In this document: one piece after another, positions 1 through 64,000 of the stretch | How positions within the stretch are numbered: position 1 is the stretch's first letter | How the letters are laid out: each line of letters starts with the position of its first letter | Sequence record: MK250021.1 | Strand: one strand, 5' to 3' | DNA: 64,000 bases | Notes under the pieces: generated by a model | Seen by the model: only the letters and a program-made list of their open reading frames with translations | Database searches by the model: none | What the model was told of the DNA's origin: nothing | Position numbers and translations under genes: made by a program

Positions 1-2715
1 AGAAAATATAGAACACCTACTGTTAAAGATACAAATGGAAATAATGTTGAAAATGATATATGGTATGCATTAAAGACATACCCAAAGAATAGTAGTACGT
101 TACCTAATGAAATAAATCCTAATTTACATGGTAATTCTATTACACCAGGATTATATAGTACAAATACTATTCTATATGGAACATCGTTTTTCCCAGCTTT
201 ACCTCATAAAGATTTTGAAAATAATAATGATTATAATATTAGTAAAGTAAATTATTCATTAGGACTATTAAGATGGCCCGTTGGTGAAAACTTAACATTG
301 TTATCATTAGATGATGTAAAGAATTCAATGAATAATCCTAATTTCATTAGTCCTATAACAAATCAAAAAAACTATGCAGATACAAGTGACGAAAATTTAT
401 TTGGTGAAAATGATCCTAATGATATTATTAAAAAAAGTGGCATAGCTCCATTTGGTGTATTACGTATACATACTTCATTAGATACATCAGACGAAAATAA
501 ATACGGTTCATCTATCTATTTTGATATAAAATTATATAGATGTAAAAATTATTATTATATATCTACGGAGAATGCTGATAGTGACGATGCAAATGTTTAT
601 GCATATTTTATGCCAAAGTATACAGATACAACGCCTTATATATCATTACCAATAATTAAATTAAAAAATGATGAAGACAATAGTATAAATAATATTATCA
701 CCGAATTAGATAAAAAATTTAAGGATGGATATATTTACTCAATACCATCTCATACAATTATTACATATTTTACAATTCAAAGTGGAACTGCAAAAACAAT
801 AATATATGCATCTGGTAGAACTGATACTCAAAATAATCTCGGTTCTGATACATATACAAATAAAAATTAGATTACGTTCTATTATTATGTAGAAGATAGC
901 AATGAATGGGTACAAGTAACTGGCGATTATATAAATATTAATTCAAATCCATCTGGAAATAATATAAGTAAACAATATGAAATAACTTTTAATTTATCAC
1001 AAAATTATCATCAATATTGGCGATTTACATTAAATAATATAAATTAGTATTATTATTTTAGATGTAATTATTATGATAAACCAAAAGATAACACATCATT
1101 TATAAATATGACTATACATCATCTTTTTGTATCTGATGAATCTTTAATATAGGGAATGATAGAATATCAATTAGGTATGAGAAACCAACAGGATAAATCT
1201 ACAAATCAAATATCATTAAAATATGCAGTATATAATACAATTACTGATATTAGAAATGATAATGAAAAACCTAATGATAAGTCATCATTATCAATTATAG
1301 AACATGCAATTAATAACGCTGAACAATAGAATGTTATTATATGTATTGATAAAACAATATACATAGAACCTATTGCTTTTAAATCAACAGAACGATATGT
1401 ATCAGAAAAATTTTATGGAAATATATATAGTCCGTTCCATGTAGCATATGAAACAAAATCATTTGATGGTATCTCAGAGTTTAATATACAAAAACAAATA
1501 TATGGATATAATTTTAATTCATGTGCATTATTTGATAAAACTTCAGAATCACGTGTAAAAATAGAAAAACTATATAAAAAAGAAAGTGTAAATGTATATT
1601 TAGCATTTGAACCTATTTATATAATTAATAATGGTAATACATTTAAAGACAATAATGCAAAAGATGAAGATATTATAAATGAGTATTCTACTTATTTTAA
1701 TACATGTTCAATAACAAATATAAAATTAAGCAATAATGGTACAGAACAAACTATTTACAAGAATTCTGGTAATTCAAACAATAATTTTATTAAAAGTATA
1801 TTTTCTAAATCTGTATATATTGACGCAACATCAATATGTATAAGTGTTACAAGTAATAAAACAGAACCAATTTCTTCACTTATATATGATACAACCGATG
1901 GTTTAATAAACGCCTATTTGTTCGATTTTGATATAAAATATTACAAATATAAAAATAATACAGAGAAATTTGAAGAAACAAATAGTGTAAATGTAACAAA
2001 TAAAATATAGTTAATGTAGCTAAATAATACATTAAGAAATATATAGTTGAATGGTGATGAGTAGTATTTAATAAATATTGTTCTTAAAAAATTCAAGGAA
2101 AGATTAAAACATTTTACTATAACTGTAAGTTCAGACGTTCCAGCATTAAATGGTTCATGTCAAATACAAATAAAAACACTTCCTAATGAATATGAAGAAG
2201 GTATTATATCAGAAAATGATACATATCAAAATACTATACAAGTTCCAGAAAATACACAAATACATGTGAAAAATACATATAATTGGGATGAGTATAAAAC
2301 ATATAAATTCCATGGGTTTTCTGTTAATAGTGTAGATAAAGGTAAAGAATTTAATTTAACTGTAACAGAGAATATATAGATATATATGTTTATAGAATAC
2401 GATGGTGGTAATTCTGGTGGTAATTCTGATTCAGGTAGTATTCCTGGTAATGTTACAATTACAGAAGAATCGAATAAAAATGGTAAAATTATATTAACAT
2501 TATCTATTTCATCCTCTGATCAAAATACTTTAATTAGATATGTTACATCAACTTCAAATGTAGAACTAACACCAACATTATCAAATACAAGTATATATTC
2601 AGATTAGCAGAAGTTAGAATTTAATAACGATATAACAATAGCAGCATGTGGTTATAATGCATCAAATTATAAATGGGGTCCAAAGAACTAGAAACACTTT
2701 ACATTAAATGAATAA
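1..2715 (+). CDS. Large virion/tail-fibre-like protein, 5' truncated (code 15)
   Basis: Frame 1 is open from base 1 to TAA 2713-2715 when TAG=Gln; joins track ORFs 298-870 and 2386-2607; N/T/S/Y-rich beta-type composition. Confidence 0.7.
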
Positions 2716-2721
2716 AATATA

Positions 2722-2756
2722 AAAAATCCAAACAACTAGAAATTGTTTGGATTTTT
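2722..2756. terminator. Bidirectional intrinsic terminator
   Basis: AAAAATCCAAACAA-loop-TTGTTTGGATTTTT perfect inverted repeat between convergent genes. Confidence 0.85.
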
Positions 2757-2814
2757 ATATTATAAAAATAATTTATAAAGTTAACAGTGGAATATTTCTT
2801 ATATTTAAAAACAT

Positions 2815-3291
2815 TTAATCAATGCCTAATTTAATACGATTTGAAATAAGATTCCATACCGTATTGGTAATAAAGTTTTCCTTTAGTTTCTTACCAACAG
2901 CAGGTTCAATATCTGACTTAAATGTTTCTACTACATATTTACCATTACCAGTTCTGAAAGCCTCAGTAATAGCTACAAGATTTTTCTTAGTTTGTTTCTC
3001 TATATAAAGACGAATATCTTCCTTAGTAGAGTTAGCACTAAGAGTAATCATATTTTCATTTAAAAGTTTGATGCCTGCCTTGTTAATACCTGTTTTAGGT
3101 GACCAGTATTCGAATACTTTCTTGGCCATTTCTTTTTTCTGATCAGCAGGAAGATCTGACATATTTCCAGTAATCATATATGTCTCCTTAAGTACGTTAA
3201 TAACGGCTACTTTTTGAGATTCATATAATTTCTCACGAGCCTCAAGTACCTATTTTTTACTATTATTATATACTGTACTAAAACTTTTCAT
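2815..3291 (-). CDS. Hypothetical protein, 158 aa (code 15)
   Basis: ATG at 3291 (MKSFSTVYNNSKK*VLEARE) reads through one TAG into track ORF 2815-3177. Confidence 0.8.
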
Positions 3292-3350
3292 TTGCTTGAT
3301 TTAAATGTTTTTATAATTATTATTTTATTTATCTAACTTTTTGTAAAAAA

Positions 3351-3803
3351 TTATTTTCTGATATTCAGAACGAGCTTTGTCTTTCTTGGTATTTTATTTA
3401 AAGCCCGTATGACTATTTTATTTGAAGATTCATCCCATTCGTAATCGCAATTAGGATCTGGATTTTGTTTTGTTATTACATCATAATATTGACAATATCC
3501 GAACGGAATGACATATTTCTCATGTGGAATTACCTCGAAAACAATATCTCGCATATCCTTTGTATAAAGTGAAAGTTTGTCTATTGTCTTTGTTGGGCAG
3601 ATTTCAATAATATCACCCGGATAAAAACATGAATTTGAATAAACAGATTTTCCATCAGAACAAATTTTACATTGATTTAAATTTGTCGGTATCATGTTTA
3701 CTTTCTTTATGTTTTCTCTATTACGAGGTTCTTGTCCATAAAATAATCCATACCATGATTTCTCATTTACAGATTTAAATTTATTATTTGTTCTACGTTC
3801 CAT
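3351..3803 (-). CDS. SET-domain-like protein (degenerate)
   Basis: DGKSVYS..FYPGDIIEICP ... IPFGYCQYY..PNCDYEWD..KIVIRALNKIP follows the bacterial/viral SET pattern; NH(S) motif and terminal Tyr are absent. Confidence 0.6.
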   Translation of the reverse strand: MERRTNNKFKSVNEKSWYGLFYGQEPRNRENIKKVNMIPTNLNQCKICSDGKSVYSNSCFYPGDIIEICPTKTIDKLSLYTKDMRDIVFEVIPHEKYVIPFGYCQYYDVITKQNPDPNCDYEWDESSNKIVIRALNKIPRKTKLVLNIRK

Positions 3804-3846
3804 AATTAAATATATTCTATATATTATTTATTAATGTATTTGAAAA

Positions 3847-5532
3847 TTATTTATTTTCTGCTTTTTGTACAGCAACACTTGCTTTTTCTAATTCTGATTT
3901 TGATGGCATACCTGAATTATTTTCAACTGTATTATCTACATTACCTTTAGTTCCATCATTTTCATCCTATACTTCTTCGTTATTATTCTTATATAATGAA
4001 TCAGCTAAATCTTTCAATGTTGCGTCTGTACCCATCTTCTTTTCTATATATTTCTTTGCTTTATCTATTAAATTTTCATCATTCTATTCTTCATCTTCAA
4101 AAAGATAAATATCAGAATTTCTATAAAACAATATAGATTCAACTTTTATTTTTTTAATAAAATATAATAAAGTATAGAATACAGATAGCTCTTCATATGG
4201 TTTCTAATTAGATATATACTATAATAATACATTATATATTTCTCCATAAATATTTATATTTTCATTATTATTAGTTACTTTAAAATTTTTAAAAAATAAT
4301 AATATATCTTTATTTTTATCACTTACTAATAATTTAAATGAACTAAAAAAAGTATTAACATCAGTATTAATAATCTATACTTTAAAGTTGGTAATATTCT
4401 AATTAAGTAATTCCTAAAATTCATTAATAATATGTTCACCAATACTTAATGTATCTTTTGTTCCTTCAGTATTATTATGTGCATTTAATACTTTATTATT
4501 TGTATAAAATAAGTTAAATACATCTTTGGCATATATTTCTTTTGTTATTAATTTCTTTGAATTTTCATCTTTATCAATAACTACTGTAATTTTTTGAGTA
4601 TTAACTGTACTTTTTATTTTTTCTATAATATTTTTAATATCATCCTAAGACTATGTTAATGAAATTAATGTATCAGATAATATCTTATTCCAATTAGTGA
4701 ACTATTCATTTGTTATAATATCCAAATTTTGAATATTCTTTAAAAATTCTTCTACTGTTAACTTATTTGTTTTAAATATATTTTTATCGACATTAATTTT
4801 TTTATTTACAAAGACATCTTTTATATGACCATTTTGTATATCTATATTTGATATATTCTATTTAAAATAATTAACAAAATCATCATCGTTATTTCCTTTT
4901 ATATATGTTAATAATGTAGAATATATATCTTTATATTTTTGTGTATTTACATTATTCTATACATCCTAATTATTTAACTATTTGTATATAATAGACGGAA
5001 TATCAAACTATGAAAATTTATCATCAAACAATTTACTATAACATCCTATAAAATTATTATTAAATATAAATGATAAAATACTTATTAATGATTTTTGATT
5101 TATCATATTATTAAATGTAGAAATAAACTAAGACATTTCTTCATCTGTTATTGGTTCTATATCATATAATTTATCTTTATCTATATCTGTTGTATTATTC
5201 TATATAATATATTTTATTATAACTTTATATGCGATATTATTACTATCATCCTAATTTAATTGAATATTATTTTTAAATATATCATCATTATTTATAATTT
5301 GCTATATTTTCTCTATTATTTCATTATTAGGTTCAAGATATACATCTAATGGATTTATACTACACTTCCTAAAAAAACTATTTAAATTAACAGCTTTATT
5401 TTTTAAATCTGTATTTGTATTGTTATCATCATTTAATTCATTTATAATATTATTAAATTCGTTGAATAAATCATTTGATAACATATTATGATATACTATA
5501 TTATATATTATATTATCTATTTGCTATAGCAT
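3847..5532 (-). CDS. Hypothetical N/D/I/K-rich protein, ~561 aa (code 15)
   Basis: ATG 5532 (ML*QIDNIIYN), same frame as track ORF 5302-5484, many TAGs, TAA at 3847-3849. Confidence 0.7.
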
Positions 5533-5545
5533 AATTTATATTCAT

Positions 5546-8182
5546 TTAATTTTTATTATTTTTTGAGTTATTCAATATATTTAATAACTACGCATATGTA
5601 TATAAAGTTTCTTGCTCTTCTTGTTGCTTCTTTAATTCATCAGAAGATTCTTTTGTAATAGGATATTTATCCGTATATAATTTTATCAAATAAAATATCT
5701 ATTTATAATAAAGCATTACAGCTAATAAATTTGGATATTGTACTGTTAAAAATTCCTATATAGACTTATATATGCAGCTATTTCCATTATCTCCAGTTAT
5801 TGAACGTATGCGTGATTCTATTCTATCATCCAAATCATCTGCATAACGTGCCCAAATGTTTTGAAGACTTGCTGCTCTAACAGGATGCTTAGAAAGAGCG
5901 GCTTTAAACTTATCTCCCAATGTAGACTATGCAGACTATGACGTTCTACAAATCAATCCTATTTTTTCTGTAATTTCTTTATCTGCTGCTTCTTTTAATT
6001 TCTTCATTCTATCTCGAGCATTCTTAATAATATACCATTCTTCTGGATTACCATAACTGGTAATAATTCCTGTAATCTCACGTGTTAAATTGTCTTTAAC
6101 AAATTTATATGTCTGCTCATTTCCTTTTTCCAACTATGATATAATCTCATCTGAATCTTTAACTTGTTCATTTTCAAACAAAGAGTTATATGTAAAACCA
6201 TACTTATCATTATAAGTAAATATAGATATTGATTCATCCTTTAAATTTAATGAATCGGAAATTTTCTTTAATTCATCATATTTACTATAAGATGTATATT
6301 TTGCAATTATAAGTTCTAAATCTTTATTTCTAGAATCAGTATCTCTTATTTTATCATTTAAACGTTTTTTAAATTCATTTAATTTTTTCTAATCAGATAT
6401 ACCTATTTTCTATATAAACTAATTAGATGATGTCCATGATATAATAATTGCGCATTTTCTTGCAACTTCACTGAATTCTCTCCAACCATTTAAGTCTTTT
6501 TGATATTCATTATCCATTATTTGCTTTAATACGGCATCTTCTTTCTTCATATATTTGTCCATATTACCTTCTGACGCATTATTCATATCTGTAACTTTCT
6601 GTGCAAAATTACTCATCTCTTTAGTACCATTATTGCCACAAATTGATTTCATCAATGTTGTTACAATAGGTATACTACTACGTACATAATTATCTATTGC
6701 ATCAATTAAATTTCCGTTAAATGCAGATGCTTCATTCTCAACACGTTTTTTTGTTTCCTAATCTAATTCACTACCTAAAACAGATGTTGAATCTAAATCT
6801 CCAGTTAATGGACCACTTAAAGAAACACCTTTAGTTTTATCTAATCCATCTTCATTTTCAACTTCAAATAATGATAATACATTATTTAAATTTGTAAAAT
6901 ATGATTCATTTTTTAATGTTTCATATTTTACAATATCATCTAATTTTACATGTTTTTTATTAAAATATTTCAATCCAATATCTGATGCTTTATCCTATAT
7001 AATTTCTTTTGTTGGTTTCATAAACAATGATCCATTCGGATTTTCATTTGCTTTAGTAGGATAATCAATATTAGACATTAACATCGCATAATTTGTTGGT
7101 AATGATGGTAACATTAATAATGACTTATTAAATCTTTTTTCATTAACTTTTATTGGTAATAATTTCTTTGTACCTTCATTTATATATGCACTTTCACCTT
7201 CCTATGAAACACCATTAACAATTTCAAAAAATTGTCCCAATCCAGAATCATCAGTAGGTTCATCACCAGAAGTTATGCTATTAAAATTAGTTAAACTAGG
7301 TGATAAGAATCCCAATCTATGAATACATTGTGTATATAAACATGCCATATTTCTCTCTGCAGTTTCCTAAATAGTTCTAAAGCATGCCTTATTATAATCG
7401 CCTGTATTCTACTTATTTTTCCTTCCAGGTAATAAGAATGAATACCATGGACGTTTCTTATTAACACCTGAATCTGTAAGTTCAACAAGTTTATTCATAT
7501 ACTGTTTAAGTTTCATCATCGCTAATCTATCCTTACCTTTCATAAACAACCATGCGATAATTCCCAATAAACCTGTTAATAAACCTGCACTTAATTTCAA
7601 AATCCAAGAACAATCCATCCACCAATCAGCAGAATGTCCTTCCGCTTCATTCAAACTATGGAGATCTGGATCATTCATAACATATTCAAAAATATTCTTT
7701 TTAATATTATTATATTCATCTAATCCTACTTCGGCAATAAGTTCCTTATCAAATAACTCATCAAACTAAGATTCGAATAGCATCTCATCCATCATCTGCT
7801 TTATTTGACGTTTTTCTTCCTCTGTATATTCATTAGATAATTTCATATCTTGAATATCTTCATATGTTATTTCATCCTCATTATCTATATTTGTTTCTTC
7901 AGATTCTCCTAAATGACATGGCATTGTACCATAATATTCACCGCAATTACTGCATATGTATATTGGTTCGCCTTGTATCTTTAATACAACAGTACCACCA
8001 CATTTTGGACATATATCTGGAACAACTTTACCTTCATCATTATAAACTACTTTTTTCTTTTTAGATTCTTGAAGTTTTTTCATTTCAGGACATAATCCGG
8101 AATGTTCATACTCATATATTTTTCTATCTTCAGGACTAAGTAAACTTAAACGTTCTTTTGATAATTTTCTTGGAAATTTCAT
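5546..8182 (-). CDS. Large protein, ~878 aa, with N-terminal Zn ribbon (CPKC...CSNC) and one hydrophobic helix (code 15)
   Basis: Track ORFs 7766-8182, 7409-7678, 6758-6973, 6419-6655 and 5936-6133 share one frame and are separated by TAG; TAA at 5546-5548. Confidence 0.75.
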
Positions 8183-8307
8183 TTATATTAAAAACATTGT
8201 TTTCATATTTATTATTAAAAATATATATTATTAAATTTAATCTTACTTATATAATAAAACATTTAATATATTTTTTAATATAATTATATAATTATAAATA
8301 TATTTTT

Positions 8308-9237
8308 ATGAAAGCAAAACCTATTATAAAATGGGTTGGAGGTAAAACCCAATTATTAGATGAAATAAATAAAAATTTACCAGATAATTTGGATAAAATA
8401 GAAACATATATGGAACCATTCATTGGTGGTGGTGCTGTATTATTTGATATTGTTCCTAAATTACCTAATGTAAAACATGTTCTTATCAATGATTTAAATT
8501 ATAAATTAACTAATTTATATAACGTTGTTAAAAATAAACACGAAGAATTAATAAAGCAACTTAATATATTTCAAGAACAATATAGAATGTCAGATAATCC
8601 TAAGGAATTTTATTATAATATAAGAAAATCATTTAATACTTATAAAAAAGATATTAATTTAAACTTATCACCAATATCTTCTGATAATTTAAATGTATTA
8701 AATGCATCTGAATTTATATTTTTAAATAAGACATGTTTTAATGGGTTATATAGAGAAAATTCAAAAGGAGATTTTAATGTGCCATGGAATAGAAATACAA
8801 AAGTATGTATATGTGATGAAGAAAATATAAACGCAGTACATGATTTTTTTATTAAATATAATGTTAAAATATTTAATAATCCTTATAATGTATTTTTCAC
8901 AGCAAAAAGAGAATATACATATAAGTTACGAACATTTATTTATATGGATCCCCCATATAGACCTATTACAAAATCTTCAGCTTTTACTGCATATACAAAA
9001 TCAGGGTTTAATGATAAAAAGCAAGAAGATTTAAAAATATGGTATGATGTATATAATAGCTCATGTGCTTATATATTATTAAGTAATTCAGATCCAAAAA
9101 ATTCTGATCCTAATGATAATTTCTTTGATGATTTATATTCTGGTTATAATATTGTCAGAGTAAAAGCAAAGCGTTCTATTAATTCAAAAGGATCTAGAAG
9201 AGGTGAAATTACAGAAATTCTCGTGAAGAATTATTAA
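8308..9237 (+). CDS. dam: DNA adenine methyltransferase (Dam/D12 class)
   Basis: KWVGGK, EPFIGGGAV, LNKTCFNGLYRENSKG.FNVP, YMDPPY, LSNSD motifs; no TAG. Confidence 0.93.
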   Translation: MKAKPIIKWVGGKTQLLDEINKNLPDNLDKIETYMEPFIGGGAVLFDIVPKLPNVKHVLINDLNYKLTNLYNVVKNKHEELIKQLNIFQEQYRMSDNPKEFYYNIRKSFNTYKKDINLNLSPISSDNLNVLNASEFIFLNKTCFNGLYRENSKGDFNVPWNRNTKVCICDEENINAVHDFFIKYNVKIFNNPYNVFFTAKREYTYKLRTFIYMDPPYRPITKSSAFTAYTKSGFNDKKQEDLKIWYDVYNSSCAYILLSNSDPKNSDPNDNFFDDLYSGYNIVRVKAKRSINSKGSRRGEITEILVKNY

Positions 9238-9266
9238 TTGATAAATAAAGAAACTTTTTTATTTAT

Positions 9267-10259
9267 ATGAATTTTATACATGACTTAAATGAGTAGAATA
9301 ATATATTAAGTTATAATGAAATTTTAATATCAGTTAATAATATAAATGAAGAATATCATGAAGTAACAAATTTTGATAAAATGATAAAAGATGTTTCTTC
9401 ATAGATATTCTATTCAAATTATCAAGATTTTTATACAGGTTGGAATTGGTTTATAAAAGAGCAAACATGCTTAAAAACAAATACAGAATATAAAACAGAT
9501 TCAACAAAATATAATGATAATATTGGATGTCCAATATATATTAAATTCGTAGATTTAGGAGTCAATACATATTTTTCTGTTGAAATGAGAGATAAATCAT
9601 TTAATATACCAATATATGTAAATAAACATTATAATTTATCTATTAAAGAATACGCATATAAATTAAAACATGAAATTACACATATACGTACAATGTATTC
9701 TAATATAGACTATAATCCATTAGATTCATTGAAAAATAAATCATCTTGCATTGATAAAAATTACTTATAGTTAATAGATAAAAAACAATTTTCATTTATA
9801 TATAATGTTTGTTATTTATTATCACCAACTGAGCAACAAGCGCGTATAAATGAATATATTGAATTCATTAAATCTTATATAAAAGATAATGATATTGATA
9901 ATGCAAATTCACATAAATTAATTAAAGAAATTATTGAAAAAGGTTATGAACATACATTGTTAAAAGACTTCTTTGATATAGTTGAAAAATTAGAATTTAT
10001 GGTAAATGTATAGATTTATATATAGGTTATATCTTTAGGCTATGTATTACAAAAATATAATTTATTTAAATCAAATATAACTGACAATGATTTAATAAGA
10101 TTAAATACAACAAAAATAGGTGTAATTTATAAATATATAGATCAAGATGAAGAAAATTCATATAAGATATTAAAGTTTTTAAAGAATAATTTAAATGATT
10201 ATTATTCTAAATTAAAGAATGTAACATATAAAGTTTTAAAAGAAAATAACATAATTTAA
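9267..10259 (+). CDS. HExxH zincin-like protein, 330 aa (code 15)
   Basis: ATG 9267, in frame with track ORF 9585-9770; LKHEITHI and LSPTEQQARINE; TAA 10257-10259. Confidence 0.7.
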
Positions 10260-10267
10260 ATAATATA

Positions 10268-10741
10268 ATGAATACTAATTTAAATGGTGGATGTTTATCA
10301 CCAAACGAACAAATTATAATTAAAGATGGCCTCATCTTTATGTCTGATATTACAGAAGGAACTAAAGTATTATCACATGATGGAGAATATCATGTAGTTA
10401 CGAATGTATGGAAATTTGAAAAACCAACATATTATGTTTCACTTTCAAATGGTGATCATATTGAATGTTCAAATACACATAGATTCCTTATTAATAAGAA
10501 TAAGATTGATAAAGAATCTTCATGGAAAACAGCTGAAGAACTTCATGATGGAGATGAGATTTTCCAAATGAATCTCATTAATATTGATCCAAATGAGAAG
10601 ATTAAATTTAATAAGTTGAAGATTGCCCGAATTTTCAAATCAGGAATTAATAATCCTGTGGTTGACATTACAGTAAAAGATACACATACATATATCTCTG
10701 CGAACGGTATTGTCAATCATAATTCAGGATCTAATTTCTAA
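10268..10741 (+). CDS. Stand-alone mini-intein/Hint protein with 8-aa and 5-aa exteins
   Basis: GG|CLSPNEQI (block A), IECSNTHRFL (block B), VVDITV (block F), NGIVNHN|S (block G, +1 Ser); no homing endonuclease. Confidence 0.9.
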   Translation: MNTNLNGGCLSPNEQIIIKDGLIFMSDITEGTKVLSHDGEYHVVTNVWKFEKPTYYVSLSNGDHIECSNTHRFLINKNKIDKESSWKTAEELHDGDEIFQMNLINIDPNEKIKFNKLKIARIFKSGINNPVVDITVKDTHTYISANGIVNHNSGSNF

Positions 10742-11145
10742 TGGATTATAAAAATACATATTTAAAACCAGAAATTGCTTTTCTTCTCAAAAAACATCAT
10801 TATGATATTTCAAAAACTAGATATATGATTAACAGGGATGGTGTGATAATTGAGTCTACCCCTGATTTAGATAAACATTATAATCATCTTGAACTTGCAT
10901 ATAATCCTAACGCAAATGAAGTAATTAATTATTTTAAATCAAAAGGAATAATTATTCATATAAATGAAATAAAAGAAAATAAATGGGAATGGATTATAAC
11001 ATTCAATAATAATGATAAAGCAATATATTCTGGTGAAACAGCAAATGGAAATTTAGGGCATAATCTTCCGGAATCACGACAATATTTCAATAATGAAATA
11101 GATGCATATAACGATTGCATAATTGAATTAATAATTATAATTTAA
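10741..11145 (+). CDS. Hypothetical protein
   Basis: 134-aa ORF coupled to the intein gene by a TAATG overlap. Confidence 0.75.
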   Translation: MDYKNTYLKPEIAFLLKKHHYDISKTRYMINRDGVIIESTPDLDKHYNHLELAYNPNANEVINYFKSKGIIIHINEIKENKWEWIITFNNNDKAIYSGETANGNLGHNLPESRQYFNNEIDAYNDCIIELIIII

Positions 11146-11153
11146 AACAATAT

Positions 11154-11186
11154 GAGACTATAGAAATAAACTATAGTCTCTTTTTT
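11154..11186 (+). terminator. Intrinsic terminator
   Basis: GAGACTATAG-aaataaa-CTATAGTCTC followed by a T tract. Confidence 0.85.
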
Positions 11187-11201
11187 ATTTAAAATAAAAA
11201 T

Positions 11202-11212
11202 ATGTATCTTTG
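11202..11212 (+). promoter_or_regulatory. Bacteroidetes-type -7 promoter element (TAnnTTTG)
   Basis: ATGTATCTTTG ~20 nt upstream of cca; the same 11-mer occurs at 29667 and 35503. Confidence 0.6.
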
Positions 11213-11231
11213 AAAAATAAAAAGAATAATT

Positions 11232-12503
11232 ATGGATAATAAAACATATTTAGTAATAAAAGATTATCTACGTATCATAATTAAAGATACTGAATTTGAA
11301 GATAATTTATTTGCTGTTGGTGGATGTTGTAGAGATGAAATCCTCGGTAATGATATTAAAGATTTAGATCTTGTTGTATCACTTAATAATGGCGGTATTA
11401 AATTTGCAGAATGGTTAGAGAAAAATCATTATACAAAAGGAACCATTGTAACATATCCTCGTTTTGGAACTGCAATGTTTAGACTTAAAGATTTTCCAGA
11501 TGAAGAATTAGAAGTTGTTCAAACAAGAACAGAAATTTATAATTCAGATTCAAGAAAACCAACTACAACATATGGAAGTCTTAAAGAAGACTGTATGCGT
11601 CGAGATTTAACTATCAATGCAATTTATTATGATATATCAAACAGTAAAATGATTGATGTATGTGGTAGGTCATTTGATGATATTAAAAATAAAGTAATTG
11701 TTACTCCATGTGACCCGGATAAAACATATATTGATGATCCTCTTAGAATTATGAGGTGTATTAGGTTCTCATGTAAGTTAGGTTGGGATATTGATAAAAA
11801 TGTATTTGAAAGTATGAAAAGAAATGTAGATAGATTATCTATTATTTCAAAAGAAAGAATTAAAGATGAAGTTATGAAAATCTTTAAGTCTAATAATACG
11901 TTAAAAGGATTATGTTATATTAGAGATATTAATGCGATGAAATATATATTTCCTAATATGAGTATGTATTGTGGACCTACATGTATTGAAAATAATTTTA
12001 AAAATATTGATACATTAAAAGATCCATATGTAAAACTTACTGTATTTAATCATAGTAATCCTGATTTAGATAAACAATTATATGAACTTAAATTTTCAAC
12101 TAATGAAATAAGAATTATTCTTAATTATATAAAATTATTTAACTATTCTATACATTGTAATACATTAAGTGATATTAGAGAAATTCTTTATCTTTGTAAA
12201 TCAAAAGACGTATTTAACAATGTATATGATATGTATAAAGTTATAGGATTTCATAAAAGATATATTGAATATGCACATAATAATATAGATACAGATGAAT
12301 CATTATCTATAATGTTTAAATATAAGTTTTCTTTAAATGGTAATGATATTATGAATATATTTGATATTCATCCAAGTCCTGAAGTTAAAGAACTTATAGA
12401 TAAGATGCATGAGTTTGTATATGAGAATCCATATCTTACAAAAGATGAACTTATTGAAAAGTTAAAAATATATAAAGAAACAAAATCTGATGAACAATGG
12501 TAA
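11232..12503 (+). CDS. cca: CCA-adding tRNA nucleotidyltransferase / poly(A) polymerase family
   Basis: AVGGCCRD..DLDL, EDCMRRDLTINAI, DDPLRIMRCIRF, ISKERIKDE; no TAG. Confidence 0.9.
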   Translation: MDNKTYLVIKDYLRIIIKDTEFEDNLFAVGGCCRDEILGNDIKDLDLVVSLNNGGIKFAEWLEKNHYTKGTIVTYPRFGTAMFRLKDFPDEELEVVQTRTEIYNSDSRKPTTTYGSLKEDCMRRDLTINAIYYDISNSKMIDVCGRSFDDIKNKVIVTPCDPDKTYIDDPLRIMRCIRFSCKLGWDIDKNVFESMKRNVDRLSIISKERIKDEVMKIFKSNNTLKGLCYIRDINAMKYIFPNMSMYCGPTCIENNFKNIDTLKDPYVKLTVFNHSNPDLDKQLYELKFSTNEIRIILNYIKLFNYSIHCNTLSDIREILYLCKSKDVFNNVYDMYKVIGFHKRYIEYAHNNIDTDESLSIMFKYKFSLNGNDIMNIFDIHPSPEVKELIDKMHEFVYENPYLTKDELIEKLKIYKETKSDEQW

Positions 12504-12552
12504 TATTTACCATTATAATAAAAAGAATTATTAACTAAAATATATAAGAATT

Positions 12553-12702
12553 ATGAATTTAAATATTTCTCAAAGAGAAGGAATTAAGAAGTGCCTTTAT
12601 CAAGATTTGAAAAAGATGTATGACGCATTTATTAAAACTGATAAGGATGAAGTGGAAAAAGTGTTTAATGAATTTATTGATAAATGTGAACGTTATATTT
12701 AA
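12553..12702 (+). CDS. Small hypothetical protein, 49 aa
   Basis: MNLNISQREGIKKCLY...; fills the gap in a tightly packed + strand operon. Confidence 0.55.
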   Translation: MNLNISQREGIKKCLYQDLKKMYDAFIKTDKDEVEKVFNEFIDKCERYI

Positions 12703-12707
12703 TAATT

Positions 12708-13103
12708 ATGACATATTTTCAAAATTTAGTTACAAACGAAATATTTGAATGGTTATTGAATAATAAATTTCCTGCTGTCATATGTTTTTATAATCATGGA
12801 AAGGAACAACTTTATTATACATTACCATATACAGATCCAAATTGGCAAAATTGCGATGCTTATTATAAACCAACATATTTTGATGTATTACATTGGTTAT
12901 TTAAAGAATATAATTTATATATCAATATAAATTCATATAATAATAAATTTTCAGTTCAAATTGAATATTTAACTAATCAGAAAAATAAGTATTTTGGTAA
13001 TTGCTGGGAAATTGGAGCGAATTGTAAAACTATTGAAGATTGTATTAAATCTGCAATAGAATATATTATTAAATGTGATATTTTAAATAAAATTAAATCA
13101 TGA
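12708..13103 (+). CDS. Hypothetical protein
   Basis: 131-aa ORF, operon packing. Confidence 0.75.
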   Translation: MTYFQNLVTNEIFEWLLNNKFPAVICFYNHGKEQLYYTLPYTDPNWQNCDAYYKPTYFDVLHWLFKEYNLYININSYNNKFSVQIEYLTNQKNKYFGNCWEIGANCKTIEDCIKSAIEYIIKCDILNKIKS

Positions 13104-13288
13104 AATATATTAGAAAAGGACATATAGTAATATGTGACAATTGCGGTGCACATGTTCTCATTGAAAGTAAAAAGAAAGATACTCATATGGACCATAATTG
13201 GAATCATACAAAGTATCTTCGTTATTTTACTTGTCCATGTTGTGGTGATGAAGTATATGCAGAATATCCTGAAGATGATCAAAATTAA
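13100..13288 (+). CDS. Small Zn-ribbon protein
   Basis: CDNC...CPCC; ATGA overlap with the previous gene. Confidence 0.7.
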   Translation: MKYIRKGHIVICDNCGAHVLIESKKKDTHMDHNWNHTKYLRYFTCPCCGDEVYAEYPEDDQN

Positions 13289-13827
13289 GTTAATGGTGAA
13301 AATAATTCTTTTTGCTCATTAATATATTTTTTAGCTTCTGGTAAATTATCAAATAATATATCATTCTCATCAGGTTGACAATATACCATATTACCATTAT
13401 CTTCTATTATATAGATTACACCAAATGGGTCTACCATCTGAGATGGTTCAATAGGTTTACTAAATATTATTTTCCTGATAGAATTATCAACGATAACATA
13501 ATATACATTTGCATTTGCGTCTATATTATCAGACCATTTACCTATGTAATTTATTTTATCATCATATGATGAAAGATTATTATCCATTATATTATCGCCA
13601 AAAAATGATGCAAGATAATTATTATTTTGATTTACCTTATCTTGATTATCTCTTATTAGAAATTCAGATGTTAAATTAATTGACGACTTATGATCATCTG
13701 GTATAAATATACCACCTATTACAATATCATCAAACTCATCTGAATCTTCTGTAGGATTTAACATCATATCACCTATATTTTTTAATTTTGGAATATATTT
13801 ATGTTGAAGTTTGTAAGTATATTTCAT
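13285..13827 (-). CDS. Hypothetical protein
   Basis: 180-aa ORF, convergent with the previous gene. Confidence 0.7.
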   Translation of the reverse strand: MKYTYKLQHKYIPKLKNIGDMMLNPTEDSDEFDDIVIGGIFIPDDHKSSINLTSEFLIRDNQDKVNQNNNYLASFFGDNIMDNNLSSYDDKINYIGKWSDNIDANANVYYVIVDNSIRKIIFSKPIEPSQMVDPFGVIYIIEDNGNMVYCQPDENDILFDNLPEAKKYINEQKELFSPLT

Positions 13828-13863
13828 TTAATTTTAATTAATAATCTTTAAATATTTATTATA

Positions 13864-14160
13864 ATGACAATAACATATACAGCGTTCGATGGTAAAATCT
13901 TCGATAATAAAGAAGATTGCGAAAATTATGAAGATAAATTGAAATTACTTAGTGGCACTTATGATATACTTGATAAAATATTAAATAAACTTTATGGATA
14001 TAAAGGTACTCTTTGGATTTGTGAAGAAAAAAATGAAATTGAACCACATTGTGGACAAGAATTACCAGGTCCAGGTGATATATTATGTACAATTAATAAT
14101 GAAGATTTAAATACATTATTTGTTATAAAGGGCTTACTTGAAAAATATAAAATTAAGTAA
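13864..14160 (+). CDS. Hypothetical phage protein
   Basis: 98 aa; N-terminal Y.AFDGK.F...EDCE.YE motif typical of small phage proteins. Confidence 0.7.
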   Translation: MTITYTAFDGKIFDNKEDCENYEDKLKLLSGTYDILDKILNKLYGYKGTLWICEEKNEIEPHCGQELPGPGDILCTINNEDLNTLFVIKGLLEKYKIK

Positions 14161-14162
14161 TA

Positions 14163-14705
14163 ATGAAAACAGCAAGGCAAGTTATAGATAAAATTAAAAA
14201 TCTATATATACAATGGTATAAAACGACATTATTTGATTCTACATCTCAAATGGGAATAAATGAACATAATGAATTAGTGGAGTATTCAAAACAACATGTT
14301 CATAATTTTAGTATAGCAATGATGGAATTACTTGAACATCCAGATGATATGAATTATCATATTCCTGTAATTTGTTGTTATATACTTCAAGAAGATTTTA
14401 TTAAATTATATGAAAATAAAAAAGATAAATTACCATTAGATGATGATTATCGTTGGGATGAATGTAATTTATGGTTAAATTATTTCAAATTAACAAAAAA
14501 TATTGATTATTATAAAAAGTTTAAAGAATATAAAAAATATATTACAGAGAACTTTAAACTATTTAATCCATTTACAGATAAAGATCCAAATATTACATAT
14601 GAAGAATATCTTAAGAAATGCGAAGATATTGATTCAGTAAATAAGTTTACAACTAAATTACGTAAAGATAATAATACAAAATTAGTATATGAATACAAGA
14701 AATGA
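14163..14705 (+). CDS. Hypothetical protein
   Basis: 180-aa ORF, operon packing. Confidence 0.75.
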   Translation: MKTARQVIDKIKNLYIQWYKTTLFDSTSQMGINEHNELVEYSKQHVHNFSIAMMELLEHPDDMNYHIPVICCYILQEDFIKLYENKKDKLPLDDDYRWDECNLWLNYFKLTKNIDYYKKFKEYKKYITENFKLFNPFTDKDPNITYEEYLKKCEDIDSVNKFTTKLRKDNNTKLVYEYKK

Positions 14706-15039
14706 ATTAAAAAAAATAATGAATGATTCTTTAAAACAAAATAATATCATTGATAAACAAGAGATACCAAATGTAACAATACTTCCAGATTTATCAGATC
14801 CATCAGAATATAAACGATGGTTTAATATGGGTCCTAAAGAAGCATTGGTAAATCTTCAAAAATATGTGGATTTGAACAAGAAAGATAATATTGATTTTAT
14901 TAAAGATTTCAATTATCTTTATACAAATGGTGGTATTTCTGGTTGGAGTAAAATACCATATAAAACATTCTATAACATTATTTATGGTAAACAAAGAGTA
15001 GATTTCAATGGTAATTTAACAGGTGATGAAAATAGTTAA
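14689..15039 (+). CDS. Hypothetical protein
   Basis: 116-aa ORF overlapping both neighbours by 17 nt. Confidence 0.7.
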   Translation: MNTRNELKKIMNDSLKQNNIIDKQEIPNVTILPDLSDPSEYKRWFNMGPKEALVNLQKYVDLNKKDNIDFIKDFNYLYTNGGISGWSKIPYKTFYNIIYGKQRVDFNGNLTGDENS

Positions 15040-15364
15040 ACATATTACTGAAGAACCTGAATATACTGCAGTTAAATTAATAACAACTGATTGTTTAGGA
15101 ATTATCCAATATAGTTTTAATGATAAAGATAATTATGTTTATATTTATAGTTTTTCAGTAGAGAACCATAATAGAGGTAAACATATAGGAACAGAATTAT
15201 TTGAATATTGTTTAAATGAAATAAATTCATTAGATAAGAAAGAGATTCATTTAACAGTTAATAAGAATAATATTCAATTAATTAATTTTTATAAACGATA
15301 TGGATTTATAGTAGTTAATGATAATTATGAAGAATATTATGTTTATATGAAGTTAAATCTCTAA
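15023..15364 (+). CDS. GNAT family acetyltransferase
   Basis: FSVENHNRGKHIGTELF (motif A) and VNKNN...FYKRYGF. Confidence 0.85.
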   Translation: MMKIVKHITEEPEYTAVKLITTDCLGIIQYSFNDKDNYVYIYSFSVENHNRGKHIGTELFEYCLNEINSLDKKEIHLTVNKNNIQLINFYKRYGFIVVNDNYEEYYVYMKLNL

Positions 15365-15560
15365 TTCATTTAATTATTTTTGAAATTAATTTAGATAAAT
15401 AATATAAGAAATATGTTTAAGAATTTGGCGATTGGTTTAAACTATTTTTATAATTTAGAATATAATATATAATTAAAGATATTTATAAATCGTTTATATT
15501 AATAATTTGTATCAATCGCCAATTTTTATACAAATTAAAATATAAACGATTTTTTATTAT

Positions 15561-16691
15561 ATGATAAAGTCTATTAAAATACGAATATATCCTGATACTG
15601 TTTAGAAAGAATTCATTTCTAAATAGTTAGGTTGTTGTCGATTTATATATAATAAATTATTGGATTATAAGAAAACTTAGTATGAACAAAATAAGCAACA
15701 GATTTCTTGGAAAGAGTTAGGTAAATATTTGACTAATCTAAAGAAACAAAAAAAATATTTATTTCTAAATGAAATATATAATGTATGTTTATAGCAATCT
15801 ATAATGGATATGATTAAAGCATATGATAATTTCTTTAAATTACATAAAGGTTATCCTAAATTCAAATCTAAAAAAGATACTAAGCAAAGTTGTAGATTTA
15901 CAAATCAAATATTTAAAAAATCTAATAAAATAAATGGTAATAGGATAACATTAATAAAGCAGTTAAAGAATATATTATTTAAATGCTCAAGAAAAGATGA
16001 GATATATTTAAATCATAATCAAGATAAAATTCATTCTGTTACTCTTATTAAAACATCTACAAACAAATATTATCTATCAATATGTATTGATTATGATATT
16101 GTTTAGAAAAAGGAATTAAATAGTGTAATAGGATTAGATTTAGGAATAAAAGATTTTATTGTTGATTCAAATGGTAATAGATATGAGAATAAACATTTTT
16201 ATAAGAGTCAAGAAAAGAAATTAAAAAAATTATAGAAGTAGTTAAGCAAGAAATAGAAAGGAAGTAATAATAGGAATAAAGTTAGAATTAAAATTGCAAA
16301 AGTTCATGAGAAGATAACAAATCAACGTAATGCGTATTTACATCAAATCACTTCAAAATTAGTTAATGAGAACCAAGTTATCTGTATTGAAGATTTAAAT
16401 GTAAATGGAATGATGTCTAATCATAAACTTGCTAAATCTATTCAAGAGTTATCTTTATTTGAATTTAGACGACAACTTGAATATAAATGTAAATTGTATG
16501 GTAGAGATTTAGTTATAATAGATAGATTCTATCCTTCATCTAAAACATGTCATAATTGCGGATATATTTATAAAAATTTAAAATTAAGTGAACGTGAATG
16601 GATATGTCCACAATGTGGTAAAGTTATAGATAGAGATTATAATGCTTCTTTAAATATTTTAGATGGTGGATTAAAACAAATAAATTTATAA
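15561..16691 (+). CDS. tnpB: RNA-guided endonuclease TnpB (IS200/IS605/IS1341 type), 376 aa, intact under code 15
   Basis: KSIKIRIYP, LGCCRFIYN, YPKFKSKK, GLDLGIKD, IEDLNV, SSKTCHNCG..WICPQCG..DRDYNASLNI; 8 in-frame TAGs at Gln-type positions (L*K*LSKK*KGSNN). Confidence 0.92.
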
Positions 16692-16699
16692 TCAATATA

Positions 16700-16830
16700 A
16701 TATATTAAATAGGGTTGAGTTTTACCGAATTTACGCTTGTGGAGATACCAACTATGGATGACTAAATTGCATTTTATGTAATTATACTAAAAAGTAGTGT
16801 GTCTATGAAACAAGAAACACAGGTTTTTAA
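16700..16830 (+). ncRNA. Putative TnpB omega-RNA scaffold / IS right end
   Basis: GC-richer GGGTTGAG..CCGAATTTACGCTTGTGGAG..CCAACTATGGATGAC..AAAAAGTAGT..TGAAACAAGAA directly after tnpB; ends are approximate. Confidence 0.6.
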
Positions 16831-16853
16831 AAATATAATTTAAAACTAAAACT

Positions 16854-17000
16854 ATGAACATTGAAAAAGCGTTAAGAAATTTAAAGAAAGTAAAAAATGA
16901 AATGGAAATAGAATGTTTATATAAAACTAATGTTGAATATAAAGCACGTCCATGGATGGAACTTATTGGTGATGCTATTTCTTTTCTTGATGGTGATTAA
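16854..17000 (+). CDS. Small hypothetical protein, 48 aa
   Basis: MNIEKALRNLKKVKNEMEIECLY... Confidence 0.55.
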   Translation: MNIEKALRNLKKVKNEMEIECLYKTNVEYKARPWMELIGDAISFLDGD

Positions 17001-17030
17001 AAATAATTAATAAAAATTAATAGAAATTAA

Positions 17031-17354
17031 ATGATAGATCCAAGTTATACATTATATCCGGAAGTTGCAGATGCTACAAATTTATATTTTCATGATGAGC
17101 CTTATGCTTATTGGGTTGAAAATATGAATTATAATTTTTGTAATTGGGTTTTATATAAAGAATATAATAATTATAGTTCTGTATGTAACCCTAATGATTG
17201 CATTGCAGGCATAAGCTATGAGGAAGTAATAGATGAGTTAAAAAATTCATGGTCATATAGAGATCAAGATAGAGAAATGTTAATTCGTACATTTAGACAA
17301 CGTTCATTAGGTGATACTGAATATAATTTTGAAGACTTTATAGATGAAGATTAA
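17031..17354 (+). CDS. Hypothetical protein
   Basis: 107-aa ORF. Confidence 0.75.
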   Translation: MIDPSYTLYPEVADATNLYFHDEPYAYWVENMNYNFCNWVLYKEYNNYSSVCNPNDCIAGISYEEVIDELKNSWSYRDQDREMLIRTFRQRSLGDTEYNFEDFIDED

Positions 17355-17381
17355 TTTAATTACAGTACATCCCTACTGGAA

Positions 17382-17447
17382 ATAAAAATAACGTGAAAAT
17401 TCTTAAGTTTTTCTTAAAAATTCTTAAGTTTTTCACGTTATTTTTAT
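17382..17447. terminator. Bidirectional terminator with an 18-nt direct repeat spanning the loop
   Basis: ATAAAAATAACGTGAAAA/TTTTCACGTTATTTTTAT arms; AAAATTCTTAAGTTTTTC occurs twice. Confidence 0.75.
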
Positions 17448-17462
17448 ATATTTTTATATGTT

Positions 17463-19379
17463 TTATGAATTGTTTACTATTTTCTCAACTTCTTCTCGCT
17501 TCTTATTTGAAACTATCCATCCAGGAGTCTTAACACCATTGATATTCAAGAATTTATTATATTTACAACCTATTTCTTTTAACTGATCTTTAATAGGTGC
17601 AATATCTTTATAATCTCCATATATAGCAATAGCTCTATCTGAATAATCATAAATATGAACATTACTATTATTAACTGGTTTTTCTTCAACAGGTTCTGAA
17701 GCAACTTTCTTTGGTCTTCCCCTACGTTTCTTTATTGCAGAATCAATAGAAGTTGTTTCATCATCTTTTACGACTCTTACTTTTTTCTTTTCTTCTTTTT
17801 GTTTTGCTTTAAGTTCTGCTTTTAATCGTTTAGCTTCTTCCTTTCGCTCTTCAATTATCTTTGCTCTACGTTCTTCTACCGGTTTAACAATAGTATCACG
17901 CATTGTAACAGTTCCACCTTTTTCCATCTTGAATGATGTATGGTCTAACCATTTACAAAATGCAGAATACGTCTTATATTCATCTTTAATACTTAATCTC
18001 TTCATAATAGTATAAGAGATAAATTTATCACCAAGAGATTTAATATATATAGTCCAATTATTTCCAAAATATGTTTGTTTTTCTTTAAGATATTTCAAAC
18101 AATTCTGTTTCATCAATTCATCATCCTCTGCTTTATCTGATGCTTTAAGATTAACCTTATCTATATTTGATTTATTTCTAATTAATTCATTTGAAGATGT
18201 TTCATTTGATGGTTCCACATATTCATGATGTGGTCCTTTCTTTTCATAATAGCAATCTAAAAACCAATCTTTAGATGTTAATATGGTTTTCCATTGTGGC
18301 TTAGTAGGTTTCCATCTTCTACAATTAGCTGCGAATTTATATGGTCCTAATTGAATCCATATACCAGCACCTTTACCAGGAAATCCACCAGCAACAAAAT
18401 CTAATTTAGGTAATATATCCATTGACAAGCCTTCAAATGACATATAAGGTAAAACTCTCCAAGGCCATATTTCGGTTCTAAACCATATTTTATCACATTT
18501 CGGTAAACCAACAAAATTTATTTTCTTACCTATATTATCTAATTCCTGATATGGTTCTTGCTTTGAACGCTCATCTCGTAACTCCATTTGAATATCATAA
18601 TTTCCATCGGGTAATCCTATAAAATTATATGTTTTTGGTAAACCTTGATATGTATAAGTATTATTTCTGAATGTATCATTTACTTTTTTTATAAATGAAT
18701 AATCATTCATATTAAAACATTCTTGTAATCCAATACCATCAGCGGATATAATCTCTACAGAATCATCTATCCAACATCTCAATAAGTCTACTGAAACTTT
18801 TGGTTTCGTGTTAGCATACCATGTATTTGAATTATATACAGTTTCAAATAATTTCTTTTCTTTTATTTTATCACCATCAATACGAAGGTTCTTTGGATAA
18901 ATTCCTTTTAATCCAATACTGTCAAAATTTATATTCTTTAAATCCAATACATTTGATTTAGCTTCATCTGATTTTGTATCACCAAATCTACCTATTTCTA
19001 CATTAAATCTCATCAAAACGTTATTAATGCTATATTCTTCTAATTCATCAATAAATTTTTGTGCGCATTCCAATGTATTAAATGAAACATATGTAAGATA
19101 ATATTTTGGATTGTCTTTTTCACTTGTATTATAATAAAATGCAACTGTATCATTATCAACGTCAGCATATACATGTTTATCATTTTCAACACATCTTGTA
19201 TATAAGCCTCGTCTTGCACTAAATGTTTGATCAGTTAAATATTGTTCAATCCATTTAAGCATATTTTTACTCATATTATTAAGCATGTTAGATGTTTCAT
19301 TATCATCTGTTGTACCTATTACATCATCAAAATCATCATCGAACAAACTTTCTACCAAACGTTTAATTCCTTTATTCAT
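17463..19379 (-). CDS. 638-aa protein with AT-hook (KRRGRPKK) and C-terminal YSDRAIAIYGD..GW domain
   Basis: Uninterrupted ORF with no TAG; charged helical linker, AT-hook and a small C-terminal domain. Confidence 0.8.
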   Translation of the reverse strand: MNKGIKRLVESLFDDDFDDVIGTTDDNETSNMLNNMSKNMLKWIEQYLTDQTFSARRGLYTRCVENDKHVYADVDNDTVAFYYNTSEKDNPKYYLTYVSFNTLECAQKFIDELEEYSINNVLMRFNVEIGRFGDTKSDEAKSNVLDLKNINFDSIGLKGIYPKNLRIDGDKIKEKKLFETVYNSNTWYANTKPKVSVDLLRCWIDDSVEIISADGIGLQECFNMNDYSFIKKVNDTFRNNTYTYQGLPKTYNFIGLPDGNYDIQMELRDERSKQEPYQELDNIGKKINFVGLPKCDKIWFRTEIWPWRVLPYMSFEGLSMDILPKLDFVAGGFPGKGAGIWIQLGPYKFAANCRRWKPTKPQWKTILTSKDWFLDCYYEKKGPHHEYVEPSNETSSNELIRNKSNIDKVNLKASDKAEDDELMKQNCLKYLKEKQTYFGNNWTIYIKSLGDKFISYTIMKRLSIKDEYKTYSAFCKWLDHTSFKMEKGGTVTMRDTIVKPVEERRAKIIEERKEEAKRLKAELKAKQKEEKKKVRVVKDDETTSIDSAIKKRRGRPKKVASEPVEEKPVNNSNVHIYDYSDRAIAIYGDYKDIAPIKDQLKEIGCKYNKFLNINGVKTPGWIVSNKKREEVEKIVNNS

Positions 19380-19441
19380 AATTTAAATTATAATTAAAAA
19401 TTCACATTTTATTATTTATTAAAAAAGGGTAACAATTAGTT

Positions 19442-20626
19442 TTATCTAACTGTACCCTTACCAAATGTTTTATTAATTTCTCGTTTAATATCTGTAATCG
19501 TATTCTTTATATAATCCTTATCATATTGTAAAATGTAATCTTTAAATCTACTTCCATTATACTTATATCCTTTAAGTTCATGAAATAGTTGCAAGACTTC
19601 ATTTAATATATATGTATAATTTTCATCATTATAACATTTCAATACATCATAAATCCTTTGTTTAATATCACTAAACTATTTCTTTAATATATAAAAATCA
19701 CCTTCTGTATTATGAATCATTCTATTAATACCTTTTGTAGTATAACCATTTGATATAAGTAATGCTCTATCAGTTAATGTATTATACTTATTATATGGTG
19801 ATCTGATTTTTAAATTTAAAACTGTATTGAAATTTGTATCTGATTTTTGTCCTAATTTCTTAAATGTTCCATCATTATTAAATTCGCAATCAATAGCTAT
19901 AGGTGCTGGCATTACATATGTTTTGAAATATTCAGCTTCACCTGTTTCTGCATTACAGAAATAAAAGAAAAATACAGTAGTAATATTTCTAAGATTTGTT
20001 TGACATTTATTTTCTTTTACTTCCAACTATCGCATATCATTAAGAATCTAATCAATACCTTTCATTGCATTGTTAACTTTACCTTTAAATGTATTATCAT
20101 CGAAGAAACTACATAAAACAGATTTAACCTCTATATATGTTTCATCTCCATTAGGCTAAGTTAACTTAATATCTGGACATTCATTTCTTCCATTTGGTTC
20201 ATGCTCAATTTTATATCCAATGTTTTCAGGAAATATACAGTGCATTATATGTTCAGAAGCAGAATGACATAAATTCATAAGTAACGAATCTGTATATACA
20301 ACCTTATTATCTTTGGACATAAACTATGTTAATGTTCCTCTGAAAGTTATCTTATTTGAATCTTTATTAGTAACAGTAAAAATAGGATCTTCTAAACCAA
20401 ATGTCATATAATTATCATCTGTATATTCATGAATATCATTATATAACATATAGAACTATCGTATATACTCATCATCTGTAGAGTATTCCAACCACTACTT
20501 AATACTGTCTTCCAAATCATTAGCGACAAAAATACTATCATCCAATGATGATAGAAACTATCGTCTTTCTTCAGGATTATTAATACATTTCAGAATACGC
20601 TACGGACTTTTTGATTTGTTACTCAT
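19442..20626 (-). CDS. PD-(D/E)XK restriction-endonuclease-like protein, 394 aa (code 15)
   Basis: ATG 20626, joins track ORFs 19676-20026 and 19442-19642; HEPNGRNECPDIKLT*PNGDETYIEVKS. Confidence 0.65.
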
Positions 20627-20673
20627 TTATAAATTTTGATTAATTTTATTATGATTATTATAAATCAAATCTT

Positions 20674-21030
20674 TTAAAAAGTTTTATTAAAATTAATCAA
20701 ATTCTCTGTTATATTAATATATGTTTCTCCTTTATGGATTGAATCGTTAAATCCATATTCATCTCTTAATTGTTTACCGAATTTATCTTGTAAATATAAT
20801 TTAACATTCAAATTCAATACATCGTCATTATCATCAGAAGTTAATACATATACTTCATTAAATTTCAATACAATAGGAATCTCTATATGGTCTTCTCCTA
20901 TAACTATATTAAATTTTGTTAACTAATATTTCTTTATATTATTCTTTATTCGTATAACAAAATTATTATTATAAGACTATTCTTTCTATGTATTATTTAG
21001 ACAATTTTTAAATAACGTAATCAAATTCAT
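20674..21030 (-). CDS. Hypothetical protein, 118 aa (code 15)
   Basis: ATG 21030, in frame with track ORF 20674-20868 through TAGs. Confidence 0.65.
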
Positions 21031-21063
21031 TTTTTAACTTAACTATCAATTTATAAAAAATAT

Positions 21064-22110
21064 TTATTTCTAATTAATTAAATAATTAATAATATGTTTA
21101 AAATATAGTTTATCTAATTTCTTAATTAAATATGATAATAGTTCATTATAATCTTTTACTTTTATTTTATACATATTATTAAATATCTTTAAATAATATT
21201 CATTAAACATACTTTTCTACTATTCAGATAAATCTAAACAGAAATTTAATCTCATATATAACCAATAATATTCATTATAAATCTCAGAATATTTACATAA
21301 ATCACTACGTTTATGTAATTCTATTTCATCTTCTATTTTATTAAACTATCCTATTGTATTTTCTATTCTTGCTTGAACTTCAGATTTATTTAGTAAATAT
21401 GCATTACTTATAAGATATTTAAATACATCTCCAACTAATACATGTTTCATCTAAAACTATTTCTGTGGATCTATATTATTATTTAATATTAATTTTTTAT
21501 TATTTGTATTTACTACCGAATCATATCTCTAACTATATAAAATATCTGAATTTAAATCAGCTTCTGATATTTTCGTTATATACATATCATATATATGTTT
21601 TAACTCATGTAATATAACATAATATATGTCAAAATTATTATCATTTAAATCAACACAATTAATATATATTGAAACATTATTAACTTTATCATTTTTTATT
21701 GTAAACGGACACGAATATACATTTATGTTATTTGTATCAATAACATAACTATTATACTTATTTCTTGATATTATACATGAATCATTCTAATTTTCAAATA
21801 TATCAGAAACATATATAGTAATATCATTAATCCATTTTGTACATTTACTTAAATCTATATAATAACGTTTAAAATATAATTCACCATCTAATCTTGTATC
21901 ATAATCTAATCCAGATTTTAAATCTTTTATTATTTCATCCGATACTTCCTTTATAATATTTTCATATTCTTTATTACCAAATTCTATTTTACCATATGAT
22001 TCTCTTAATACATATAAATCATGTAAAGATATATTTTTTATTTTCTATGGTGTAAATCTTTCACTTATTAACCCTAAATATATTTGTTTTGATGATTCTA
22101 TAAAATACAT
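21064..22110 (-). CDS. HExxH zincin-like protein, 348 aa (code 15)
   Basis: Missed by the track; VILHELKHIYD and YLLNKSEVQARIE; TAA at 21064-21066. Confidence 0.7.
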
Positions 22111-22155
22111 AATAATTTAAATAGTTTACTTATTTAAATAATTCACTTATTCTGT

Positions 22156-23511
22156 TCAAAAATATGAACAACATATATATGATTTGTGTGAAGTGAATCT
22201 AGAAAACTATAGATTAAACTAATCTATAGAAAGTCGATATTTAAGTTTCGACTTTTTGAAGAAGTAATATAGTTCAATTAAATCCTTATATGTAGGTTGT
22301 AACTTAAATTCTTCCAACGACTTAAGATACAACTTATTAAACATACTTAAACTAGGTCTCACTATATTCTTTTTAATATCTTTGGTTTTACTTATATATT
22401 GATTATAAAACTCATATCCTCTACGACCTATCTCTATTGACGCTAATACCATATCAGGTAAATTTAATGACCGATATAAGAAATTACCAATAAAACTTGA
22501 ATATTCAGGTTTAACCTTTAATAACTTTATATTGAAGATATTACAACGTTTAGTTAAATTATTAATTAACGTATTCCTACACCATGAATTATTCACCAAC
22601 TTATTATATCGCTTACCTTTATCTAAATCTTTTGATTTAATATTTAAATCTTCAATAGAAATAATCTGACATTTATAATATATTGCTTTATTAATTAAAT
22701 TCTTTACTATCTATATAGTCTCAAAATTCCTTTTATTACTTATATATTTTCTTTCATTAGATTCAGAACTATACCCTTTATTCTTTAAATTAAAATCTTT
22801 ATCATTTAACTTTTTAATAGAATAAATACCAGATTTAACTACATCAAATTCTGATTCTGATTTCCAATTAACAATACTCCATCCTATATAATTAGGATTC
22901 AAATCCAATGAGAGAACTCTATTCTTTATGAATTTAGTTTCATAATTATAAATATCAGTTTCTTCAAATATTATATAAATATAGTCTAAATCTAATTTAT
23001 ACGCAATCTTTATTTCTTTCCTTTCTTGTTTCTAATATAATTTAGATAGTATTTGTTTACGTTTATTTAGTCCTATAAGTTGTAAATTTATTTTAGTAGA
23101 TTTATTAGGTTTAAAAGTAATATTTTCTAAATCTTGTTCTATATGAAATTTCCTATTTGCCTTAATACCTTTATTAACCACTTCACCTATTGAATATATA
23201 GATGATAATCTTTTCTATTTAAACTATTTATTAGATATTTTACTTTTTAATCTATCAAAATAATTTTTCTTTCCACCAAATATTACCTTATCTTTCTTTG
23301 GTATATCATAAAAACTACATTGAATAAACCAACTATCTAATAAATCTACATTATTTAACTATTTAAGTTGCTATTTTATATCTTTCTATAATTTACCTTC
23401 CTATATTCTATTATATACAAAATGCTATACAGAACTATATTGTCTCATATAATCCTGTATAATATCTAATGACTAATCATCTGTTTGATATTTAATCTTC
23501 AATACTTGCAT
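22156..23511 (-). CDS. tnpB: TnpB-related RuvC nuclease lacking the Zn finger, 451 aa (code 15)
   Basis: VIFGGKK, RuvC-I SLDLNPNYIG, RuvC-II ISIEDL, VKPEYSSFIG, RuvC-III PDMVLASIEIGRRG; about 12 TAGs; TGA at 22156-22158. Confidence 0.8.
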
Positions 23512-23689
23512 TATTAATTGTATATAATATTATAACTTTTTATTATTTATCTATTTTATTTTTATAAAATACCTAATTTTATAAAATTTTTATGAAAGTT
23601 ATTTAAATATTATATTCTAAATTATAAGGTTATTCTTTATATGTCATGTCTTATTTAGTCATTTGCTAAATAATGTAATCAAATTCATT

Positions 23690-23726
23690 AAAAATGGGAT
23701 TATTACAAGCCATATGTAATAATCCC
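23690..23726 (-). terminator. Intrinsic terminator
   Basis: GGGATTATTACA-7nt-TGTAATAATCCC with a T tract on the minus strand. Confidence 0.85.
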
Positions 23727-23738
23727 AATATCTTTTAT

Positions 23739-24296
23739 TTAGTCTTCATAATTATTAACCATATAATTAAATACCTAATCAAATGTTGAGTCGATATTCC
23801 AAAAACTTTTTATATCATTTAAGTTTTCATTCGCTAATATCACAGTAGTATCATAAAATTGATTATCATATTCTTCTATATAATCTTTCATTTCATTACT
23901 TAATATACAAACAGTATTATTTGTTTGAAATTCTCTTGACATCTTCAAATCCTTATCATTATATTCTAAATCATAAGGGTATTCTTTATAAATGTCAATG
24001 GTAGGATTTATAGCTATCAAATTACCATCATAAAACGACTATAACCAGAAATACGCAGATGGTCCATCGGTTATTACACATGCGTAATTATCTATATATG
24101 CATATATAGTTTCCGAATCAATTTCCATCTATATATTATCAGGTACATAATTATATTGTTTCTAAATATTATCAAACAATTTAAAGACTATATCATAATT
24201 ATCACCATAACAAAGATTTATCTGTTCTCTCAACATATCATATTTCTTCTTTGTTTTATAATCATGATCCAGAATAATTAAGATTTTTTGTTTCAT
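23739..24296 (-). CDS. Hypothetical protein, 185 aa (code 15)
   Basis: ATG 24296 to TAA 23739-23741; translated through 4 TAGs. Confidence 0.75.
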
Positions 24297-24433
24297 AATT
24301 AAAAACTTCATTTAATTTTAACTATGTTCATTCGTTTATTCAAATTATTATTCATTAATCTTAATTATTGCTAAAATATATCCTATAATATTTATTAAAC
24401 TAAACAATTGTAAAAAATACACTAATATATTAT

Positions 24434-25324
24434 ATGAAAATAATAGATTTAACACAATATAAAAATTACTATTTCATTGGTGATCCACATGGAATAGATA
24501 TAATTTATAACATATTAAATTCATATATAAATGAAAATAATATGTTAGATAATTCTATTTTATTTTTCTGTGGTGACAATGGAATAGGATTTGATACTGC
24601 AGAAGAAACACATAAGAAATTAGAGTTATGTAATGAATTTGCGATAAAGCATAATCTCCATTTAATATTAGTTCGTGGTAATCATGATAATCCATACTTT
24701 TATAATGAATCAAATATATTAAATAAAAGTAATATTACATTAGTAGAAGATTATACTATAGTGAAAACATATGATAACAATGTATTATGTATAGGTGGTT
24801 CAATATCTGTTGACAGAACAAATAGGGCATTAAATAAAACATGGTGGAATAAAGAAGAAATAATTCCTATCAATGATGAAATAGAAAATGAATTAAGTAA
24901 TTTAAATTTCAATATTGATATTGTTTGTTCACATAATTGTCCGACTTATGAAAAACCTAAGAATATAGACAAATACAATCAAGGAGAAATAGTCGATAAT
25001 TGGTCCGTATGGGACTCAAAACTTTTAGATGATAACTTTATAGACCGTAGTAAAATGAACGCGATACACGAGGTTTTACAAGCTAAATTGAAGAATAATC
25101 TAAAGTATTGGATATACGGTCACTATCATAATCATTATGAATCTATAAGAACACATCCGAAATTCATTTGTCTTGATATGTATTATAAAAATATTGTTAT
25201 AGTAAAAAAAGTAACAACAAAAACATATAAAACAAATGGTTATTTTTATAAAGCAGGTCCTGATATTTTAGATATACATGATGAATCTAAATTCAGTAAT
25301 ATAAAATTTATAGAAACAAAATAA
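24434..25324 (+). CDS. Calcineurin-like metallophosphoesterase
   Basis: GDPHG, CGDNG, VRGNHD, SHNCP, YGHYH. Confidence 0.9.
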   Translation: MKIIDLTQYKNYYFIGDPHGIDIIYNILNSYINENNMLDNSILFFCGDNGIGFDTAEETHKKLELCNEFAIKHNLHLILVRGNHDNPYFYNESNILNKSNITLVEDYTIVKTYDNNVLCIGGSISVDRTNRALNKTWWNKEEIIPINDEIENELSNLNFNIDIVCSHNCPTYEKPKNIDKYNQGEIVDNWSVWDSKLLDDNFIDRSKMNAIHEVLQAKLKNNLKYWIYGHYHNHYESIRTHPKFICLDMYYKNIVIVKKVTTKTYKTNGYFYKAGPDILDIHDESKFSNIKFIETK

Positions 25325-25327
25325 ATT

Positions 25328-25675
25328 ATGAATATAATAATTTGGTTAATAGGATTTATACTATCATTGTTATTCAGTATATATTTTACATGGTTCAGTA
25401 ATAATTATATATATGAATATGATTATTGTATGAGAGGTTTATATGGAAATAAACAATATAAAATAAAATTACCAAGATACATTTATCTATTATATGGAAT
25501 AGGAATGTTTTTATATATAATCAATTTATTTATGGTATTTGGATGTATATTATTTTTCTGTATTGCAACAACAGATAATTGGACTAAATATCATTATATA
25601 GGAAAGAATAAATTTATATTAAAATATATAGATATAAAAAATAAAATAAAAATGTATCTTACATTAAAAGTATAA
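25328..25675 (+). CDS. Small membrane protein
   Basis: Two hydrophobic segments. Confidence 0.7.
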   Translation: MNIIIWLIGFILSLLFSIYFTWFSNNYIYEYDYCMRGLYGNKQYKIKLPRYIYLLYGIGMFLYIINLFMVFGCILFFCIATTDNWTKYHYIGKNKFILKYIDIKNKIKMYLTLKV

Positions 25676-25770
25676 TTTATATATAAAGTAAAATTAATTT
25701 ACATTTTTCGAAGACTTACCTTAGTAAATTACTAAATTCTTCAATAATATAAGATAAATTAATAATTAAA

Positions 25771-25873
25771 NNNNNNNNNNNNNNNNNNNNNNNNNNNNNN
25801 NNNNNNNNNNNNNNNNNNNNNNNNNNNNNNNNNNNNNNNNNNNNNNNNNNNNNNNNNNNNNNNNNNNNNNNNN
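25771..25873. other. Assembly gap (Ns)
   Basis: N run. Confidence 1.
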
Positions 25874-25920
25874 ATAAAAATTAAAAATAGTTTATAACTT
25901 ATTAATAATCAATAAAATAA

Positions 25921-25950
25921 AAGAGTGAATAATTTAAATTATTCACTCTT
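25921..25950 (-). terminator. Intrinsic terminator
   Basis: AAGAGTGAATAAT-TTAA-ATTATTCACTCTT perfect hairpin after the stop codon. Confidence 0.8.
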
Positions 25951-25962
25951 TCTTTATATTTT

Positions 25963-26850
25963 TTAAATCTATTCTACTTTACTTCCACAATATGGACAAA
26001 ACTTAAACTTTGTATTCAATTTTCTCCCACAATTAGTACAATAAACTTTATTCAAATCATTCACATTATAAGGTTTTCTACTCATAGGTAAAATCTTTAT
26101 ATACTCTGACTTATAAGGATAATTATCAAAATCGTTATAAACAGATTCGAACTTCTGATTTGAATAACTTCCTTTCTCTATTCTACCTGTTTCAAATAAT
26201 TTATTTATACTATCAGATGAAATTGATTTACTAAAAGATTTTATTGAACTTGCATTTAATGTTGATGCTGATGTTTCAATTCCACTTGTATTAATAGCAG
26301 TATCATTCAATGAAGTAGAACATAATCTTGTATCATTAATAATTTGATTTTTATCATCTATTATAGAACTTGTGTTATTAATACATGTTGTTTTATAAAC
26401 AAATGGTGAAATAGAAGGATTACTCAATGGATTATTTAATGGTTTACTAATAAGTGGTTCATTCAAATTATGATTTAACCAATAATTACCATCATCTATT
26501 AATTTATAGATTTTATCATTTCTTTCTCTATAGAACTTTACTGTAATATTACCATTATTTCTAATAGCATTTTTTACTTGTTCATTATTATCATCTACTT
26601 CATAAGTAGAAAACTTAAATTTCTTATTATCATTTAAGTAACGTTCCAACCAACATCTTTGTCCAGGTTTAAGAACCAGCATTCCATCTAACTTATTTTC
26701 ATTAATATAAATTTCTATACCAATATTATAAGTCTCTGGATTAAATAACATAATTTCAAATTCTGTGTTATCATTCATATAAACAACACGTGAATCTTCA
26801 TTAGTCTAATACTCTTTCAATAGAGATTTGTTGACAGCTATCTTTGCCAT
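25963..26850 (-). CDS. Conserved phage protein with C-terminal Zn ribbon (code 15; start uncertain)
   Basis: MAKIAVNKSLLKEY*TNEDSRVVYMNDNTEFEIMLFNP...CTNCG..CPYCG; the frame stays open upstream to the gap. Confidence 0.75.
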
Positions 26851-26996
26851 CTTGTTTTCTTCTGTAATAATCATAAGTCTTAATTTATATTTTATTTTAA
26901 ACTTATCTATTAAACAATCGATTCTCTATATAAAAATCTCAAAAGAACTTTGTTTCATTCTCTGTCTAATAGAATATATCATTATCTATATTTTTC

Positions 26997-27425
26997 NNNN
27001 NNNNNNNNNNNNNNNNNNNNNNNNNNNNNNNNNNNNNNNNNNNNNNNNNNNNNNNNNNNNNNNNNNNNNNNNNNNNNNNNNNNNNNNNNNNNNNNNNNNN
27101 NNNNNNNNNNNNNNNNNNNNNNNNNNNNNNNNNNNNNNNNNNNNNNNNNNNNNNNNNNNNNNNNNNNNNNNNNNNNNNNNNNNNNNNNNNNNNNNNNNNN
27201 NNNNNNNNNNNNNNNNNNNNNNNNNNNNNNNNNNNNNNNNNNNNNNNNNNNNNNNNNNNNNNNNNNNNNNNNNNNNNNNNNNNNNNNNNNNNNNNNNNNN
27301 NNNNNNNNNNNNNNNNNNNNNNNNNNNNNNNNNNNNNNNNNNNNNNNNNNNNNNNNNNNNNNNNNNNNNNNNNNNNNNNNNNNNNNNNNNNNNNNNNNNN
27401 NNNNNNNNNNNNNNNNNNNNNNNNN
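26997..27425. other. Assembly gap (Ns)
   Basis: N run. Confidence 1.
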
Positions 27426-27537
27426 ACGAAAAAAGTCTACATATTTTTAATAATTTTTTCTAATAAAAATTAAACTTTATATTAATATATTAGTATAATA
27501 TATGTTAATAAAACATAAAATTAGATTAAAATACAAG

Positions 27538-29553
27538 ATGCAATATACAAATTATAGAAATATTAAGAAACTGGGGTTACTTATTATTGCATTTGAGGGT
27601 ACTGAACATCTTTATAATATCATTTCCGAACTTAGAGAATCTGTTGATTATGTTTCTATTGGATTGTAGAGATTATCTTATCATGGAGATAAGATTTCTG
27701 AAATTGATTTACAAGAGATTTTACGATTACGTGACGAAGATAAACTTGTAGATAATATCGTGGAGATTGAACTTGATACAACAAAACCTGCGAGAGAGCA
27801 AGAGACTGACAAGAGAAACATGTTAATTCAAGACGCGGAAGATCATGGATGTACACATGCAATAGTTATAGATTCCGATGAATATTATACAAAGAAAGCA
27901 TTTGAGAATGCATGCAAAATGATTGATGATAATGATTATCCAATTACATATTGTCAATATATAAATTATTATCATGATTACAAACATTTCTTGGTTTATC
28001 CATTCAAGGATGGAATGTATGTTCCTTTTGTTACGAGAGTTCAATATAGACATTCATTCGAATGTACAGATTTTCTTTTGCCATCAGATCCTACACGAAG
28101 ATTTGTAAGACCATATTCAGGAGTTGAAAAAGTTGTTGGTAAAGATGGAAAAGTTCATAAGATTAAGAATTATACAGTAGATTATCATGTATTCAAATGG
28201 AATGAGGTGAAGATGCATCATTTGAGTTGGTTACGCGCGGACATCAGAAAGAAACTCGAAATGTGGTCTTCAAAGAAATGCTTTGATAATTATGATGATT
28301 TGATTGATAGAGCTGTTGATTCATTTAATAAGTTTGATGAAAATTGTACACAAGCTAAAGCATTGATGTTGTTTAACACTCCTGGTAATTCTGTAGATGT
28401 TAAAGCATTTCCAAAACAATATATACATCCAAAAGTTGATTATCGTACAAGGTTAAGAAAAGTTAGAAATCCTAAAAAACTTTTAGTATTATCAATGTGT
28501 AGTACAGTTGATCCAATTTATAATAAGTTAGAGGAAACATGTGTAAAGACATGGAAAAATACATATCTTAATAATGAGAACACATTATTAAATGAATCGA
28601 ATTGGAATCAATATCATAGTAGTAATGAACCTTATATTGATATTGATTTTTGGGTTTATACAGATGCTGAAGAAGGAGAAGATACTCACGTAGATGAAGC
28701 TAATAAAATAATTTATATTAAGAGAGAATATAAAGATAAAGATGATGCATTATATCATACATATTCAAAGACAATTTTTGCGTTAAGAGAAATTAAGAAG
28801 TTAGATCTTAAATATGATTATTTAATCAGAACTAATAATTCCACATGGATTAATCTCCCTTTATTGAATGAGTTCTTTGCATATCAAGAAGATGATTCAC
28901 AATTATTCACCGGAAGAATATATGGAAGTTTTTGGTCCGCATTTAATATTTACGCGGGTGGTGAACTTATGGTATTCTCAAGAAGAAATGTTGATATTCT
29001 TGATAAGTTATCAGGAGATGATCCTATTAAATTTGAGAAAGCAATATTGGGGTGTGACGATAATTTGATATTCGGTTTATGGAATAAACGTTTGATGAAA
29101 TTAGGATTAAGAGAATCTGATTATATCCATTCATTTGAAGATGATTTATTCATTTCACCTGAAAATCATAAAGATTATGATTTTGCACATATAGCAATTC
29201 AGACTAGGACATACTTTGATAAAGAAAATAATCAAAGAGACAATAAATCTGATATTTTAAAGGAATATTCTCATTTAGAAAACAGAGAGTATTATGATAT
29301 TGAAAAGATGAAAGATATTCAAAAAGCATGGAATAATAATAATGAATCTCTGAAGACATTATATAATCGTATGATGGAAAAATATTACGATAAATTTATT
29401 CATCCGATTAAATATAGTAAACAAGATTGGTTTAAACTTGATGATAAAACAAAAACATATTGTAAGTTTGAAACAACAATGGATAGAGAAGAAGGACTTG
29501 AATATTTAAGGAAGAGACAAAAAGAATGTGGTTATGTAACAACATTAATTTAA
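27538..29553 (+). CDS. Two-domain glycosyltransferase-like protein, ~671 aa (one TAG)
   Basis: N-domain THAIVIDSDEY (GT-A DxD); C-domain YDYLIRTNNSTWINL, YAGGELMVFS, DDNLIFG. Confidence 0.7.
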
Positions 29554-29563
29554 TTAATAATAT

Positions 29564-29603
29564 AAAGGAATAGAGTATTTTTTATAAATCTCTATTCCTT
29601 TTT
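29564..29603 (+). terminator. Intrinsic terminator
   Basis: AAAGGAATAGAG/CTCTATTCCTTT followed by T. Confidence 0.8.
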
Positions 29604-29666
29604 CTGTTAAATGATGTTAACTAAATAAACTTTTATCATTAATCATTTTCTTTTTTGAAAATAATG

Positions 29667-29677
29667 ATGTATCTTTG
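29667..29677 (+). promoter_or_regulatory. Bacteroidetes-type -7 promoter element
   Basis: ATGTATCTTTG ~30 nt upstream of the ligase-like gene, just after a terminator. Confidence 0.6.
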
Positions 29678-29707
29678 TATCGTTAAATTAAAATACATAG
29701 ATTATAT

Positions 29708-30775
29708 ATGCAACATTTATATCAATTCTTACAGAGTAAGAGATTACCTGTTAGAGAAATATTGAGTTGTAATTGTCAGATAACAACAAAAGTTGACGGC
29801 TCTGCATTTCAATATTATAAACATCAAGGAAAAGTGTATTATTCGAAGAGACCTAATGCACCGTATATTCCTGGAAAGAATATCATTGATGAGTTTGACC
29901 TTATCATGAATAATATGTATAATAATGCATATAATATTCTTGAAAGTAATAAGAATAAAATTCCTGATGATATAGAGATATTAAATTTTGAAGTTTTTGA
30001 TAGAAATAAAGATAATCATATTATTAAATATAATGGTGAATATAAGAATGATATGGTTCTATTATCTGGCTATGATATGTTAGGAAATATTGTTCCTTTT
30101 GAAACATTGAAGAGTATAGCAGATGATTTAGATATTAGCTGTATAAATCTCCTGTATGACGATTATTTTTCTAAAGAGTATATTTCTTTACTGATGGAAA
30201 ATAAATGCGATACAGAGAAGATATGGTATCAAATTTCGAGTCTTATAAAGGATAAGATAGATATTGAAAATATAGAAGGTCTTGTATTGACGTTTAATGA
30301 ACATACGGACATAGAAAATATCAATAGAATATTGAAGATTCAATCTCCAAAATTTCATGAAGATATTATGAAACATTTGGAAGATGAAAAGAAATCAAAA
30401 CAAGATGTTAATCTTGAATGGATTTATGATATGTTTATTGAATCTGGTAAATATTTTGAAAATAGTGATGTGCATCCTATTACAAAATTATGTCAAATGT
30501 ACATAGCAACAGAGATCACAAATGAAGACTTTTCGAACATCGAAAATACTTTGAAAAAAGTTGAGATTTTGAGAAATCAAGAAATAAATATATCACTAAT
30601 ATCCAGATATTACTATATGTTTCCTAATAGTATGGATGATATAGAATATCCTACAATATTGAAATTCCTGTTTCTTGTATTCAGGAACAAACGAGTAAAG
30701 ACACCATTATGGTGTTCATTAGAATATCAGTTAAATAAAGTTAATCCTTTTATAGATAATTATATATTTAATTGA
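29708..30775 (+). CDS. RNA ligase (Rnl2-like) covalent nucleotidyltransferase
   Basis: Motif I TTKVDGS, III LNFEVF, IV IEGLVL, V ILKIQS. Confidence 0.7.
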   Translation: MQHLYQFLQSKRLPVREILSCNCQITTKVDGSAFQYYKHQGKVYYSKRPNAPYIPGKNIIDEFDLIMNNMYNNAYNILESNKNKIPDDIEILNFEVFDRNKDNHIIKYNGEYKNDMVLLSGYDMLGNIVPFETLKSIADDLDISCINLLYDDYFSKEYISLLMENKCDTEKIWYQISSLIKDKIDIENIEGLVLTFNEHTDIENINRILKIQSPKFHEDIMKHLEDEKKSKQDVNLEWIYDMFIESGKYFENSDVHPITKLCQMYIATEITNEDFSNIENTLKKVEILRNQEINISLISRYYYMFPNSMDDIEYPTILKFLFLVFRNKRVKTPLWCSLEYQLNKVNPFIDNYIFN

Positions 30776-30822
30776 TAATATAGACAATTTAATTAATAAC
30801 GCATATAAAAAATAATTTAGAT

Positions 30823-31758
30823 ATGGTAATCGCAATGCAAAATCAGTTTAGTGAGGATTATATGAACAATAATTACGGTATTGATTCAGTTGATGACAGA
30901 AAGAATTATGTTATCGACGACACAATGAATGTTGATGTAAATCTTGAAGCTTTAAAGCGTGAGGGAATTACAGAAGACGAAATTGACGAAATGTTTAATC
31001 TTGATGATGAAGCAATTAATAGTTCTATTAATGCTTTGGATTCTAAGAAGATTAATAAGTTAAAGAAACAAACATCAAAAGCAAAGAAGAAGCTTGAAGA
31101 TGATATTGTTCTTGTAAAGAAGTTTGTAGATAATCCTACACATGATAATTTCAATAAGTTGTGGGAGAGATTTTATTTCGGAGTAAAAGGACATGCATTT
31201 AAGTTTATGCATGACTGGGACCTTGCAGATGATATGACACTACAGACATTTACTCGTGCATGGGAGTTCCGTGATAAGTATGATATTGAGAAGGCAAAGT
31301 TCTCTACATGGTTGTATACAATTTGTCGTAACTTGTGTCTTGGAGAAATCAATAAAAGAAATAAGGAAAACATTGTTGGTAATGATATTTCTGATATGTT
31401 TGATTCTGCTATGTTGACTTCAAGTTCAGCAATGTCTACAAATTCTACACAGTATACAGTAGAGAATGGTGATTTAGTTGCGAATTCAGCAGATGATCTT
31501 GTATTGAAGATGTATGATACATCTCTTAATGAGATTGAGAAACTCGGCGGCACTTATGCAAAGGTTCTTCGTATGAAACTTGTTGATGACATGAAGATTA
31601 GAGAGATTGCAAATCAACTTAATATGAATGAATCAACAGTTAAGAATTATCTATATAAAGGAAAAGAAACACTTGAGTCTATTATGAAGACAAAGCATAA
31701 GGGACTTTATGAAATGTATCTTGAATCTGCAGGAGATGAAGCCGCAAAAATGATGTAA
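30823..31758 (+). CDS. ECF-type RNA polymerase sigma factor with N-terminal extension
   Basis: Region 2 ADDMTLQTFTRAWE..KFSTWLYTICRN; region 4 KIREIANQLNMNESTVKNYLYKGK. Confidence 0.88.
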   Translation: MVIAMQNQFSEDYMNNNYGIDSVDDRKNYVIDDTMNVDVNLEALKREGITEDEIDEMFNLDDEAINSSINALDSKKINKLKKQTSKAKKKLEDDIVLVKKFVDNPTHDNFNKLWERFYFGVKGHAFKFMHDWDLADDMTLQTFTRAWEFRDKYDIEKAKFSTWLYTICRNLCLGEINKRNKENIVGNDISDMFDSAMLTSSSAMSTNSTQYTVENGDLVANSADDLVLKMYDTSLNEIEKLGGTYAKVLRMKLVDDMKIREIANQLNMNESTVKNYLYKGKETLESIMKTKHKGLYEMYLESAGDEAAKMM

Positions 31759-31768
31759 GAATCAAAGG

Positions 31769-32272
31769 ATGAAACTAATTGATAATATAAAAGATTGGTG
31801 GTATTCATTTAAAGATGACTACCATCAATTTTCAAAAGATAAAATGATTAAGAAAGCATTTCATAAATTAATTCAGAGTGAATCTAATGACCGTGAAAGT
31901 TTTTTTAATCAAAGTAATTTACGAGCGACAAATGATTTTTATGAAGTCGCTCAGGTTATTGATATTCCAGAAGAGTATCAAATAAAGGGACAGCAATGGC
32001 AAATAATGGATAAGTTAAATGAAAATTCATTTTTTGTCACAAGATATTTAAGAGATGAACTTCAATTAGGTGATAATGTTTCTATTCCTGAATATTATCA
32101 TATAGAAGATCCATCAAGTGGAAAACCATTTAGTTGCAGGTATCTTGCTGTTTGGAATTATCAACCTGTATTGAAATCAAAAAAGAAAATTTATATTGTT
32201 AATACAATAATCGGAACTATTGGAACAACAGTAGTGTCAGGATTAACATGGTTAGCAATAATTTTACTATAA
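31769..32272 (+). CDS. Protein with C-terminal membrane anchor
   Basis: 167 aa with a hydrophobic C-terminus. Confidence 0.75.
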   Translation: MKLIDNIKDWWYSFKDDYHQFSKDKMIKKAFHKLIQSESNDRESFFNQSNLRATNDFYEVAQVIDIPEEYQIKGQQWQIMDKLNENSFFVTRYLRDELQLGDNVSIPEYYHIEDPSSGKPFSCRYLAVWNYQPVLKSKKKIYIVNTIIGTIGTTVVSGLTWLAIILL

Positions 32273-32481
32273 TGAAGAAATACAGAAACATTTATTTTTT
32301 GAAAAGTATGTGGGCATAGGGTCATGGTTCACGTGATATAGAATATTATGGTACAATGTATAGTTTTTCTAAATAGATAAAAGATTTTGATAAGAAGTTT
32401 GATAGAAATCAAGATCTTATTATAAACTGTACAGAATGTATGAAAAATAAAATAGGTAAATTTATTAAAGTGAAGAAATAA
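32272..32481 (+). CDS. Small hypothetical protein, 69 aa (code 15)
   Basis: TAATG-coupled start, 2 TAGs, TAA at the terminator. Confidence 0.55.
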
Positions 32482-32503
32482 TCTAAATATTTCTTCACTT
32501 TTT
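32467..32503 (+). terminator. Intrinsic terminator
   Basis: AAAGTGAAGAAATA/TATTTCTTCACTTT followed by T. Confidence 0.8.
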
Positions 32504-32570
32504 ACATTATATGTTAAACTATTTTAGTAATATATAGTATAATATAAAAATAAATTTACGTAAATTTATA

Positions 32571-33404
32571 ATGACAAAGAAAAAGATTACAGTTGAAGAA
32601 GGAGCAAAACTTGATGAGCTTAAAGAAAAGAAGAATCTACCTTCTACTACAGATAAGAAAGAAGATGAACTTACAAAAGCAGGAGTTCCTGAGTTAACTG
32701 AAGAACAGAAAGAGTATGCACGTGTAACAGTTCGTAATGAGTTTAATAAGAAGTTTTCAAAATGGGCTGAGATTGATCCTGTAAATGCAACAGATGATGA
32801 TATTGCACAAGCAAAGAAAGATTTCGAAGATTGTTTGAATGCAAATAAAAATAAGAAGTATATGCTTGCACCACATGATGATGGACTTGCATTGACAACT
32901 GCAAAGTTCCTTAAGGATTGGAATGCAAAATTCAATACATGGGAGAAAGGATCATGGCGTGGACTTATTCAGTTTGATAAAGTAATTACAAAAATTATTA
33001 CAGAACTTGAAGGTGATAAAAATAAGGATTTTGAGATTGATTATTCTACATTGATTTTCTTGTATCAGAGTATGGGAGACCCTAAGGGAACAGGACTTGA
33101 TACTGCCAGAGAAATGGCGAAGTTTGAAAATTATAATGAGGAAACAGGAAAGGTATTTGAAGAAGATATTCCTGTAACTTATAGTGGTATTCTTGAGAAA
33201 GTAAATCTTGAAGTTAAGAATCTTTCTAATATTGATAAGAAGTTGACAATTCTTAAGGAGAGAGTAAACCTTGCTTATGCAGGTTTGAAGATGAATTTAA
33301 AGATTTCTGATATTGAGGAATTTATTGAGTTTCATGAGGCAATTACCGCATCTGCTGCAGATGATGATCCAGAGGTAAAGAAAGCACTTGGTGAAAAGAA
33401 ATAA
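32571..33404 (+). CDS. Hypothetical acidic/helical protein
   Basis: 277-aa ORF, no TAG. Confidence 0.8.
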   Translation: MTKKKITVEEGAKLDELKEKKNLPSTTDKKEDELTKAGVPELTEEQKEYARVTVRNEFNKKFSKWAEIDPVNATDDDIAQAKKDFEDCLNANKNKKYMLAPHDDGLALTTAKFLKDWNAKFNTWEKGSWRGLIQFDKVITKIITELEGDKNKDFEIDYSTLIFLYQSMGDPKGTGLDTAREMAKFENYNEETGKVFEEDIPVTYSGILEKVNLEVKNLSNIDKKLTILKERVNLAYAGLKMNLKISDIEEFIEFHEAITASAADDDPEVKKALGEKK

Positions 33405-33557
33405 TTATCATTTATTTTAATATATACATAAAGTATTTTTATTATTTTTATAGGGATTTGATACATGTGAATGTGTTGAATCCCTAATTTGTTTTAACTA
33501 TGTAATATAAGATATGGTATAGAATATTTCTGTATACATACAAAAAATATTTGAAAT

Positions 33558-34430
33558 ATGAGTACTTTTAAAGAATGTACATATAATACTATAAAAAATA
33601 CAGGTGAATTAATTAATGGAAGATTATTATATTCATGGTTATCAGGTGGGAATACATCTCAACCTGTATATTTTGGATTAAAAGATACAGATAATAATTG
33701 GAACGGAAATTTAGTATCAAAAGGGACCTCATCATTTTATTTAACATCTGATACAAATGGTTGTACAGCAGAAGTTAAAGATTCTACATATACACCAACT
33801 ACAGCAGATGCGAATACAGCAAGAGAAATATGGTTAAATATTCCTAAATCAACTGCTTCAAGAACTATAAAATTTAGTTATAATGGAACAATTGTACTTA
33901 CAGTTATTTAGAATATTGTTGAACAAAGAAAATATAGATATTTATTTTTTGAACCTACTATGACAAATACAAATATTTCACAACCAATATTTTGTATTGT
34001 TTCATAGAGTAATGGTAGTTTAAAAATTAGTAATACTGCATTTACTTCTTATGCTTCTGGTTATGGCGGTACATATGACAACAATGCATTAATAGCTGTT
34101 TGCTTAGATACAGATAGACTTCCCAAAGCACAAATATTTATTAATTCAAAAAAGATAAAACAATTAGTTGATAATAATTCATTAATATATGAAAGTGGTA
34201 ATAATTATTTAACAAATACAACTATATATAATAACTATTGGATAATATTTATTAACGATATTATAACAGAATTAACAGATAATGGTGACATAGCGGGTTC
34301 ATATGATAATTATGAGAGTTGTCCAGATAAAGGGACATATGATATATATTCTGTTGTTTAGAGTATTGGCATTACAAAATGTGGTGAGTTTTAGCTTAAT
34401 AAGTCGGTAGGTATGATTGCAAAATATTAA
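33558..34430 (+). CDS. Tail/receptor-binding accessory-like protein, 290 aa (code 15); paralog of 48450-49334
   Basis: Reads through TAG 33909; shares YFGL.D.D.N..GNL, GC(T/S)A and SR.I motifs with 48450-49334. Confidence 0.65.
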
Positions 34431-34494
34431 GACATTTTATGTTTTTTACTATATAAAAATTAAATAGGAAAGATTTATTTAATTTTATTATATA

Positions 34495-35481
34495 ATGGAA
34501 AATACATCGACAAATACAAGTAATAATACTCAACATGTAACACAGAAATTGTTTACAGAAATGTTAAGACCACAAACATTGGATCAAGCTATTATAGTTC
34601 CGAGAATTAGAGAGGTTCTTCAACACGGGTTGACAACTAATATTTTACTTTCCGGTTCCGCGGGTGCTGGTAAAACTTCCCTAACTCGCATCTTAACTCG
34701 CGGATACCAAGTTCTTGAAATTAATGCATCTCTTGAAAATGGTATTGATACCATTAGAGATAAAGTTATTGCATTTGCATCTCAGTCATCTCTTTTTGAT
34801 GGTGAGGAAAAACTTAAGGTTGTTGTTCTTGAAGAGTGCGATGGTCTTTCTCTTGAAGCTTGGAAAGCTCTTCGTGCAACAATTGAAAAATATCATAAAA
34901 CTGTTAGGTTTATTGCAAACTGTAATTATATCGATAAGGTACCAGAACCTATTCAATCAAGATTTAATGTTATTATAATTGATCCGCTTACAAAAGAAGA
35001 AGAAGATTATCTATTTAACGGTTATCTTGAGAGAATTAAATATATTCTTACAAAATTTAGAATTCAATTTACAGAAGAAACAGTAACATCATTTGTAAGA
35101 AGTTCATTCCCTGATATGCGTTCACTTCTTAATAAGATCCAAAATCTTTATACAAGAGGATTAAAAGAATTATCAGTTGATATGCTTGCATCTTCTTATG
35201 ATTGTTCAGAGTTGTTTAAGCTTATAATTGATAAACCGGATCCTGTAAACAATTATAAGAAACTTGTTGCAGATTGGTCAACACGCTCAGATGATGCAGT
35301 TCTTGCAATAGGTAAGGATTTTCCTGATTTCATATTGACAACATGTCCACAATATGGTTCAAAACTTCCACTTATTCTTATAGCAACAGCAGAATATAAT
35401 TCTATGCTTGCAACATCAATAGATAAGTTTGTGACATTGCTTGGACTTGTATTTAAATTGCAGTTAATTATACATCAATAA
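34495..35481 (+). CDS. gp44: Sliding-clamp loader ATPase subunit (T4 gp44/RFC-like)
   Basis: LLSGSAGAGKTS, EINAS.ENGIDTIR, VVVLEECDGLS, RFIANCNY, PIQSRF. Confidence 0.9.
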   Translation: MENTSTNTSNNTQHVTQKLFTEMLRPQTLDQAIIVPRIREVLQHGLTTNILLSGSAGAGKTSLTRILTRGYQVLEINASLENGIDTIRDKVIAFASQSSLFDGEEKLKVVVLEECDGLSLEAWKALRATIEKYHKTVRFIANCNYIDKVPEPIQSRFNVIIIDPLTKEEEDYLFNGYLERIKYILTKFRIQFTEETVTSFVRSSFPDMRSLLNKIQNLYTRGLKELSVDMLASSYDCSELFKLIIDKPDPVNNYKKLVADWSTRSDDAVLAIGKDFPDFILTTCPQYGSKLPLILIATAEYNSMLATSIDKFVTLLGLVFKLQLIIHQ

Positions 35482-35557
35482 TTTTTAGAATATAAAATAA
35501 AAATGTATCTTTGTATTATTAGTTTTATATGAAGATACATTTTTAATTTATAAATAT

Positions 35558-35758
35558 ATGGCAACAAATAGTAGTGAAATTCTTACATTTCCTTTTAAGG
35601 TAAAGAAGAAATCAGGTAAACCATTTAAATCAATGTTAAAAATAAATACAGCAGTAGGAACAGTTAAAAATGAAAATGATCCTAATAAAAAAGATGCATT
35701 TATTTTTAAAGAAGATAATTCTGTTGTGAATGTAGATATGTGTGAAATTATTATGTAA
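35558..35758 (+). CDS. Small hypothetical protein
   Basis: 66 aa; FPFKVKKKSGKPFKS. Confidence 0.65.
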   Translation: MATNSSEILTFPFKVKKKSGKPFKSMLKINTAVGTVKNENDPNKKDAFIFKEDNSVVNVDMCEIIM

Positions 35759-35871
35759 TAATAAATTATTAAAAAGTAGACTAACTATTAATATATAAGT
35801 ATAATATATAAATTATAGTGAATATTTCATTATAAATAAATCATAAAACAAAAATTTAATTTAGAAAAAAG

Positions 35872-36051
35872 ATGAACGATATTTTGACAAGTATTAATGA
35901 GGCATTCGCTGGTTTCCAGGCAGATGCAACCGCTCAGGTAGAGAAGGGTAATAAGGCTGCAGGTCAGCGTGCACGTAAGGCATCTCTTGCAATTGAGAAG
36001 TTGCTTAAGACATTCCGTAAGGAGTCTATCGAGGCTGCTAAGACAAAGTGA
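35872..36051 (+). CDS. Histone H1-like (Hc1-type, Bacteroidota) nucleoid protein, 59 aa
   Basis: Below the track cutoff; F.ADA.AQVEKGNKAAGQRARKASLAIEKLLK.FRKES; higher GC. Confidence 0.85.
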   Translation: MNDILTSINEAFAGFQADATAQVEKGNKAAGQRARKASLAIEKLLKTFRKESIEAAKTK

Positions 36052-36126
36052 TAATTAACATTGTTTAACTTAATAAAGAATTATCTTTACATTATTTAAT
36101 TAGAAGTAAAGATAATTTTATTATAT

Positions 36127-36198
36127 GCATGATTAGCTAAGTGGTACAGCAGGAAACTTTAAACTTCCAGATCACGGGTTCGATCCCTGTATCATGCA
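36127..36198 (+). tRNA. tRNA with UUA anticodon (ochre suppressor-type); CCA not encoded
   Basis: Acceptor GCATGAT/ATCATGC + A73, D arm GCT/AGC with GG, anticodon arm GGAAA-CT TTA AA-CTTCC, T arm ACGGG-TTCGATC-CCTGT. Confidence 0.88.
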
Positions 36199-36344
36199 CA
36201 TCTAAATTTAAAATAAAAGTATAAAACTATGGAACTTCAACATTGGTAAGTTACATGTGATCGTGGACCTTAATTTTTGTATATTTTAATTTTATATATT
36301 AATCATAAAACTATTATTAAACAAAATTAAAACTATACAAAATT

Positions 36345-36728
36345 ATGAAAACACAAAAAGAAAATGTAATAAGATTTAAGAATTATCTTAAGAAAAGAAT
36401 ATCAGAAAGAAAACAACTTAAATTAATAGCGAACAAATCATCAAAAGATAAAGATTATAATTGGATTAAATCTAGTCATGCTAAATCAGAATTAGAAGAA
36501 ACATTAGAAGATATACATGCACTGTATATTGCATATTATATTGTAAAACATGATTTAATTAGTCAAGAAAAAGAACTTGATTATATGATAGAATGTTCAA
36601 AAACATTTAAGAAACATTATACTGTATATACAACGAAACAATGTTTTTTATCACAATATGGATATGTAAACAAGAAAATAAATGAATATCTAAATAAGTT
36701 TGGTTATGAAAGTGAATTTATTAAGTAA
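36345..36728 (+). CDS. Hypothetical protein
   Basis: 127-aa basic ORF. Confidence 0.75.
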   Translation: MKTQKENVIRFKNYLKKRISERKQLKLIANKSSKDKDYNWIKSSHAKSELEETLEDIHALYIAYYIVKHDLISQEKELDYMIECSKTFKKHYTVYTTKQCFLSQYGYVNKKINEYLNKFGYESEFIK

Positions 36729-37083
36729 ATTAAAAATATTTACTAATAAACATAAAGTTATTAATTTTAAATTAGAAACAAATAATAAACTTTATATATT
36801 AGTAAGTAATCAATTGAATCCTATATATGGAGCAGTTCAAGGAGGTCATGCAATAGCACAGTTTTTAATTGAGCATCCTAATTCTGAATGGAAAAATAAT
36901 ACTGTTGTTTATCTTTCATGTGATATAGATAATTTTTTAAATAGACAAAAGAAACGTAATCAATTATTAAAAGATGAATTACATAGTGTATTTAAGGAAT
37001 CAGATTTAAATAATCAAATAACAGCAATAGCATGTTATAAGATACCTCAAAAATATGTAAAGAATTTGAAGTTGTTGAGATAA
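36706..37083 (+). CDS. Peptidyl-tRNA hydrolase type 2 (PTH2)-like protein
   Basis: KLYILVS..L...AVQGGHAIAQF...WKNNTVVYL...FKESDLNNQITAIAC. Confidence 0.65.
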   Translation: MKVNLLSKLKIFTNKHKVINFKLETNNKLYILVSNQLNPIYGAVQGGHAIAQFLIEHPNSEWKNNTVVYLSCDIDNFLNRQKKRNQLLKDELHSVFKESDLNNQITAIACYKIPQKYVKNLKLLR

Positions 37084-37182
37084 TAAACAATATATAGAGA
37101 TAATAGATAAGTAAAAATATTCTATTATCTCTTTTTATTTAAATAGAAATAAATAATTAAACTATTAATAGTATTTTTAATT

Positions 37183-38280
37183 ATGAAATTAGTTAACGAG
37201 AAAATAGGATATGTGGATGAAAAGCAGTTTAAACTTTCAACTGTAGTGAATGCGATGGTTGAATTTTTAACATCTCCTGATATTCATTGGGATTCTAATT
37301 ATGAAGTTAAAGGAAAGCCTAATGTAAAGGATATAGATGGATTTGGTTATCATACTTTTACATTTGATTTAGATAATAATAAATTAGGATTTATAAAAAT
37401 TATTATTGTTAATATAGACAAAGATAAAGTAAAGTCTACATATAAATTCCAAGGATTTTTAGACGATGAAGAAACAGCTTTTTATTCACCTGTTGATTCT
37501 ACTGTAGATAAGAAGAAAAATAATTGTGGATATATCTATATTAATTATGATATATTTAAAGAATATATTTCAGATAAACAGAAATTAACAGATGAATTAA
37601 AGGAATATACATATCATGAGTTAAGACATTATTATGATAATATAATGGGCGTATTCGGTGGACCATTGAAAGAACTTATACATATTACATTGATAGCTGA
37701 TGAATTTGATATTAATAAACAAACATTCAAGGAGAAGAATAAAGAAGCATTAACTAAACATGATACAACATATAAGTCATTGCAGAATCTTCTTTATGTT
37801 TCACAACCAACTGAATTAAATGCTTGGTATCATTCATTCGTTCAACATATGATGGTATATCAGAAGAAGAATCCAAATGCAACAAAAGATGATATTATAA
37901 ATTATATTACAAAACCTGAATTAAACGGTAATGATTATGCATGTTTCATTTACAGTTATGCTATTGTATATAAGACATTCGGTAATTATGCTAAAGCTAT
38001 AAACGGTTTGTGTTCACAAGATCCTGTTAAGTTGTATTATTATATAATTAATACATTGAATGAATGTCAACCATCTGATAAGACTATTAAACAGATGAAT
38101 GATTTATTTGAGAAGAATTATATTGATTATTTCACAGATACTGTTGATTATAAAACATTCGGTATAAAGTTAAGTGCATTCATTAATGATTATTACATGC
38201 ATTATGTGTATAAGAAAATTGCGTCTAAGTATTTACATACATATAAGAATATGCAGAAGTTTATTTCTACACTTGTTTAA
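37183..38280 (+). CDS. HExxH zincin-like protein, 365 aa
   Basis: TYHELRHYYD and SQPTELNAW; no TAG. Confidence 0.75.
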   Translation: MKLVNEKIGYVDEKQFKLSTVVNAMVEFLTSPDIHWDSNYEVKGKPNVKDIDGFGYHTFTFDLDNNKLGFIKIIIVNIDKDKVKSTYKFQGFLDDEETAFYSPVDSTVDKKKNNCGYIYINYDIFKEYISDKQKLTDELKEYTYHELRHYYDNIMGVFGGPLKELIHITLIADEFDINKQTFKEKNKEALTKHDTTYKSLQNLLYVSQPTELNAWYHSFVQHMMVYQKKNPNATKDDIINYITKPELNGNDYACFIYSYAIVYKTFGNYAKAINGLCSQDPVKLYYYIINTLNECQPSDKTIKQMNDLFEKNYIDYFTDTVDYKTFGIKLSAFINDYYMHYVYKKIASKYLHTYKNMQKFISTLV

Positions 38281-38301
38281 AAATAATTTATATTTAGAAA
38301 A

Positions 38302-39012
38302 ATGAAAGCAAAAGATATAGCAAGTTAGTTAGGAAGTTTGGCAGCTGCAGCTTCGTCACAACCAGGAAATTACGATGCTAATGATATAGATACAGATATT
38401 CCTGACGAACTTCAAGAGCCGGATCCGATATTCGTTGTTGAGCATGAAGAGGTAATGTCTACAGATACAGCAAAAGCATTAAAATCCGTTAAGTAGATTG
38501 TTAATACCATTGTACCTGAAGCATATCAAAATAACCCTATTATAAAAGATAAAATATTACAGGATGCAGATTAGTTAGGACAACTTTATTATCAATAGAG
38601 TATGAACAATGTTATGATAAAGGTAATTATGGATACTATATCTAAAGGAGATACATCCGCAAAATTATTTGATTCATATACAAAGTTAATGTCTATCGCG
38701 AAGGATTTCAATAAGTAGATTAATGAGATGCAGAATCAATTCAGAAAATATTATATTGATACTTATCTTGATCTTCAACATAAGGAAGATGAAGATCTTA
38801 TTGCAGAAGATAATGGAGTTAATAGGAAAGCTGTAACGACTTCAAAAGAAGAGCCATAGCAAGTTACATATGAAGAAGTAAAAGAGTCTCATACAGGAGA
38901 CAATATGGACTTACGAGAGACTTCTACACGTGATACAACAATAAAGGTATAGGATTGGAAAAAAGAAATATATAAAAAGAGATTTGAAGAAAGTAAAAAA
39001 GCAGAAGAATAA
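38302..39012 (+). CDS. Hypothetical protein, 236 aa (code 15)
   Basis: Missed by the track; MKAKDIAS*LGSLAAAASSQPG... to TAA 39010-39012. Confidence 0.8.
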
Positions 39013-39031
39013 TTGGATATTCTTCTGCTTT
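38996..39031. terminator. Bidirectional terminator
   Basis: AAAGCAGAAGAATA/TATTCTTCTGCTTT between convergent genes. Confidence 0.8.
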
Positions 39032-39036
39032 AATTT

Positions 39037-42000
39037 TTATAATTGATAAATTGTACTCATGCCTATAGTTGTTATTTCATCTTTAATTCCATGTACATAA
39101 AACTATACAACTAATTGTAATATACCTATTTCTTTCCTACCAGAATTATTTTCTGATATATAATCTGTTATTATACCTCGTTGATTATGTAATATCTTAA
39201 AGTCTTTTATCTTTAACATTGAATCTTCAAAATTTTCCGATGATATTTCTTCTATTTCTCCACCAGATCTTTCCAATGTATATCTTATATTATGAATATA
39301 ATCTCTAATAACATACTCTTCAATACTATCTAATCCTTCTTTAGGTAAATCTTTAACGTCAAACATTAAGTTATATATATTAGTTGTAACAGAAGTACCA
39401 TATTGTTTAATAGATAATGAATGAATCTACTCATGTTGTATAAGGTCTCTATCAGATTTCTTGTCAATTGTCAACATACATTGTAATTCACCAATTTTTG
39501 ATTTATGTGATTCTGTTGCTTCCTTTGCAGTAAATTTAACTTTATTTGTTTTTGAAACATTACCTTTCTATGTTAGAAGATTACATGTACATCCTTCTTG
39601 TTCGACAATGGTTCCGTCACTATAATAAATTTTATACTTAACAGAAACATTATTAGAGTTATCAGTAGATGCACCAGTTTCATTCATATTATAAATAACA
39701 GTTTCACCGTAAGTTGATAATGTATTTAATGGTGAGAACTATGATTCAAATCCCACAATAAATACATCTTTATAATATATGTCACGAGTACCTGTTTCAA
39801 ATTTACCTACGGTATCTTCTCCTTTATCTACATAAACAAAACCATCTGCTTCATTTATAACTCTATTACCATATACGTCACAACAAATCATATTAGGCGA
39901 TTGTGAACCTAATAATTCTGGTTTAATAGTTAATATCTTATTTGCAGATTTAAACACAACTTGCTTATCTATTAATCCTTGTTCTGTTTGCCATGTTTCC
40001 TAATCTTCTATTATATATGATTTCCAATCCCAATGAACTCTTAACGGAATATCTTTATCATTAAATTTCTATGATAATATATTCTATGAAGAATCTGGTT
40101 TTAATATAATATTTCTACCATTTGATATTGTAACAGGTTTATCTTTGAATACATAAAGATTTTCATTTGTATATTGAAGACTTGCGTCTATCCATATATT
40201 CTGTAAAAGTTTAGGATCATAATCAAATACCTAGGCGGAATATGTAGTATCGAGATAACTGTCAAATAACAATGGTTTTGGTTCATATGTCACAGAAGTT
40301 CTCTATACGACACCTTTATTATATCTGGATGTAAATTCTTCTCCATAACTATTAACACGTAATATATACTACGCTGCACGTAAATGTGCAGGACACATCT
40401 TTAATTTATATGGATTAAGTGTCGTTAATTTACCACCAACATTTAATGTACGTTCTGCTTTATTATGATATAACTTATTATTGAATTTCTATAAATCAAC
40501 TACACCATTTAATGTATATGTAAATGTATTATCTTCATTCTATGATATATTAATAATTCTATATGCTGTTTCATTATCTATCGCATTATTTGTATAATCA
40601 TTATGAATTTCTGTTTCATCAGTATAACAAATTTTAACAACTTGATTCTCCATGAATCTTTGTTTGGTATCATTTGTAATATGAACATAAGATAAATTAT
40701 TGGATGTATCAACTGTTAATTCTTTATCTATTGTACTATTACCTTTGGAATCTTCAAACACATATTCATTTGCTGTATATACATATGCGTTCATGGAATT
40801 AATGAAGAATGCAGATGAGTTAATAGATGAGTTAACATTTTTATCAATAGATTTCTAATATATATCATCAAATGCTTTTTCATTTAACATGTTTGACTTT
40901 TTCTTTACTGTTATGTAAGAATTATTTAAGTCAAACCTATAATAAGATGAATCTATAATAGATGAATCATGCGTATAGAATTTTTCTACCTCAAATGGAT
41001 ATATATCAACTAATATATCTTTTTGAATGCAATCATATATACATAAGCCAACATATGATGAATTTGCTAATATTTCTCTACTTGGACTTTCATCAACCAA
41101 TATGAATTTATATATATCATTAGTTTTCTATATACTTAAAACCTATTCAGTGAAGTTATTGAATACTATGAAATTACCAGGTTTTGGAGTATCAATAGCA
41201 TATGATATATTATCATATTCTATAGTGTTAGGTGAATCAACCAAAGGATCAATATCATATATTCTATATGTCTAAGGGTAAATAGGATAATTACCAAACT
41301 TGTCTATATCTTTAAATAACTATTCTTGCTCTGTATTTTTTAATTTATCACCTAATGAATTTCTATTATAAAAATCTTTATTATTTACAACTTCTTGTTG
41401 ATTAAGAATAATATCAAGACTTATAGGCTTTGTAGTAACTGTAGTAGTATCATCACTGTTATTCACGAATATATTATTATAATAATCATATGCGTTTACC
41501 GAAACAGTATAATTACCTAATCTGTTTACAGACACATCTACATATCTGTTAGTAGAAACACATTTATCTATTTCCGCATTTGATGTTGCAGTTTTTAATT
41601 TTGAACTATCAACAGTATAAATAGGAACTCTATCAGATAAGTAAGTATAATTTACAGTTATTGGTTGTTCACTACTTTCTAATTCTTCTCCGAATACTAA
41701 TTCACATCCGCATGCCTTACCATTATTAATATTTAAATCTGATTGCTTATTCCTAAATAATATTCTTCCTTCTATAATCTCAAGAATGTAATCACCTGGT
41801 AGTAACTCGTCATTATTACCGCATTTATAATTACGGATAATTATCTAAGGTACATTCCATTTATTCTATGATGTATATATGAATTCTGAATCTAAACCAT
41901 TATAAGTTTTTGAACTTATTTTCTTATTTGTTTTCTATGCCCAATATAATTTATACTTATCATAATTTCTTTCATTTTCCATAGGATATAAGAAAACTTT

Positions 42001-44520
42001 CTAGAAGTCTTTATATACAGGTTCATCAGTTTCCTACTCATATAAAGCATAATATTCTTTACCATTTTTCTGATCACTCACAACATTAATTGAATATGCA
42101 ATATTAGTTTTCCAGTCACCGTGACAATACCTTAAATTACCTTGAGTTATTTCAATTATAGGCAATTCAGATTTATCGATTTTAGAAAAATTCTATGTAT
42201 CATCATAAAATAATATTTCATTATCCTATATAAGAATAGGGTTCTATATATAAGAAGAATCTGTAAATTCAGCTAATGTACCAGATGAAACATCTTTATT
42301 TGTTAATACAAACTAATATTCCTATACAGGTACTAATGTTTCTAATGGAGCAGAAACATATATTGACGAATTCAATGTTTCATTATATACTTCATTTATG
42401 ATAAAATCTTCTATTTCAAAATCATCATAATCTCCTATTGTTAAAGAATCAAATTCATTTAATGAGCATTTCAACATTGCTGACGAATCTCTAAATAAAA
42501 TATCATTTATACACATATCATCAACAGATGTATCTAAATGTGAAAGAGATGCATCTAATGTATCATTATGATATTCATTATTAGATGAATCTGTTGTTAC
42601 ATTTATATATGGATTATTATGAACAATCTTAGGTGTTACTTTAGCAATAGTTGTAATATCCTACAAATGATGCTATGTAACATATGCCTAATTTTTCATT
42701 CTCTCAATGATTATTCCTTCACCACATATATCAGATATATAACAGTTGACACCCAATATATATTTTTCTAACCATTGTTTTACAGAGAATAATTTTGCGA
42801 GAATTTCATCCGTTCTGTATTCATATATAGGTTTAGTTATAGGAAGTTGAAAAAATACATCTTGTTTTTCAGTAAATCCAGTGCTCAAATCTTGGTGATG
42901 TGTATCTTTATTATATGATGATTTATATAAACCAGATTCAGGTGAAGTTGTTGGATTATCTTTTGCTGGATTATCCAAACGTCTTGTATACATGGTGATT
43001 TTTTCACCTGTTTCATCATCTATTTCATTAAGGTGATATATCATGGATAATCTGTTTATCTTCTTATAACGTTCGAACTCACCATATGTAACACCTATTT
43101 TCTTTAACTTAGTATTTAACGATTCACCTTTCTATAAATCATATGTCTGTAAAGTTACATATCTATCTTTGTTATTCTAATCCTTTATTTTATACCATTC
43201 CTTAAATATTAAGTCGCCATATCCTAAAAATTTGATAGCTCCCATTAATGCTTTATATGTACCAACATAAGGGAATATCTGATCATAATTAATCATAAGT
43301 TCTTTAGACTTTGTATTAATTAATGTCCAGTCAACACCCTATTCATCAACATCTTGTTCCTTAAATATATTAGGATATTTAACAGGATCAGGAATTCCAA
43401 AATTTCCTAATAATGCTCTAAACCTTTCATCTTCCCCTTCAACTTCAGTTAAGAATGTAAACAAACCTAAAATATACTTTTTCTTTGTTTGTGTATTAAC
43501 AAGATACATTGCCATTATATTTTGATAACATCCTTCAACCTCTGTTTGAAATCCAACAGAGAAATATATTGGTGTATTTTCAGGTGTTTGATTAAATTGA
43601 TCATAAAAATTTAATTTAGTATTAACCTCATATGAATCTTCCCATATAATGTTTGCAACAGAATCAGATGATATGAATCTCATTTCAGAATCTTTTTGAA
43701 ATTCAAATCTCAATGTATAATCAGTGTTTGAATTATCGAAAGTAGGTCTACCATTTCCATCGTTAGTATTAGTAATAATAATAAATGTACTGGCAGCTAC
43801 AAATTCTGTTGAAACTTTATCCTATTGAATCTATCCAGTATATCTCACACAAGGAAATAAATCATCATAATTAAAATTATTAACAATAAGATAATTAACA
43901 AATGTTCTCTAACCTAACATTTTATTATCTTTCTATGTCTCATCATCAAATTCTGCAATAGTTATTAAGTTATTATCTATTTTATAATATATTGCCTTTT
44001 CATCTTTAATTTCCTCTGTATTTACATTATCAAATATATAATTAATTGGATAATCCTATGTAATAGTTTCAGATAAAGTATGAAAAGTTAATCTTACCGT
44101 ATTATATACATAATCTGTTTGTTCTTCAAATTTTTCTTCCCATATATGCTCATTTCTATTATATATAGTACCAGTGGATTTTGAATAATCAACTTTTTTA
44201 TTAAATAATATTAATTCTTTAATATTATTTAATTCCTTTGTAATTATAGTTTGTCCTGTTTTATGATTTACAATACTGGTATTTACTGTTATTCCAGCGT
44301 TAAATAAGAATAAACCATGTTTATCTATTACTGTTGTTAATGTATGATTACTATCTGCAATATCATACATGAAATGTCCTGATGGTGTTTCAATAAAATA
44401 CTGCTCTAACTATGCATGCGGAATTATTTCCCATTGAATACTGTATACTTTTTCAACAGGAATTTCATATCCTTTTTCTGTAAAGAAAATTAATTTATCT
44501 CTTTCATCTATATTGTTCAT
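39037..44520 (-). CDS. Very large baseplate wedge-like (gp7-like) structural protein, ~1827 aa (code 15)
   Basis: Nine same-frame track fragments separated by TAG; FPYVGTYKALMGAIKFLGYGDL segment; next to gp25- and gp6-like genes. Confidence 0.7.
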
Positions 44521-44530
44521 CTTTCAATTA

Positions 44531-44785
44531 TCAATTTAAATTTGTAGCATTTTTAGGATATGTATATGCGTATGCCAACTTTATCTGTTTAACCTAATCT
44601 ATCAAGAATTCAAATAATCTTTCTATTTGTCTGAATATTGTATCATTCATAGGGTTAGCGAATAATTCAGGTGAAATAACATTCTTCAATATATGATGCT
44701 TATAATCATAACCTAAATTTTTATAATCATCATACATGTGGTCTTCCTATTCGGTAAATGAATTAATATACTTAAAACGTGGCAT
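44531..44785 (-). CDS. Small baseplate-associated protein, 84 aa (code 15)
   Basis: MPRFKYINSFTE*EDHMYDDYKNLGYDY...; TGA at 44531-44533. Confidence 0.7.
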
Positions 44786-44874
44786 ATAATAAATATTCCT
44801 TTTATTTCATTATTTATTATGAAAAAAGAGAATAACTCATTTCTGAATTACTCTCTTTTAATATTTTATATTTA

Positions 44875-45249
44875 TTATTGTTGGTTTACAATAATACCTA
44901 AACATTTCTTTTCATTTATACTAATATCTATCAATGCATATTCATATGGATCATCTGCATTCTTACCAAACATTACATCAATAGATAATTCCCATTTATT
45001 ACTGTCATAATAAACATACTCTATAATTTCCTATCTGATTGCAGTTAATATTTCTTCTTTATTTAGATTCATTCTAAATAAGTATTTTTCGAGATCACAA
45101 CCAAACATAGGTGTTCCTAATACTTCTCCAGGTTTTGTACCCAAAACAACTCTTATCTATTGGAGTAATTGAAATACTTCATCCTATGTTTCTACTTTTG
45201 GTTCATAATCAAGGTCAGTAGGAAGTTTACAATATAATTCTCTTGTCAT
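44875..45249 (-). CDS. gp25: Baseplate wedge protein, gp25/GPW-like, 124 aa (code 15)
   Basis: LLQ*IRVVLGTKPGEVLGTPMFGCDLEKYLF. Confidence 0.8.
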
Positions 45250-45254
45250 AATTA

Positions 45255-47171
45255 TTATGTAATAGTCTTAAAGTTTTCCAATGTTAATTTATTATTCTAT
45301 GTATATCCTATCAACTACATGTTAAATGCAGATAATGATTCATAAGATTGAACGTCTGAATATTCTACACCATCTGGAGATGTAAATCCACCTCTAATCA
45401 ATGGTAATATATCTCTGACTTCTTTTGAATTACCATTATAATCTGCATATGTCCGTGTTAATATAATATCACCATAAGAATCAATACCGTAAAATCCTCG
45501 CTCACAATATATATTCTCATTTTCTACATCTGCGTCAAACCAAACTTTAACAGAATCAATTCCGTCTATTGCTTCGAATAATGCAGTAATGTCAGATAAT
45601 GGAATAATATCCTTACGTGTGAAATTAATAAGATAATTTGATAAAGCAGACAAACATGCAGAATATACACTCTATATATTATATCCTTCCCAAATCTTCA
45701 CCTGTGTATTAACTGCAAATCTTGGTGTCTTTGGTTCAAGAATCTTATTTTCAACTGTAATGATTTTCTACCCTGAATTATCAATTAAGTTAATGATATT
45801 ATTCTGTTCATCCGTTGATAATGTAAATACAGATTCATCTACAGTGAAATAATTAGAAGATGATGAAATCCGTTTACTTAAATCAGGAATCAATAAAAGA
45901 TATACAGTATTATCCGCGAGATCAGTATCCTCAATTTGCTATTGCGCGAAATTTCGTTTACTTAAAATATCCTGAAGATTATTATATAATTCCTTCGCTT
46001 GATCTGATTGTTCACCATATACAGAAACTGCATCTTGCCAGTCACTGAATGTATTTTTATACATCGTATTATATACATCGTAATTAAGCTATGCCATGTA
46101 ATTAGCTTGTTTCTATGTATAGCCTTTAATTATTTCTATTGTGGAGAACATATTCATTCTCTTAAAGAAATATCTATAATTAATTTCATTCGCTAATACA
46201 AATGATCTAGATGTATGAGGCGCAATTAACTAAGTTAACATTATATCCTCTGATGCCGAACCAAATATAACGTCTGTATCACATTGAACTCTAAAATTAT
46301 CAGCTAATGAAATTTCAGAACCATCTGTTGCATATCCAACACCTTGTATCTCAAAATATTGATCTTGATCTAGTATTTGTTTTGGTAAGTTTCCACCTGC
46401 ACCATCTGTTACTACATATTCTACATAAATAGTTGAGCCTTGTGAAGGTGTTTTTCCCATTGCACCATTACCGAATATAACATCAATTCCACCGTTAATA
46501 CCGGTTTTAACCATACATGCTTTCTAATCAAATCCTGCATCTATAAGAGAATCAACCATATCCCATAATTCACCGTTTACATAAACATTAATAAAATATT
46601 CATCAATATCTGCATAATTTCTTTCTGTGAAATTATAAGATTGCCATTTACCACCTGATGCAGTAGCTGCTTGATATTTAACTGTTCCTTGTATAATGGT
46701 TGCAGTTATATAATTACCTGCTGTCATTGTGATCTAAGCAGAATCTGCACCAAATAGAATAGTATAAGTTGCACCATTAATTGCACAAAGGAGTTTTGTT
46801 CTATTAGGTATGAAACAAACTGTTCCATTCAAATCTTGATTACCGGTGTCATAATAAACTATCTTAACAGCACCACGAGCTGCAATAGCTCTACCAGCAT
46901 TATGTCCCGCTAATCTTGCCAATCCTCTAATCTAATCAGGTCTATATGCTGTTTTTATATTTAAACCTGTTATAGAATCTTCTATATAATAGAAAATCAT
47001 TCTACCGAGATGAAGAATTACAGAAAGTAACTATGCGAAAGGTGAAGCCATTGTAAATTGCTACCCTGTAACATTATATGTTTTCTTCACCCATGCAACA
47101 GCATCATTCCATAATTGTTCATATTTAAGACGGTTCAGCTTGAATATTTTTATATCATAAATTGATGCCAT
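45255..47171 (-). CDS. gp6: Baseplate wedge protein, gp6-like, 638 aa (code 15)
   Basis: LLSVILHLGRMIFYYIE..NIKTA...IRGLARLAGHN; VIFGNGAMGKTP..IYVEYVVTDGAGGN; same-frame fragments joined through TAG. Confidence 0.82.
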
Positions 47172-47173
47172 TT

Positions 47174-48391
47174 TTATTTAATTTTCTCTAATTTTTCTAA
47201 TCTTTTTTCAAGTTTTTCTAATGTTTTCTTTAAATCATTATTTTCAGATTCAAGTTTAGAAATTCTCTATTCATGTATTTTCTTCGTCTTTTGAAGATCA
47301 CCTAATACAAGTGAAATAGCGGCTGAATAGTTAACACGCCAATGATTAAGATCATCCTTATCCATCAAATAAGATAAACCGTGTTTTTCAAGGTCCTGTG
47401 CGATAAATCCATATGAAAGTTCAGAAGTATCAAGCCATCGGAATTGAATAACATCCGGTATATAAGTAGATGTATCTATTTCCTAAACATCTGTTTTCAA
47501 TTCAATATCAGAAGAAGCGTAAAAAGCATTTGCGTAAACATTCTTTCTTGAAACATAAACATTAGTCTCTATATTACCGTCATCCGCGATATATTTTGTT
47601 TCGCCAATATCACGTCCATTATAAGATTCCTCTGTAATACCGAGAATATAATATTTCTTATAATCAGCAGTTGTATATGAAAGTGAACCCGCGTTATATG
47701 TTTTCCACATTAATTGGTTATTCGCATAATTAAATACAGGGACTTTACCATTTTCCTAAATAGTAGGTTTTAACCATGTAATACCTGGTGTATTTGCACC
47801 ATATTCATTAGACAGTGAACCCCAAAAAGATATATATCCTGTAGAAGGACATGAGAATACAAGATTATTACCATTATAACCTATACCAGGAAGATCTTGT
47901 ATTTTTCCAGTTCCTCCTTTCATTCCAAATACAATACCTCCTGACATTTTACCACCAATTAAAGGGAGATATGTAGATGTATTATAATCTTGAAAACTAT
48001 CAATTTTCGTATTTACTTTATCTATTGAACTGTTAAGCGAATCTAAATTATCGTTTATAGTTGTCTTAATCTCATCTATAACTTCAGTCGCACGAACTGC
48101 TGTATCAATCGCATAAAGTGAAACATCCAGGCGATAAAGTCCTGATGCAGTATCAGATTCTATTTTTGTTATATAATAAAATGGAAGTTGCGCTTTATTT
48201 AACGCGTCTGATATATTTGATTTTGAAACTGAATTTAACTTATTTCCTACTACCAATAATCTGTTATTAAGAGATGTTCGGTAAACCTGTCCATTATAAG
48301 TCTGCTCAAAATATAGAGTCTCTATACATGTCGCCAATGAAATAGGGTTACCATCTCTTGTATATTGTTGTCTAACCTAAGCTGTCTACAT
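47174..48391 (-). CDS. Tail fibre/spike protein with C-terminal intramolecular chaperone (peptidase S74), 405 aa (code 15)
   Basis: SSDIELKTDV...FRW...YGFIAQDL..VNY..plus a terminal coiled coil. Confidence 0.8.
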
Positions 48392-48449
48392 TCAAATTAT
48401 TTTCATTTAACTTATTTATTCATGAAAATATTAATATGTGATTATTATA

Positions 48450-49334
48450 TTATGAAATAAAATAAAAACATGGGATAGTATTATCTTCAGATGGTAGCCA
48501 AGTTGCAATGTGTTCATATAAATAATACTTGCCTACCATAGAAGACTCATGTGCTGTATGGTCACAATAAAATAAACTAATAGCTTTATTCCATGGTGTA
48601 TGAGTTGTTTCACCGCGAACTTTATAAATATTATATTGTCCATACGTCCTATTATCATCATAATAAATAATATTATAATTTTCTCCATATACTATAGTAT
48701 GTTGATCATATGTATCAATTCTGTTGTCGTCAGGTACTTTACTAATAATCTCACCCAAATTTATTGCGTGTTGAAGTACCATACCATTTATTATAACATC
48801 CTCGCTATATGAATTACTTGATATACAAATTAACGCTGATAAATCTACCATTTCTGGATATAACGGTTTTAATGGATTTGTTATATTTTCTTCTGTTACT
48901 AATGATATAAAATCTTCTGGACATTGATTAAATATAAAATAATTAGATGTATAACCACTTAATTCTACTGCATACATATACAATTCATTAGTATATTCAA
49001 TACTAGCTGTTTGATTTATTTTAAATAATGGTGTATTTTTATACGTATATGTAATTATTCTTGAACTCTAACTATCATTTTTAGTTATATTACATACTAT
49101 TAGTAACGCTGTTCCTTCTGTACTTCCCTATTCATTTATTGTATATGCAGAACAACCATCATAATTAGAACTTATATCATATCTTGTTTGCTTTAAATTA
49201 CCTTCATAATTTTCATCTTGATCTTCTAATCCAAAATAAAGAGAACTGTCTTGATAAGATAATGTTATATTGGTTTGCTCAGTTTCATCCTTAATTATTG
49301 TTATAACATCATTTAATTTTTTATATTTTGACAT
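48450..49334 (-). CDS. Tail accessory-like protein, 294 aa (code 15); paralog of 33558-34430
   Basis: Joins track ORFs 49128-49334 and 48450-48983. Confidence 0.7.
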
Positions 49335-49489
49335 ATTTTAATTTTTATTTTCTGTATCTATAAGTATATCTAAAATACCATATATTATTATACATAACTA
49401 TTTTATTTAAACATAATTAACAAATTTTTGTATAATATATGTGTTGTTATATTCAAATAATAAATAACAAAAATATTATTTTTAATTTA

Positions 49490-50152
49490 ATGGATAAAGT
49501 TTTAATAGGATTTGATTTTTCAATGAATAAACCTGCAGCTACAATATATTTTAAAGGTTAGTATTATCATTATTTCTGGCCATTGAAAGTTACCAATAAA
49601 GTATAGAAAATGTATGAAGATGTAAATGTTCATATAATTAACAGAAATATGTCTTCAGTTGATACAAAGAAAGTAGAAAATTCATAGTTGGTTTTGATTC
49701 ATACTATAAGGTCTACAGATTTAGCAAATCTTATAATCTCTGATATAGATGATTTAATAGAAAATACATTTAATCTTTCAGAATATGAATTATATGTATG
49801 TTCAGAAGGTTTATCATATGCATCAAAAGGTGACGCGACACTTAATCTCGCAACATATAAAGGTGTTCTTCTTTCAAAAATATATGAACATTATGGTGAT
49901 CATCTGTCAAGACTTTATACATATTCACCTATTACTTTAAAGGCAACAGCCGGATGTTCATCAAAAGAGGATCGCGCTGATAAAACAAAGATGATTAAAA
50001 AATATATTGCATAGAATAATAATATTAAGTTACGTCTTTGTTTAGCAAATGGTTATATGAAAGCAAAAACAAATTATATTCCTGGTATTGATGATTTAGT
50101 CGATTCATATTGGGCATTAAAAACGATGATGTTAAAAGAAAATATATCTTAA
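49490..50152 (+). CDS. ruvC: RuvC-like Holliday junction resolvase, 220 aa (code 15)
   Basis: IGFDFS, SEGLSY, SPITLK..AG..DKTKM, DDLVDSY. Confidence 0.75.
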
Positions 50153-50159
50153 TTTAATT

Positions 50160-52820
50160 ATGTCCGCAATATTAAATATGACAATCAATAATTCATATGA
50201 TATGTTTGCTAATTAGAAAGTATCATCAGGAACTGTTGTAACAGAAGAAATGAAATCAGGACAACATAAAACTACAACAGAAATGGTAGATATTAATGCG
50301 TATGATTATGGTATCATTGATGTTGGTATGACTTAGTTTGATGATACATTAAATTATACAGATAAAGTTAAACAAGCATAGATAAGAATTGAATTATATA
50401 AACAACAACTTCAAGAAGCAAAAAGTTGGATAGAACCTTTATAGACAGAAATAAACAAAGTATAGTCTGAATATGATGATTATAAATCACAATATGATAC
50501 GGCAAAGAAAGAAAATACAAACGAAGCATTAATAAGTAATCTTAAAAATATTGTATCTAATTATAAAAAACAATTAAAAGATTTATAGTCTTAGTTTGAT
50601 AAGAATAAAAAAATTACATAGACTCATCCGAAACTTATTACTAATTATACAAATTTCTATAATGATTTGATAAAGTATGGTAGTAAGAAAGCAATAACAA
50701 AAATAGATGAGTTTGGTAATGTTGAGCAAGCATAGCAAGTTGATTTAGATAATCTCGACATAAATCAAGCACCTGGTATGTCTATATCAGGAACCATAAC
50801 AGACGCAGTTACACAATATCTGGAAGTTACCGTATAGTCTTTAATTGCTGGTGGTGCTAGTAATATAATGAGTAGTTTGGGAATTAATTAGGAAACATTA
50901 GGTATGGCTAAAACTATACTTAACCTTATGGATTCTGCATTATTCAATATTGTTGGCATCATTAAAATGGTTCCAACAAATATACATATGGTGCCAAGTG
51001 CTAAAGTAGCTATGAATAGTATATGTACATCTTTAAAAGATATGTATCAAGCTATATATATTGATTTGGAAAATTAGTATTATGAAACTATTAATGATGC
51101 AATTACTAATTTGCCTACAATGTAGGAAATGTTAAAAGAAGCATAGGAAGTTCTCATTAATTCTATATGGTCAATGATAGATATGCAATGTGTTAAATAC
51201 ACAGGGCATACATTCGCTGAACTTTATTTCATGTGCTCAGATTATATTCATTTATATAAGGCATGGAAAGAAGCACGCAAGGAACGTAAACGTTAGAAAA
51301 AAGAAAAAGAGGAAGCAGAAAAAGAATCTGGTATATAGCATACATCTGGTGGAACTATACATAAAAAGATAACAGTTGAAACTGATCCAGATCTTATTAA
51401 AGAATCTTTAATGGAACAATTAGCACAAGCTTCAGACCTAATATATAATTCATTTATTATTATATAGATAAAAGATGCTATAGATGATATAAAGATGTTA
51501 ATAAGTTAGTTTAATAATGTTGATTTAGATGTATTATCAGAAGGAATAGATTCATTTGAAGATTTAATGGATATGTTAGTTGAAATGGGTTTGGATAATG
51601 ATGGTGCTGTTATAACATTAGAGAAAGCAATACAAGAAGGTATAAATCAATTCTCCAGTAATCTAACAAGTTTATAGAATTAGATAACAGCGCAAGCAAT
51701 CTCATCTGGACTTACTATCGCGTCCACTGTCGCGTCCAGTACATCAATTAGTACAAGTATTAAGGCTGAACATTTATACGACTTTACGAACGATTTAAAC
51801 ACATTTACGATGACTCTTAATATTTACAATGATCCTACAACAAAGAAAGCAAAAAAAGAATTAACAAAAGTTTTATCAAATGCGCATCAAAAAGATGAAA
51901 CAAAGATCTTTGAAGCATCTGATGTATTGTCTATTATCAATGCTATAGATGAAGGATATGTAATGCAAAAAGATTAGACTTTAAATTTAGTTAATTTTAC
52001 ATTTAAGATTCATTTCGAAATAAAAGGATTTAATAAAACATTAAACGAAACAATAGATGCCGTTAAAATCGCTAATGAAATTGCATAGGAAACTGCAAAG
52101 GAGAAAAAGAAAAATGATGCTATTGCATAGTTTGAATTAGGTATAGTTGAAGAAGAATATACAGGAGATCCAACTAAAGCAACGTAGAGACCTACATTCC
52201 AATTAGTTCATGAATTATTCTCAATATTAAATGAGATATTTCCATAGTTAAAAATAATAATGAAACTTATAAGGAACTATAAGATTAATAAAGCAAAAGT
52301 TGAAGCAAATGCATCTGGTAATCTGCTCGGTATGGTAAAAGTATTAGCCGCAATTAATAAATTATTTAAGAAAGCTAATAAGAATAAAACGAATTTCTAT
52401 ACTGTAAGATCATTAAAATTATATAATTACATAACAAAAAGTATTGTTTATATAGGTTCTGATATAGAAGTTAATATAGATATACCAAATACAAGAAAAC
52501 TTTATCTTTATTTAAAAAATGCTAATTTAAATTATGATGTAATTAAATAGGATTTACCTACCATTCTTTATATAGATTAGGAGTCTATAAAGGAACAGAT
52601 GGATGCAATGAAAAAAGATTTAGATAAAGCAAGTAATTATTTTGATGATGCCTCTTTATTTGTTCAATATCCTGATTCGAAATATCCAGATGGAACATTA
52701 TTAGGTTTAGATAAAGTTGAAGATGCAGATCCAGAAATTTATTATAGTGATTCATCATTACCTTTATATGGAAGTTAGGTCTTAAGATGTTACGGTAAAG
52801 ATTACGATATATATGAGTAA
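50160..52820 (+). CDS. Large helical/coiled-coil protein, 886 aa (code 15)
   Basis: ATG 50160 to TAA 52818-52820; TAG-rich; includes track ORF 52260-52550. Confidence 0.75.
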
Positions 52821-52842
52821 AATATATTTAGATTATGATTAA

Positions 52843-55728
52843 ATGACGAAAGAAGAAAAAATATATTTGGATGATTTAATAACAAAAGCAATGACGGTCG
52901 ATACAGATGAGATAGAAGGTTAGCAGACAATAAATCTTAATGATATAAATTTATGTGCTGTTGATTATTCAAAATCTGATATTACATCTGATTATGATGA
53001 TTTCATGAATATAGATGGAATAACCGATTAGTCCATATTATAGAAAATGTATGACGACAAGGATTTATGGAAATTAATCATAACACCGCCGGAAGAAGTA
53101 CCTGATATATTATCTGATATTGATACAAGTACAAGAGTTATAATTGAATTTTCAGACGCTACTGTTAAAGATCCAAATCCAGTTGAATATTCTCTTAATA
53201 TAAAACCAGGAGATACAATAGACAACAATACTATAATAGGGTCTGTTATGTAGGAAGGAAAGATGAAACCAATTAAATCCATATTTGAAAAAGGACATGT
53301 AATGAGTAAGAATGATGACACTGAATTTTTCAGATTATATCCTTCTAAATGTGACAGACATATAGTATTGGATAATACATTAATAGGATTGAATGAAGAT
53401 TATAATGTTGTTAATGATGTTTCAGAAATAAATGCTGAATTTTCAAAGGAAGGTTCATTATATGCTCTTATAACTAATAACTTATGTTAGTCCCTTTTGC
53501 CATGCGTATTAGCAAGGAGATATAGAGGGACATATACAAGAACAAAAACCAGAGTATATACAACAGATAGTTTAGGACATTGGGAATATGGAAATTGGTA
53601 TTTAAATTCTTCTGACGCAAGTTATGATACATTAGGGTTAGATACATCATTAATAGTTGATAGCAGTTTATATAAAGAATATAAAGATAACGCAAAATAT
53701 GATACATCTTTATTTGTTTTTGATATAACTAATGAGAAATTAAATACTGGTGTTACAATATATGATACGTCCATTATGATGAATCTTCATGAATCACAAG
53801 ATGTATTTGGTTCATCTATTATCGCAGAGGATGTTACAAAAGCTGACATGAAATCCTGGAGAAAACGTGCAAAGAAAAAACGTAAAAGAAAGAAAGTAAA
53901 AAAAGAAATAAAAGATAAAGCATACAGGTAGACAAACAGAATTAAAAATTCTGATAATCCATATGAAGCAATATAGAAAGAAGGGAAACGTTTATTAGAT
54001 GCAAGAACCAAATATGTTGATGATATTATAAAATTATATAAATCATTAGATACATTGCCATTATGTAAATATGATCCTAATTATACAGATTGTAAATTCC
54101 TAGTAAACAACAATATAGACGGTAAAACATATACTGAAGCGAATAGATATGATGATGAATTCTCTTATATACCTATCGGAGATTCGGACCATTATTAGAA
54201 TTATTATTATAGTTTACTTGGAAATATTAATTTATTATCAGGATCAACAGATACTTATTCATAGGAATATTATAACTTAATAACAGATATTATCAACAAA
54301 AGATTAGTAATAGAATCAAGACATAGTGAAGATCTTATGTATGATTTTATGAATTTATTTAATAATAATGTTAAATAGTTATTCAATATATATGTAAAGA
54401 ACTTAACAAATGATATTATAAAAAGAGAATTTAATAAGCTAAAACCGTTAATTGCTACTTATGTATAGAATGAAAATAAATCATATAAGGAGTCTATAAG
54501 GAAATAGTTCACTGTTGATAATAAAGAGAAATATGGATAGGAATTAGATGAAGAAGCAATTCAAAATGCAGGTGAAAAATATACAGGAGATAATGAATAT
54601 AAACAAATATATGATTATATTTCTTCTTTATATTCATATGATTCAGATGAAGACACTGACACACCTAATGAGATTTGTTCATAGTTAGCAACAATGTATA
54701 CTTATATAAAATCATATGGTGATGGAAGTTCTAATCCGTATAAGGATATTAAAGATAAAAATGAACCTTATATATATTTAAAATTAATATAGGAAGAATC
54801 AAAGAAAATAAGAGAATTTTGGGATAAAGTTCTAAAAGAATATGAAGATTGTTCATATGATAAATGTTATAATTCACTTATAAATTTATCTGAAAAAATG
54901 GATGAATATGCATAGTGGCCAACGCCTTAGGATATAACAATAGATAACATATATTATCAACATTATTTGTTTGAGAACATATATCCAAGTGATTTAGATA
55001 GTTCAATTAATGACATAAGTATAGGCGATTATAATTTTCCTGATGAAGTTGATTTCCCTGAAATACCAGATGATGTTTCAGTTGATGAAAATTGGGCTAT
55101 TGATGAAATGAATAAACATGAATAGTTACCACCTGATGACATAAACGCGATAACTTTTAAAGACTTTCCATATTGGAAAAAATATTTCGCATTAGCTACA
55201 CTTATATGTATTGTTCCGACATTCTGGAATTGTGGTCTTGATATATTTCCATTTATATAGTGTATACCTTTACCATGTATATTCATTGCTATTAAATCAA
55301 TATATATACCGATGTTCAATATGATAATGGTATTTGGAATTGCTATACGAGGAATGTACCCATGGCCAATTATTTTATATGTTAACACAAGTGATCAACC
55401 TATATCTATATTAACGCCGTTAATTGCTATATTAGATAGATTAAAAAATGTATTTTATGGGAAATTAGATAAGATAGAACAAGTTCCTATATAGTCTTTA
55501 GCTAATGCGTATATAGCTAAATTAAATAAGGAAATTAATGATTTGAAAAAAGAAAATATTAAATTAGATAATTTTAAAACAGTTATAAAATCATTGAATG
55601 TTCCAAAAGCAGAAAGTATAAAGAGATAGTTTGCGTCTATAGTAGATCCATCAATCGATATGAGACAAAGACTTACAAGATTAGAAACATTATCAAGAAA
55701 ATCAAAAGCTAATTACATGGCTAAATAA
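52843..55728 (+). CDS. Large protein, 961 aa, with basic tract and C-terminal hydrophobic Pro/Gly segment (code 15)
   Basis: Joins track ORFs 53047-53253, 53263-53490, 53497-53931 and 55312-55494. Confidence 0.75.
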
Positions 55729-55733
55729 TTATC

Positions 55734-56432
55734 ATGGCATATACAAAAGATAAATTTTTAACAGATATTAAAAAGATGAATAAAATAAATGACAAATATG
55801 AAGATAAGGCATACGAGTCTATTGTAGAAAATCTGTTTTTATTAAATAAAAGAGGTAAATGGAAAGCAATGGGGTTAGATGAATATGATTCAGAATCTAA
55901 TTCTAAATTAACTTTAATTCCTGGACATATCTATATGTTTAAATATATTACCGATACAGCAACTAAATATAATGACGGACATATTAAGTTTGAATATTAT
56001 GACACATTGCCATTGGTATTATGTACGGGGAATAATAAGAATATTATATCGGGTATTAATCTTAATTTATGTAGTTATGAATTAAGAACATTAATATTGA
56101 ATGATGTATATAATTTAGATCCTGATTTCTTTAATACTAAAGCATCGGAGCAAGCACATCAAGGTTAGTTGCCAATATCATAGAATATAAATAAATTCTT
56201 CATAAATGATGATGGTTAGACAAAGTTATTAAATTATATTAAAAAGAAATATAACTTATAGAATACAGGATTTATATTCAGGACATATAATATTAAGAAA
56301 ATAAAGGACATAAGATTTATAGAACCATGGCAATGGCAATATATTCCATTCTTAAAATATAAACAATCTGTTAAAGAATCAATATTAAATATGATATAGA
56401 ATATAACAGGGATTAGTAAAATTAAAATATAA
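55734..56432 (+). CDS. T4 gp2-like DNA end protector protein, 232 aa (code 15)
   Basis: PGHIYMFKY...YYDTLPLVL...GINLNL and IEPWQWQYIPFL. Confidence 0.7.
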
Positions 56433-56440
56433 AATTAAAT

Positions 56441-56818
56441 ATGATTTATTTTATTTCAGGACATAGAGATATAACAAGAGAAGAATTTAAGAAATATTAT
56501 GAACCTAAAATTCAAAAAGTTCTTAAATACGATAAGGATGCTAAATTTGTGGTTGGTGATTATCAAGGTGTAGATATAATGGCTCAAGAATATATTGTAT
56601 CTTTGGGTTTTTTAAATAGAATAACTGTATATCATATGTTTGATAAACCTAGAAATTTGGCAGATCCATATATACAACGTTCTGGTGGATACAAAGATGA
56701 TATTGATAGAGATTCTGCGATGACACGTGACAGTGATTTTGATATTGCTTTTGTTCGTGAAGGTAAAGTAAATTCAGGAACAGAACAAAATATAATGAGA
56801 AGAGTTAAATTTAGTTAA
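56441..56818 (+). CDS. SLOG/YspA-like nucleotide-binding protein
   Basis: YFISGHRD, VVGDYQGVDIMAQ, RDSAMT..SD..IAF...SGT.QN. Confidence 0.75.
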   Translation: MIYFISGHRDITREEFKKYYEPKIQKVLKYDKDAKFVVGDYQGVDIMAQEYIVSLGFLNRITVYHMFDKPRNLADPYIQRSGGYKDDIDRDSAMTRDSDFDIAFVREGKVNSGTEQNIMRRVKFS

Positions 56819-56824
56819 ATAAGA

Positions 56825-56862
56825 AAAGGATGATTAACTTTATATATGGTTAATCATCCTTT
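56825..56862. terminator. Bidirectional terminator
   Basis: AAAGGATGATTAAC/GTTAATCATCCTTT between convergent genes. Confidence 0.85.
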
Positions 56863-56866
56863 ATTT

Positions 56867-59800
56867 TTAATTTAATGGATACAAATATTTGTTTATGCTA
56901 TTTAATTGTATATTTGATAAATCATTACTATTACTATAAAAACCAATATCTTTTGGTGTTAATTTATACTATCCTTCTTTTACAATAGATGGACGTCTTA
57001 ACATTAAAACAACATTATATTGCTCTTCATCATTAAACATCATACGAGGATATATATTATAACATAAATTATATGGCATTTTATCAACATTATTTTTGCC
57101 ATTAATAACTGATGCAAAATCAAAATCCAATTGTTTAATATATTGTTTATTCTATACAGGATATTTTGTATTATTAGTATTATCTTTTTCGTTACCATTA
57201 TTTGTGGTATAATAAGGATAGCACCAAGATAATTGATATAATAATGATCTAAATAATAATGATGGTGTATAAGAATCTGTTTTATCAGGTTTATTTACAT
57301 TATATGTTTTGACTTTGTTTTTACCTAAATCAAAAAACTATAATTCATTCTATGTTTTTACATCGTTTAATGATAATATATCATTTAATGAATACTAACC
57401 ATTATCTGATGTTTTCGGTAAATATTGATAACCATTACCATATGTTTCAAAATGTCCGTTAAATGGATTATCTGTATCATAATGATAATCTTTTTCATAT
57501 ATATTATTCCATTTCATCATGGATTTCAGTAATTGTTCCGAACGTAATTGTATATCATTATATTGATGTACATATACAGCAGAATTATTACTTAATTGAC
57601 TATACTGTGACGCCAATAACCTTTTATTATTAAATATAATACTATATTGATCGTTTATTAAACGTGGTAATAATATATTGGAATTATATATAAATCTTAA
57701 ATAATTTTCTGAAATATCATCTTTATCTTCACATAACCATTTTTTACTATACAATTTATCAGGGATTAAATTATATATATTATTTATGTTCTATGTAAAT
57801 ATTGACATCTTCTATATATTATCCTATAAATATCTACACTTAAATGCAATAGAATTCCAATTTGGTATTCTACCTATATTTTCTTTTGTTCTATTAATTG
57901 TTTTCTCCTAAGATATTTCATCATATTTATAAGGTAGAATAGCGATATTAGTAATATCAGAATTTCCAAACCATTTTCTTAATCGTAAATCTTGTTGTAA
58001 TATTCTATTAGATAATGTACTTTGCTATGCGTATGATGCAATATATGAAATAGGTGCAATAGAACATTTTAATATATTAGATGTATATAAATAAGACTTA
58101 TTTACATTTGTATTTTCTAATGGTAATATATGTTCATCAGAAACTATTTCAATTTTATCAATATATTCCTATAACGTAAATGAATACGGTTCAGGATTTT
58201 CAGATTCCATGTAAAATCTCAAATGCCATATTCCAGAATTAGCTTCATCTATAGTAAACTCATAATAATCATTTATGATTTCTTTAATATTATTTTTATC
58301 TAATAAGTCTTTAGCAGATATATTGAAAATGTCTATACCTGGTTTTATTAAAGTAAATGATATTTTATCTTTAGTCCATTTATATCCTGTTTCATTAGCT
58401 TCACTTATAGTAGATGAACCGTCTTTACTATCAATAAAATTATGATTCAAATATAAACGTATTTTTAGATTAGTGTAATATTTCTTATAAAATCCCCAAT
58501 TATCATCATTAAAATTATCAATCTATATTGAAGTAAATGTTTGAAATTGATTACATAATATACCATTATCATAATTATTAAGTCTCTCTAATGACTCCAA
58601 ATCATTATATATATGTAACTTTATATCAGGAATAGTTCGTTTTTCTTGATAACCTGAGATAATTCTATTATATGTTACAATATTACTATATACTACATTT
58701 TTTTGAGATTCACTTAAATCTGCTGTTTCATCATCAATAGTATTATATTTAAATGTGTATAATACTTGATTAATAGGAATTTCGATAACACTTGAATTAT
58801 ATAAATCTGTTAAAAATTTATTATCAGATATTTTATTAATAACATCTGTAGTTATATCCTATTTTGATGTAATAATACCAGTTATTTTATAAATGCTTGT
58901 ATCATTATTTAACGTTATCTTGGTATCATTTATTAATGTATCATTTTCATATACACTGAAATTACATACATATGTTAATTTATCTTTTAATTCAACATAC
59001 ATATTATTATCTTCAATATTTATGTTAAATATATCTGTATAATCATATGTTCTTGTTTTATTAACAGCATTAATATTAACAAATGAAGAATTAATATCAA
59101 ACTCAGATGTATAGTAATTAAAATCGGCTCTTGTAACATTACTAAAATATTTCATACCGGATTTATCACCTACAAATTGATATATTAAATGATGTCTATA
59201 CCTCTATGAATTTAAATCTGATTTATCTAGCGATATTGTCATTACGGATGAATCATTATAATTATATTGCTTATATTCATATCCTGAATAAAAACTTGTA
59301 TCAAATAAATTAGAAAATTTATTTTCCTCTTTTGTTTTATCAACGGGACTATTATTATAATTATATACTATTATATCATTATTTGCCGTATGATATTTTT
59401 TATAATAAAACTTTGTTTCTGGTAACTATACCTTATCATATGTTAAATATTGTTCAACATCTTCTGTTATTATAATACCTTTTATATTTGTATTAATACA
59501 ATACTAGTTTAATAAATCTTTATTAACACTTGTATTTAATAATTTATTTGACACATCATTAAGAGTTTGATAATCATATGTATTAATTAATAATTGTTTT
59601 ATATTTGTATCTTTAATTTCTTTATAATATAAATTATCATAATTTCTTATATAGTTACCTGTAAGGTCTAATGATGGTATTTTAAGTGTTGAAGGATTTT
59701 CATCTACAAAAGTACCTCTTATATAATTAGGACCATATTGGTAATGTACACTTGAATCTAAATTATTCATATCATTATAATTCCAATACATATGTGTATA

Positions 59801-60772
59801 TCCATATACATAATTTTCTTTAGATACATCTATATTATTAAAGAAATCATCTACATTCATTATGAATGATAGAGTGCTTGAATCATAATTATCTTCTGTT
59901 AACGTATAGCAATTTCCATGTTCATTTAATTTTAAATCTTTATTATATAAAACATTTGAAGCCTCTATGTTACCAATGTTATCTGTTTTTATATATAAAT
60001 TATCAATATATAATTTCTAATTTGTTTTAAATCCTATATAATTTGTTCCATTTGATATAACATCTAATGAATTTCCTGATGTTTTTAAACTTAATAATTC
60101 TTTATTGCCAGCTATATTATGTGTATATTTATGAATATCCTTGCCATTATTTAAATATGTATATGTGGTATCATTTTTTATATTACATTTAATAGGTATT
60201 TCAGAATTTTCATCTATTACAACTATATCTTCATTATAGTTATTAATATCCATTACAGATGGCTTATTCTTATTAATATCTGTTATTCTTGTTATAGTCA
60301 CAGGATAATCATTATATAATTCATTAGCAATAAACATTCCATTCTTTAATTCTCGTGTTGAACCAGAACCAACAATATTTAATTTATGATGTTTGTTTTC
60401 ATCAACCATAAATGGATGAGTATATGAAATATGCTCTAATAACTATGTGGATGTACATGTTGTTAATTCATCTGTTACTTCTATTATATAATCTATAGAT
60501 GAATCAACAGAATCTTTATGTCGAATATACAATAAATCTCCAACATTATATTTTGGATTTAATCTTAATTCATCTTTAGCATATGTTATATCATACTCTT
60601 TATCATCATAATCAATAGAACTATTTTTTAATGTACTTGTATCAAGATATGTGAAGAATGATTCTAATGTTCCAAAATATATAGAATTTCCAGACTTACC
60701 TTGCTTACCTTGCTATCCTGTAACACCTATACCAGGTAATCCATGTTTATATATATAATTTTCCATTTTCAT
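56867..60772 (-). CDS. Large structural protein, ~1301 aa, with short collagen-like N-terminus (code 15)
   Basis: Five same-frame track fragments; PGIGVTG*QGKQGKSGNSIYFG. Confidence 0.72.
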
Positions 60773-61926
60773 CAATTATTCTTTTTTAATCCTGATATTG
60801 TTCGGTCTTTAATATTTACATATGATTCCAATCCATTAATCAAAGACACGGTAACATTAGGTAAATCATTATATTTAACTTTATTGATTAAGTCATTTAA
60901 TTTTACATAATCATAATTCTATACAATATTATAATCATATATTTTATCATAACATAATCGGAAATCCTAAAATTCTTTATTCTAAAAATGCAATATAGTA
61001 TTATTTGTTTTATCTTCCAGAATTTTATTAAAACTATTTAGTGAATTCTAATTTTTATAATTCTATGGTACAGATATTTTATATACAACACCATAATATA
61101 TTACAGATGAATCATTATGTGTATAATTATATATTGATGCGTCTATATTACATGCAACGTTTTTACACGTACTTATAAAATCTGTAATATTTTTATTATT
61201 AGTTTGTTCTACTGTATATACAGGCGAATAATCATTAGTCTTTACTGTATTTGTATTATTATATTTTGTATAAACATTTGCATCAAGATATATTGGATAA
61301 TTTGAACTTAACATAAATCCGTTATATTTTTTACTAAACTTTATATCAAGATTCATATCATGTTCGCCACTATACATTGATTTCATACTAATATAATTAA
61401 CATCCTTATTACCTATATCATCTTTCTGTATTATTGATAATAAACCATTTCCTGTTGTATTATCATTTTGGTCACATATAGTAAGTTTATTTGATCTTAA
61501 TGAACCATTCGCATCACCAAATAATACTTCTTTAATTACCTTACCTTTCTCATCTGTAATATTTTTATTTTCAAACGTACCTATTTGTGTAATTATTTTT
61601 TCTATATCCTAATTGGTTACACTTGTACCGTTTTTTATTACTCTTATTAATTCATTTATATCTTGTAACATAAATACTTTTCCTTCAGGATCAAAGAACT
61701 AATCATTATTAACAAATTTTCTGTTTAATAAAATATCTTTTGTCTTTAATGGTAATAATCTTGAAGTAATTTTCTATGCAAATCCAGTGAACTCACCAGG
61801 AAGTGTGTATTCACTGAAGAATAAACTACTTCCTGGTGTTCCCTGTTCACCGTCTTTACCTTGTATACCATAAGTGGCAATACCTGGTGCATATGTATCA
61901 TTATGAAATCTCTAAGAAATCTGCAT
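60772..61926 (-). CDS. Structural protein, 384 aa, with short collagen-like N-terminus (code 15)
   Basis: PGIATYGIQGKDGEQGTPGSSLFF; TGATG overlap with the next gene. Confidence 0.72.
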
Positions 61927-61931
61927 ACTTT

Positions 61932-64000
61932 TTATCGCTTATAAATTTTAACTGTTGGATATATATTCTTACCAGTTGTTTCATTAATCACAATAGTTAG
62001 AGTATTTAAATTTTCTTTTGTTTCTATATTTGTAGAATAATTTTCATACTTATAATATGTGTTTAAATTAGCTGGTTTTTCAGTTACTATATTTATATTT
62101 GAATTTGGTTCTGTGTCTTTTGCATAAAGTTCAACTTCAATATTTGACTATGCATTATAATATACTGATAATGTATGATTTATATAATTTTTCTAACCTG
62201 TATATTGAGAATCTTTAAAATAATTCCAATTTTCATTAAATGATTCATTATTTATAAAATGATTAAATATTGCGGATGTTAAATTTATAGTTATAACTGT
62301 ATTACCTTGATTAATATCAGAAATATTATATGAAGAATCTGAATAATTAACAGATAATATGTCATTCGCAGTAGGATAAACAAATTTATTAATTAATATA
62401 TAATCATTATGAATAACCATACAGTGTGAACCTAAGAATGATTTATCATCAATTCCTGTTTTATGTCCATCAATACTTATATAATCATTTTCATTAAGAT
62501 ATTTACGATAATAATTATTATCCCATGTCGCGCTTAATAATGAACGATTATCTACTAAATAATAATTTTTATTTAATCTCTATAAATTAGTGTCTTCAAA
62601 TACTTTATTACCTGGATAATTCTGTATTCTATTAATATTTTTTATTTTTGTATTAGATTGCAATAAATCAACATTAAGAATATCTCGTAATTCATCATCT
62701 ATATAAAAATCAACCATATTATTCGTATTAGGTGTAAACCATCCGTAATTAAATTTAATCTAATTAGGTATTGATAATGTAAATATTAATGGATTATATT
62801 CTTCTGTATTATGTATTAATTTAACCTCTGCTTTTTCTGGGATAATATATATATCAATATCATTAGTAAATGTATCAACATATCGTTTTAACTTATCCTT
62901 CGGTGTTTCTAATGATATTAATTTTGATATATACTTCTTAAAATGTGTTAAATTAGTTCCTGTTATCAATTTCGTGTTAGTTAATAAGTTTGTTTTATCA
63001 TTTTTATATGATATAATAAACTAATCACTATTAAGAATATTTGATAATTTTATATTGTTAACATTATTTACATTATTTTGTTTCTTTATAGTTAATCCTA
63101 ATTTATTTTCATTTAATGTTATTAATTTCGGATTTAATACATTTGTTATATTTAAATGCTAACTTATATTTTTTCCTATAGTTGTAGTACGTCTTATAAC
63201 ATTTTCAAGGATCTATTTAGCTGTATGATTATATTCACCATCTGCCTTTGTAATAATATACGCATGACTATTACTTGATATTGAATTTACATGAGTTAAT
63301 GTACCTGGATAATCAATATACTCATAATTTGTTAATACACCAATATCATTATAATTATTAACAGAAACATATTCATTACAATCAACTGAATTTTCCATAT
63401 TAAATGAAACAAACTATGGTGAATTAGTTGATAATGTTGTATTTACTATCGGTACATCATACTATGTAAATAATGAAGACCATAAATTATGTTCATCTAT
63501 TAATGACATTAATTGTTTATGAAAATTATTCTTCTTATGAGCATGAATACCATTATTCATACAGTTAAGTGTCCTGAAATCAATATCATATGGTGCGTTA
63601 AGAACTGCATAATCAGCATAACTCTAATATTCATTTGTTGTAACATTCTTTATGTTAGATGTGCCTTCATGTGCATAATCAATATAGAACTAATGATTAA
63701 TCAATAAGATGAACCTTTCTTTTAACGATATATAAATCTCATTAGTTTTTGATAAATCATAATCGGTTAAAACAAATGCTTCAAACCCTGAATAATCTTC
63801 AAGATGAATATAACTATTAACAACCTTTGTATTTAACTTAATATTAAATTTAATACCGGAAAATATAAACTCAAGACTTTTAATATTAGAATTATAATAT
63901 ACAGATGCTGTATCAATATTAGTATTATCTATCAATAATTTTTTAATGGAATGCTGTACAGAACCATTTAATATACTTTCCTTATATGTAATTGATTCAT
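61932..64000 (-). CDS. Large structural protein, 5' end outside the window (code 15)
   Basis: Four same-frame track fragments; TAA at 61932-61934; open to the window edge. Confidence 0.72.

Follow-up and report, generated by a model that had tools for sequence, protein, structure and literature searches.

The window, a stretch of 64,000 nucleotides from sequence record MK250021.1, is 100% identical over positions 9000–12000 to the corresponding region of the Prevotella megaphages Lak-B1, B2, B3, B5, B6 and B9. Identity falls to 90% for Lak-B4, B7 and B8, and to about 79–80% for Lak-A1, A2 and C1. Based on these values the window is assigned to a Lak-B megaphage of Prevotella. The analysis concerns a short gene in this region and its immediate surroundings, for which an earlier note, made from the sequence alone, had given a first description; all of its coordinates were rechecked on the sequence and found correct. 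The features of the locus are as follows.

8308..9237, + strand: gene of a D12-class (Dam) adenine methyltransferase (Pfam PF02086, E 1.4e-54), an upstream neighbour kept in three of four lineages
9267..10259, + strand: orf330, the upstream gene, a frame of 330 codons with five TAG codons read as Gln; it lies in another frame than the intein gene and ends 8 nt before the intein ATG
10247..10249, + strand: TAA 5' of the intein ATG and in frame with it, as read from the sequence
10268..10741, + strand: stand-alone intein gene, 157 codons plus TAA (ORF listing, sequence, and orthologs of the same length in Lak-B4, A1, A2 and C1)
10268..10291, + strand: N-terminal flank MNTNLNGG, 8 codons, likely a vestige of the end of the UvsX N-extein
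10292..10723, + strand: class-1 mini-intein (Hint) domain of 144 aa, from Cys1 to the terminal Asn (PF14890, AlphaFold2 model, Foldseek)
10292..10294, + strand: Cys1, the block A nucleophile (residue 9, codon TGT), invariant in 18 of 18 free-standing members and in all embedded relatives
10469..10480, + strand: block B, S-N-T-H, residues 68–71, of which His71 is invariant
10534..10558, + strand: recombination breakpoint within the intein gene (mismatch map and neighbour identities)
10664..10687, + strand: block F by alignment, from the invariant Asp133 (codon GAC, 10664–10666) to His140 (codon CAT, 10685–10687), the latter missing in Asn-less members
10718..10723, + strand: block G, with the invariant penultimate His151 and the terminal Asn152, the Asn missing in 5 of 18 family members
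10724..10741, + strand: C-terminal flank SGSNF plus TAA; S153 is the +1 Ser nucleophile and SG corresponds to the start of the UvsX C-extein
10741..11145, + strand: orf134, the downstream gene, whose start overlaps the intein stop and which has a homolog 3' of the intein gene in L005

The stop codon of the intein gene (TAA, 10739–10741) donates its final A as the first base of the next ATG at 10741. This overlap and the in-frame TAA at 10247, both of which the earlier note had invoked against a longer product, are real on the sequence. The breakpoint at 10534..10558 divides the Lak-B4 copy of the gene into a part that is Lak-A-like (5') and a part that is identical to the window (3').

Identity of the encoded domain

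The product of the reading frame is a real intein domain on three independent lines of evidence. The Pfam profile Intein_splicing (PF14890) matches the ORF with 38 bits (curated cut-off 35.8, E 1.8e-9). An AlphaFold2 model, built on an alignment of 27 sequences, has a mean pLDDT of 90.6, and a Foldseek search against the PDB returned the Npu DnaB, Ssp DnaB and gp41-1 mini-inteins as best matches (E about 1e-9, TM 0.72–0.88). The class-1 residues are all present in the window product, i.e. the Cys at residue 9, S-N-T-H, D133, H140, H151, N152 and S153, and the probability that a random frame of 157 codons stays open is about 1e-5 at 75% A+T. The earlier description of a free-standing ORF for a motif-complete mini-intein is thus borne out by the frame, the motifs, the Pfam match and the model. 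The ORF and its two neighbours gave no useful match in PHROG, and in the protein atlas the look-alikes, each with a score below 0.9, belonged only to generic clusters of viral Intein/PT-HINT proteins.

An intein is defined by its in-frame insertion in a host protein, which splicing restores. Here, the domain is flanked by only 8 and 5 residues between stops that are not recoded, and it does not reside in the UvsX gene, the host gene of its closest relatives (see below), as uvsX is located elsewhere in the genomes. Because no host protein is restored by splicing, the ORF is filed as an intein-derived, stand-alone Hint-domain gene and not as an intein proper; by phylogeny it is a class-1 mini-intein, without a host protein.

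Four neighbouring classes were considered and set aside. A split intein or fractured gene was rejected as the domain is contiguous in a single ORF, and orf330 and orf134 are not pieces of one gene. A Hedgehog-type Hint domain would be expected to match Pfam PF01079, for which 15.2 bits were obtained against a cut-off of 29.7, and the product ends five residues past the Hint domain. For Pretoxin-HINT (PT-HINT), weak PF07591 matches were seen in some relatives only, and these were not accompanied by a downstream toxin domain. Finally, BIL domains cleave or ligate their flanks and, like the ORF described here, are Hint domains outside classical host-protein splicing. In the structure search they follow close behind the mini-inteins, with similarity comparable to that of inteins, and the Tetrahymena BUBL BIL2 domain was also retrieved. 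Assignment to the BIL/BUBL class was nevertheless rejected: the likeness is structural only, the nearest sequences are inteins, and the cargo is 8 residues long and not conserved. Moreover, BIL domains are parts of larger proteins and have a genuine cargo, in contrast to the family considered here, which groups with true inteins by sequence and tree and has an N-terminal cargo of 3–11 residues.

Absence of a host protein across the family

In the complete Lak records, which served for the comparison, orthologs of 157 codons are found in Lak-B4, A1, A2 and C1, with M[N/K]TNLNGG before Cys1 and SG[S/T]NF past the Asn. The residue at which the ORF ends is constant across the Lak clades, although clade B uses TAA as the stop, and clades A and C use TGA. 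Database searches returned additional stand-alone homologs (P0001–P0007, P0009–P0014 and P0165) with lengths of 148–160 residues and identities down to 52%, so that the family, Lak clades included, comprises 18 distinct stand-alone sequences. A scan of viral contigs gave near-identical Lak contigs and one weak match only. All sampled members come from related megaphages, and part of the conservation reflects limited divergence.

The contigs that carry family members are phage-like, and the gene occupies at least four different genomic contexts. In L005 and L009/L010 the intein gene lies directly 3' of a Dam-type methyltransferase gene, and in the Lak genomes it follows Dam plus orf330, which is a Lak-specific insertion between the two genes and is not at that position in L005 or L009. 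In L006–L008 it lies between IF1-like and IMPDH-like genes, about 630 nt downstream of uvsX. A homolog of orf134 is present in L005 (ORF 5598–6017, 35% identity) and not in L006 or L009. In the contexts compared, no neighbour accompanies the intein gene through the whole family.

A host protein could be missed if the ORF belonged to a longer gene, as a result of readthrough, frameshift, an intron, an alternative code or an assembly error. The genetic code of these genomes lends some colour to such an artefact: in Lak phages TAG stands for Gln (code 15, PMC6784885), as is visible in the window from the five in-frame TAGs of orf330. The intein ORF contains zero TAG codons, however, and its bounding stops are TAA or TGA, neither of which is recoded; release factor 2, for which both are stop signals, is reported to be encoded by the phage (PMC6784885). 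A second point in favour of an artefact is found in Lak-B4, A and C, where orf330 shares the intein frame and its own TAA falls in that frame two codons before the ATG, so that only a TAA plus two codons separate the genes. The spacer between orf330 and the intein ATG is 6 nt in these phages as compared to 8 nt in the window; thus, the frame relation is not conserved. Together with the absence of orf330 from L005 and L009, these differences in spacer and frame between clades led us to reject readthrough or frameshift into orf330. An alternative code as source of exteins was rejected on the bounding stops, and the possibility that orf330 and orf134 are halves of a gene fractured by the intein was rejected on gene comparison. 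Rfam gave zero matches in the window at 7500–13500 with E up to 1, hence no group I intron and no intron-like RNA nearby. An assembly error would have to recur independently, as the same ORF is present in six Lak-B records that are 100% identical, in the diverged B4, A1, A2 and C1 genomes, and in several metagenomic contigs; furthermore, the phage UvsX is complete elsewhere. By comparison of the sequences, readthrough, frameshift, intron splicing, alternative code and assembly error appear excluded as sources of exteins. The artefact reading is already largely refuted, and we assign it a negligible probability.

The earlier note had concluded that no host protein surrounds the intein, and had suggested a search for orthologs, of which any with the same intein inside a long host gene would have spoken against it. 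The orthologs found are stand-alone ORFs of the same length, and the host-less architecture recurs in all orthologs and homologs.

Stand-alone genes with Intein_splicing as their only recognisable domain have been mentioned in passing for the Jug jumbo phages, where they are reported as insertions between the fragments of interrupted genes (PMC12880540). The present case differs in that the genes on either side do not derive from a single fractured gene, and in that conservation, origin and the catalytic-site pattern are documented. A literature search on free-standing, orphan or domesticated inteins found no such family, although an earlier description elsewhere is possible, and the word “intein” was absent from the Lak phage literature searched.

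Relationship to UvsX inteins

In a search without length restriction, the nearest host-embedded relatives were inteins in UvsX/RecA-type recombinases, with identities over the intein domain of 34–40% by BLASTP and 33–44% by phmmer. The UvsX-site inteins, which include the nearest 30 or so database relatives, share one insertion site of the form ...GG/C...HN/[ST]G-x-x-Y-x-[AS]-S, where slashes denote the splice junctions. We take this GG/SG site to be equivalent to the TTGG/NALKFYAS region of E. coli RecA.

In Lak-B1 and B4 the uvsX gene is fractured. An N-part ending ...NIQAMG continues into a 95-residue IntN; a 469-codon ORF, for which no family match was found, comes next, and a 42-residue IntC then precedes the C-part starting SGIVYNAS. 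In Lak-A1, A2, C1 and L006, uvsX is intact and intein-free, and the junction residues are joined as ...AMG-SGIVY..., ...SGG-SGIIY... or ...SGG-SGIQY.... The free-standing intein gene is present together with intein-free uvsX (Lak-A1, A2, C1, L006) as well as with split uvsX (Lak-B1, B4), and in the Lak genomes it is about 200 kb away from uvsX. Since it is kept with or without an intein in uvsX, it is not needed for UvsX splicing. Dassa et al. 2009 (PMC2677866) described fractured genes in which split inteins occur together with a free-standing endonuclease gene; the split uvsX of Lak-B shows this arrangement and likewise concerns phage replication/recombination genes invaded by mini-inteins. 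The pieces of such fractured genes carry parts of the host protein and trans-splice to restore it, whereas the intein of the stand-alone gene is whole and nothing is restored. Related minigenes (P0017, P0031) contain an IntC, a 14-residue extein and an IntN.

A maximum-likelihood tree was calculated from 39 intein domains, including 16 short free-standing inteins (P0165 was found later and left out). The 16 free-standing inteins form one clade (ultrafast bootstrap 98, SH-aLRT 92) with the Lak-B1 UvsX split intein as its sister (95/86; 51% identity). Clade and sister are nested among the UvsX GG/SG-site inteins, where they group with P0023 and P0024 (84/88). The tree gives no indication of recent gene conversion from the UvsX copy. 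In keeping with this placement, the ORF shares with the UvsX-site inteins the Hint fold, the class-1 blocks, Gly at position -1, Ser at +1 and Gly at +2. It differs from them in lying outside any protein, in being contiguous and not split, in the lack of an adjacent endonuclease gene, and in its distance from uvsX in Lak.

The flanks point in the same direction. The N-terminal junctions in UvsX read ...PTNIQSGG/C (P0017), ...PTNVLAGG/C (P0166) and ...NIQAMG/C (Lak-B1), compared to TNLNGG/C here, and UvsX C-exteins begin with SGIVYNAS, SGVKYNSS or TGARYAAS, so that HN/SG is common to UvsX and the free-standing gene. As the resemblance extends over only 2–7 residues, it is suggestive of GG and SG being vestiges of the UvsX junction. 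Two longer stand-alone proteins, P0026 and P0028 (191 and 194 aa), begin with a degenerate IntC-like lead; a linker with Gly as its last residue connects this to a full intein, and SL are the two final residues. They are placed elsewhere in the tree than the free-standing clade and look like separate, less trimmed cases of the same process.

From the tree and the flanks, we infer that a class-1 mini-intein of the UvsX GG/SG lineage left uvsX. A UvsX-site mini-intein would have been copied out of the gene with few flanking codons, gained its own start and stop, and then been passed on in stand-alone form within Lak-type megaphages.

Selection, constraint and possible role

Comparison of the intein gene between Lak-B and Lak-A gave dS 0.65–0.70 and dN about 0.09, corresponding to dN/dS of 0.13–0.15; against Lak-B4, dN/dS was 0.16. 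Fisher tests of non-synonymous versus synonymous changes gave p = 3e-9 to 4e-15, including 2.7e-13. For the neighbouring genes (Dam, orf330, orf134 and the gene of a CCA-adding enzyme), dN/dS ranged from 0.15 to 0.26. None of these is more strongly constrained than the intein gene, the frame of which is intact in all 18 diverged members and which is maintained by purifying selection. The earlier note had argued for selection from the retention of the catalytic motifs; the substitution rates (dN/dS 0.13–0.16, Fisher p about 3e-13) confirm this view.

These data bear on the view, raised before as the dull alternative, that the gene is a stranded intein relic. As a statement on origin this holds, given the tree and the flanks; as a statement on fate it does not, because the gene is conserved rather than decaying. 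A functionless relic would be a stranded UvsX intein that decays slowly or hitch-hikes in a compact gene cluster. Besides the origin, it is supported by the lack of a homing endonuclease domain or host protein, hence of any known selfish or host-linked benefit, by the disappearance of the terminal Asn and the block-F His from 5 of 18 members, and by P0008, which is apparently truncated or frameshifted. Conversely, a dN/dS of 0.13–0.16 is as low as for the adjacent Dam and CCA-adding enzyme genes and, with p about 3e-13, argues against neutrality. ORFs of near-constant length persist down to 52% identity and in varied contexts, where the chance of an open frame is about 1e-5, and the four catalytic residues of the N-terminal side and core are invariant. 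We therefore regard the functionless relic as unlikely.

The distribution of constraint within the gene was derived from an alignment of 17 sequences, in which 40 of the 144 domain residues are invariant (41 columns when the start Met is counted). Cys1, His71, Asp133 and His151 are invariant across the family. The terminal Asn is absent from five of the 18 members (P0007, P0009, P0010, P0012 and P0165), and in the same five His140 of block F is replaced by C, L, L, N and T, respectively. In the tree, P0007 and the group of P0009, P0010 and P0012 represent separate lineages; P0165, which is outside the tree, has the same Asn/His loss. By this distribution, Asn152 and His140 disappeared jointly on at least two occasions. 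In inteins, C-terminal cleavage proceeds by cyclisation of the Asn, with assistance from the block-F His. Because the two residues are lost jointly, with the residues of the N-S acyl shift unchanged, the C-terminal half-reaction seems to have been dispensed with at least twice. A similar restriction is known for Hedgehog-type Hint (Hog) domains, the autoprocessing of which needs only the N-terminal thioester half-reaction: the Asn-less members keep the residues of this half-reaction only. The ORF described here differs from Hog domains in that it has no sterol-recognition extension and no upstream signalling domain. It should be noted that the joint loss of Asn and block-F His could reflect incipient decay rather than specialisation.

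The flanks follow another pattern. N-terminal flanks have between 3 residues (MSN) and 11, with Gly at -1 in 15 members and Asn in three, and C-terminal flanks between 2 and 7 residues, with Ser at +1 in 14 members and Cys in four. The ligated products predicted across the family would comprise 5 to 16 unrelated residues. Residues fixed among the free-standing inteins as a clade do not provide a clear signature of a new function, as most of them also occur in the sister UvsX split intein.

The earlier note had proposed that the gene exists to make a peptide or a tag: a spliced 13-mer, a released SGSNF, or a Gly-Gly-ended 8-mer that is put on a target, as proposed for BUBL/BIL. In this phage the splicing residues are complete, the flanks of Lak-A, B and C hardly differ, and the fold search retrieves the BUBL BIL2 domain; lineage-specific peptides are possible in principle. 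Across the family, however, the exteins vary freely in length and sequence, an outcome that the note itself had named as speaking against its proposal, and because of this variation a specific peptide product is unlikely. Three members have Asn at -1 and five are without the terminal Asn, thus unable to complete splicing. Neither product nor tag is supported, as GG and SG are accounted for by the UvsX junction and by sequence the ORF is closest to true inteins and not to BIL domains. Taken together, a peptide factory or tag donor appears very improbable.

A third alternative is a non-catalytic factor acting in trans, i.e. a free Hint domain that binds or modulates UvsX, ssDNA or another protein and in which the catalytic residues are structural. 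Descent from a UvsX intein and the distance of about 630 nt between the gene and uvsX in L006 are in line with such a role, as is the report of a recombinase intein that responds to ssDNA, the substrate of its host protein (PMC5238726). On the other hand, nothing supports binding, the Lak gene is about 200 kb from uvsX, and it is exactly the catalytic residues that are invariant, which is not expected for a purely structural role. We consider a trans-acting factor improbable, less so than a peptide or tag. A complex prediction of the L006 UvsX (P0171) with the free-standing intein P0013 returned a score of 0.00, which counts neither way.

The reading that we favour, with moderate confidence, is an orphaned UvsX intein that is now a stand-alone, conserved gene, that autoprocesses, and in which the Hint domain with its Cys1 thioester centre, not a peptide, is the object of selection. 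Identity and origin are much firmer than this joint claim, and the chemistry as selected activity is its weaker part. The product of 157 aa would fold as a complete Hint domain in which Cys1 makes the N-S acyl shift. Because every canonical splicing residue is present, the protein of the window phage should excise itself, giving a free Hint domain of 144 aa and a ligated peptide of 13 residues. Judged from the residue patterns, autoprocessing is expected and the thioester step may be the selected activity. The Hint domain and its thioester centre are put forward as the selected product because the flanks vary, the C-terminal residues were lost at least twice, and the N-terminal set is constant. 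More specifically, the gene may represent a domesticated intein, a Hint domain moved out of its host gene and kept by the megaphage for the thioester chemistry of Cys1; this proposal is tentative. In a domesticated intein, the thioester could acylate some nucleophile or yield a reactive Hint protein with an N-terminal Cys, and the Asn-less members would be natural variants limited to N-terminal cleavage.

Inteins are commonly seen as molecular parasites that survive through the need of the host protein for splicing or through spread by a homing endonuclease. The novelty of the present case is a host-less intein under purifying selection. A mini-intein with neither host nor endonuclease, under such selection in diverged megaphages, is explained by neither of the two survival routes, and exaptation is indicated. 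It is tempting to take the Gly-Gly end for a ubiquitin-like tag, but a vestige of the recombinase is the better reading. Of possible practical use are the compact natural inteins of the family, which, provided that they are active, need hardly any extein context, and its naturally Asn-less members, the cleavage of which may be limited to the N terminus. In this family the departure of a Hint domain from its host gene can be followed, a step from which BIL and Hedgehog-type domains presumably also arose, with the source site (UvsX GG/SG) and intermediate forms (P0026, P0028) still visible. If domestication applies, the gene would stand, in evolutionary terms, between inteins as parasites and Hint proteins with a function, BIL and Hedgehog domains among them, and with this family the escape of Hint domains from host genes can be addressed in a concrete case.

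Mosaicism in Lak-B4, and the gene upstream of the intein gene

Comparison of the window with the genome of Lak-B4 places a recombination breakpoint within the stand-alone intein gene:

10534-10558: Lak-B4 recombination breakpoint, within the intein gene near codons 89-97

Upstream of this point the Lak-B4 sequence is Lak-A-like, with 48 mismatches relative to the window. On the downstream side the two sequences agree at every base, across orf134 and as far as the gene for the CCA-adding enzyme. Lak-B4 is a mosaic. Its breakpoint lies within the conserved AEELHDGDEI segment, which is also the position at which the related intein in UvsX, the phage RecA-like recombinase, is split. The window contains 532 N in all, none of them in or near 7500-13500.

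Upstream, the intein gene is separated from the Dam methyltransferase gene by a Lak-specific insertion:

9267-10259, plus strand: orf330, whose open frame requires five TAG codons read as Gln

In contrast to orf330, the genes adjoining it are free of TAG. Searches of orf330 against Pfam and PHROG gave no match; an HExxH-like motif (HEITH) is present. In one distant relative (L005, 4207-5145) the Dam gene 5' of the intein gene reads as two ORFs with a stop other than TAG between them, the second of which overlaps at its 3' end with the intein ORF.

Fractured and intact uvsX in Lak phages

Outside the window, uvsX is interrupted in Lak-B1:

Lak-B1 (MK250020.1) 524027-527166, minus strand: fractured uvsX (loci L021, L026, L031 and L033)

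The N-terminal part of UvsX with the N-terminal intein half (IntN) is followed by a 469-codon ORF, and then by the C-terminal intein half (IntC) with the remainder of UvsX; the arrangement in Lak-B4 is the same. The intervening ORF of Lak-B1 is rich in TAG codons and gave no match in Pfam; only by its position is it an endonuclease candidate. Lak-A1, A2 and C1 carry an intact uvsX allele devoid of an intein, with the same junction residues as the fractured Lak-B form. On another phage contig (L006, 3396-3845), genes for ribosomal protein S21 and for an IF1-like protein lie between uvsX and the free-standing intein gene.

Other stand-alone and embedded inteins

P0026 (L027) and P0028 (L028 3949-4533, and L029) are also stand-alone intein genes, but arose separately. 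Each encodes a degenerate IntC-like lead of ~50 residues, a full intein, and SL before the stop; a family-B DNA polymerase gene lies directly downstream of P0028. An ordinary intein is embedded in a larger gene, likewise outside the window (slashes mark extein/intein boundaries):

Lak-B1 162864-163853, minus strand: intein …S/CCFDG…THN/CRL… (L020)

It is adjoined by two ORFs in which, read by eye, an HNH-type and a GIY-YIG-type motif occur, respectively. Further Intein_splicing matches fall at 518023-520368 in Lak-B1, ~346 kb in Lak-A2 and ~392 kb in Lak-C1.

uvsX minigenes and an apparent double fracture

Minigenes of ~140-150 aa recur among the database proteins. In P0017 and P0031, whose sequences were read, 14 residues of UvsX extein are flanked on the N-terminal side by IntC from one split intein and on the C-terminal side by IntN from another. 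P0036, P0041, P0047, P0054 and P0068, considered at their junctions only, share the same ...GG/C junction at ~residue 45-50 and end C-terminally inside the intein. From this arrangement and the shared junction it appears that two split inteins, 14 residues apart, divide uvsX into three pieces in some phages.

Follow-up and report, generated by a model that had tools for sequence, protein, structure and literature searches.

Cas12 descends from TnpB elements, and the question of how TnpB is expressed and persists in the absence of a transposase, on which the two loci described here bear, is an active one. The tnpB-only elements of the IS200/IS605 type, which carry a guide RNA (omega RNA or reRNA) at their 3' end, are RNA-guided homing nucleases (PMC8612924; PMC10055086). 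In the IS607 type, tnpB is combined with a serine-recombinase tnpA, and the TldR proteins are domesticated, nuclease-dead TnpBs that act as repressors (10.1101/2023.11.30.569447). A literature search retrieved no paper that links Lak phages with TnpB, and transposons are not mentioned in the paper on Lak diversity.

The window analysed here, a stretch of 64,000 nucleotides, derives from the Prevotella phage Lak-B2, a gut megaphage (MK250021.1; 549,839 bp), in whose genetic code TAG stands for Gln. A first-pass annotation of this DNA had reported an identical 21-nt element upstream of two tnpB genes, tnpB1 and tnpB2, at almost the same distance, and had taken it for a dedicated promoter or operator, or a common element end, of co-regulated and domesticated nucleases. 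Our analysis supports this interpretation in part. The element is indeed exact; it lies at 15448–15468 (+), leaving a gap of 92 nt to the tnpB1 ATG (15561), and at 23607–23627 (–), leaving 95 nt to the tnpB2 ATG (23511), and these are the only two exact copies in the full genome. Within the window, three matches were found at up to 3 mismatches where shuffled sequences lead to an expectation of 0.39, three being reached in 0 of 100 shuffles. When the tnpB2 leader was used as query against the genome, the exact 21-mer gave a BLAST E-value of 2.5e-5, and around it the identity of the two leaders reaches 29 nt with 2 mismatches. The identity is not due to chance. A coincidence between two AT-rich, TATAAT-containing leaders may come to mind in a genome of 20–30% GC, where TATAAT-like strings abound and the tnpB2 leader has many exact matches of 13–17 nt across the genome, but the statistics given above, the lack of any further exact copy in 550 kb and the fact that both copies face a tnpB at the same distance render it extremely improbable.

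The 21-mer as a whole was also considered as a general promoter and rejected, as there are just the 2 exact copies and the near-matches equal the control: at up to 3 mismatches, the whole Lak-B2 genome contains 7 other matches, and the reversed pattern likewise 7. The 14-mer core, searched with up to 2 mismatches, gave 30 matches compared with 20 in shuffles, which is barely above expectation. One near-copy with 3 mismatches (23956–23976, –) was considered as the promoter of a small ORF and rejected as well; it is not an upstream element because it is placed inside the coding sequence of a 190-aa gene (23739–24311, –), which aligns as coding sequence in Lak-A1.

The first gene, tnpB1 (15561–16691, +; 376 aa), is of the IS200/IS605 type. 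It contains 8 in-frame TAG codons and is open only if TAG is read as Gln. The protein scores 352 bits against NF040570, the NCBIfam model for RNA-guided TnpB (cut-off 100), and 384 bits against NF038281, which is under the strict cut-off of 425; its PHROG match is phrog_506 (E = 2e-125). As in the IS200/IS605 tnpB-only elements, RuvC D-E-D motifs (GLDLG, CIEDLN and DRDYNAS) and a zinc ribbon of two CxxC pairs (CHNCG and CPQCG) are present, and the gene is multi-copy (four intact copies in Lak-B2, 4–5 per Lak genome) without an adjacent tnpA. In addition, the copies share a non-coding 3' region (16692–16823, +) that looks like the scaffold of a guide RNA (omega RNA) together with a right end; conservation among 6 copies covers about 130 nt past the stop and takes in a variable hairpin, and a further 35 nt or so are also similar in 3 copies. 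An Rfam scan of window positions 14000–25000 with E-values up to 1 yielded no family, that is no known omega RNA, RAGATH or IS605-orfB motif. Unlike the IS200/IS605 elements, the tnpB1-type genes reside in an alternatively coded phage of 550 kb and contain 8–17 in-frame TAG codons, and the search for a Y1 TnpA (NF033573) gave nothing above the cut-off in any of four Lak genomes, the control genomes being detected. They further differ by a leader of about 175 nt that contains two promoter motifs of phage type as well as a long-range stem showing covariation, and by the long target repeats of variable length that flank Lak insertions (3, 7, about 22 and 73 nt), which are not expected from any TnpA.

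Within this conserved leader, the 21-mer is found in tnpB1-type copies of Lak-A, Lak-B and Lak-C, about 55 nt inside the module. It occurs with 0–2 changes or one indel and at the same distance at the loci B2_325k, B2_231k, A1_169k and A1_473k (= C1_437k), and it is missing at about half of the tnpB1-family loci (B2_92k, B2_218k, B4_515k, C1_210k and C1_256k). At tnpB1 it comprises the last 13 nt of a spacer, a -10 hexamer TATAAT (15461–15466) and 2 more nucleotides; together with a -35 hexamer TTAAAC (15437–15442) and the full 18-nt spacer, this forms a putative sigma-70-like promoter (15437–15466, +). The bipartite geometry TTAAAC-N18-TATAAT is that of sigma-70 promoters and appears to represent a candidate promoter class in Lak, as read from sequence: the pattern [TG]T[AT][AG]AC-N18-TATAAT has 30 matches in Lak-B2, 23 of them intergenic, as opposed to 7 matches with none intergenic for the reversed control. 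Two matches located in masked parts of the window (25771–25873 and 26997–27425) were set aside. Thus, hexamers of sigma-70 type with a spacing of 16–18 nt, a position upstream of a gene and membership of an enriched class are all found at the tnpB1 copy, which has the anatomy of a promoter and is a candidate sigma-70-like one.

The second motif, TAGATAAATAA, is located at the 5' edge of the tnpB1-type leader module (15392–15402, +). It is unchanged across four versions of the leader, and its exact copies in the genome are without exception intergenic (12/12). This motif resembles the late promoter of phage T4, TATAAATA. The same likeness is seen for TA[G/T]ATAAATAA, which precedes many Lak start codons by 18–33 nt and may constitute another candidate class. 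The Prevotella host is expected to use TTTG or TAnnTTTG promoters, and for this reason the readers of the Lak promoters are presumed to be phage sigma factors. The window contains a sigma-70-family phage ORF without TAG codons (31150–31680, +), which we infer to be a candidate reader of TATAAT-type promoters. The two motifs provide a first handle on transcription in Lak phages.

The second gene, tnpB2 (22156–23511, –; 451 aa, 12 in-frame TAG codons), is likewise open only with TAG as Gln. Searches against PHROGs and NCBIfam gave nothing significant, a single-sequence search of the PDB gave nothing and a profile search gave just weak matches to Cas12f/TnpB, and the precomputed Pfam annotation is empty for all listed homologs. 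The predicted structure (pLDDT 91.3) has its top Foldseek matches in Cas12f, Cas12k, the ISDra2 TnpB and Fanzor2, with E-values as low as 1e-7. Across 37 diverse relatives, the RuvC residues D203, E287 and D353 do not vary; CxxC pairs are lacking in tnpB2, and no Cys is invariant among these relatives. The relationship to IS607 is indicated by the gene neighbourhood, as tnpB2-type copies of 85% identity in Lak-A1 and Lak-C1 lie directly downstream of an IS607 tnpA (NF033518, 156–157 bits) at a distance of about 90 nt, and a relative of 94% identity (P0012), on a 2.2-kb metagenome contig, is preceded at 50 nt by a resolvase gene (PF00239). The fold agrees with this, and so do conserved stem-loops with compensatory changes at the 3' end of tnpB2-type genes. 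The tnpB2 protein is an IS607-associated TnpB with a predicted Cas12f/TnpB fold. Unlike IS607, the whole protein family, which comprises about 1000 clusters at 50% identity, is devoid of the zinc ribbon and of any Pfam or PHROG match, and no RAGATH-18-type or other known RNA was seen with Rfam; the family is large and unnamed, and its compact members (~450 aa) are candidate nucleases. A further difference is that the Lak-B copy has lost its tnpA and gained a mosaic leader, which stands where related IS607-type elements have the serine-recombinase tnpA. Indeed, neither a serine nor a Y1 tnpA was found in Lak-B2, in accordance with the first-pass annotation, which had also rightly assigned the two TnpBs to different lineages: one is of IS200/IS605 type and the other zinc-finger-less and IS607-associated. 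By BLASTP, the two proteins share a single stretch of 35 residues around the RuvC glutamate and are only remotely related.

In the tnpB2 leader, the position corresponding to the -35 box is occupied by AAAGAA or AAGAAT, neither of which is a recognisable hexamer, so that the 21-mer may not be a promoter there. Of the shared promoter proposed in the first-pass annotation, the promoter anatomy therefore holds for the tnpB1 copy and fails for want of a -35 box at tnpB2. The tnpB2 gene has a proximal TAGATAAATAA motif (23543–23553, –), 31 nt before its ATG, and this motif is conserved before most tnpB2-type genes, either exactly or with 1–2 changes. The 21-mer precedes the Lak-B copy only, a second Lak-B-like genome carrying it at the same locus; it is lacking at eight other tnpB2-type loci, and none of the other tnpB2-type leaders of Lak-A1 and Lak-C1 contains it, nor does the autonomous IS607 contig. 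The leader is a mosaic: a 44-nt segment (23646–23689, –) is 86% identical to 20988–21031, the 5' end of the gene 21030–20674, a stretch of 33 nt is 94% identical to the neighbouring coding sequence at the near-copy 23956–23976, 21–29 nt match the tnpB1 promoter, and then the generic TAGATAAATAA block follows. Recombination patches are also seen at this locus: of the 61 mismatches over 4.36 kb that are otherwise nearly identical, 50 are clustered within 450 nt and the 11 others in a second patch at 21561–21262.

These conversion patches and the variable target repeats would also suit a recombination hot spot or joint, at which TnpB cassettes and promoter modules are shuffled by copy-choice or microhomology, the 21-mer being a scar of mobility instead of a regulatory element. 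The tnpB2 leader does switch its best partner within the 21-mer, from the neighbouring coding sequence on the left to the tnpB1 leader on the right, but a single such chimeric joint was seen, and in the tnpB1-type copies the 21-mer is found in the middle of a module that is otherwise invariant, where it marks no boundary, making a hot spot quite unlikely. It might also be proposed that the 21-mer or its flank is bound by a complex of TnpB and its guide RNA, with autoregulation through a partial guide match, as 11 nt of the tnpB2 leader, TATTTAAATAA (the last 3 nt of the 21-mer and 8 beyond), equal the first 11 nt flanking the right end of tnpB2, where the guide is expected. So AT-rich an 11-mer should, however, occur dozens of times in each genome, the bases upstream of it are unlike those at the real junction, so that a shared TAM is doubtful, and tnpB1 has a different sequence at the position of TATTTAAATAA; such autoregulation has hardly any probability in our view.

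Comparison of filled and empty alleles shows that tnpB2 is part of a unit of 1543 bp (22144–23686, –) that is absent as a clean indel from Lak-B4, a genome 99.6% identical to Lak-B2, with an ambiguity of 3 nt (AAT) at the junction. Comparison of Lak-C1 with Lak-A1 adds two more filled/empty pairs, a tnpB1-family copy in Lak-B4 has no counterpart in Lak-B2, and tnpB2-type genes number 0–5 per Lak genome. The 21-mer lies 60–80 nt inside the tnpB2 indel and not at its edge; because it is internal both to this indel and to the tnpB1 leader module, it is not an element end. The proposal that two TnpB genes, domesticated in the service of the phage, are co-regulated by a dedicated promoter or operator could draw on the exact identity at near-equal distances, the restriction of the 21-mer to these two genes within the genome, the missing tnpA and the use of the TAG code of the phage in both genes. 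A domesticated gene would be expected as a single copy at a fixed and syntenic locus, with a target motif that is conserved and a nuclease site that is inactivated, but each family is polymorphic and has several copies, both proteins retain the RuvC triad, close relatives stand beside an IS607 tnpA, the 3' ends are conserved and guide-RNA-like, and the 21-mer is lacking in all other tnpB2-type leaders and at about half of the tnpB1-type loci, an outcome that the first-pass annotation itself had named as refuting. Domestication is contradicted by these findings, and the dedicated operator, already largely refuted by the comparison of paralogs and alleles, is very improbable. The idea resembles TldR in that a tnpB homolog without tnpA lies beside a conserved DNA motif upstream; in contrast to TldR, the Lak proteins have kept their catalytic residues, their loci are polymorphic and occur in several copies, and the motif shows no conservation among orthologs.

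We favour, as the rather probable explanation, that the 21-mer is a piece of a promoter of phage type, native at tnpB1 and present at tnpB2 as a 29-nt patch specific to Lak-B, and that both genes are selfish and recently mobile. The native copy would be the spacer and TATAAT of the TTAAAC-N18-TATAAT promoter in the leader of tnpB1-type tnpB-only IS copies, and the patch was most likely acquired in the Lak-B lineage from within the phage genome, through short-patch recombination or copy-choice. Both elements would be RNA-guided nucleases adapted to the TAG code and the promoters of the phage, and their persistence probably relies on the cutting of empty sites, directed by the guide RNA, and on subsequent recombination. 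The transcription start sites, the sigma factor acting on the promoter, the direction and mechanism of the patch transfer and the homing itself are points that we infer. The tnpB1 copy may instead have been converted by that of tnpB2, because only the Lak-B tnpB1 copy has TTTAGAAT, the paralogs carrying TTTTGAAT or TTTGAAT at this position. The three-way likeness between the tnpB1 promoter, the tnpB2 leader and the neighbouring coding sequence is above simple chance, and one recombination event is insufficient to explain it fully; selection could maintain the exact 21 nt for some other reason. An exact shared 21-mer can thus be a promoter fragment spread by recombination and need not signal a dedicated regulatory site. 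Two TnpB lineages appear to have settled in an alternatively coded megaphage, adopting its code and promoter motifs, and still come and go between near-identical genomes, the natural filled and empty alleles offering material for testing RNA-guided homing in phage populations.

Around the tnpB1 promoter, a GC-rich long-range stem of 11 bp can be formed between a left arm, L1 (15425–15434, +), and a right arm, R1 (15513–15522, +). It occurs in four versions that are perfectly compensated, 5 of the 11 pairs changing on both sides. Scans of IMG/VR and metagenomes recovered only the same four versions, and the full arms have no other copies in the genome, either as guide or as target. An invertible promoter (inverton) was considered unlikely, with just 78 bp between the arms and one orientation in all copies. 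Downstream of the promoter follows a leader hairpin of 24 bp with a U-run ending at the ATG (15487–15560, +), in which 15487–15512 pairs with 15528–15552 and R1 supplies the apical loop if the transcript lacks L1. A promoter-dependent riboregulator whose address is specific to each copy is a tempting, if unlikely, reading of this leader: transcripts that start at the 21-mer promoter lack L1 and would fold the hairpin and U-run, so that they would terminate or be blocked immediately ahead of the ATG and yield a short RNA with the variable R1 displayed in its apical loop, and those from the distal late-type TAGATAAATAA promoter would include L1, whose pairing with R1 opens the hairpin so that tnpB1 is expressed. 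If so, the four compensated versions would keep the control circuit of each IS copy private. To our knowledge, no riboregulator of such a kind has been described for TnpB elements, and the covarying stem offers a testable regulatory device. The hairpin itself has a minimum free energy of -20 kcal/mol (z = -4.0), and 100% of its cells are paired, though its sequence is nearly invariant.

The 21-mer, an identical element lying before two tnpB genes, occurs in exactly two perfect copies in the whole Lak-B2 record, at 15448-15468 (+) and 23607-23627 (-). The start codons downstream are 92 nt (tnpB1) and 95 nt (tnpB2) away, which bears out the near-equal spacing described in the first-pass annotation, and the shared identity around the element reaches 29 nt with 2 mismatches. 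This sharing is real and not due to chance. Matches with up to three mismatches are as frequent in the Lak-B2 record as those of a reversed-pattern control. One such three-mismatch version is found at 23956-23976 (-), shuffled sequences predicting 0.39 of them; this candidate third copy was rejected as a separate upstream element since it is a stretch within the neighbouring 190-aa gene and aligns in frame with Lak-A1.

The tnpB1 gene (15561-16691, +; 8 TAG codons) encodes a standard IS200/IS605-type RNA-guided TnpB, which scores 352 bits against NF040570 and contains the RuvC and zinc-ribbon motifs. The sequence of tnpB2 (22156-23511, -; 12 TAG codons) gave zero matches to Pfam, PHROG and PDB. 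It belongs to a family of 1026 clusters at 50% identity, in which D203, E287 and D353 are invariant and no cysteines are conserved in an alignment of 37 sequences, and its AlphaFold model (pLDDT 91) resembles Cas12f, Cas12k, ISDra2 TnpB, ISFba1 TnpB and Fanzor2. The assignment of the two proteins to clearly different TnpB subfamilies thus holds because of family, motif and fold evidence.

At tnpB1, the 21-mer is composed of 13 nt of spacer, TATAAT (15461-15466) and 2 nt, and an 18-nt spacing separates TATAAT from a TTAAAC on its 5' side. The corresponding pattern [TG]T[AT][AG]AC-N18-TATAAT has 30 matches in Lak-B2, 23 of which are intergenic and usually lie just before a gene, in a genome that is 12% intergenic; the reversed pattern gives 7 matches, none of them intergenic. 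Two matches of the genome-wide scan that lay in masked stretches of the window were left out of account. The leader of ~175 nt holding the 21-mer hardly varies among four tnpB1-type loci from Lak-A1, Lak-B2 and Lak-C1, the variants of the 21-mer being one with a single substitution, one with a substitution together with an altered -10 box and one with a 1-nt deletion, all with unchanged spacing to the ATG. The leader module is wholly absent from the other tnpB1-family loci. Judged from sequence statistics, the proposal of a promoter is plausible for tnpB1 but doubtful for tnpB2. The product of a phage sigma-70-family ORF might read the candidate tnpB1 promoter. Two TAG-free ORFs of this family (ECF model) are present in Lak-B2, at 31150-31680 (+) and at record positions 199493-200200 (-), record positions being window positions plus 310,000 (MK250021.1, 549,839 bp). 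Megablast aligned positions 13000-26000 of the window to this Prevotella phage Lak-B2 record with 100% identity.

The candidate tnpB1 promoter is bracketed by a GC-rich inverted repeat of 10–12 nt, with the left arm L1 at 15425-15434 and the right arm R1 at 15513-15522. The arms exist in four versions, each perfectly complementary, within a leader that is otherwise ~92% identical; 5 of 11 pairs change on both sides and none on one side only, and slid controls gave zero such paired changes. A transcript initiated downstream of the 21-mer promoter is predicted to form a 24-bp hairpin with R1 in the loop, followed by a U-run ending at the ATG (z = -4.0). In a longer RNA that includes L1, the predicted pairing is L1 with R1 instead, so that the hairpin's 3' half is left unpaired (z = -3.5). 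These folding models suggest that promoter-dependent attenuation may operate at the tnpB1 leader. The covariation comes from four sequences and is suggestive rather than conclusive, and a structure at the DNA level is also possible.

The situation at tnpB2 is different in that the 21-mer was not found in the other eight tnpB2-type loci or in the autonomous IS607 contig and is confined to the syntenic locus of Lak-B-type genomes. No -35 box is located at the correct distance from this copy. With the 21-mer absent upstream of the other tnpB2-type genes, the proposed co-regulation of the two TnpBs is unsupported. Most tnpB2-type genes are instead preceded by the motif TAGATAAATAA, exact or with 1–2 changes, which in Lak-B2 lies 31 nt ahead of the start codon. 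Its exact copies, 12 in the whole genome, are without exception intergenic, those in the window being at 15392-15402 (+), 23543-23553 (-) and 3325-3335 (-). Variants with one mismatch typically lie 18–33 nt before a start codon, and one copy precedes a tRNA. From its placement and its similarity to the T4 late promoter TATAAATA, the motif is a candidate Lak promoter. A repeated intergenic block (29637-29694 and 35473-35530, +) contains TATCTTTG, which fits the TAnnTTTG promoter element of Bacteroidota; by analogy, Lak-B2 may also use host-type promoters.

The tnpB2 leader is a mosaic consisting of 44 nt sharing 86% identity with the 5' end of the gene at 21030-20674, 33 nt that are 94% identical to a stretch within the neighbouring 190-aa gene, and the 21–29 nt common to the tnpB1 promoter, followed by the generic TAGATAAATAA block. 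Exchange of short patches occurs at this locus, as concluded from the clustering of differences at tnpB2: among 61 mismatches over 4.36 kb between Lak-B2 and a second Lak-B-like genome (L113), 50 are concentrated in a 450-nt section of tnpB2 (22912-23361, -), which is a gene-conversion patch, and 11 more fall into a patch at 21262-21561. In addition, where TnpB units have inserted into Lak genomes, they are bordered by target repeats measuring 3, 7, ~22 and 73 nt and often by a duplicated 5' end of the downstream gene, with repeat pairs in L083 (1223-1295/2706-2778), in L059 and L068, and in the window at 15012-15032/16836-16856 and 20988-21031/23646-23689. This footprint fits copy-choice or recombination better than the action of a transposase, be it of the Y1 or the serine type. 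Given the exchange at the locus and the footprint, the shared 21-mer is probably a promoter fragment moved by short-patch exchange or copy-choice. Transfer may have run in either direction, as TTTAGAAT is found in the Lak-B tnpB1 copy only, its paralogues having TTTTGAAT or TTTGAAT.

Comparison of empty and filled alleles was possible among the Lak records, which are metagenome-assembled genomes. Lak-B4, though 99.6% identical across the region, lacks exactly 22144-23686, a 1543-bp unit consisting of the tnpB2 gene and a 175-nt leader with the 21-mer inside, with microhomology of 3 nt at the junction. The unit is present in the remaining eight Lak-B genomes. Lak-A1 has three and Lak-C1 five tnpB2-type copies, and, compared with Lak-A1, two of those in Lak-C1 are cleanly inserted. 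In both Lak-A1 and Lak-C1, one tnpB2-type copy is immediately preceded by a serine-recombinase tnpA of the IS607 type, and a 2.2-kb contig carries a resolvase gene next to the gene for a protein 94% identical to that of tnpB2. These neighbours assign tnpB2 to an IS607-family element as its TnpB; from the Lak-B copy, tnpA has been lost. Four intact tnpB1-type copies are present in Lak-B2 and a fifth family member, absent from Lak-B2, in Lak-B4; a Y1 tnpA was not found in four Lak genomes. Approximately 130 nt 3' of the tnpB1-type stop codons are conserved among copies before the flanks diverge, and in tnpB2-type genes the last ~150 nt are conserved, with stem-loops showing compensatory changes, again followed by diverging flanks, as expected for putative guide-RNA scaffolds of both types. 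The view that both TnpBs are domesticated is contradicted by the empty allele, the multiple copies, the IS607 tnpA beside relatives and the conserved 3' ends. The locus instead serves well as a natural case of TnpB elements that inhabit a recoded megaphage.

Lak-A1 (L004) lacks both of the blocks 15033-16835 and 21053-23735. A 113-aa acetyltransferase-like ORF (15023-15364) lies in the first and a 348-aa ORF without assigned function (21064-22110), kept by Lak-B4, in the second.

The empty site of Lak-B4 (L002, ~9640) reads TATAAATAAG and Lak-B2 (22130-22143) reads TATTTAAATAAG, so that the empty site differs from the right flank in Lak-B2 by a 2-nt deletion, 2–4 nt from the junction. This deletion sits in the TAM-proximal part of the presumed guide target and could reflect either a cleavage-resistant allele or a scar of repair. 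The 11 nt TATTTAAATAA at 23600-23610 (-), comprising the last 3 nt of the 21-mer and 8 nt beyond, are identical to the 11 nt with which the flanking DNA begins at the right end of tnpB2 (the presumed guide), a match that may be due to chance in AT-rich DNA.

The GC content is 20–30%. Many ORFs are open only with TAG read as an amino acid and neighbouring ORFs contain zero TAG, a mixed pattern matching what PMC8346664 describes for alternatively coded Lak phages. The read-through codon of the ORFs is TAG, whereas TAA appears to end genes; this contrasts with a tRNA at 36127-36199 (+), whose anticodon UUA reads UAA according to ARAGORN.

Follow-up and report, generated by a model that had tools for sequence, protein, structure and literature searches.

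Organization of the locus

The window is a 64,000-nt stretch of sequence record MK250021.1, the Prevotella megaphage Lak-B2, and the 5-kb stretch around the repeat under study is 99–99.7% identical to other Lak-B genomes. The window has a GC content of ~24% and its long frames open only if TAG is a sense codon, a recoding that is a known trait of Lak megaphages; all genes described here were read with TAG as glutamine. A suppressor tRNA with the anticodon TTA was detected by ARAGORN at positions 36127–36199 on the plus strand. This anticodon decodes TAA and, through wobble, perhaps TAG; it is TAG that is recoded in this genome, in which TAA seems to be the main stop. The genes and signals surrounding the repeat are the following:

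20674–21030, minus strand: gene for a 118-aa protein; its true 5′ end (20968–21031) is the source-like sequence of a pseudo-copy in the tnpB2 leader
21064–22110, minus strand: ORF348, with a HELKH (HExxH-like) motif; found in Lak-B only and missing at this site in Lak-A1, A2 and C1
22144–23686, minus strand: inserted segment of 1543 bp, present in Lak-B1, B2, B3 and B5–B9 and absent from Lak-B4
22156–23511, minus strand: tnpB2, 451 aa with 12 in-frame TAG codons; predicted divergent TnpB without a zinc finger
23695–23727, minus strand: intrinsic terminator of the 190-aa gene, a 13-bp stem followed by a T-run
23739–24311, minus strand: gene for a 190-aa hypothetical protein that is conserved across Lak-A, B and C

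The 190-aa frame also is open only when TAG is translated as glutamine, and measures 190 aa from its first ATG; the length of 185 aa assigned to it in the earlier note is that counted from the sixth codon. Searches of Pfam and PHROGs produced no family match for the 190-aa, 118-aa, 348-aa and 394-aa proteins, and a literature search found no paper that connects Lak phages with TnpB.

A 33-nt repeat shared by the tnpB2 leader and the 190-aa gene

The two copies of the repeat are positioned as follows:

23609–23641, minus strand: intergenic copy of the 33-mer, within the inserted segment and 98–130 nt upstream of the tnpB2 ATG
23958–23997, minus strand: native copy in its extended span; the 33-mer itself (23958–23990) lies in the 190-aa CDS and encodes YKEYPYDLEYN

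The repeat had been described as a 31/33 match on the minus strand in which TGACA precedes both copies, and each of these points was borne out: the copies differ at 2 of 33 positions and the pentamer is present before both. Matches with ≤3 mismatches numbered two in the window and zero in 100 dinucleotide-preserving shuffles, none of which yielded such a pair, and chance was ruled out as the source of the repeat. When a 2-nt indel was admitted, the similarity spanned ~40 nt (23646–23609 against 23997–23958) at 90% identity (~36/40 positions). The orthologues of the 190-aa gene in Lak-A1, A2 and C1 carry the CDS sequence, with ~85% identity to the leader copy, and the native CDS sequence therefore is ancestral. 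The leader copy includes a 3-nt insertion that is typical of the Lak-B version of the 190-aa gene. A target-site duplication was not found, as the 33-mer copies do not flank both ends of the element but lie 349 nt apart on one side of it, one being inside the element and the other in the upstream gene.

The leader of tnpB2 is a mosaic

Positions in the leader are given as q coordinates, in which q1 is 23689 and counting proceeds along the minus strand. The leader contains the following features in addition to the 33-mer:

23621–23689, minus strand: pseudo-copy that matches the opening 64 nt of the 118-aa gene at 80% identity, with a 5-nt indel; it opens the inserted segment and contains the hairpin
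23651–23673, minus strand: leader hairpin, 8 bp and A/U-rich, with arms TTATTTAG and CTAAATAA around a 7-nt loop; part of the copied gene start
23599–23627, minus strand: 29-mer common to tnpB1-type leaders (27/29), overlapping the 33-mer by its final 19 nt

The first ~80 nt of the inserted segment proved to be a patchwork of the start of the 118-aa gene, the copy from the 190-aa CDS and the element's own leader. In a three-way alignment, q1–69 matched the start of the 118-aa gene (21031–20968) with 80% identity, q44–81 matched the 190-aa CDS (23997–23958) with 90% identity, and q63–91 matched the leader of tnpB1 (15448–15476) with 93% identity. Each similarity ends abruptly and the changeovers sit where two sources resemble each other: 17 of 21 positions are shared by the two native genes at one joint, and 18 of 19 by the CDS and the element's own leader at the other. 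The best 44 nt of the pseudo-copy are 86% identical to the 118-aa gene, the true start of which is situated 2.6 kb downstream of its leader copy, and the copied frame reaches a stop after nine codons. The hairpin that the earlier note had pointed out was found at 23673–23651, and the true start of the 118-aa gene possesses a 7-bp version of it. The note had not recorded that the hairpin lies inside this second repeat, that the leader is within a segment that varies in its presence among Lak-B genomes, or that tnpB2 has no Pfam TnpB match. Paralogy of the 190-aa and 118-aa proteins was discarded as the origin of the similarity, as BLASTP found nothing.

Among the copies compared, the mosaic portion is private to the Lak-B locus. 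Homology with other copies of the tnpB2 family, in Lak-A1, A2 and C1 and in IMG/VR contigs, begins only at ~q65 to q128, and the first ~62–75 nt of the leader were found in no other family copy; for one copy in Lak-C1 (47k), comparison with an empty site in Lak-A1 placed the start at the position that corresponds to q78. The exact hairpin sequence was recovered in IMG/VR only from Lak-B contigs at the same locus, and a search of metagenome contigs with a degenerate gene-start pattern gave the same outcome. Neither IMG/VR nor the metagenome scan provided a donor or intermediate allele, the only hits being Lak-B genomes with an identical arrangement, and the leader is identical in all Lak-B alleles that carry the element. 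Acquisition of local patches as a general habit of tnpB2 copies was rejected following a scan of 19 copies, in which patches were present only in the copy of the window. A 72-nt local repeat next to another copy (L060) is a duplicated terminator/intergenic module that lies upstream of the element.

tnpB2 encodes a predicted divergent TnpB of an IS607-like family

The 451-aa product of tnpB2 (P0001) matched no entry in PHROGs or in Pfam, even at an E-value of 10, and a sequence search against PDB chains returned nothing. Comparison with NCBIfam gave sub-threshold matches only, to TIGR01766 (TnpB-related domain; 20.8 bits, below the cut-off of 32) and to Cas12b. A structural model was built from 10 relatives; it is of moderate quality, with a mean pLDDT of 61 and a poor C-terminal stretch of 115 residues. 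In a Foldseek search of the PDB with this model, Cas12k, Cas12f, ISDra2 TnpB and ISFba1 TnpB were ranked at the top with E-values of 5e-8 to 6e-5 and a probability of 1.0, at low TM-scores of about 0.25. Residues D203 (LDLNPNY), E287 (IEDL) and D353 (LPDMVLAS), which were assigned to RuvC motifs by motif resemblance, are invariant in the 10 relatives (50–89% identity), and no conserved CxxC pairs occur among P0001 and these relatives. With a modeled TnpB/Cas12f-like fold and a D-E-D triad, and with no match to the Pfam OrfB_IS605 and Cas12f1-like TNB models, the protein is a divergent TnpB, judged by the modeled structure. Similarity to TnpB1 was restricted in BLASTP to 35 residues, about one RuvC motif, with an E-value of 0.001.

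Relatives of tnpB2 occur in one to five copies each in Lak-A1, A2 and C1 and in Lak contigs of IMG/VR. In three copies (L058, L010 and L013), a gene for a TnpA protein with a Resolvase domain is located directly upstream of the tnpB homolog; the protein in L058 (P0007) matches Pfam Resolvase with an E-value of 6e-24 and has homologs in L010 and L013. As the full copies adjoin a serine-recombinase TnpA, the family is IS607-like. Between the window and the full copy in L058, similarity sets in at q99, a position within the final 22 nt of tnpA; the copy in the window therefore is a tnpA-less derivative, which, unlike a standard IS607 element, also is devoid of its true left end. Lak-B2 contains this single tnpB2 copy and no tnpA anywhere, Lak-B4 contains neither, and none of Lak-B1, B2 and B4 encodes a TnpA. 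Further departures from known IS607 elements are the use of TAG as a sense codon and a TnpB that has no zinc finger and falls outside the Pfam models.

Filled and empty alleles

Lak-B4 lacks exactly 22144–23686, give or take the 3-nt AAT that is shared at both junctions. The flanks of the two genomes are identical for >1.6 kb on one side and differ by one SNP in ~700 bp on the other. The segment begins directly after the T-run of the 190-aa terminator and ends 34 nt upstream of ORF348, and its left junction is crossed without mismatch by a Logan contig from run X1, which may be the source sample of the genome. In Lak-A1, A2 and C1, a larger interval (21053–23735) is missing and the 118-aa gene directly follows the 190-aa terminator. 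Pig-gut contigs attained a depth of 200–480 over tnpB2 and of 6–9 over 23648–23774, and the multi-copy signal in these metagenomes stops within 23521–23647.

IS607 elements insert without duplicating the target site, and their recombination takes place where short motifs match (PMC6188088, PMC10711439). Neither target-site duplications nor terminal inverted repeats were seen here and a short motif is common to the junctions; the shared AAT is compatible with IS607-type recombination. The motif is A/T-rich, in contrast to the GG reported for IS607 (PMC10711439). There is no duplication at the Lak-B2/Lak-B4 junction, yet a 2-nt deletion and a SNP lie beside it, and at two other sites filled and empty alleles differ by the replacement of 25–34 nt, which also deviates from the IS607 pattern.

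The deletion and SNP are within 6 nt of the junction in the empty site of Lak-B4 (L001 near 5742), compared with 22137–22140 of the window, and fall at the start of the target predicted for TnpB2 (see below); they could reflect escape or a repair scar. The two further filled/empty pairs are L005 (Lak-C1, ~47.7–49.2 kb) with L044 (Lak-A1), and L074 with L080 (Lak-B4, ~517.3 kb). Their empty alleles have 25 nt and ~34 nt, respectively, that are missing from the filled alleles, which denotes replacement rather than clean insertion. Three tnpB2 copies (that of the window next to the terminator at 23695–23727, L005, and L060 at 2310–2350) are positioned directly downstream of the T-run of an intrinsic terminator, which may be a preferred or merely a tolerated insertion site.

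The putative guide RNA is located at the 3′ end of tnpB2

The earlier note had raised the possibility that the leader hairpin and the 33-mer form a repeat-spacer-like single guide. The RNA features at the opposite end of the element are the following:

22207–22333, minus strand: covarying helices that overlap the tnpB2 3′ end, read as an omegaRNA/reRNA scaffold
22121–22140, minus strand: right flank of the element, into which the 3′ RNA is predicted to read; expected guide of the copy in the window

When 16 copies were aligned over the tnpB2 3′ end, RNAalifold predicted 40 pairs, 15 of which showed compensatory changes, and nucleotide conservation exceeded coding needs. The conserved sequence, with one more small palindrome, continues to about 22165. 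In studied TnpB systems, IS607 included, the reRNA/omegaRNA is at the right (3′) end (PMC10711439), and a structured RNA that overlaps the 3′ end of tnpB is a further likeness of the present family to IS607. Because the scaffold sits at the tnpB2 3′ end, the predicted guide is the right flank, 22140–22121, which closely resembles no other part of the window and is unrelated to the 33-mer.

A self-regulatory guide in the leader, by which TnpB2 would be brought to tnpB1 or to the matching site in the 190-aa gene, is highly improbable. The order of a hairpin followed by sequence that matches another site formally resembles a type V crRNA, and the 31/33 match is near-perfect. TnpB relatives that act as RNA-guided repressors, termed TldR, also exist. 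The resemblance to either system ends there, as the leader has no repeat family and no conservation and is misplaced, at the 5′ rather than the 3′ end of the gene, and as the nuclease triad of tnpB2 is intact, unlike that of TldR-type repressors. The hairpin was copied from coding sequence, and the fold of the leader (-17.7 kcal/mol) is no better than that of shuffles (mean -16.9 kcal/mol; z = -0.26). The indels, and the 4 nt that separate the hairpin repeat from the 33-mer, are more suggestive of decay than of a processed unit. If the leader encoded a guide, the hairpin might be conserved while the adjoining segment varied, as the earlier note proposed to check, but neither was present in any family copy examined in other genomes, and Lak-B2 itself has one copy. 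No Rfam family was detected anywhere in 15000–24500. A leader-encoded guide thus is already contradicted by the architecture of the element.

The sequence shared with the tnpB1 leader

Part of the 33-mer recurs upstream of tnpB1, the gene of a distinct, IS200/IS605-type element:

15422–15525, plus strand: left-end hairpin of tnpB1 with covarying stems; the 21/29-mer (15448–15476) is in the loop, 85 nt upstream of tnpB1
15561–16691, plus strand: tnpB1, which matches the Pfam OrfB_IS605, Cas12f1-like TNB and HTH models

The 21-mer that had been noted as common to tnpB1 is present, but its true extent is larger, 27 of 29 positions being shared between 15448–15476 and 23627–23599. In its protein models and left-end hairpin, tnpB1 is akin to the IS200/IS605 type, and it also has a conserved 3′ RNA region; the tnpB2 leader shares the 29-mer with it, whereas the tnpB2 family is linked to a serine recombinase. 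In the tnpB1 copies L040, L042 and L043, the hairpin stems covary between Lak clades (GGCGATTG, GGCCGGTTAA and GACGGGTTGA with matching partners), and ~40 nt of the loop, including the 21-mer, are nearly unchanged.

The shared 19–29-mer may be a promoter or a binding site. Accordingly, it is conceivable, albeit unlikely, that the 3′ half of the 33-mer and the 29-mer constitute a promoter or operator of phage IS elements, which the tnpB2 element gained or retained and which drives tnpB2 following the loss of tnpA, and that the resemblance to the CDS is an accidental homology that permitted recombination. All tnpB1 copies of Lak-A1, A2, C1 and B4 are preceded by the 21-mer, with 0–2 changes, between hairpin stems that covary, and the spacing of the motif from the ATG is similar in tnpB1 (85 nt) and tnpB2 (88 nt). 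In addition, a related motif is upstream of tnpA in the full 44k copy of Lak-A1 and a partial one is in the 254k leader of Lak-C1. Against these points, the 47k tnpB2 copy of Lak-C1, which retains only 82 nt upstream, has no such motif, and the first 14 nt of the 33-mer and the copied start of the 118-aa gene are left unexplained.

The proposal of a duplicated promoter in sigma-70 form fared less well. The CDS copy does possess the TTGACA-17-TATGAT layout that had been reported, with a score of 11/12, and the intergenic copy reads ATGACA-15-TATAAT, in which the spacing is off. However, the primary sigma factors of Prevotella and other Bacteroidota use a promoter type other than sigma-70 hexamers, and sigma-70-like sites, the consensus of which differs from that of the Prevotella host, are not clearly enriched in the region (13 compared with 8.6 ± 2.7 in shuffles). 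A 13-mer, TAATTTAGA and TTTAGATAAATAATA were considered as general phage promoter motifs and were rejected, being enriched no more than about twofold and not generally upstream of genes; the absence of such a general motif also weighs against a promoter module in the tnpB2 leader. With ≤1 mismatch, the 13-mer had 7 matches where 3.5 were expected, and as many were found in 7 of 100 shuffles; TAATTTAGA had 11 matches against 5.4.

Origin of the mosaic

Insertion scar, duplicated promoter and self-targeting guide were the options put forward for the repeat in the earlier note, and the scar came closest: the copy falls in the opening 80 nt of an element of 1543 bp, missing from a sister phage, in a patchwork of neighboring sequences. 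We consider it probable, with reservations, that recombination left the 33-mer repeat as a scar at the 5′ junction of a transposase-less IS607-type tnpB element. The parent would have been an IS607-family insertion sequence in which a serine-recombinase tnpA preceded the divergent tnpB, and which lost tnpA and the true left end. The lost 5′ part may have been replaced by, or fused to, ~62–75 nt in two patches, the first being the start of the 118-aa gene, which would have supplied the hairpin, and the second the copy from the 190-aa CDS. The patches could have been joined inside short homologies by illegitimate, microhomology-guided recombination or by template switching. The difference between Lak-B2 and Lak-B4 then would have arisen at a later time, when the 1543-bp unit was gained or lost cleanly and as a whole. 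Divergence of the patches from their local sources amounts to 10–20%, whereas Lak-B genomes differ by <1%; the mosaic thus is either old or was formed in a diverged relative. We infer the enzymology from the arrangement of the patches, and their great age or diverged-relative origin from their divergence. At junctions of illegitimate recombination or break repair, filler DNA made by microhomology-mediated template switching is known to contain short patches from nearby, joined in microhomologies. The present patches resemble these in that they match sequences within a few kb and are joined at the 17/21 and 18/19 homologies, but differ in their divergence, which indicates that the event was not recent in the Lak-B2 genome.

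Two related scenarios would account for the patches differently. In one, which we view as rather unlikely, they were formerly flanking DNA beside sequences like the 190-aa and 118-aa genes: a serine recombinase acting in trans would have made its cut farther upstream, in a pseudo left end, rendering the flank mobile with the element, and the enlarged unit later would have entered the present site. That the unit absent from Lak-B4 includes the patches and has AAT at both junctions fits IS607 crossover at short motifs (PMC10711439, PMC6188088), and divergence of 10–20% in the patches, despite identical flanks in Lak-B2 and Lak-B4, fits an origin in a diverged relative. Nevertheless, the two genes would already have had to form a chimera at the earlier site, no TnpA is encoded in any of Lak-B1, B2 and B4, searches of IMG/VR and metagenome contigs yielded no donor allele, and the empty site of Lak-B4 is imperfect, with the 2-nt deletion and SNP beside the junction. 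In the other scenario, to which we assign a comparably low probability, the patchwork is a footprint of TnpB elements settling, in which a break that was made by TnpB or was associated with replication was repaired by microhomology-guided copying from nearby genes. A conflict between the guide and the vacant site would fit both the Lak-B4 deletion and the two pairs in which 25–34 nt are replaced, and the 2-nt deletion, which falls within the opening 6 nt of the predicted target, might be a mutation by which the site escapes and stays empty. If the footprint reading is true, RNA-guided nucleases reshape the genomes of Lak phages.

On the favored interpretation of a recombination scar, the repeat would be an ordinary by-product of mobile-element turnover that says nothing about regulation, and the tempting lead of a self-targeting guide is removed. 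The surrounding TnpB family is more useful. Lak megaphages harbor two unrelated TnpB lineages, one of which is zinc-finger-less, invisible to Pfam and tied to an IS607-type serine recombinase. This lineage is TAG-recoded, multi-copy in Lak-A, Lak-C and pig-gut relatives, and polymorphic among near-identical Lak-B genomes, and thereby adds a compact nuclease family overlooked by standard annotation. Lak-B2 and Lak-B4 furthermore provide a natural filled/empty pair for TnpB homing in phage.

Additional observations on tnpB2 relatives

In pig-gut runs X2, X10 and X20, contigs related to tnpB2 (22124–23647 of the window) had 5–10 times the depth of the flanks, with a peak over the 3′ RNA region at 22251–22377. 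One pig contig joins 20735 to 23755, which is the arrangement of the Lak-A/C type. Contigs of the tnpB2 family also were present in an RNA library in which the flanks were absent; as the element is multi-copy, this is no proof of transcription.

In the contig IMGVR_UViG_3300013901_000216 (L058), flanking sequence from the Lak-B "517 kb" locus, together with a complete left end and tnpA, is joined to the "332 kb" block of tnpB2, ORF348 and the 118-aa gene, and the tnpB2 of this contig lacks 5 nt following codon 4. Either two element copies truly recombined to give the contig, or it is a chimera of the assembly. Finally, a short frame in Lak-B2 (~123.0 kb, L093) and Lak-B4 (L092) displays 40% identity to the first 88 residues of TnpB2 and may be an old remnant.

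What the first reader, a model, noticed from the sequence alone, without database searches (positions are those of the whole stretch)
36127..36198. tRNA with a UUA anticodon (reads the UAA stop) in a genome whose main stop is TAA
Seen: a clean 72-nt cloverleaf, anticodon loop CU-UUA-AA (TTA at 36159-36161), A73, an A31-C39 mismatch and no encoded CCA. Known: UUA-anticodon (ochre) suppressors read UAA and also UAG, code 15 needs only a CUA tRNA, and the loop is one base from tRNA-Lys(UUU). Inference: a second or weak UAG decoder, a device for programmed TAA readthrough or termination sabotage of host genes, or a decoy/evader for anticodon nucleases. The charged amino acid is unknown (Lys-like versus Gln).
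Basis: partly seen in the sequence, partly recalled or inferred. Interest (0 to 1): 0.78.

Follow-up and report, generated by a model that had tools for sequence, protein, structure and literature searches.

The report
Known ochre-suppressor tRNA of Lak megaphage
The window comes from the giant gut phage Lak-B2, and the feature is a real, conserved tRNA that reads the stop codon UAA; it is already published for all Lak phages, but its function is still unknown.

Summary
A 72-nt tRNA with anticodon UUA lies at 36127-36198(+) (ARAGORN; Rfam 59.5 bits). It has A73, no encoded CCA and an A31·C39 mismatch.

The window is Prevotella phage Lak-B2 (MK250021.1, record position = window + 310000). TAG encodes Gln in many genes, and TAA ends 46 of 52 window ORFs and 507 of 579 genome ORFs.

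The UUA anticodon is not an error. It is unchanged in all 15 Lak GenBank records, in other IMG/VR and metagenome contigs, and in contigs of two independent sequencing studies. Three acceptor-stem pairs changed in a compensated way between lineages.

The gene is already published. Devoto 2019 Table S2 lists this exact gene, and Crisci 2021 found a TTA suppressor in 51 of 51 Lak genomes with no evidence that TAA is recoded.

What this analysis adds:
- The tRNA has a Lys-like scaffold, not a Gln-like one, unlike the phage's Gln-like Sup-CUA.
- No phage GlnRS or LysRS was found. An RF2 gene without a frameshift is present.
- Four genome-wide tests found no sign of functional TAA readthrough.
- The Lak-B genomes that seem to lack Sup-CUA carry an intron-split copy.

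Best guess (about 0.38): a general UAA/UAG reader in the recoding kit with Sup-CUA and RF2. The function remains unproven.

The parts
36127..36198 (+). tRNA gene with anticodon UUA (the published 'Sup-TTA'). It is 72 nt, has A73 and encodes no CCA.
   Evidence: ARAGORN and Rfam RF00005 at 59.5 bits. Three acceptor-stem pairs show compensated changes between Lak lineages. The gene is listed as '346127 346198 Sup TTA 60.45' in Devoto 2019 Table S2.
36159..36161 (+). Anticodon TTA (UUA in RNA). It pairs fully with UAA and, by U34·G wobble, with UAG.
   Evidence: It is invariant in every ortholog found and in independent contigs.
36157..36157 (+). Position 32 of the anticodon loop. It is C in Lak-B and Lak-C1 and U in Lak-A1 and A2, and is one of the few variable positions.
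   Evidence: Alignments, and the C>T change in run X7.
36087..36119 (+). AT-rich block 8-40 nt upstream of the tRNA, largely conserved between the B and A/C lineages while the 3' flank is not. It may be the tRNA's own promoter; this is inference only.
   Evidence: Alignment A1. No terminator-like site was found, and sigma-70-like matches were not above the shuffled expectation. No second copy of the block exists in the genome.

Best explanation
This is the 'Sup-TTA' tRNA of Lak megaphages: a functional, selectively maintained phage tRNA gene whose UUA anticodon pairs with UAA (fully) and UAG (by U34·G wobble). It is built on a generic Lys-type class-I scaffold, not on the Gln scaffold used by the phage's Sup-CUA. 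It must be charged by a host synthetase, because the phage encodes no GlnRS or LysRS.

The most likely working model is that it belongs to the recoding kit together with Sup-CUA and the phage's RF2, which lacks the usual frameshift. It competes with release factors at UAR codons. At UAG, which RF2 cannot read, it backs up decoding of the roughly 1,400 in-frame TAGs. At UAA it is largely outcompeted by RF2, and any leak-through adds only a few residues because the next in-frame stop lies a median of 5 codons downstream.

Shown: the gene exists and has a tRNA fold; its anticodon is conserved and its stem changes are compensated; its scaffold is not Gln-like; TAG encodes Gln; TAA behaves as a true stop; RF2 is present.

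Inferred: that it is expressed and charged, which amino acid it carries, that it reads UAG by wobble, and that it is functionally coupled to RF2.
For: Gene and fold.

Selection: the acceptor stem is GCAUGAU/AUCAUGC in Lak-B and GCUCUAU/AUAGAGC in Lak-A/C, giving 3 pairs changed on both sides with 100% pairing in that helix. The flanking DNA diverges with indels.

Universality: all 15 Lak GenBank records and 51 of 51 Lak genomes in Crisci 2021, PMC8346664.

Kit partners: Sup-CUA at record 415547-415618 is Gln-like, with U1-A72 and 73-74% identity to tRNA-Gln(CUG). RF2 lies at record 292737-293873, matches TIGR00020 at 402.8 bits, has no internal stop or frameshift, and is TAG-free.

TAG = Gln: 7.0% of B2 CAA codons and 7.0% of CAG codons align to TAG in Lak-A1, against 0.8% or less for any other codon.

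Leak-through is tolerable: the median distance to the next in-frame stop after TAA is 5 codons.

Literature link: among TAG-recoded phages, phage RF2 was reported only in Lak phages and two Agate phages (Borges preprint). Lak is also the clade that always carries the UUA tRNA, which fits RF2 offsetting an ochre-type suppressor.
Against: The scaffold lacks the Gln marks U1-A72 and G2-C71 that both Lak Sup-CUA versions keep. If the tRNA carries Lys, it would put Lys at Gln positions whenever it read UAG, yet codon alignments show no Lys enrichment at TAG (AAG 0.8%, AAA 0.3%).

A UUA anticodon always reads UAA better than UAG. In E. coli, tRNAPyl(UUA) gave no amber suppression above background (Odoi 2013, PMC3592851, abstract).

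Every complete Lak genome I examined has a CUA gene, either intact or intron-split, so the UUA tRNA is not needed as the only TAG decoder.

The conserved A31·C39 mismatch may make it a weak decoder.

No RNA data exist: no listed run holding the stretch is on record as RNA.
Confidence: 0.38

Rival explanations
1. It is a dedicated UAA reader. The tRNA would exist to read through TAA stops, either to disturb termination on host (or competitor) mRNAs or to make minor C-terminally extended phage proteins. Which amino acid it inserts would then matter little.
For: UAA is its cognate codon. The non-Gln scaffold is easier to explain if the amino acid does not matter. The gene is solitary, has a conserved upstream block, and sits in a TAG-free island next to clamp-loader and sigma-factor genes.
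Against: The phage genome shows no adaptation to such a role. The share of TGA stops is the same in TAG-containing genes (27 of 216) and TAG-free genes (45 of 363). Back-up stops are not enriched in frame. Substitutions after TAA show no coding pattern: 0.182/0.168/0.200 by codon position (p=0.07), against 0.173/0.114/0.308 inside genes. Long in-frame extensions turn out to be separate small ORFs with their own ATG. Same-frame neighbours are 59 of 226, which is not enriched. A phage-encoded RF2 would counteract UAA readthrough on every mRNA. 88% of the phage's own genes end in TAA.
Confidence: 0.2
2. It has a role outside decoding. A Lys-like tRNA body with an altered anticodon could act as a decoy or inhibitor for host anticodon nucleases that target tRNA-Lys (PrrC/RloC type), or as some other RNA-level effector.
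For: The scaffold is Lys-like and the loop is one base from tRNA-Lys(UUU). The phage also carries two tRNA-Lys(UUU) and one tRNA-Lys(CUU). This is analogy only.
Against: The anticodon itself is invariant while position 32 varies, which points to codon reading. The A36-A37-A38 loop is typical of tRNAs that read U-starting codons. No nuclease or partner gene was found near it. Nothing here tests the idea directly.
Confidence: 0.08
3. It is a mutational buffer. In a 26% GC, 550-kb genome, CAA, AAA and TAG codons often mutate to TAA, and a weak ochre suppressor would partly rescue such nonsense alleles.
For: The genome is extremely AT-rich. It holds 1,381 in-frame TAGs plus thousands of CAA and AAA codons one step from TAA. 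A weak suppressor would fit the A31·C39 mismatch.
Against: No conserved gene carries an internal TAA in either genome when B2 and A1 are compared. Selection for such second-order robustness is usually weak, which fits poorly with presence in 51 of 51 genomes.
Confidence: 0.06
4. It is an artefact or a decaying pseudogene: a miscalled anticodon, an assembly error, or a tRNA-Lys copy that recently mutated and is not used.
For: It has two A·C mismatches (13·22 and 31·39) and encodes no CCA.
Against: The anticodon is identical in every Lak lineage and in independent samples. The stem changes are compensated. The Rfam score is high. Both mismatches are conserved rather than accumulating.
Confidence: 0.02

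Closest known systems
Sup-TTA tRNA of Lak megaphages (Devoto et al. 2019, Nat Microbiol, PMC6784885; Crisci et al. 2021, iScience, PMC8346664)
   Same: It is the same object. Supplementary Table 2 of Devoto 2019 lists 'Sup TTA 346127-346198, score 60.45' for this genome. Crisci 2021 reports a TAA-binding suppressor in 51 of 51 Lak genomes and states that no other evidence suggests TAA is recoded.
   Different: Nothing differs in the object. The papers give no scaffold or identity analysis, no covariation analysis and no explicit readthrough tests. They count 13 of 51 genomes as lacking a CTA suppressor, and some of those may carry intron-split copies like the one I found in Lak-B1, B3, B6 and B9.
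E. coli lysine-inserting ochre suppressors supG/supL (tRNA-Lys with U36 changed to A). Cited from established knowledge, not from a tool.
   Same: The anticodon is UUA in a C-U-UUA-A-A loop, the discriminator is A73, and the body is a class-I Lys-type body. Such tRNAs read both UAA and UAG.
   Different: The E. coli suppressors are laboratory mutants of a host gene and are weak because strong ochre suppression is harmful. This one is a natural, conserved phage gene with no close host homolog. Its charged amino acid is unknown.
Ciliate code-6 pair tRNA-Gln(UUA) plus tRNA-Gln(CUA). Cited from established knowledge.
   Same: A UUA tRNA and a CUA tRNA coexist in a system where UAG means Gln.
   Different: In ciliates UAA is also a Gln codon and both tRNAs are Gln tRNAs. 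Here TAA remains the main stop and the UUA tRNA is not Gln-like.
Sup-CUA tRNAs of code-15 phages such as crAss-like, Lak and Garnet (Borges et al., bioRxiv 10.1101/2021.08.26.457843)
   Same: These are phage-encoded stop-codon-reading tRNAs in TAG-recoded genomes, placed in TAG-free patches, with C32, A37 and A38 in the loop.
   Different: The wobble base differs (U34 instead of C34), so UAA is the cognate codon. The acceptor stem is not Gln-like. A role in recoding is not established.

Membership tests
tRNA (Rfam RF00005) | A cloverleaf with four helices and conserved D-loop and T-loop residues, scoring above the family's gathering threshold | tested here: met
   59.5 bits against a gathering score of 29, with model positions 1-71 all matched. 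ARAGORN agrees.
tRNA (Rfam RF00005) | Base pairs kept through compensatory change in relatives | tested here: met
   Three acceptor-stem pairs changed on both sides between the Lak-B and Lak-A/C versions, with 100% pairing in that helix. In the control, 14 of 500 shuffles reached this level. There are only 4 distinct sequences and in effect one lineage split.
Ochre-class suppressor tRNA (functional class) | Anticodon 5'-UUA-3' in a 7-nt loop with U33 | tested here: met
   The loop is C32 U33 U34 U35 A36 A37 A38 and is invariant across orthologs.
Ochre-class suppressor tRNA (functional class) | It is transcribed, processed, given a CCA tail and aminoacylated | not testable with these tools
   No listed run holding the stretch is on record as RNA, and the runs laid were contigs only.
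Ochre-class suppressor tRNA (functional class) | It suppresses UAA (and UAG) in vivo | not testable with these tools
   This needs reporter assays. The genome shows no footprint of readthrough.
Gln-type stop-codon decoder (as in Lak Sup-CUA or ciliate tRNA-Gln UUA) | A Gln-type acceptor stem (U1-A72, G2-C71), as seen in the host tRNA-Gln, the phage tRNA-Gln genes and Sup-CUA | tested here: not met
   The UUA tRNA has G1-C72 and C2-G71, invariant in both lineages. The Prevotella tRNA-Gln, Lak Gln(UUG), Lak Gln(CUG) and both Sup-CUA versions all have U1-A72 and G2-C71.
tRNA-Lys-derived ochre suppressor (supG/supL type) | A73, U34 and U35, with a loop one substitution away from tRNA-Lys(UUU) | tested here: met
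   Read directly from the sequence.
tRNA-Lys-derived ochre suppressor (supG/supL type) | The body is closest to tRNA-Lys among known tRNAs | tested here: inconclusive
   The best sense-strand non-Lak phage hit is tRNA-Lys(CUU) of Rhodococcus phage Francesca (82% over 59 nt, E 9e-5). Next come tRNA-Asn, a Sup-CTA and tRNA-Thr. The host tRNA-Lys(CUU) shares the G1, C2-G71, A3-U70 and A73 pattern. Overall identity to host and phage tRNAs is flat at 0.68-0.72 across many isotypes. No close host homolog was found in 151 genomes.
tRNA-Lys-derived ochre suppressor (supG/supL type) | Charged with lysine by LysRS | not testable with these tools
   The phage encodes no LysRS or GlnRS, so charging would depend on host enzymes.
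TAA-to-sense reassignment (code 6-like) | In-frame TAA codons inside conserved genes | tested here: not met
   In the Lak-B2 versus Lak-A1 codon alignments, no internal TAA or TGA has conserved, ungapped flanks. Reading TAA as sense gives more and shorter ORFs rather than restoring long ones. Crisci 2021 reached the same conclusion.

The most novel reading that the evidence does not exclude
The Lak UUA tRNA is a Lys-type (or otherwise non-Gln) natural ochre suppressor that the phage deliberately runs against its own over-supplied RF2. That would be a two-component system setting stop-codon strength, with UAG open, UAA leaky but capped and UGA tight. Its real target might then be termination on host or competitor mRNAs, or a few phage genes, rather than TAG decoding. 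This would be the first natural, clade-wide use of an ochre suppressor by a virus whose own genes mostly end in UAA.
Probability: 0.2. Interest if true: 0.65.

Novelty: already known. Interest (0 to 1): 0.35.

Why it matters
Lak megaphages are among the largest known phages and are widespread in human and animal guts. How they switch the host's translation to a code in which TAG means Gln is a live question. All of them carry a tRNA for UAA, the stop codon that ends 88% of their own genes, and this paradox has been published but never explained.

Three things would resolve whether stop-codon recoding in phages needs more than one suppressor tRNA, and why Lak phages also carry RF2:
- which amino acid the tRNA carries;
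- whether it reads UAG, UAA or both in Prevotella;
- whether the phage RF2 is there to hold it in check.

The result would also bear on gene calling for recoded phages. The practical by-product here is that 'missing' CUA suppressors can be hidden behind introns, which affects surveys that count suppressor tRNAs.

Tried and rejected
- **Recent capture of a host tRNA.** BLAST of the tRNA against 151 genomes of the Prevotella family gave only chance-level partial hits. Rejected.
- **UUA tRNA as the only phage suppressor in some complete genomes.** The Sup-CUA gene and its upstream ORF are absent from that locus in Lak-B1, B3, B6 and B9, and Rfam finds no tRNA there. ARAGORN with introns then found a Gln-like tRNA split by a 245-nt insert, whose spliced loop would be CUCUAAA. 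Its acceptor stem and D arm match the intronless Sup-CTA #2 of Lak-A1. Idea dropped.
- **TAA readthrough signatures.** All negative: TGA share by gene class, back-up stops, internal conserved TAA, codon-position substitution pattern after TAA, same-frame neighbours and individual long extensions.
- **Base after the stop (+4 position).** T follows 55% of TAA stops, but also 53% of TGA stops. The context of TAG mirrors that of CAG. Not informative.
- **Shared promoter motif among the UUA tRNA, the CUA tRNA and RF2.** None found; the upstream block is unique in the genome.
- **Neighbouring proteins.** No tRNA-modifying enzyme or synthetase lies nearby. Only a clamp loader, a sigma factor and a histone-H1-like protein could be named.
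- **Divergent Lak relatives.** Fragments whose clamp loader is 53-64% identical carry no tRNA at all, so they give no information.
- **Mycobacteriophage tRNA-Lys hits.** These are antisense matches and were discounted.
- **RNA evidence.** No RNA run holds the locus.
- **Whole-genome file.** None is held for the window, so I fetched the public record in pieces.
- **Masked stretches.** The fetched public record has letters where the window has N (window 25771-25873 and 26997-27425). One whole-genome ARAGORN scan ran before I re-masked those positions; it reported nothing there. All later analyses used the re-masked copy. I never printed or used those letters, and I did not study that region.

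Full report
**1. The observation**

ARAGORN finds a single tRNA in the 64-kb window, at 36127-36199(+). It is typed 'tRNA-Stop', and its anticodon tta starts at base 33, which is 36159-36161. Rfam's tRNA model matches 36127-36198(+) over its whole length at 59.5 bits, against a gathering score of 29, with E 2.4e-10.

Read from the sequence, the gene breaks down as follows:

| Element | Sequence |
|---|---|
| Acceptor stem | GCAUGAU / AUCAUGC |
| D arm | GCUA-AGUGGUA-CAGC |
| Anticodon arm | GGAAA-CUUUAAA-CUUCC |
| Variable loop | AGAUC |
| T arm | ACGGG-UUCGAUC-CCUGU |
| Discriminator | A73, followed by CAT (no CCA) |

Two pairs are non-standard, A13·C22 and A31·C39.

**2. Where the window comes from**

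Megablast places the window in Prevotella phage Lak-B2 (MK250021.1). This is a circular 549,839-bp genome assembled from baboon faeces, and window position equals record position minus 310,000.

The window is 20-32% GC. Reading TAG as sense raises coverage by ORFs of at least 100 codons from 0.58 to 0.94 and gives fewer, longer ORFs. Reading TGA as sense does not help, and reading TAA as sense only multiplies short ORFs.

With TAG read as Gln, the 52 main window ORFs hold 274 in-frame TAGs, spread in a mosaic of TAG-free and TAG-rich genes. Of these ORFs, 46 end in TAA and 6 in TGA. I made a crude gene set for the whole genome (579 ORFs; the paper reports 594). In it, 507 ORFs end in TAA and 72 in TGA, and there are 1,381 in-frame TAGs.

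**3. The anticodon is real and conserved**

The orthologous gene in Lak-A1, A2 and C1 lies in regions about 81% identical in DNA, and it has the same anticodon. All 15 Lak records in GenBank hold the gene. So do 7 IMG/VR contigs and 6 metagenome contigs.

The two pattern scans left the three anticodon bases free. Even so, every tRNA they hit reads UUA; two extra matches in metagenome contigs are not tRNAs.

Contigs of three public runs from three studies (X1, X7, X11) cover 36159-36161 with no difference. The only change inside the tRNA is 36157 C>T at position 32, which is also the Lak-A state.

Between the Lak-B and Lak-A/C versions, pairs 3-70, 4-69 and 5-68 of the acceptor stem all changed on both sides (A-U to U-A, U-A to C-G, G-C to U-A), and pairing is kept. 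The flanking intergenic DNA carries substitutions and indels. The pair count gives 3 pairs with double changes and 100% pairing in that helix, and versions with the partner slid sideways collapse. The caveat is that there are only 4 distinct sequences and in effect one lineage split. Both A·C mismatches are the same in all copies.

An artefact or a decaying pseudogene is therefore excluded for practical purposes.

**4. It is already published**

Supplementary Table 2 of Devoto et al. 2019 (PMC6784885) lists '346127 346198 Sup TTA 60.45', which is this exact gene. [quoted passage not shown]

Crisci et al. 2021 (PMC8346664) state that 38 of 51 high-quality Lak genomes encode a TAG suppressor. 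[quoted passage not shown] Later papers I checked add nothing on its role. The object is known; its function is open.

**5. The rest of the translation kit**

The whole record has 34 Rfam tRNA matches. ARAGORN assigns them as follows:
- one CUA tRNA at record 415547-415618;
- tRNA-Gln(UUG) and tRNA-Gln(CUG);
- two tRNA-Lys(UUU) and one tRNA-Lys(CUU);
- the usual remaining isotypes.

RF2 lies at record 292737-293873. It matches TIGR00020 at 402.8 bits over positions 1-351, with no internal stop and hence without the usual programmed frameshift. It is TAG-free and ends in TAA. No GlnRS or LysRS is encoded, so host enzymes must charge the suppressors. The UUA tRNA, the CUA tRNA and RF2 each sit in a TAG-free patch.

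**6. Which amino acid? Scaffold comparison**

Sup-CUA is plainly Gln-like. It has U1-A72 and G2-C71, a D arm like the Gln tRNAs, and 73-74% identity to Lak tRNA-Gln(CUG). A Prevotella tRNA-Gln(UUG) shows the same U1-A72, G2-C71 and A73 pattern.

The UUA tRNA differs. It has G1-C72 and C2-G71, which stay fixed even though pairs 3-5 flipped, and A73. Its identity to any Lak or host tRNA is a flat 0.64-0.72, and it has no close homolog in 151 genomes of the host's family.

Among 50,697 phage records, the best sense-strand non-Lak hits are:
- tRNA-Lys(CUU) of Rhodococcus phage Francesca (82% over 59 nt, E 9e-5);
- a tRNA-Asn;
- a Sup-CTA of Stenotrophomonas phage DLP5;
- a tRNA-Thr.

The many Mycobacterium phage tRNA-Lys hits are antisense and do not count. 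The tRNA-Lys(CUU) of Prevotellamassilia timonensis, taken here as a stand-in for the host, starts G1, C2-G71, A3-U70 with A73, like the Lak-B version.

The loop CUUUAAA is one change from the Lys loop CUUUUAA. By established identity rules, LysRS reads mainly U35, with U34, U36 and A73 contributing; GlnRS reads U35 plus a weak 1-72 pair and G2-C71. On that basis a Lys-type origin is the most economical reading, and Gln marks are absent. This is an inference about ancestry. It does not prove what the tRNA is charged with, because GlnRS is known to mischarge tRNAs carrying U35-A36 anticodons.

**7. What TAG and TAA mean, tested on Lak-B2 against Lak-A1**

I aligned 575 B2 ORFs with their flanks to the A1 genome (median identity 79%).

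*TAG.* Of 1,038 aligned in-frame B2 TAGs, 468 are TAG in A1, 255 are CAA or CAG, 71 are AAA or AAG, and 40 are GAA. In the other direction, 7.0% of B2 CAA codons and 7.0% of CAG codons align to A1 TAG, against 0.8% or less for every other codon. TAG therefore means Gln, with no Lys signal.

*TAA.* Five tests found nothing:
- No internal TAA or TGA in A1 falls inside a B2 gene with ungapped flanks of at least 60% amino-acid identity.
- B2 TAA stops align to A1 TAA in 267 of 325 cases.
- Downstream of TAA, in unannotated DNA, mismatch rates by codon position are 0.182/0.168/0.200 (1,942 codons, p=0.07). The last 30 codons of genes give 0.173/0.114/0.308, and the two other frames are flat.
- The next in-frame stop after TAA is a median of 5 codons away, the same as in frame +1 and the same as after TGA stops.
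- The share of TGA stops is 12.5% in TAG-containing genes and 12.4% in TAG-free genes.

In addition, neighbouring same-strand genes are in the same frame in 59 of 226 close pairs, which is no excess. The few long, conserved in-frame 'extensions' are small separate ORFs with their own ATG, and in A1 one of them follows three stops in a row. The base after TAA is T in 55% of cases, but the same holds after TGA (53%), so this says nothing specific.

In short, the phage genome neither uses TAA as sense nor shows any adaptation for or against TAA readthrough.

**8. Is the UUA tRNA ever the only suppressor?**

The 1.07-kb region around Sup-CUA is complete in Lak-B2, B4, B5, B7 and B8. In the complete genomes B1, B3, B6 and B9, only the part downstream of the tRNA matches, and Rfam finds no tRNA at that locus. 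This fits the published counts of 30 versus 31 tRNAs.

In B2 the missing part holds a 253-aa GIY-YIG homing-endonuclease ORF with 8 TAGs, followed by the tRNA.

In B1 and the other three, ARAGORN run with introns allowed finds a tRNA with U1-A72 and a Gln-type D arm, interrupted in the anticodon loop by 245 nt. ARAGORN's own cut gives anticodon CGA. If the 5' exon ends in U and the insert ends in G, as is usual for group I introns (established knowledge), the spliced loop is CUCUAAA, giving anticodon CUA. The acceptor stem and D arm then match the intronless second Sup-CTA of Lak-A1.

A group I intron does exist elsewhere in this genome. RF00028 matches at 40.5 bits, E 1.8e-8 (below the gathering score of 50), at record 292055-292229, inside a Leu-like split tRNA just upstream of RF2. 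Rfam did not match the B1 insert itself, so calling that insert a group I intron is an inference.

The consequence is that the UUA tRNA is not the sole TAG-capable tRNA in any genome I examined. It also means some of the published 'CTA-less' genomes may hide split copies.

**9. How it most likely works**

What is shown: a conserved tRNA with anticodon UUA; a non-Gln scaffold; a Gln-type Sup-CUA; an RF2 gene without a frameshift; TAG meaning Gln; and TAA acting as a true stop.

My best model, at about 0.38, is that the tRNA is a general UAR reader that belongs to the recoding kit. RF2 cannot read UAG, so there the tRNA adds to Sup-CUA. At UAA it competes with RF1, host RF2 and the extra phage RF2, and what leaks through costs about 5 extra residues.

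One piece of literature fits RF2 being the counterweight to an ochre-type suppressor. Among TAG-recoded phages, RF2 was found only in Lak phages and two Agate phages, and Lak is the clade where the UUA tRNA is universal.

The model has four weak points:
- the non-Gln scaffold;
- the fact that U34 always favours A over G;
- a report that tRNAPyl(UUA) gave no amber suppression above background in E. coli, although classical E. coli ochre suppressors do read UAG (established knowledge);
- the A31·C39 mismatch.

The main rival, at about 0.2, is a role at UAA itself, meaning host termination interference or rare programmed extensions. It fits the scaffold better. It is opposed by the phage's own RF2 and by the lack of any genomic footprint. 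A decoy role against nucleases that target tRNA-Lys (0.08) and a mutational-buffer role (0.06) cannot be tested here.

**10. Verdict**

It is already in the literature for this very genome, so novelty is 'already known'.

The remaining value lies in the unexplained paradox and in four additions made here: the Lys-like, non-Gln scaffold; the compensated stem changes; four independent negative tests for TAA readthrough; and the hidden intron-split Sup-CUA.

The window has two N stretches, at 25771-25873 and 26997-27425. The public record I fetched for genome-wide statistics has letters at those positions. One whole-genome ARAGORN scan ran before I re-masked those positions, and it reported nothing there. 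I then re-masked them and used only the masked copy afterwards. I never printed or used those letters, and I did not study that region.

Noticed in passing
window 35872-36051 (+): A 59-aa ORF directly upstream of the tRNA encodes a histone-H1-like (HctA/Hc1-type) protein (NF051889, E 1e-10). By eye its sequence looks much richer in G+C than the surrounding DNA. It is 45-73% identical to proteins of Bacteroides, Dysgonomonas, Alistipes and Prevotella genomes, so it looks like a gene taken from a Bacteroidales host.
   Followed up: partly
window 1-64000 (e.g. TAG-free 8308-9237, 10268-15364, 17463-19379, 29708-32272, 34495-38280; TAG-rich 3847-8182, 39037-48391, 50160-56432, 56867-63998): TAG use is a fine mosaic. 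Blocks of genes with no TAG alternate with genes carrying up to 39 in-frame TAGs. CAG is very rare in the TAG-rich genes. The UUA tRNA sits in a small TAG-free island together with a clamp-loader gene (34495-35481); a sigma-factor gene (30823-31758) lies in the TAG-free block just before it.
   Followed up: partly
outside the window: Lak-B2 record 414762-415618 (L037:1263-2120); Lak-B1 L207:1172-1489: The Sup-CUA locus differs among the nearly identical baboon Lak genomes. B2, B4, B5, B7 and B8 carry a GIY-YIG homing-endonuclease ORF followed by an intronless Gln-like tRNA(CUA). B1, B3, B6 and B9 carry a different Gln-like tRNA split by a 245-nt insert, and its spliced anticodon would be CUA. 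Standard tRNA scans miss the split copy, so published counts of CTA-less Lak genomes may be too high.
   Followed up: partly
outside the window: Lak-B2 record about 291909-292652, just upstream of RF2 (292737-293873): A split tRNA-like gene lies here. Its variable arm resembles that of the tRNA-Leu(UAA) of the Prevotellamassilia reference genome. It holds a 649-nt insert containing a group I intron match (RF00028, 40.5 bits, E 1.8e-8, below the gathering score). ARAGORN's call of Leu(gag) is doubtful, and I did not work out the exon borders or the anticodon.
   Followed up: partly
outside the window: Lak-B2 record 30584-30995: ARAGORN calls two over-long tRNAs here, Ile(gat) of 99 nt and Tyr(ata) of 94 nt, in a 1.1-kb stretch without ORFs. 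The Rfam tRNA search of the whole record did not report them. They may be false calls or further intron-bearing tRNAs.
   Followed up: no
window 25771-25873 and 26997-27425: These are two N stretches (103 and 429 bases). Following the operators' note I left them alone and did not study the ORFs that run into them (25963-26982 and 26828-27463).
   Followed up: no
window 36127-36198: Both non-standard pairs of the tRNA, 13·22 and 31·39, are A·C, and both are conserved in every copy. In a 26% GC genome this could be G-to-A drift that is tolerated as A+·C wobble pairs, or a deliberate weakening of the D and anticodon stems. I could not tell which.
   Followed up: no
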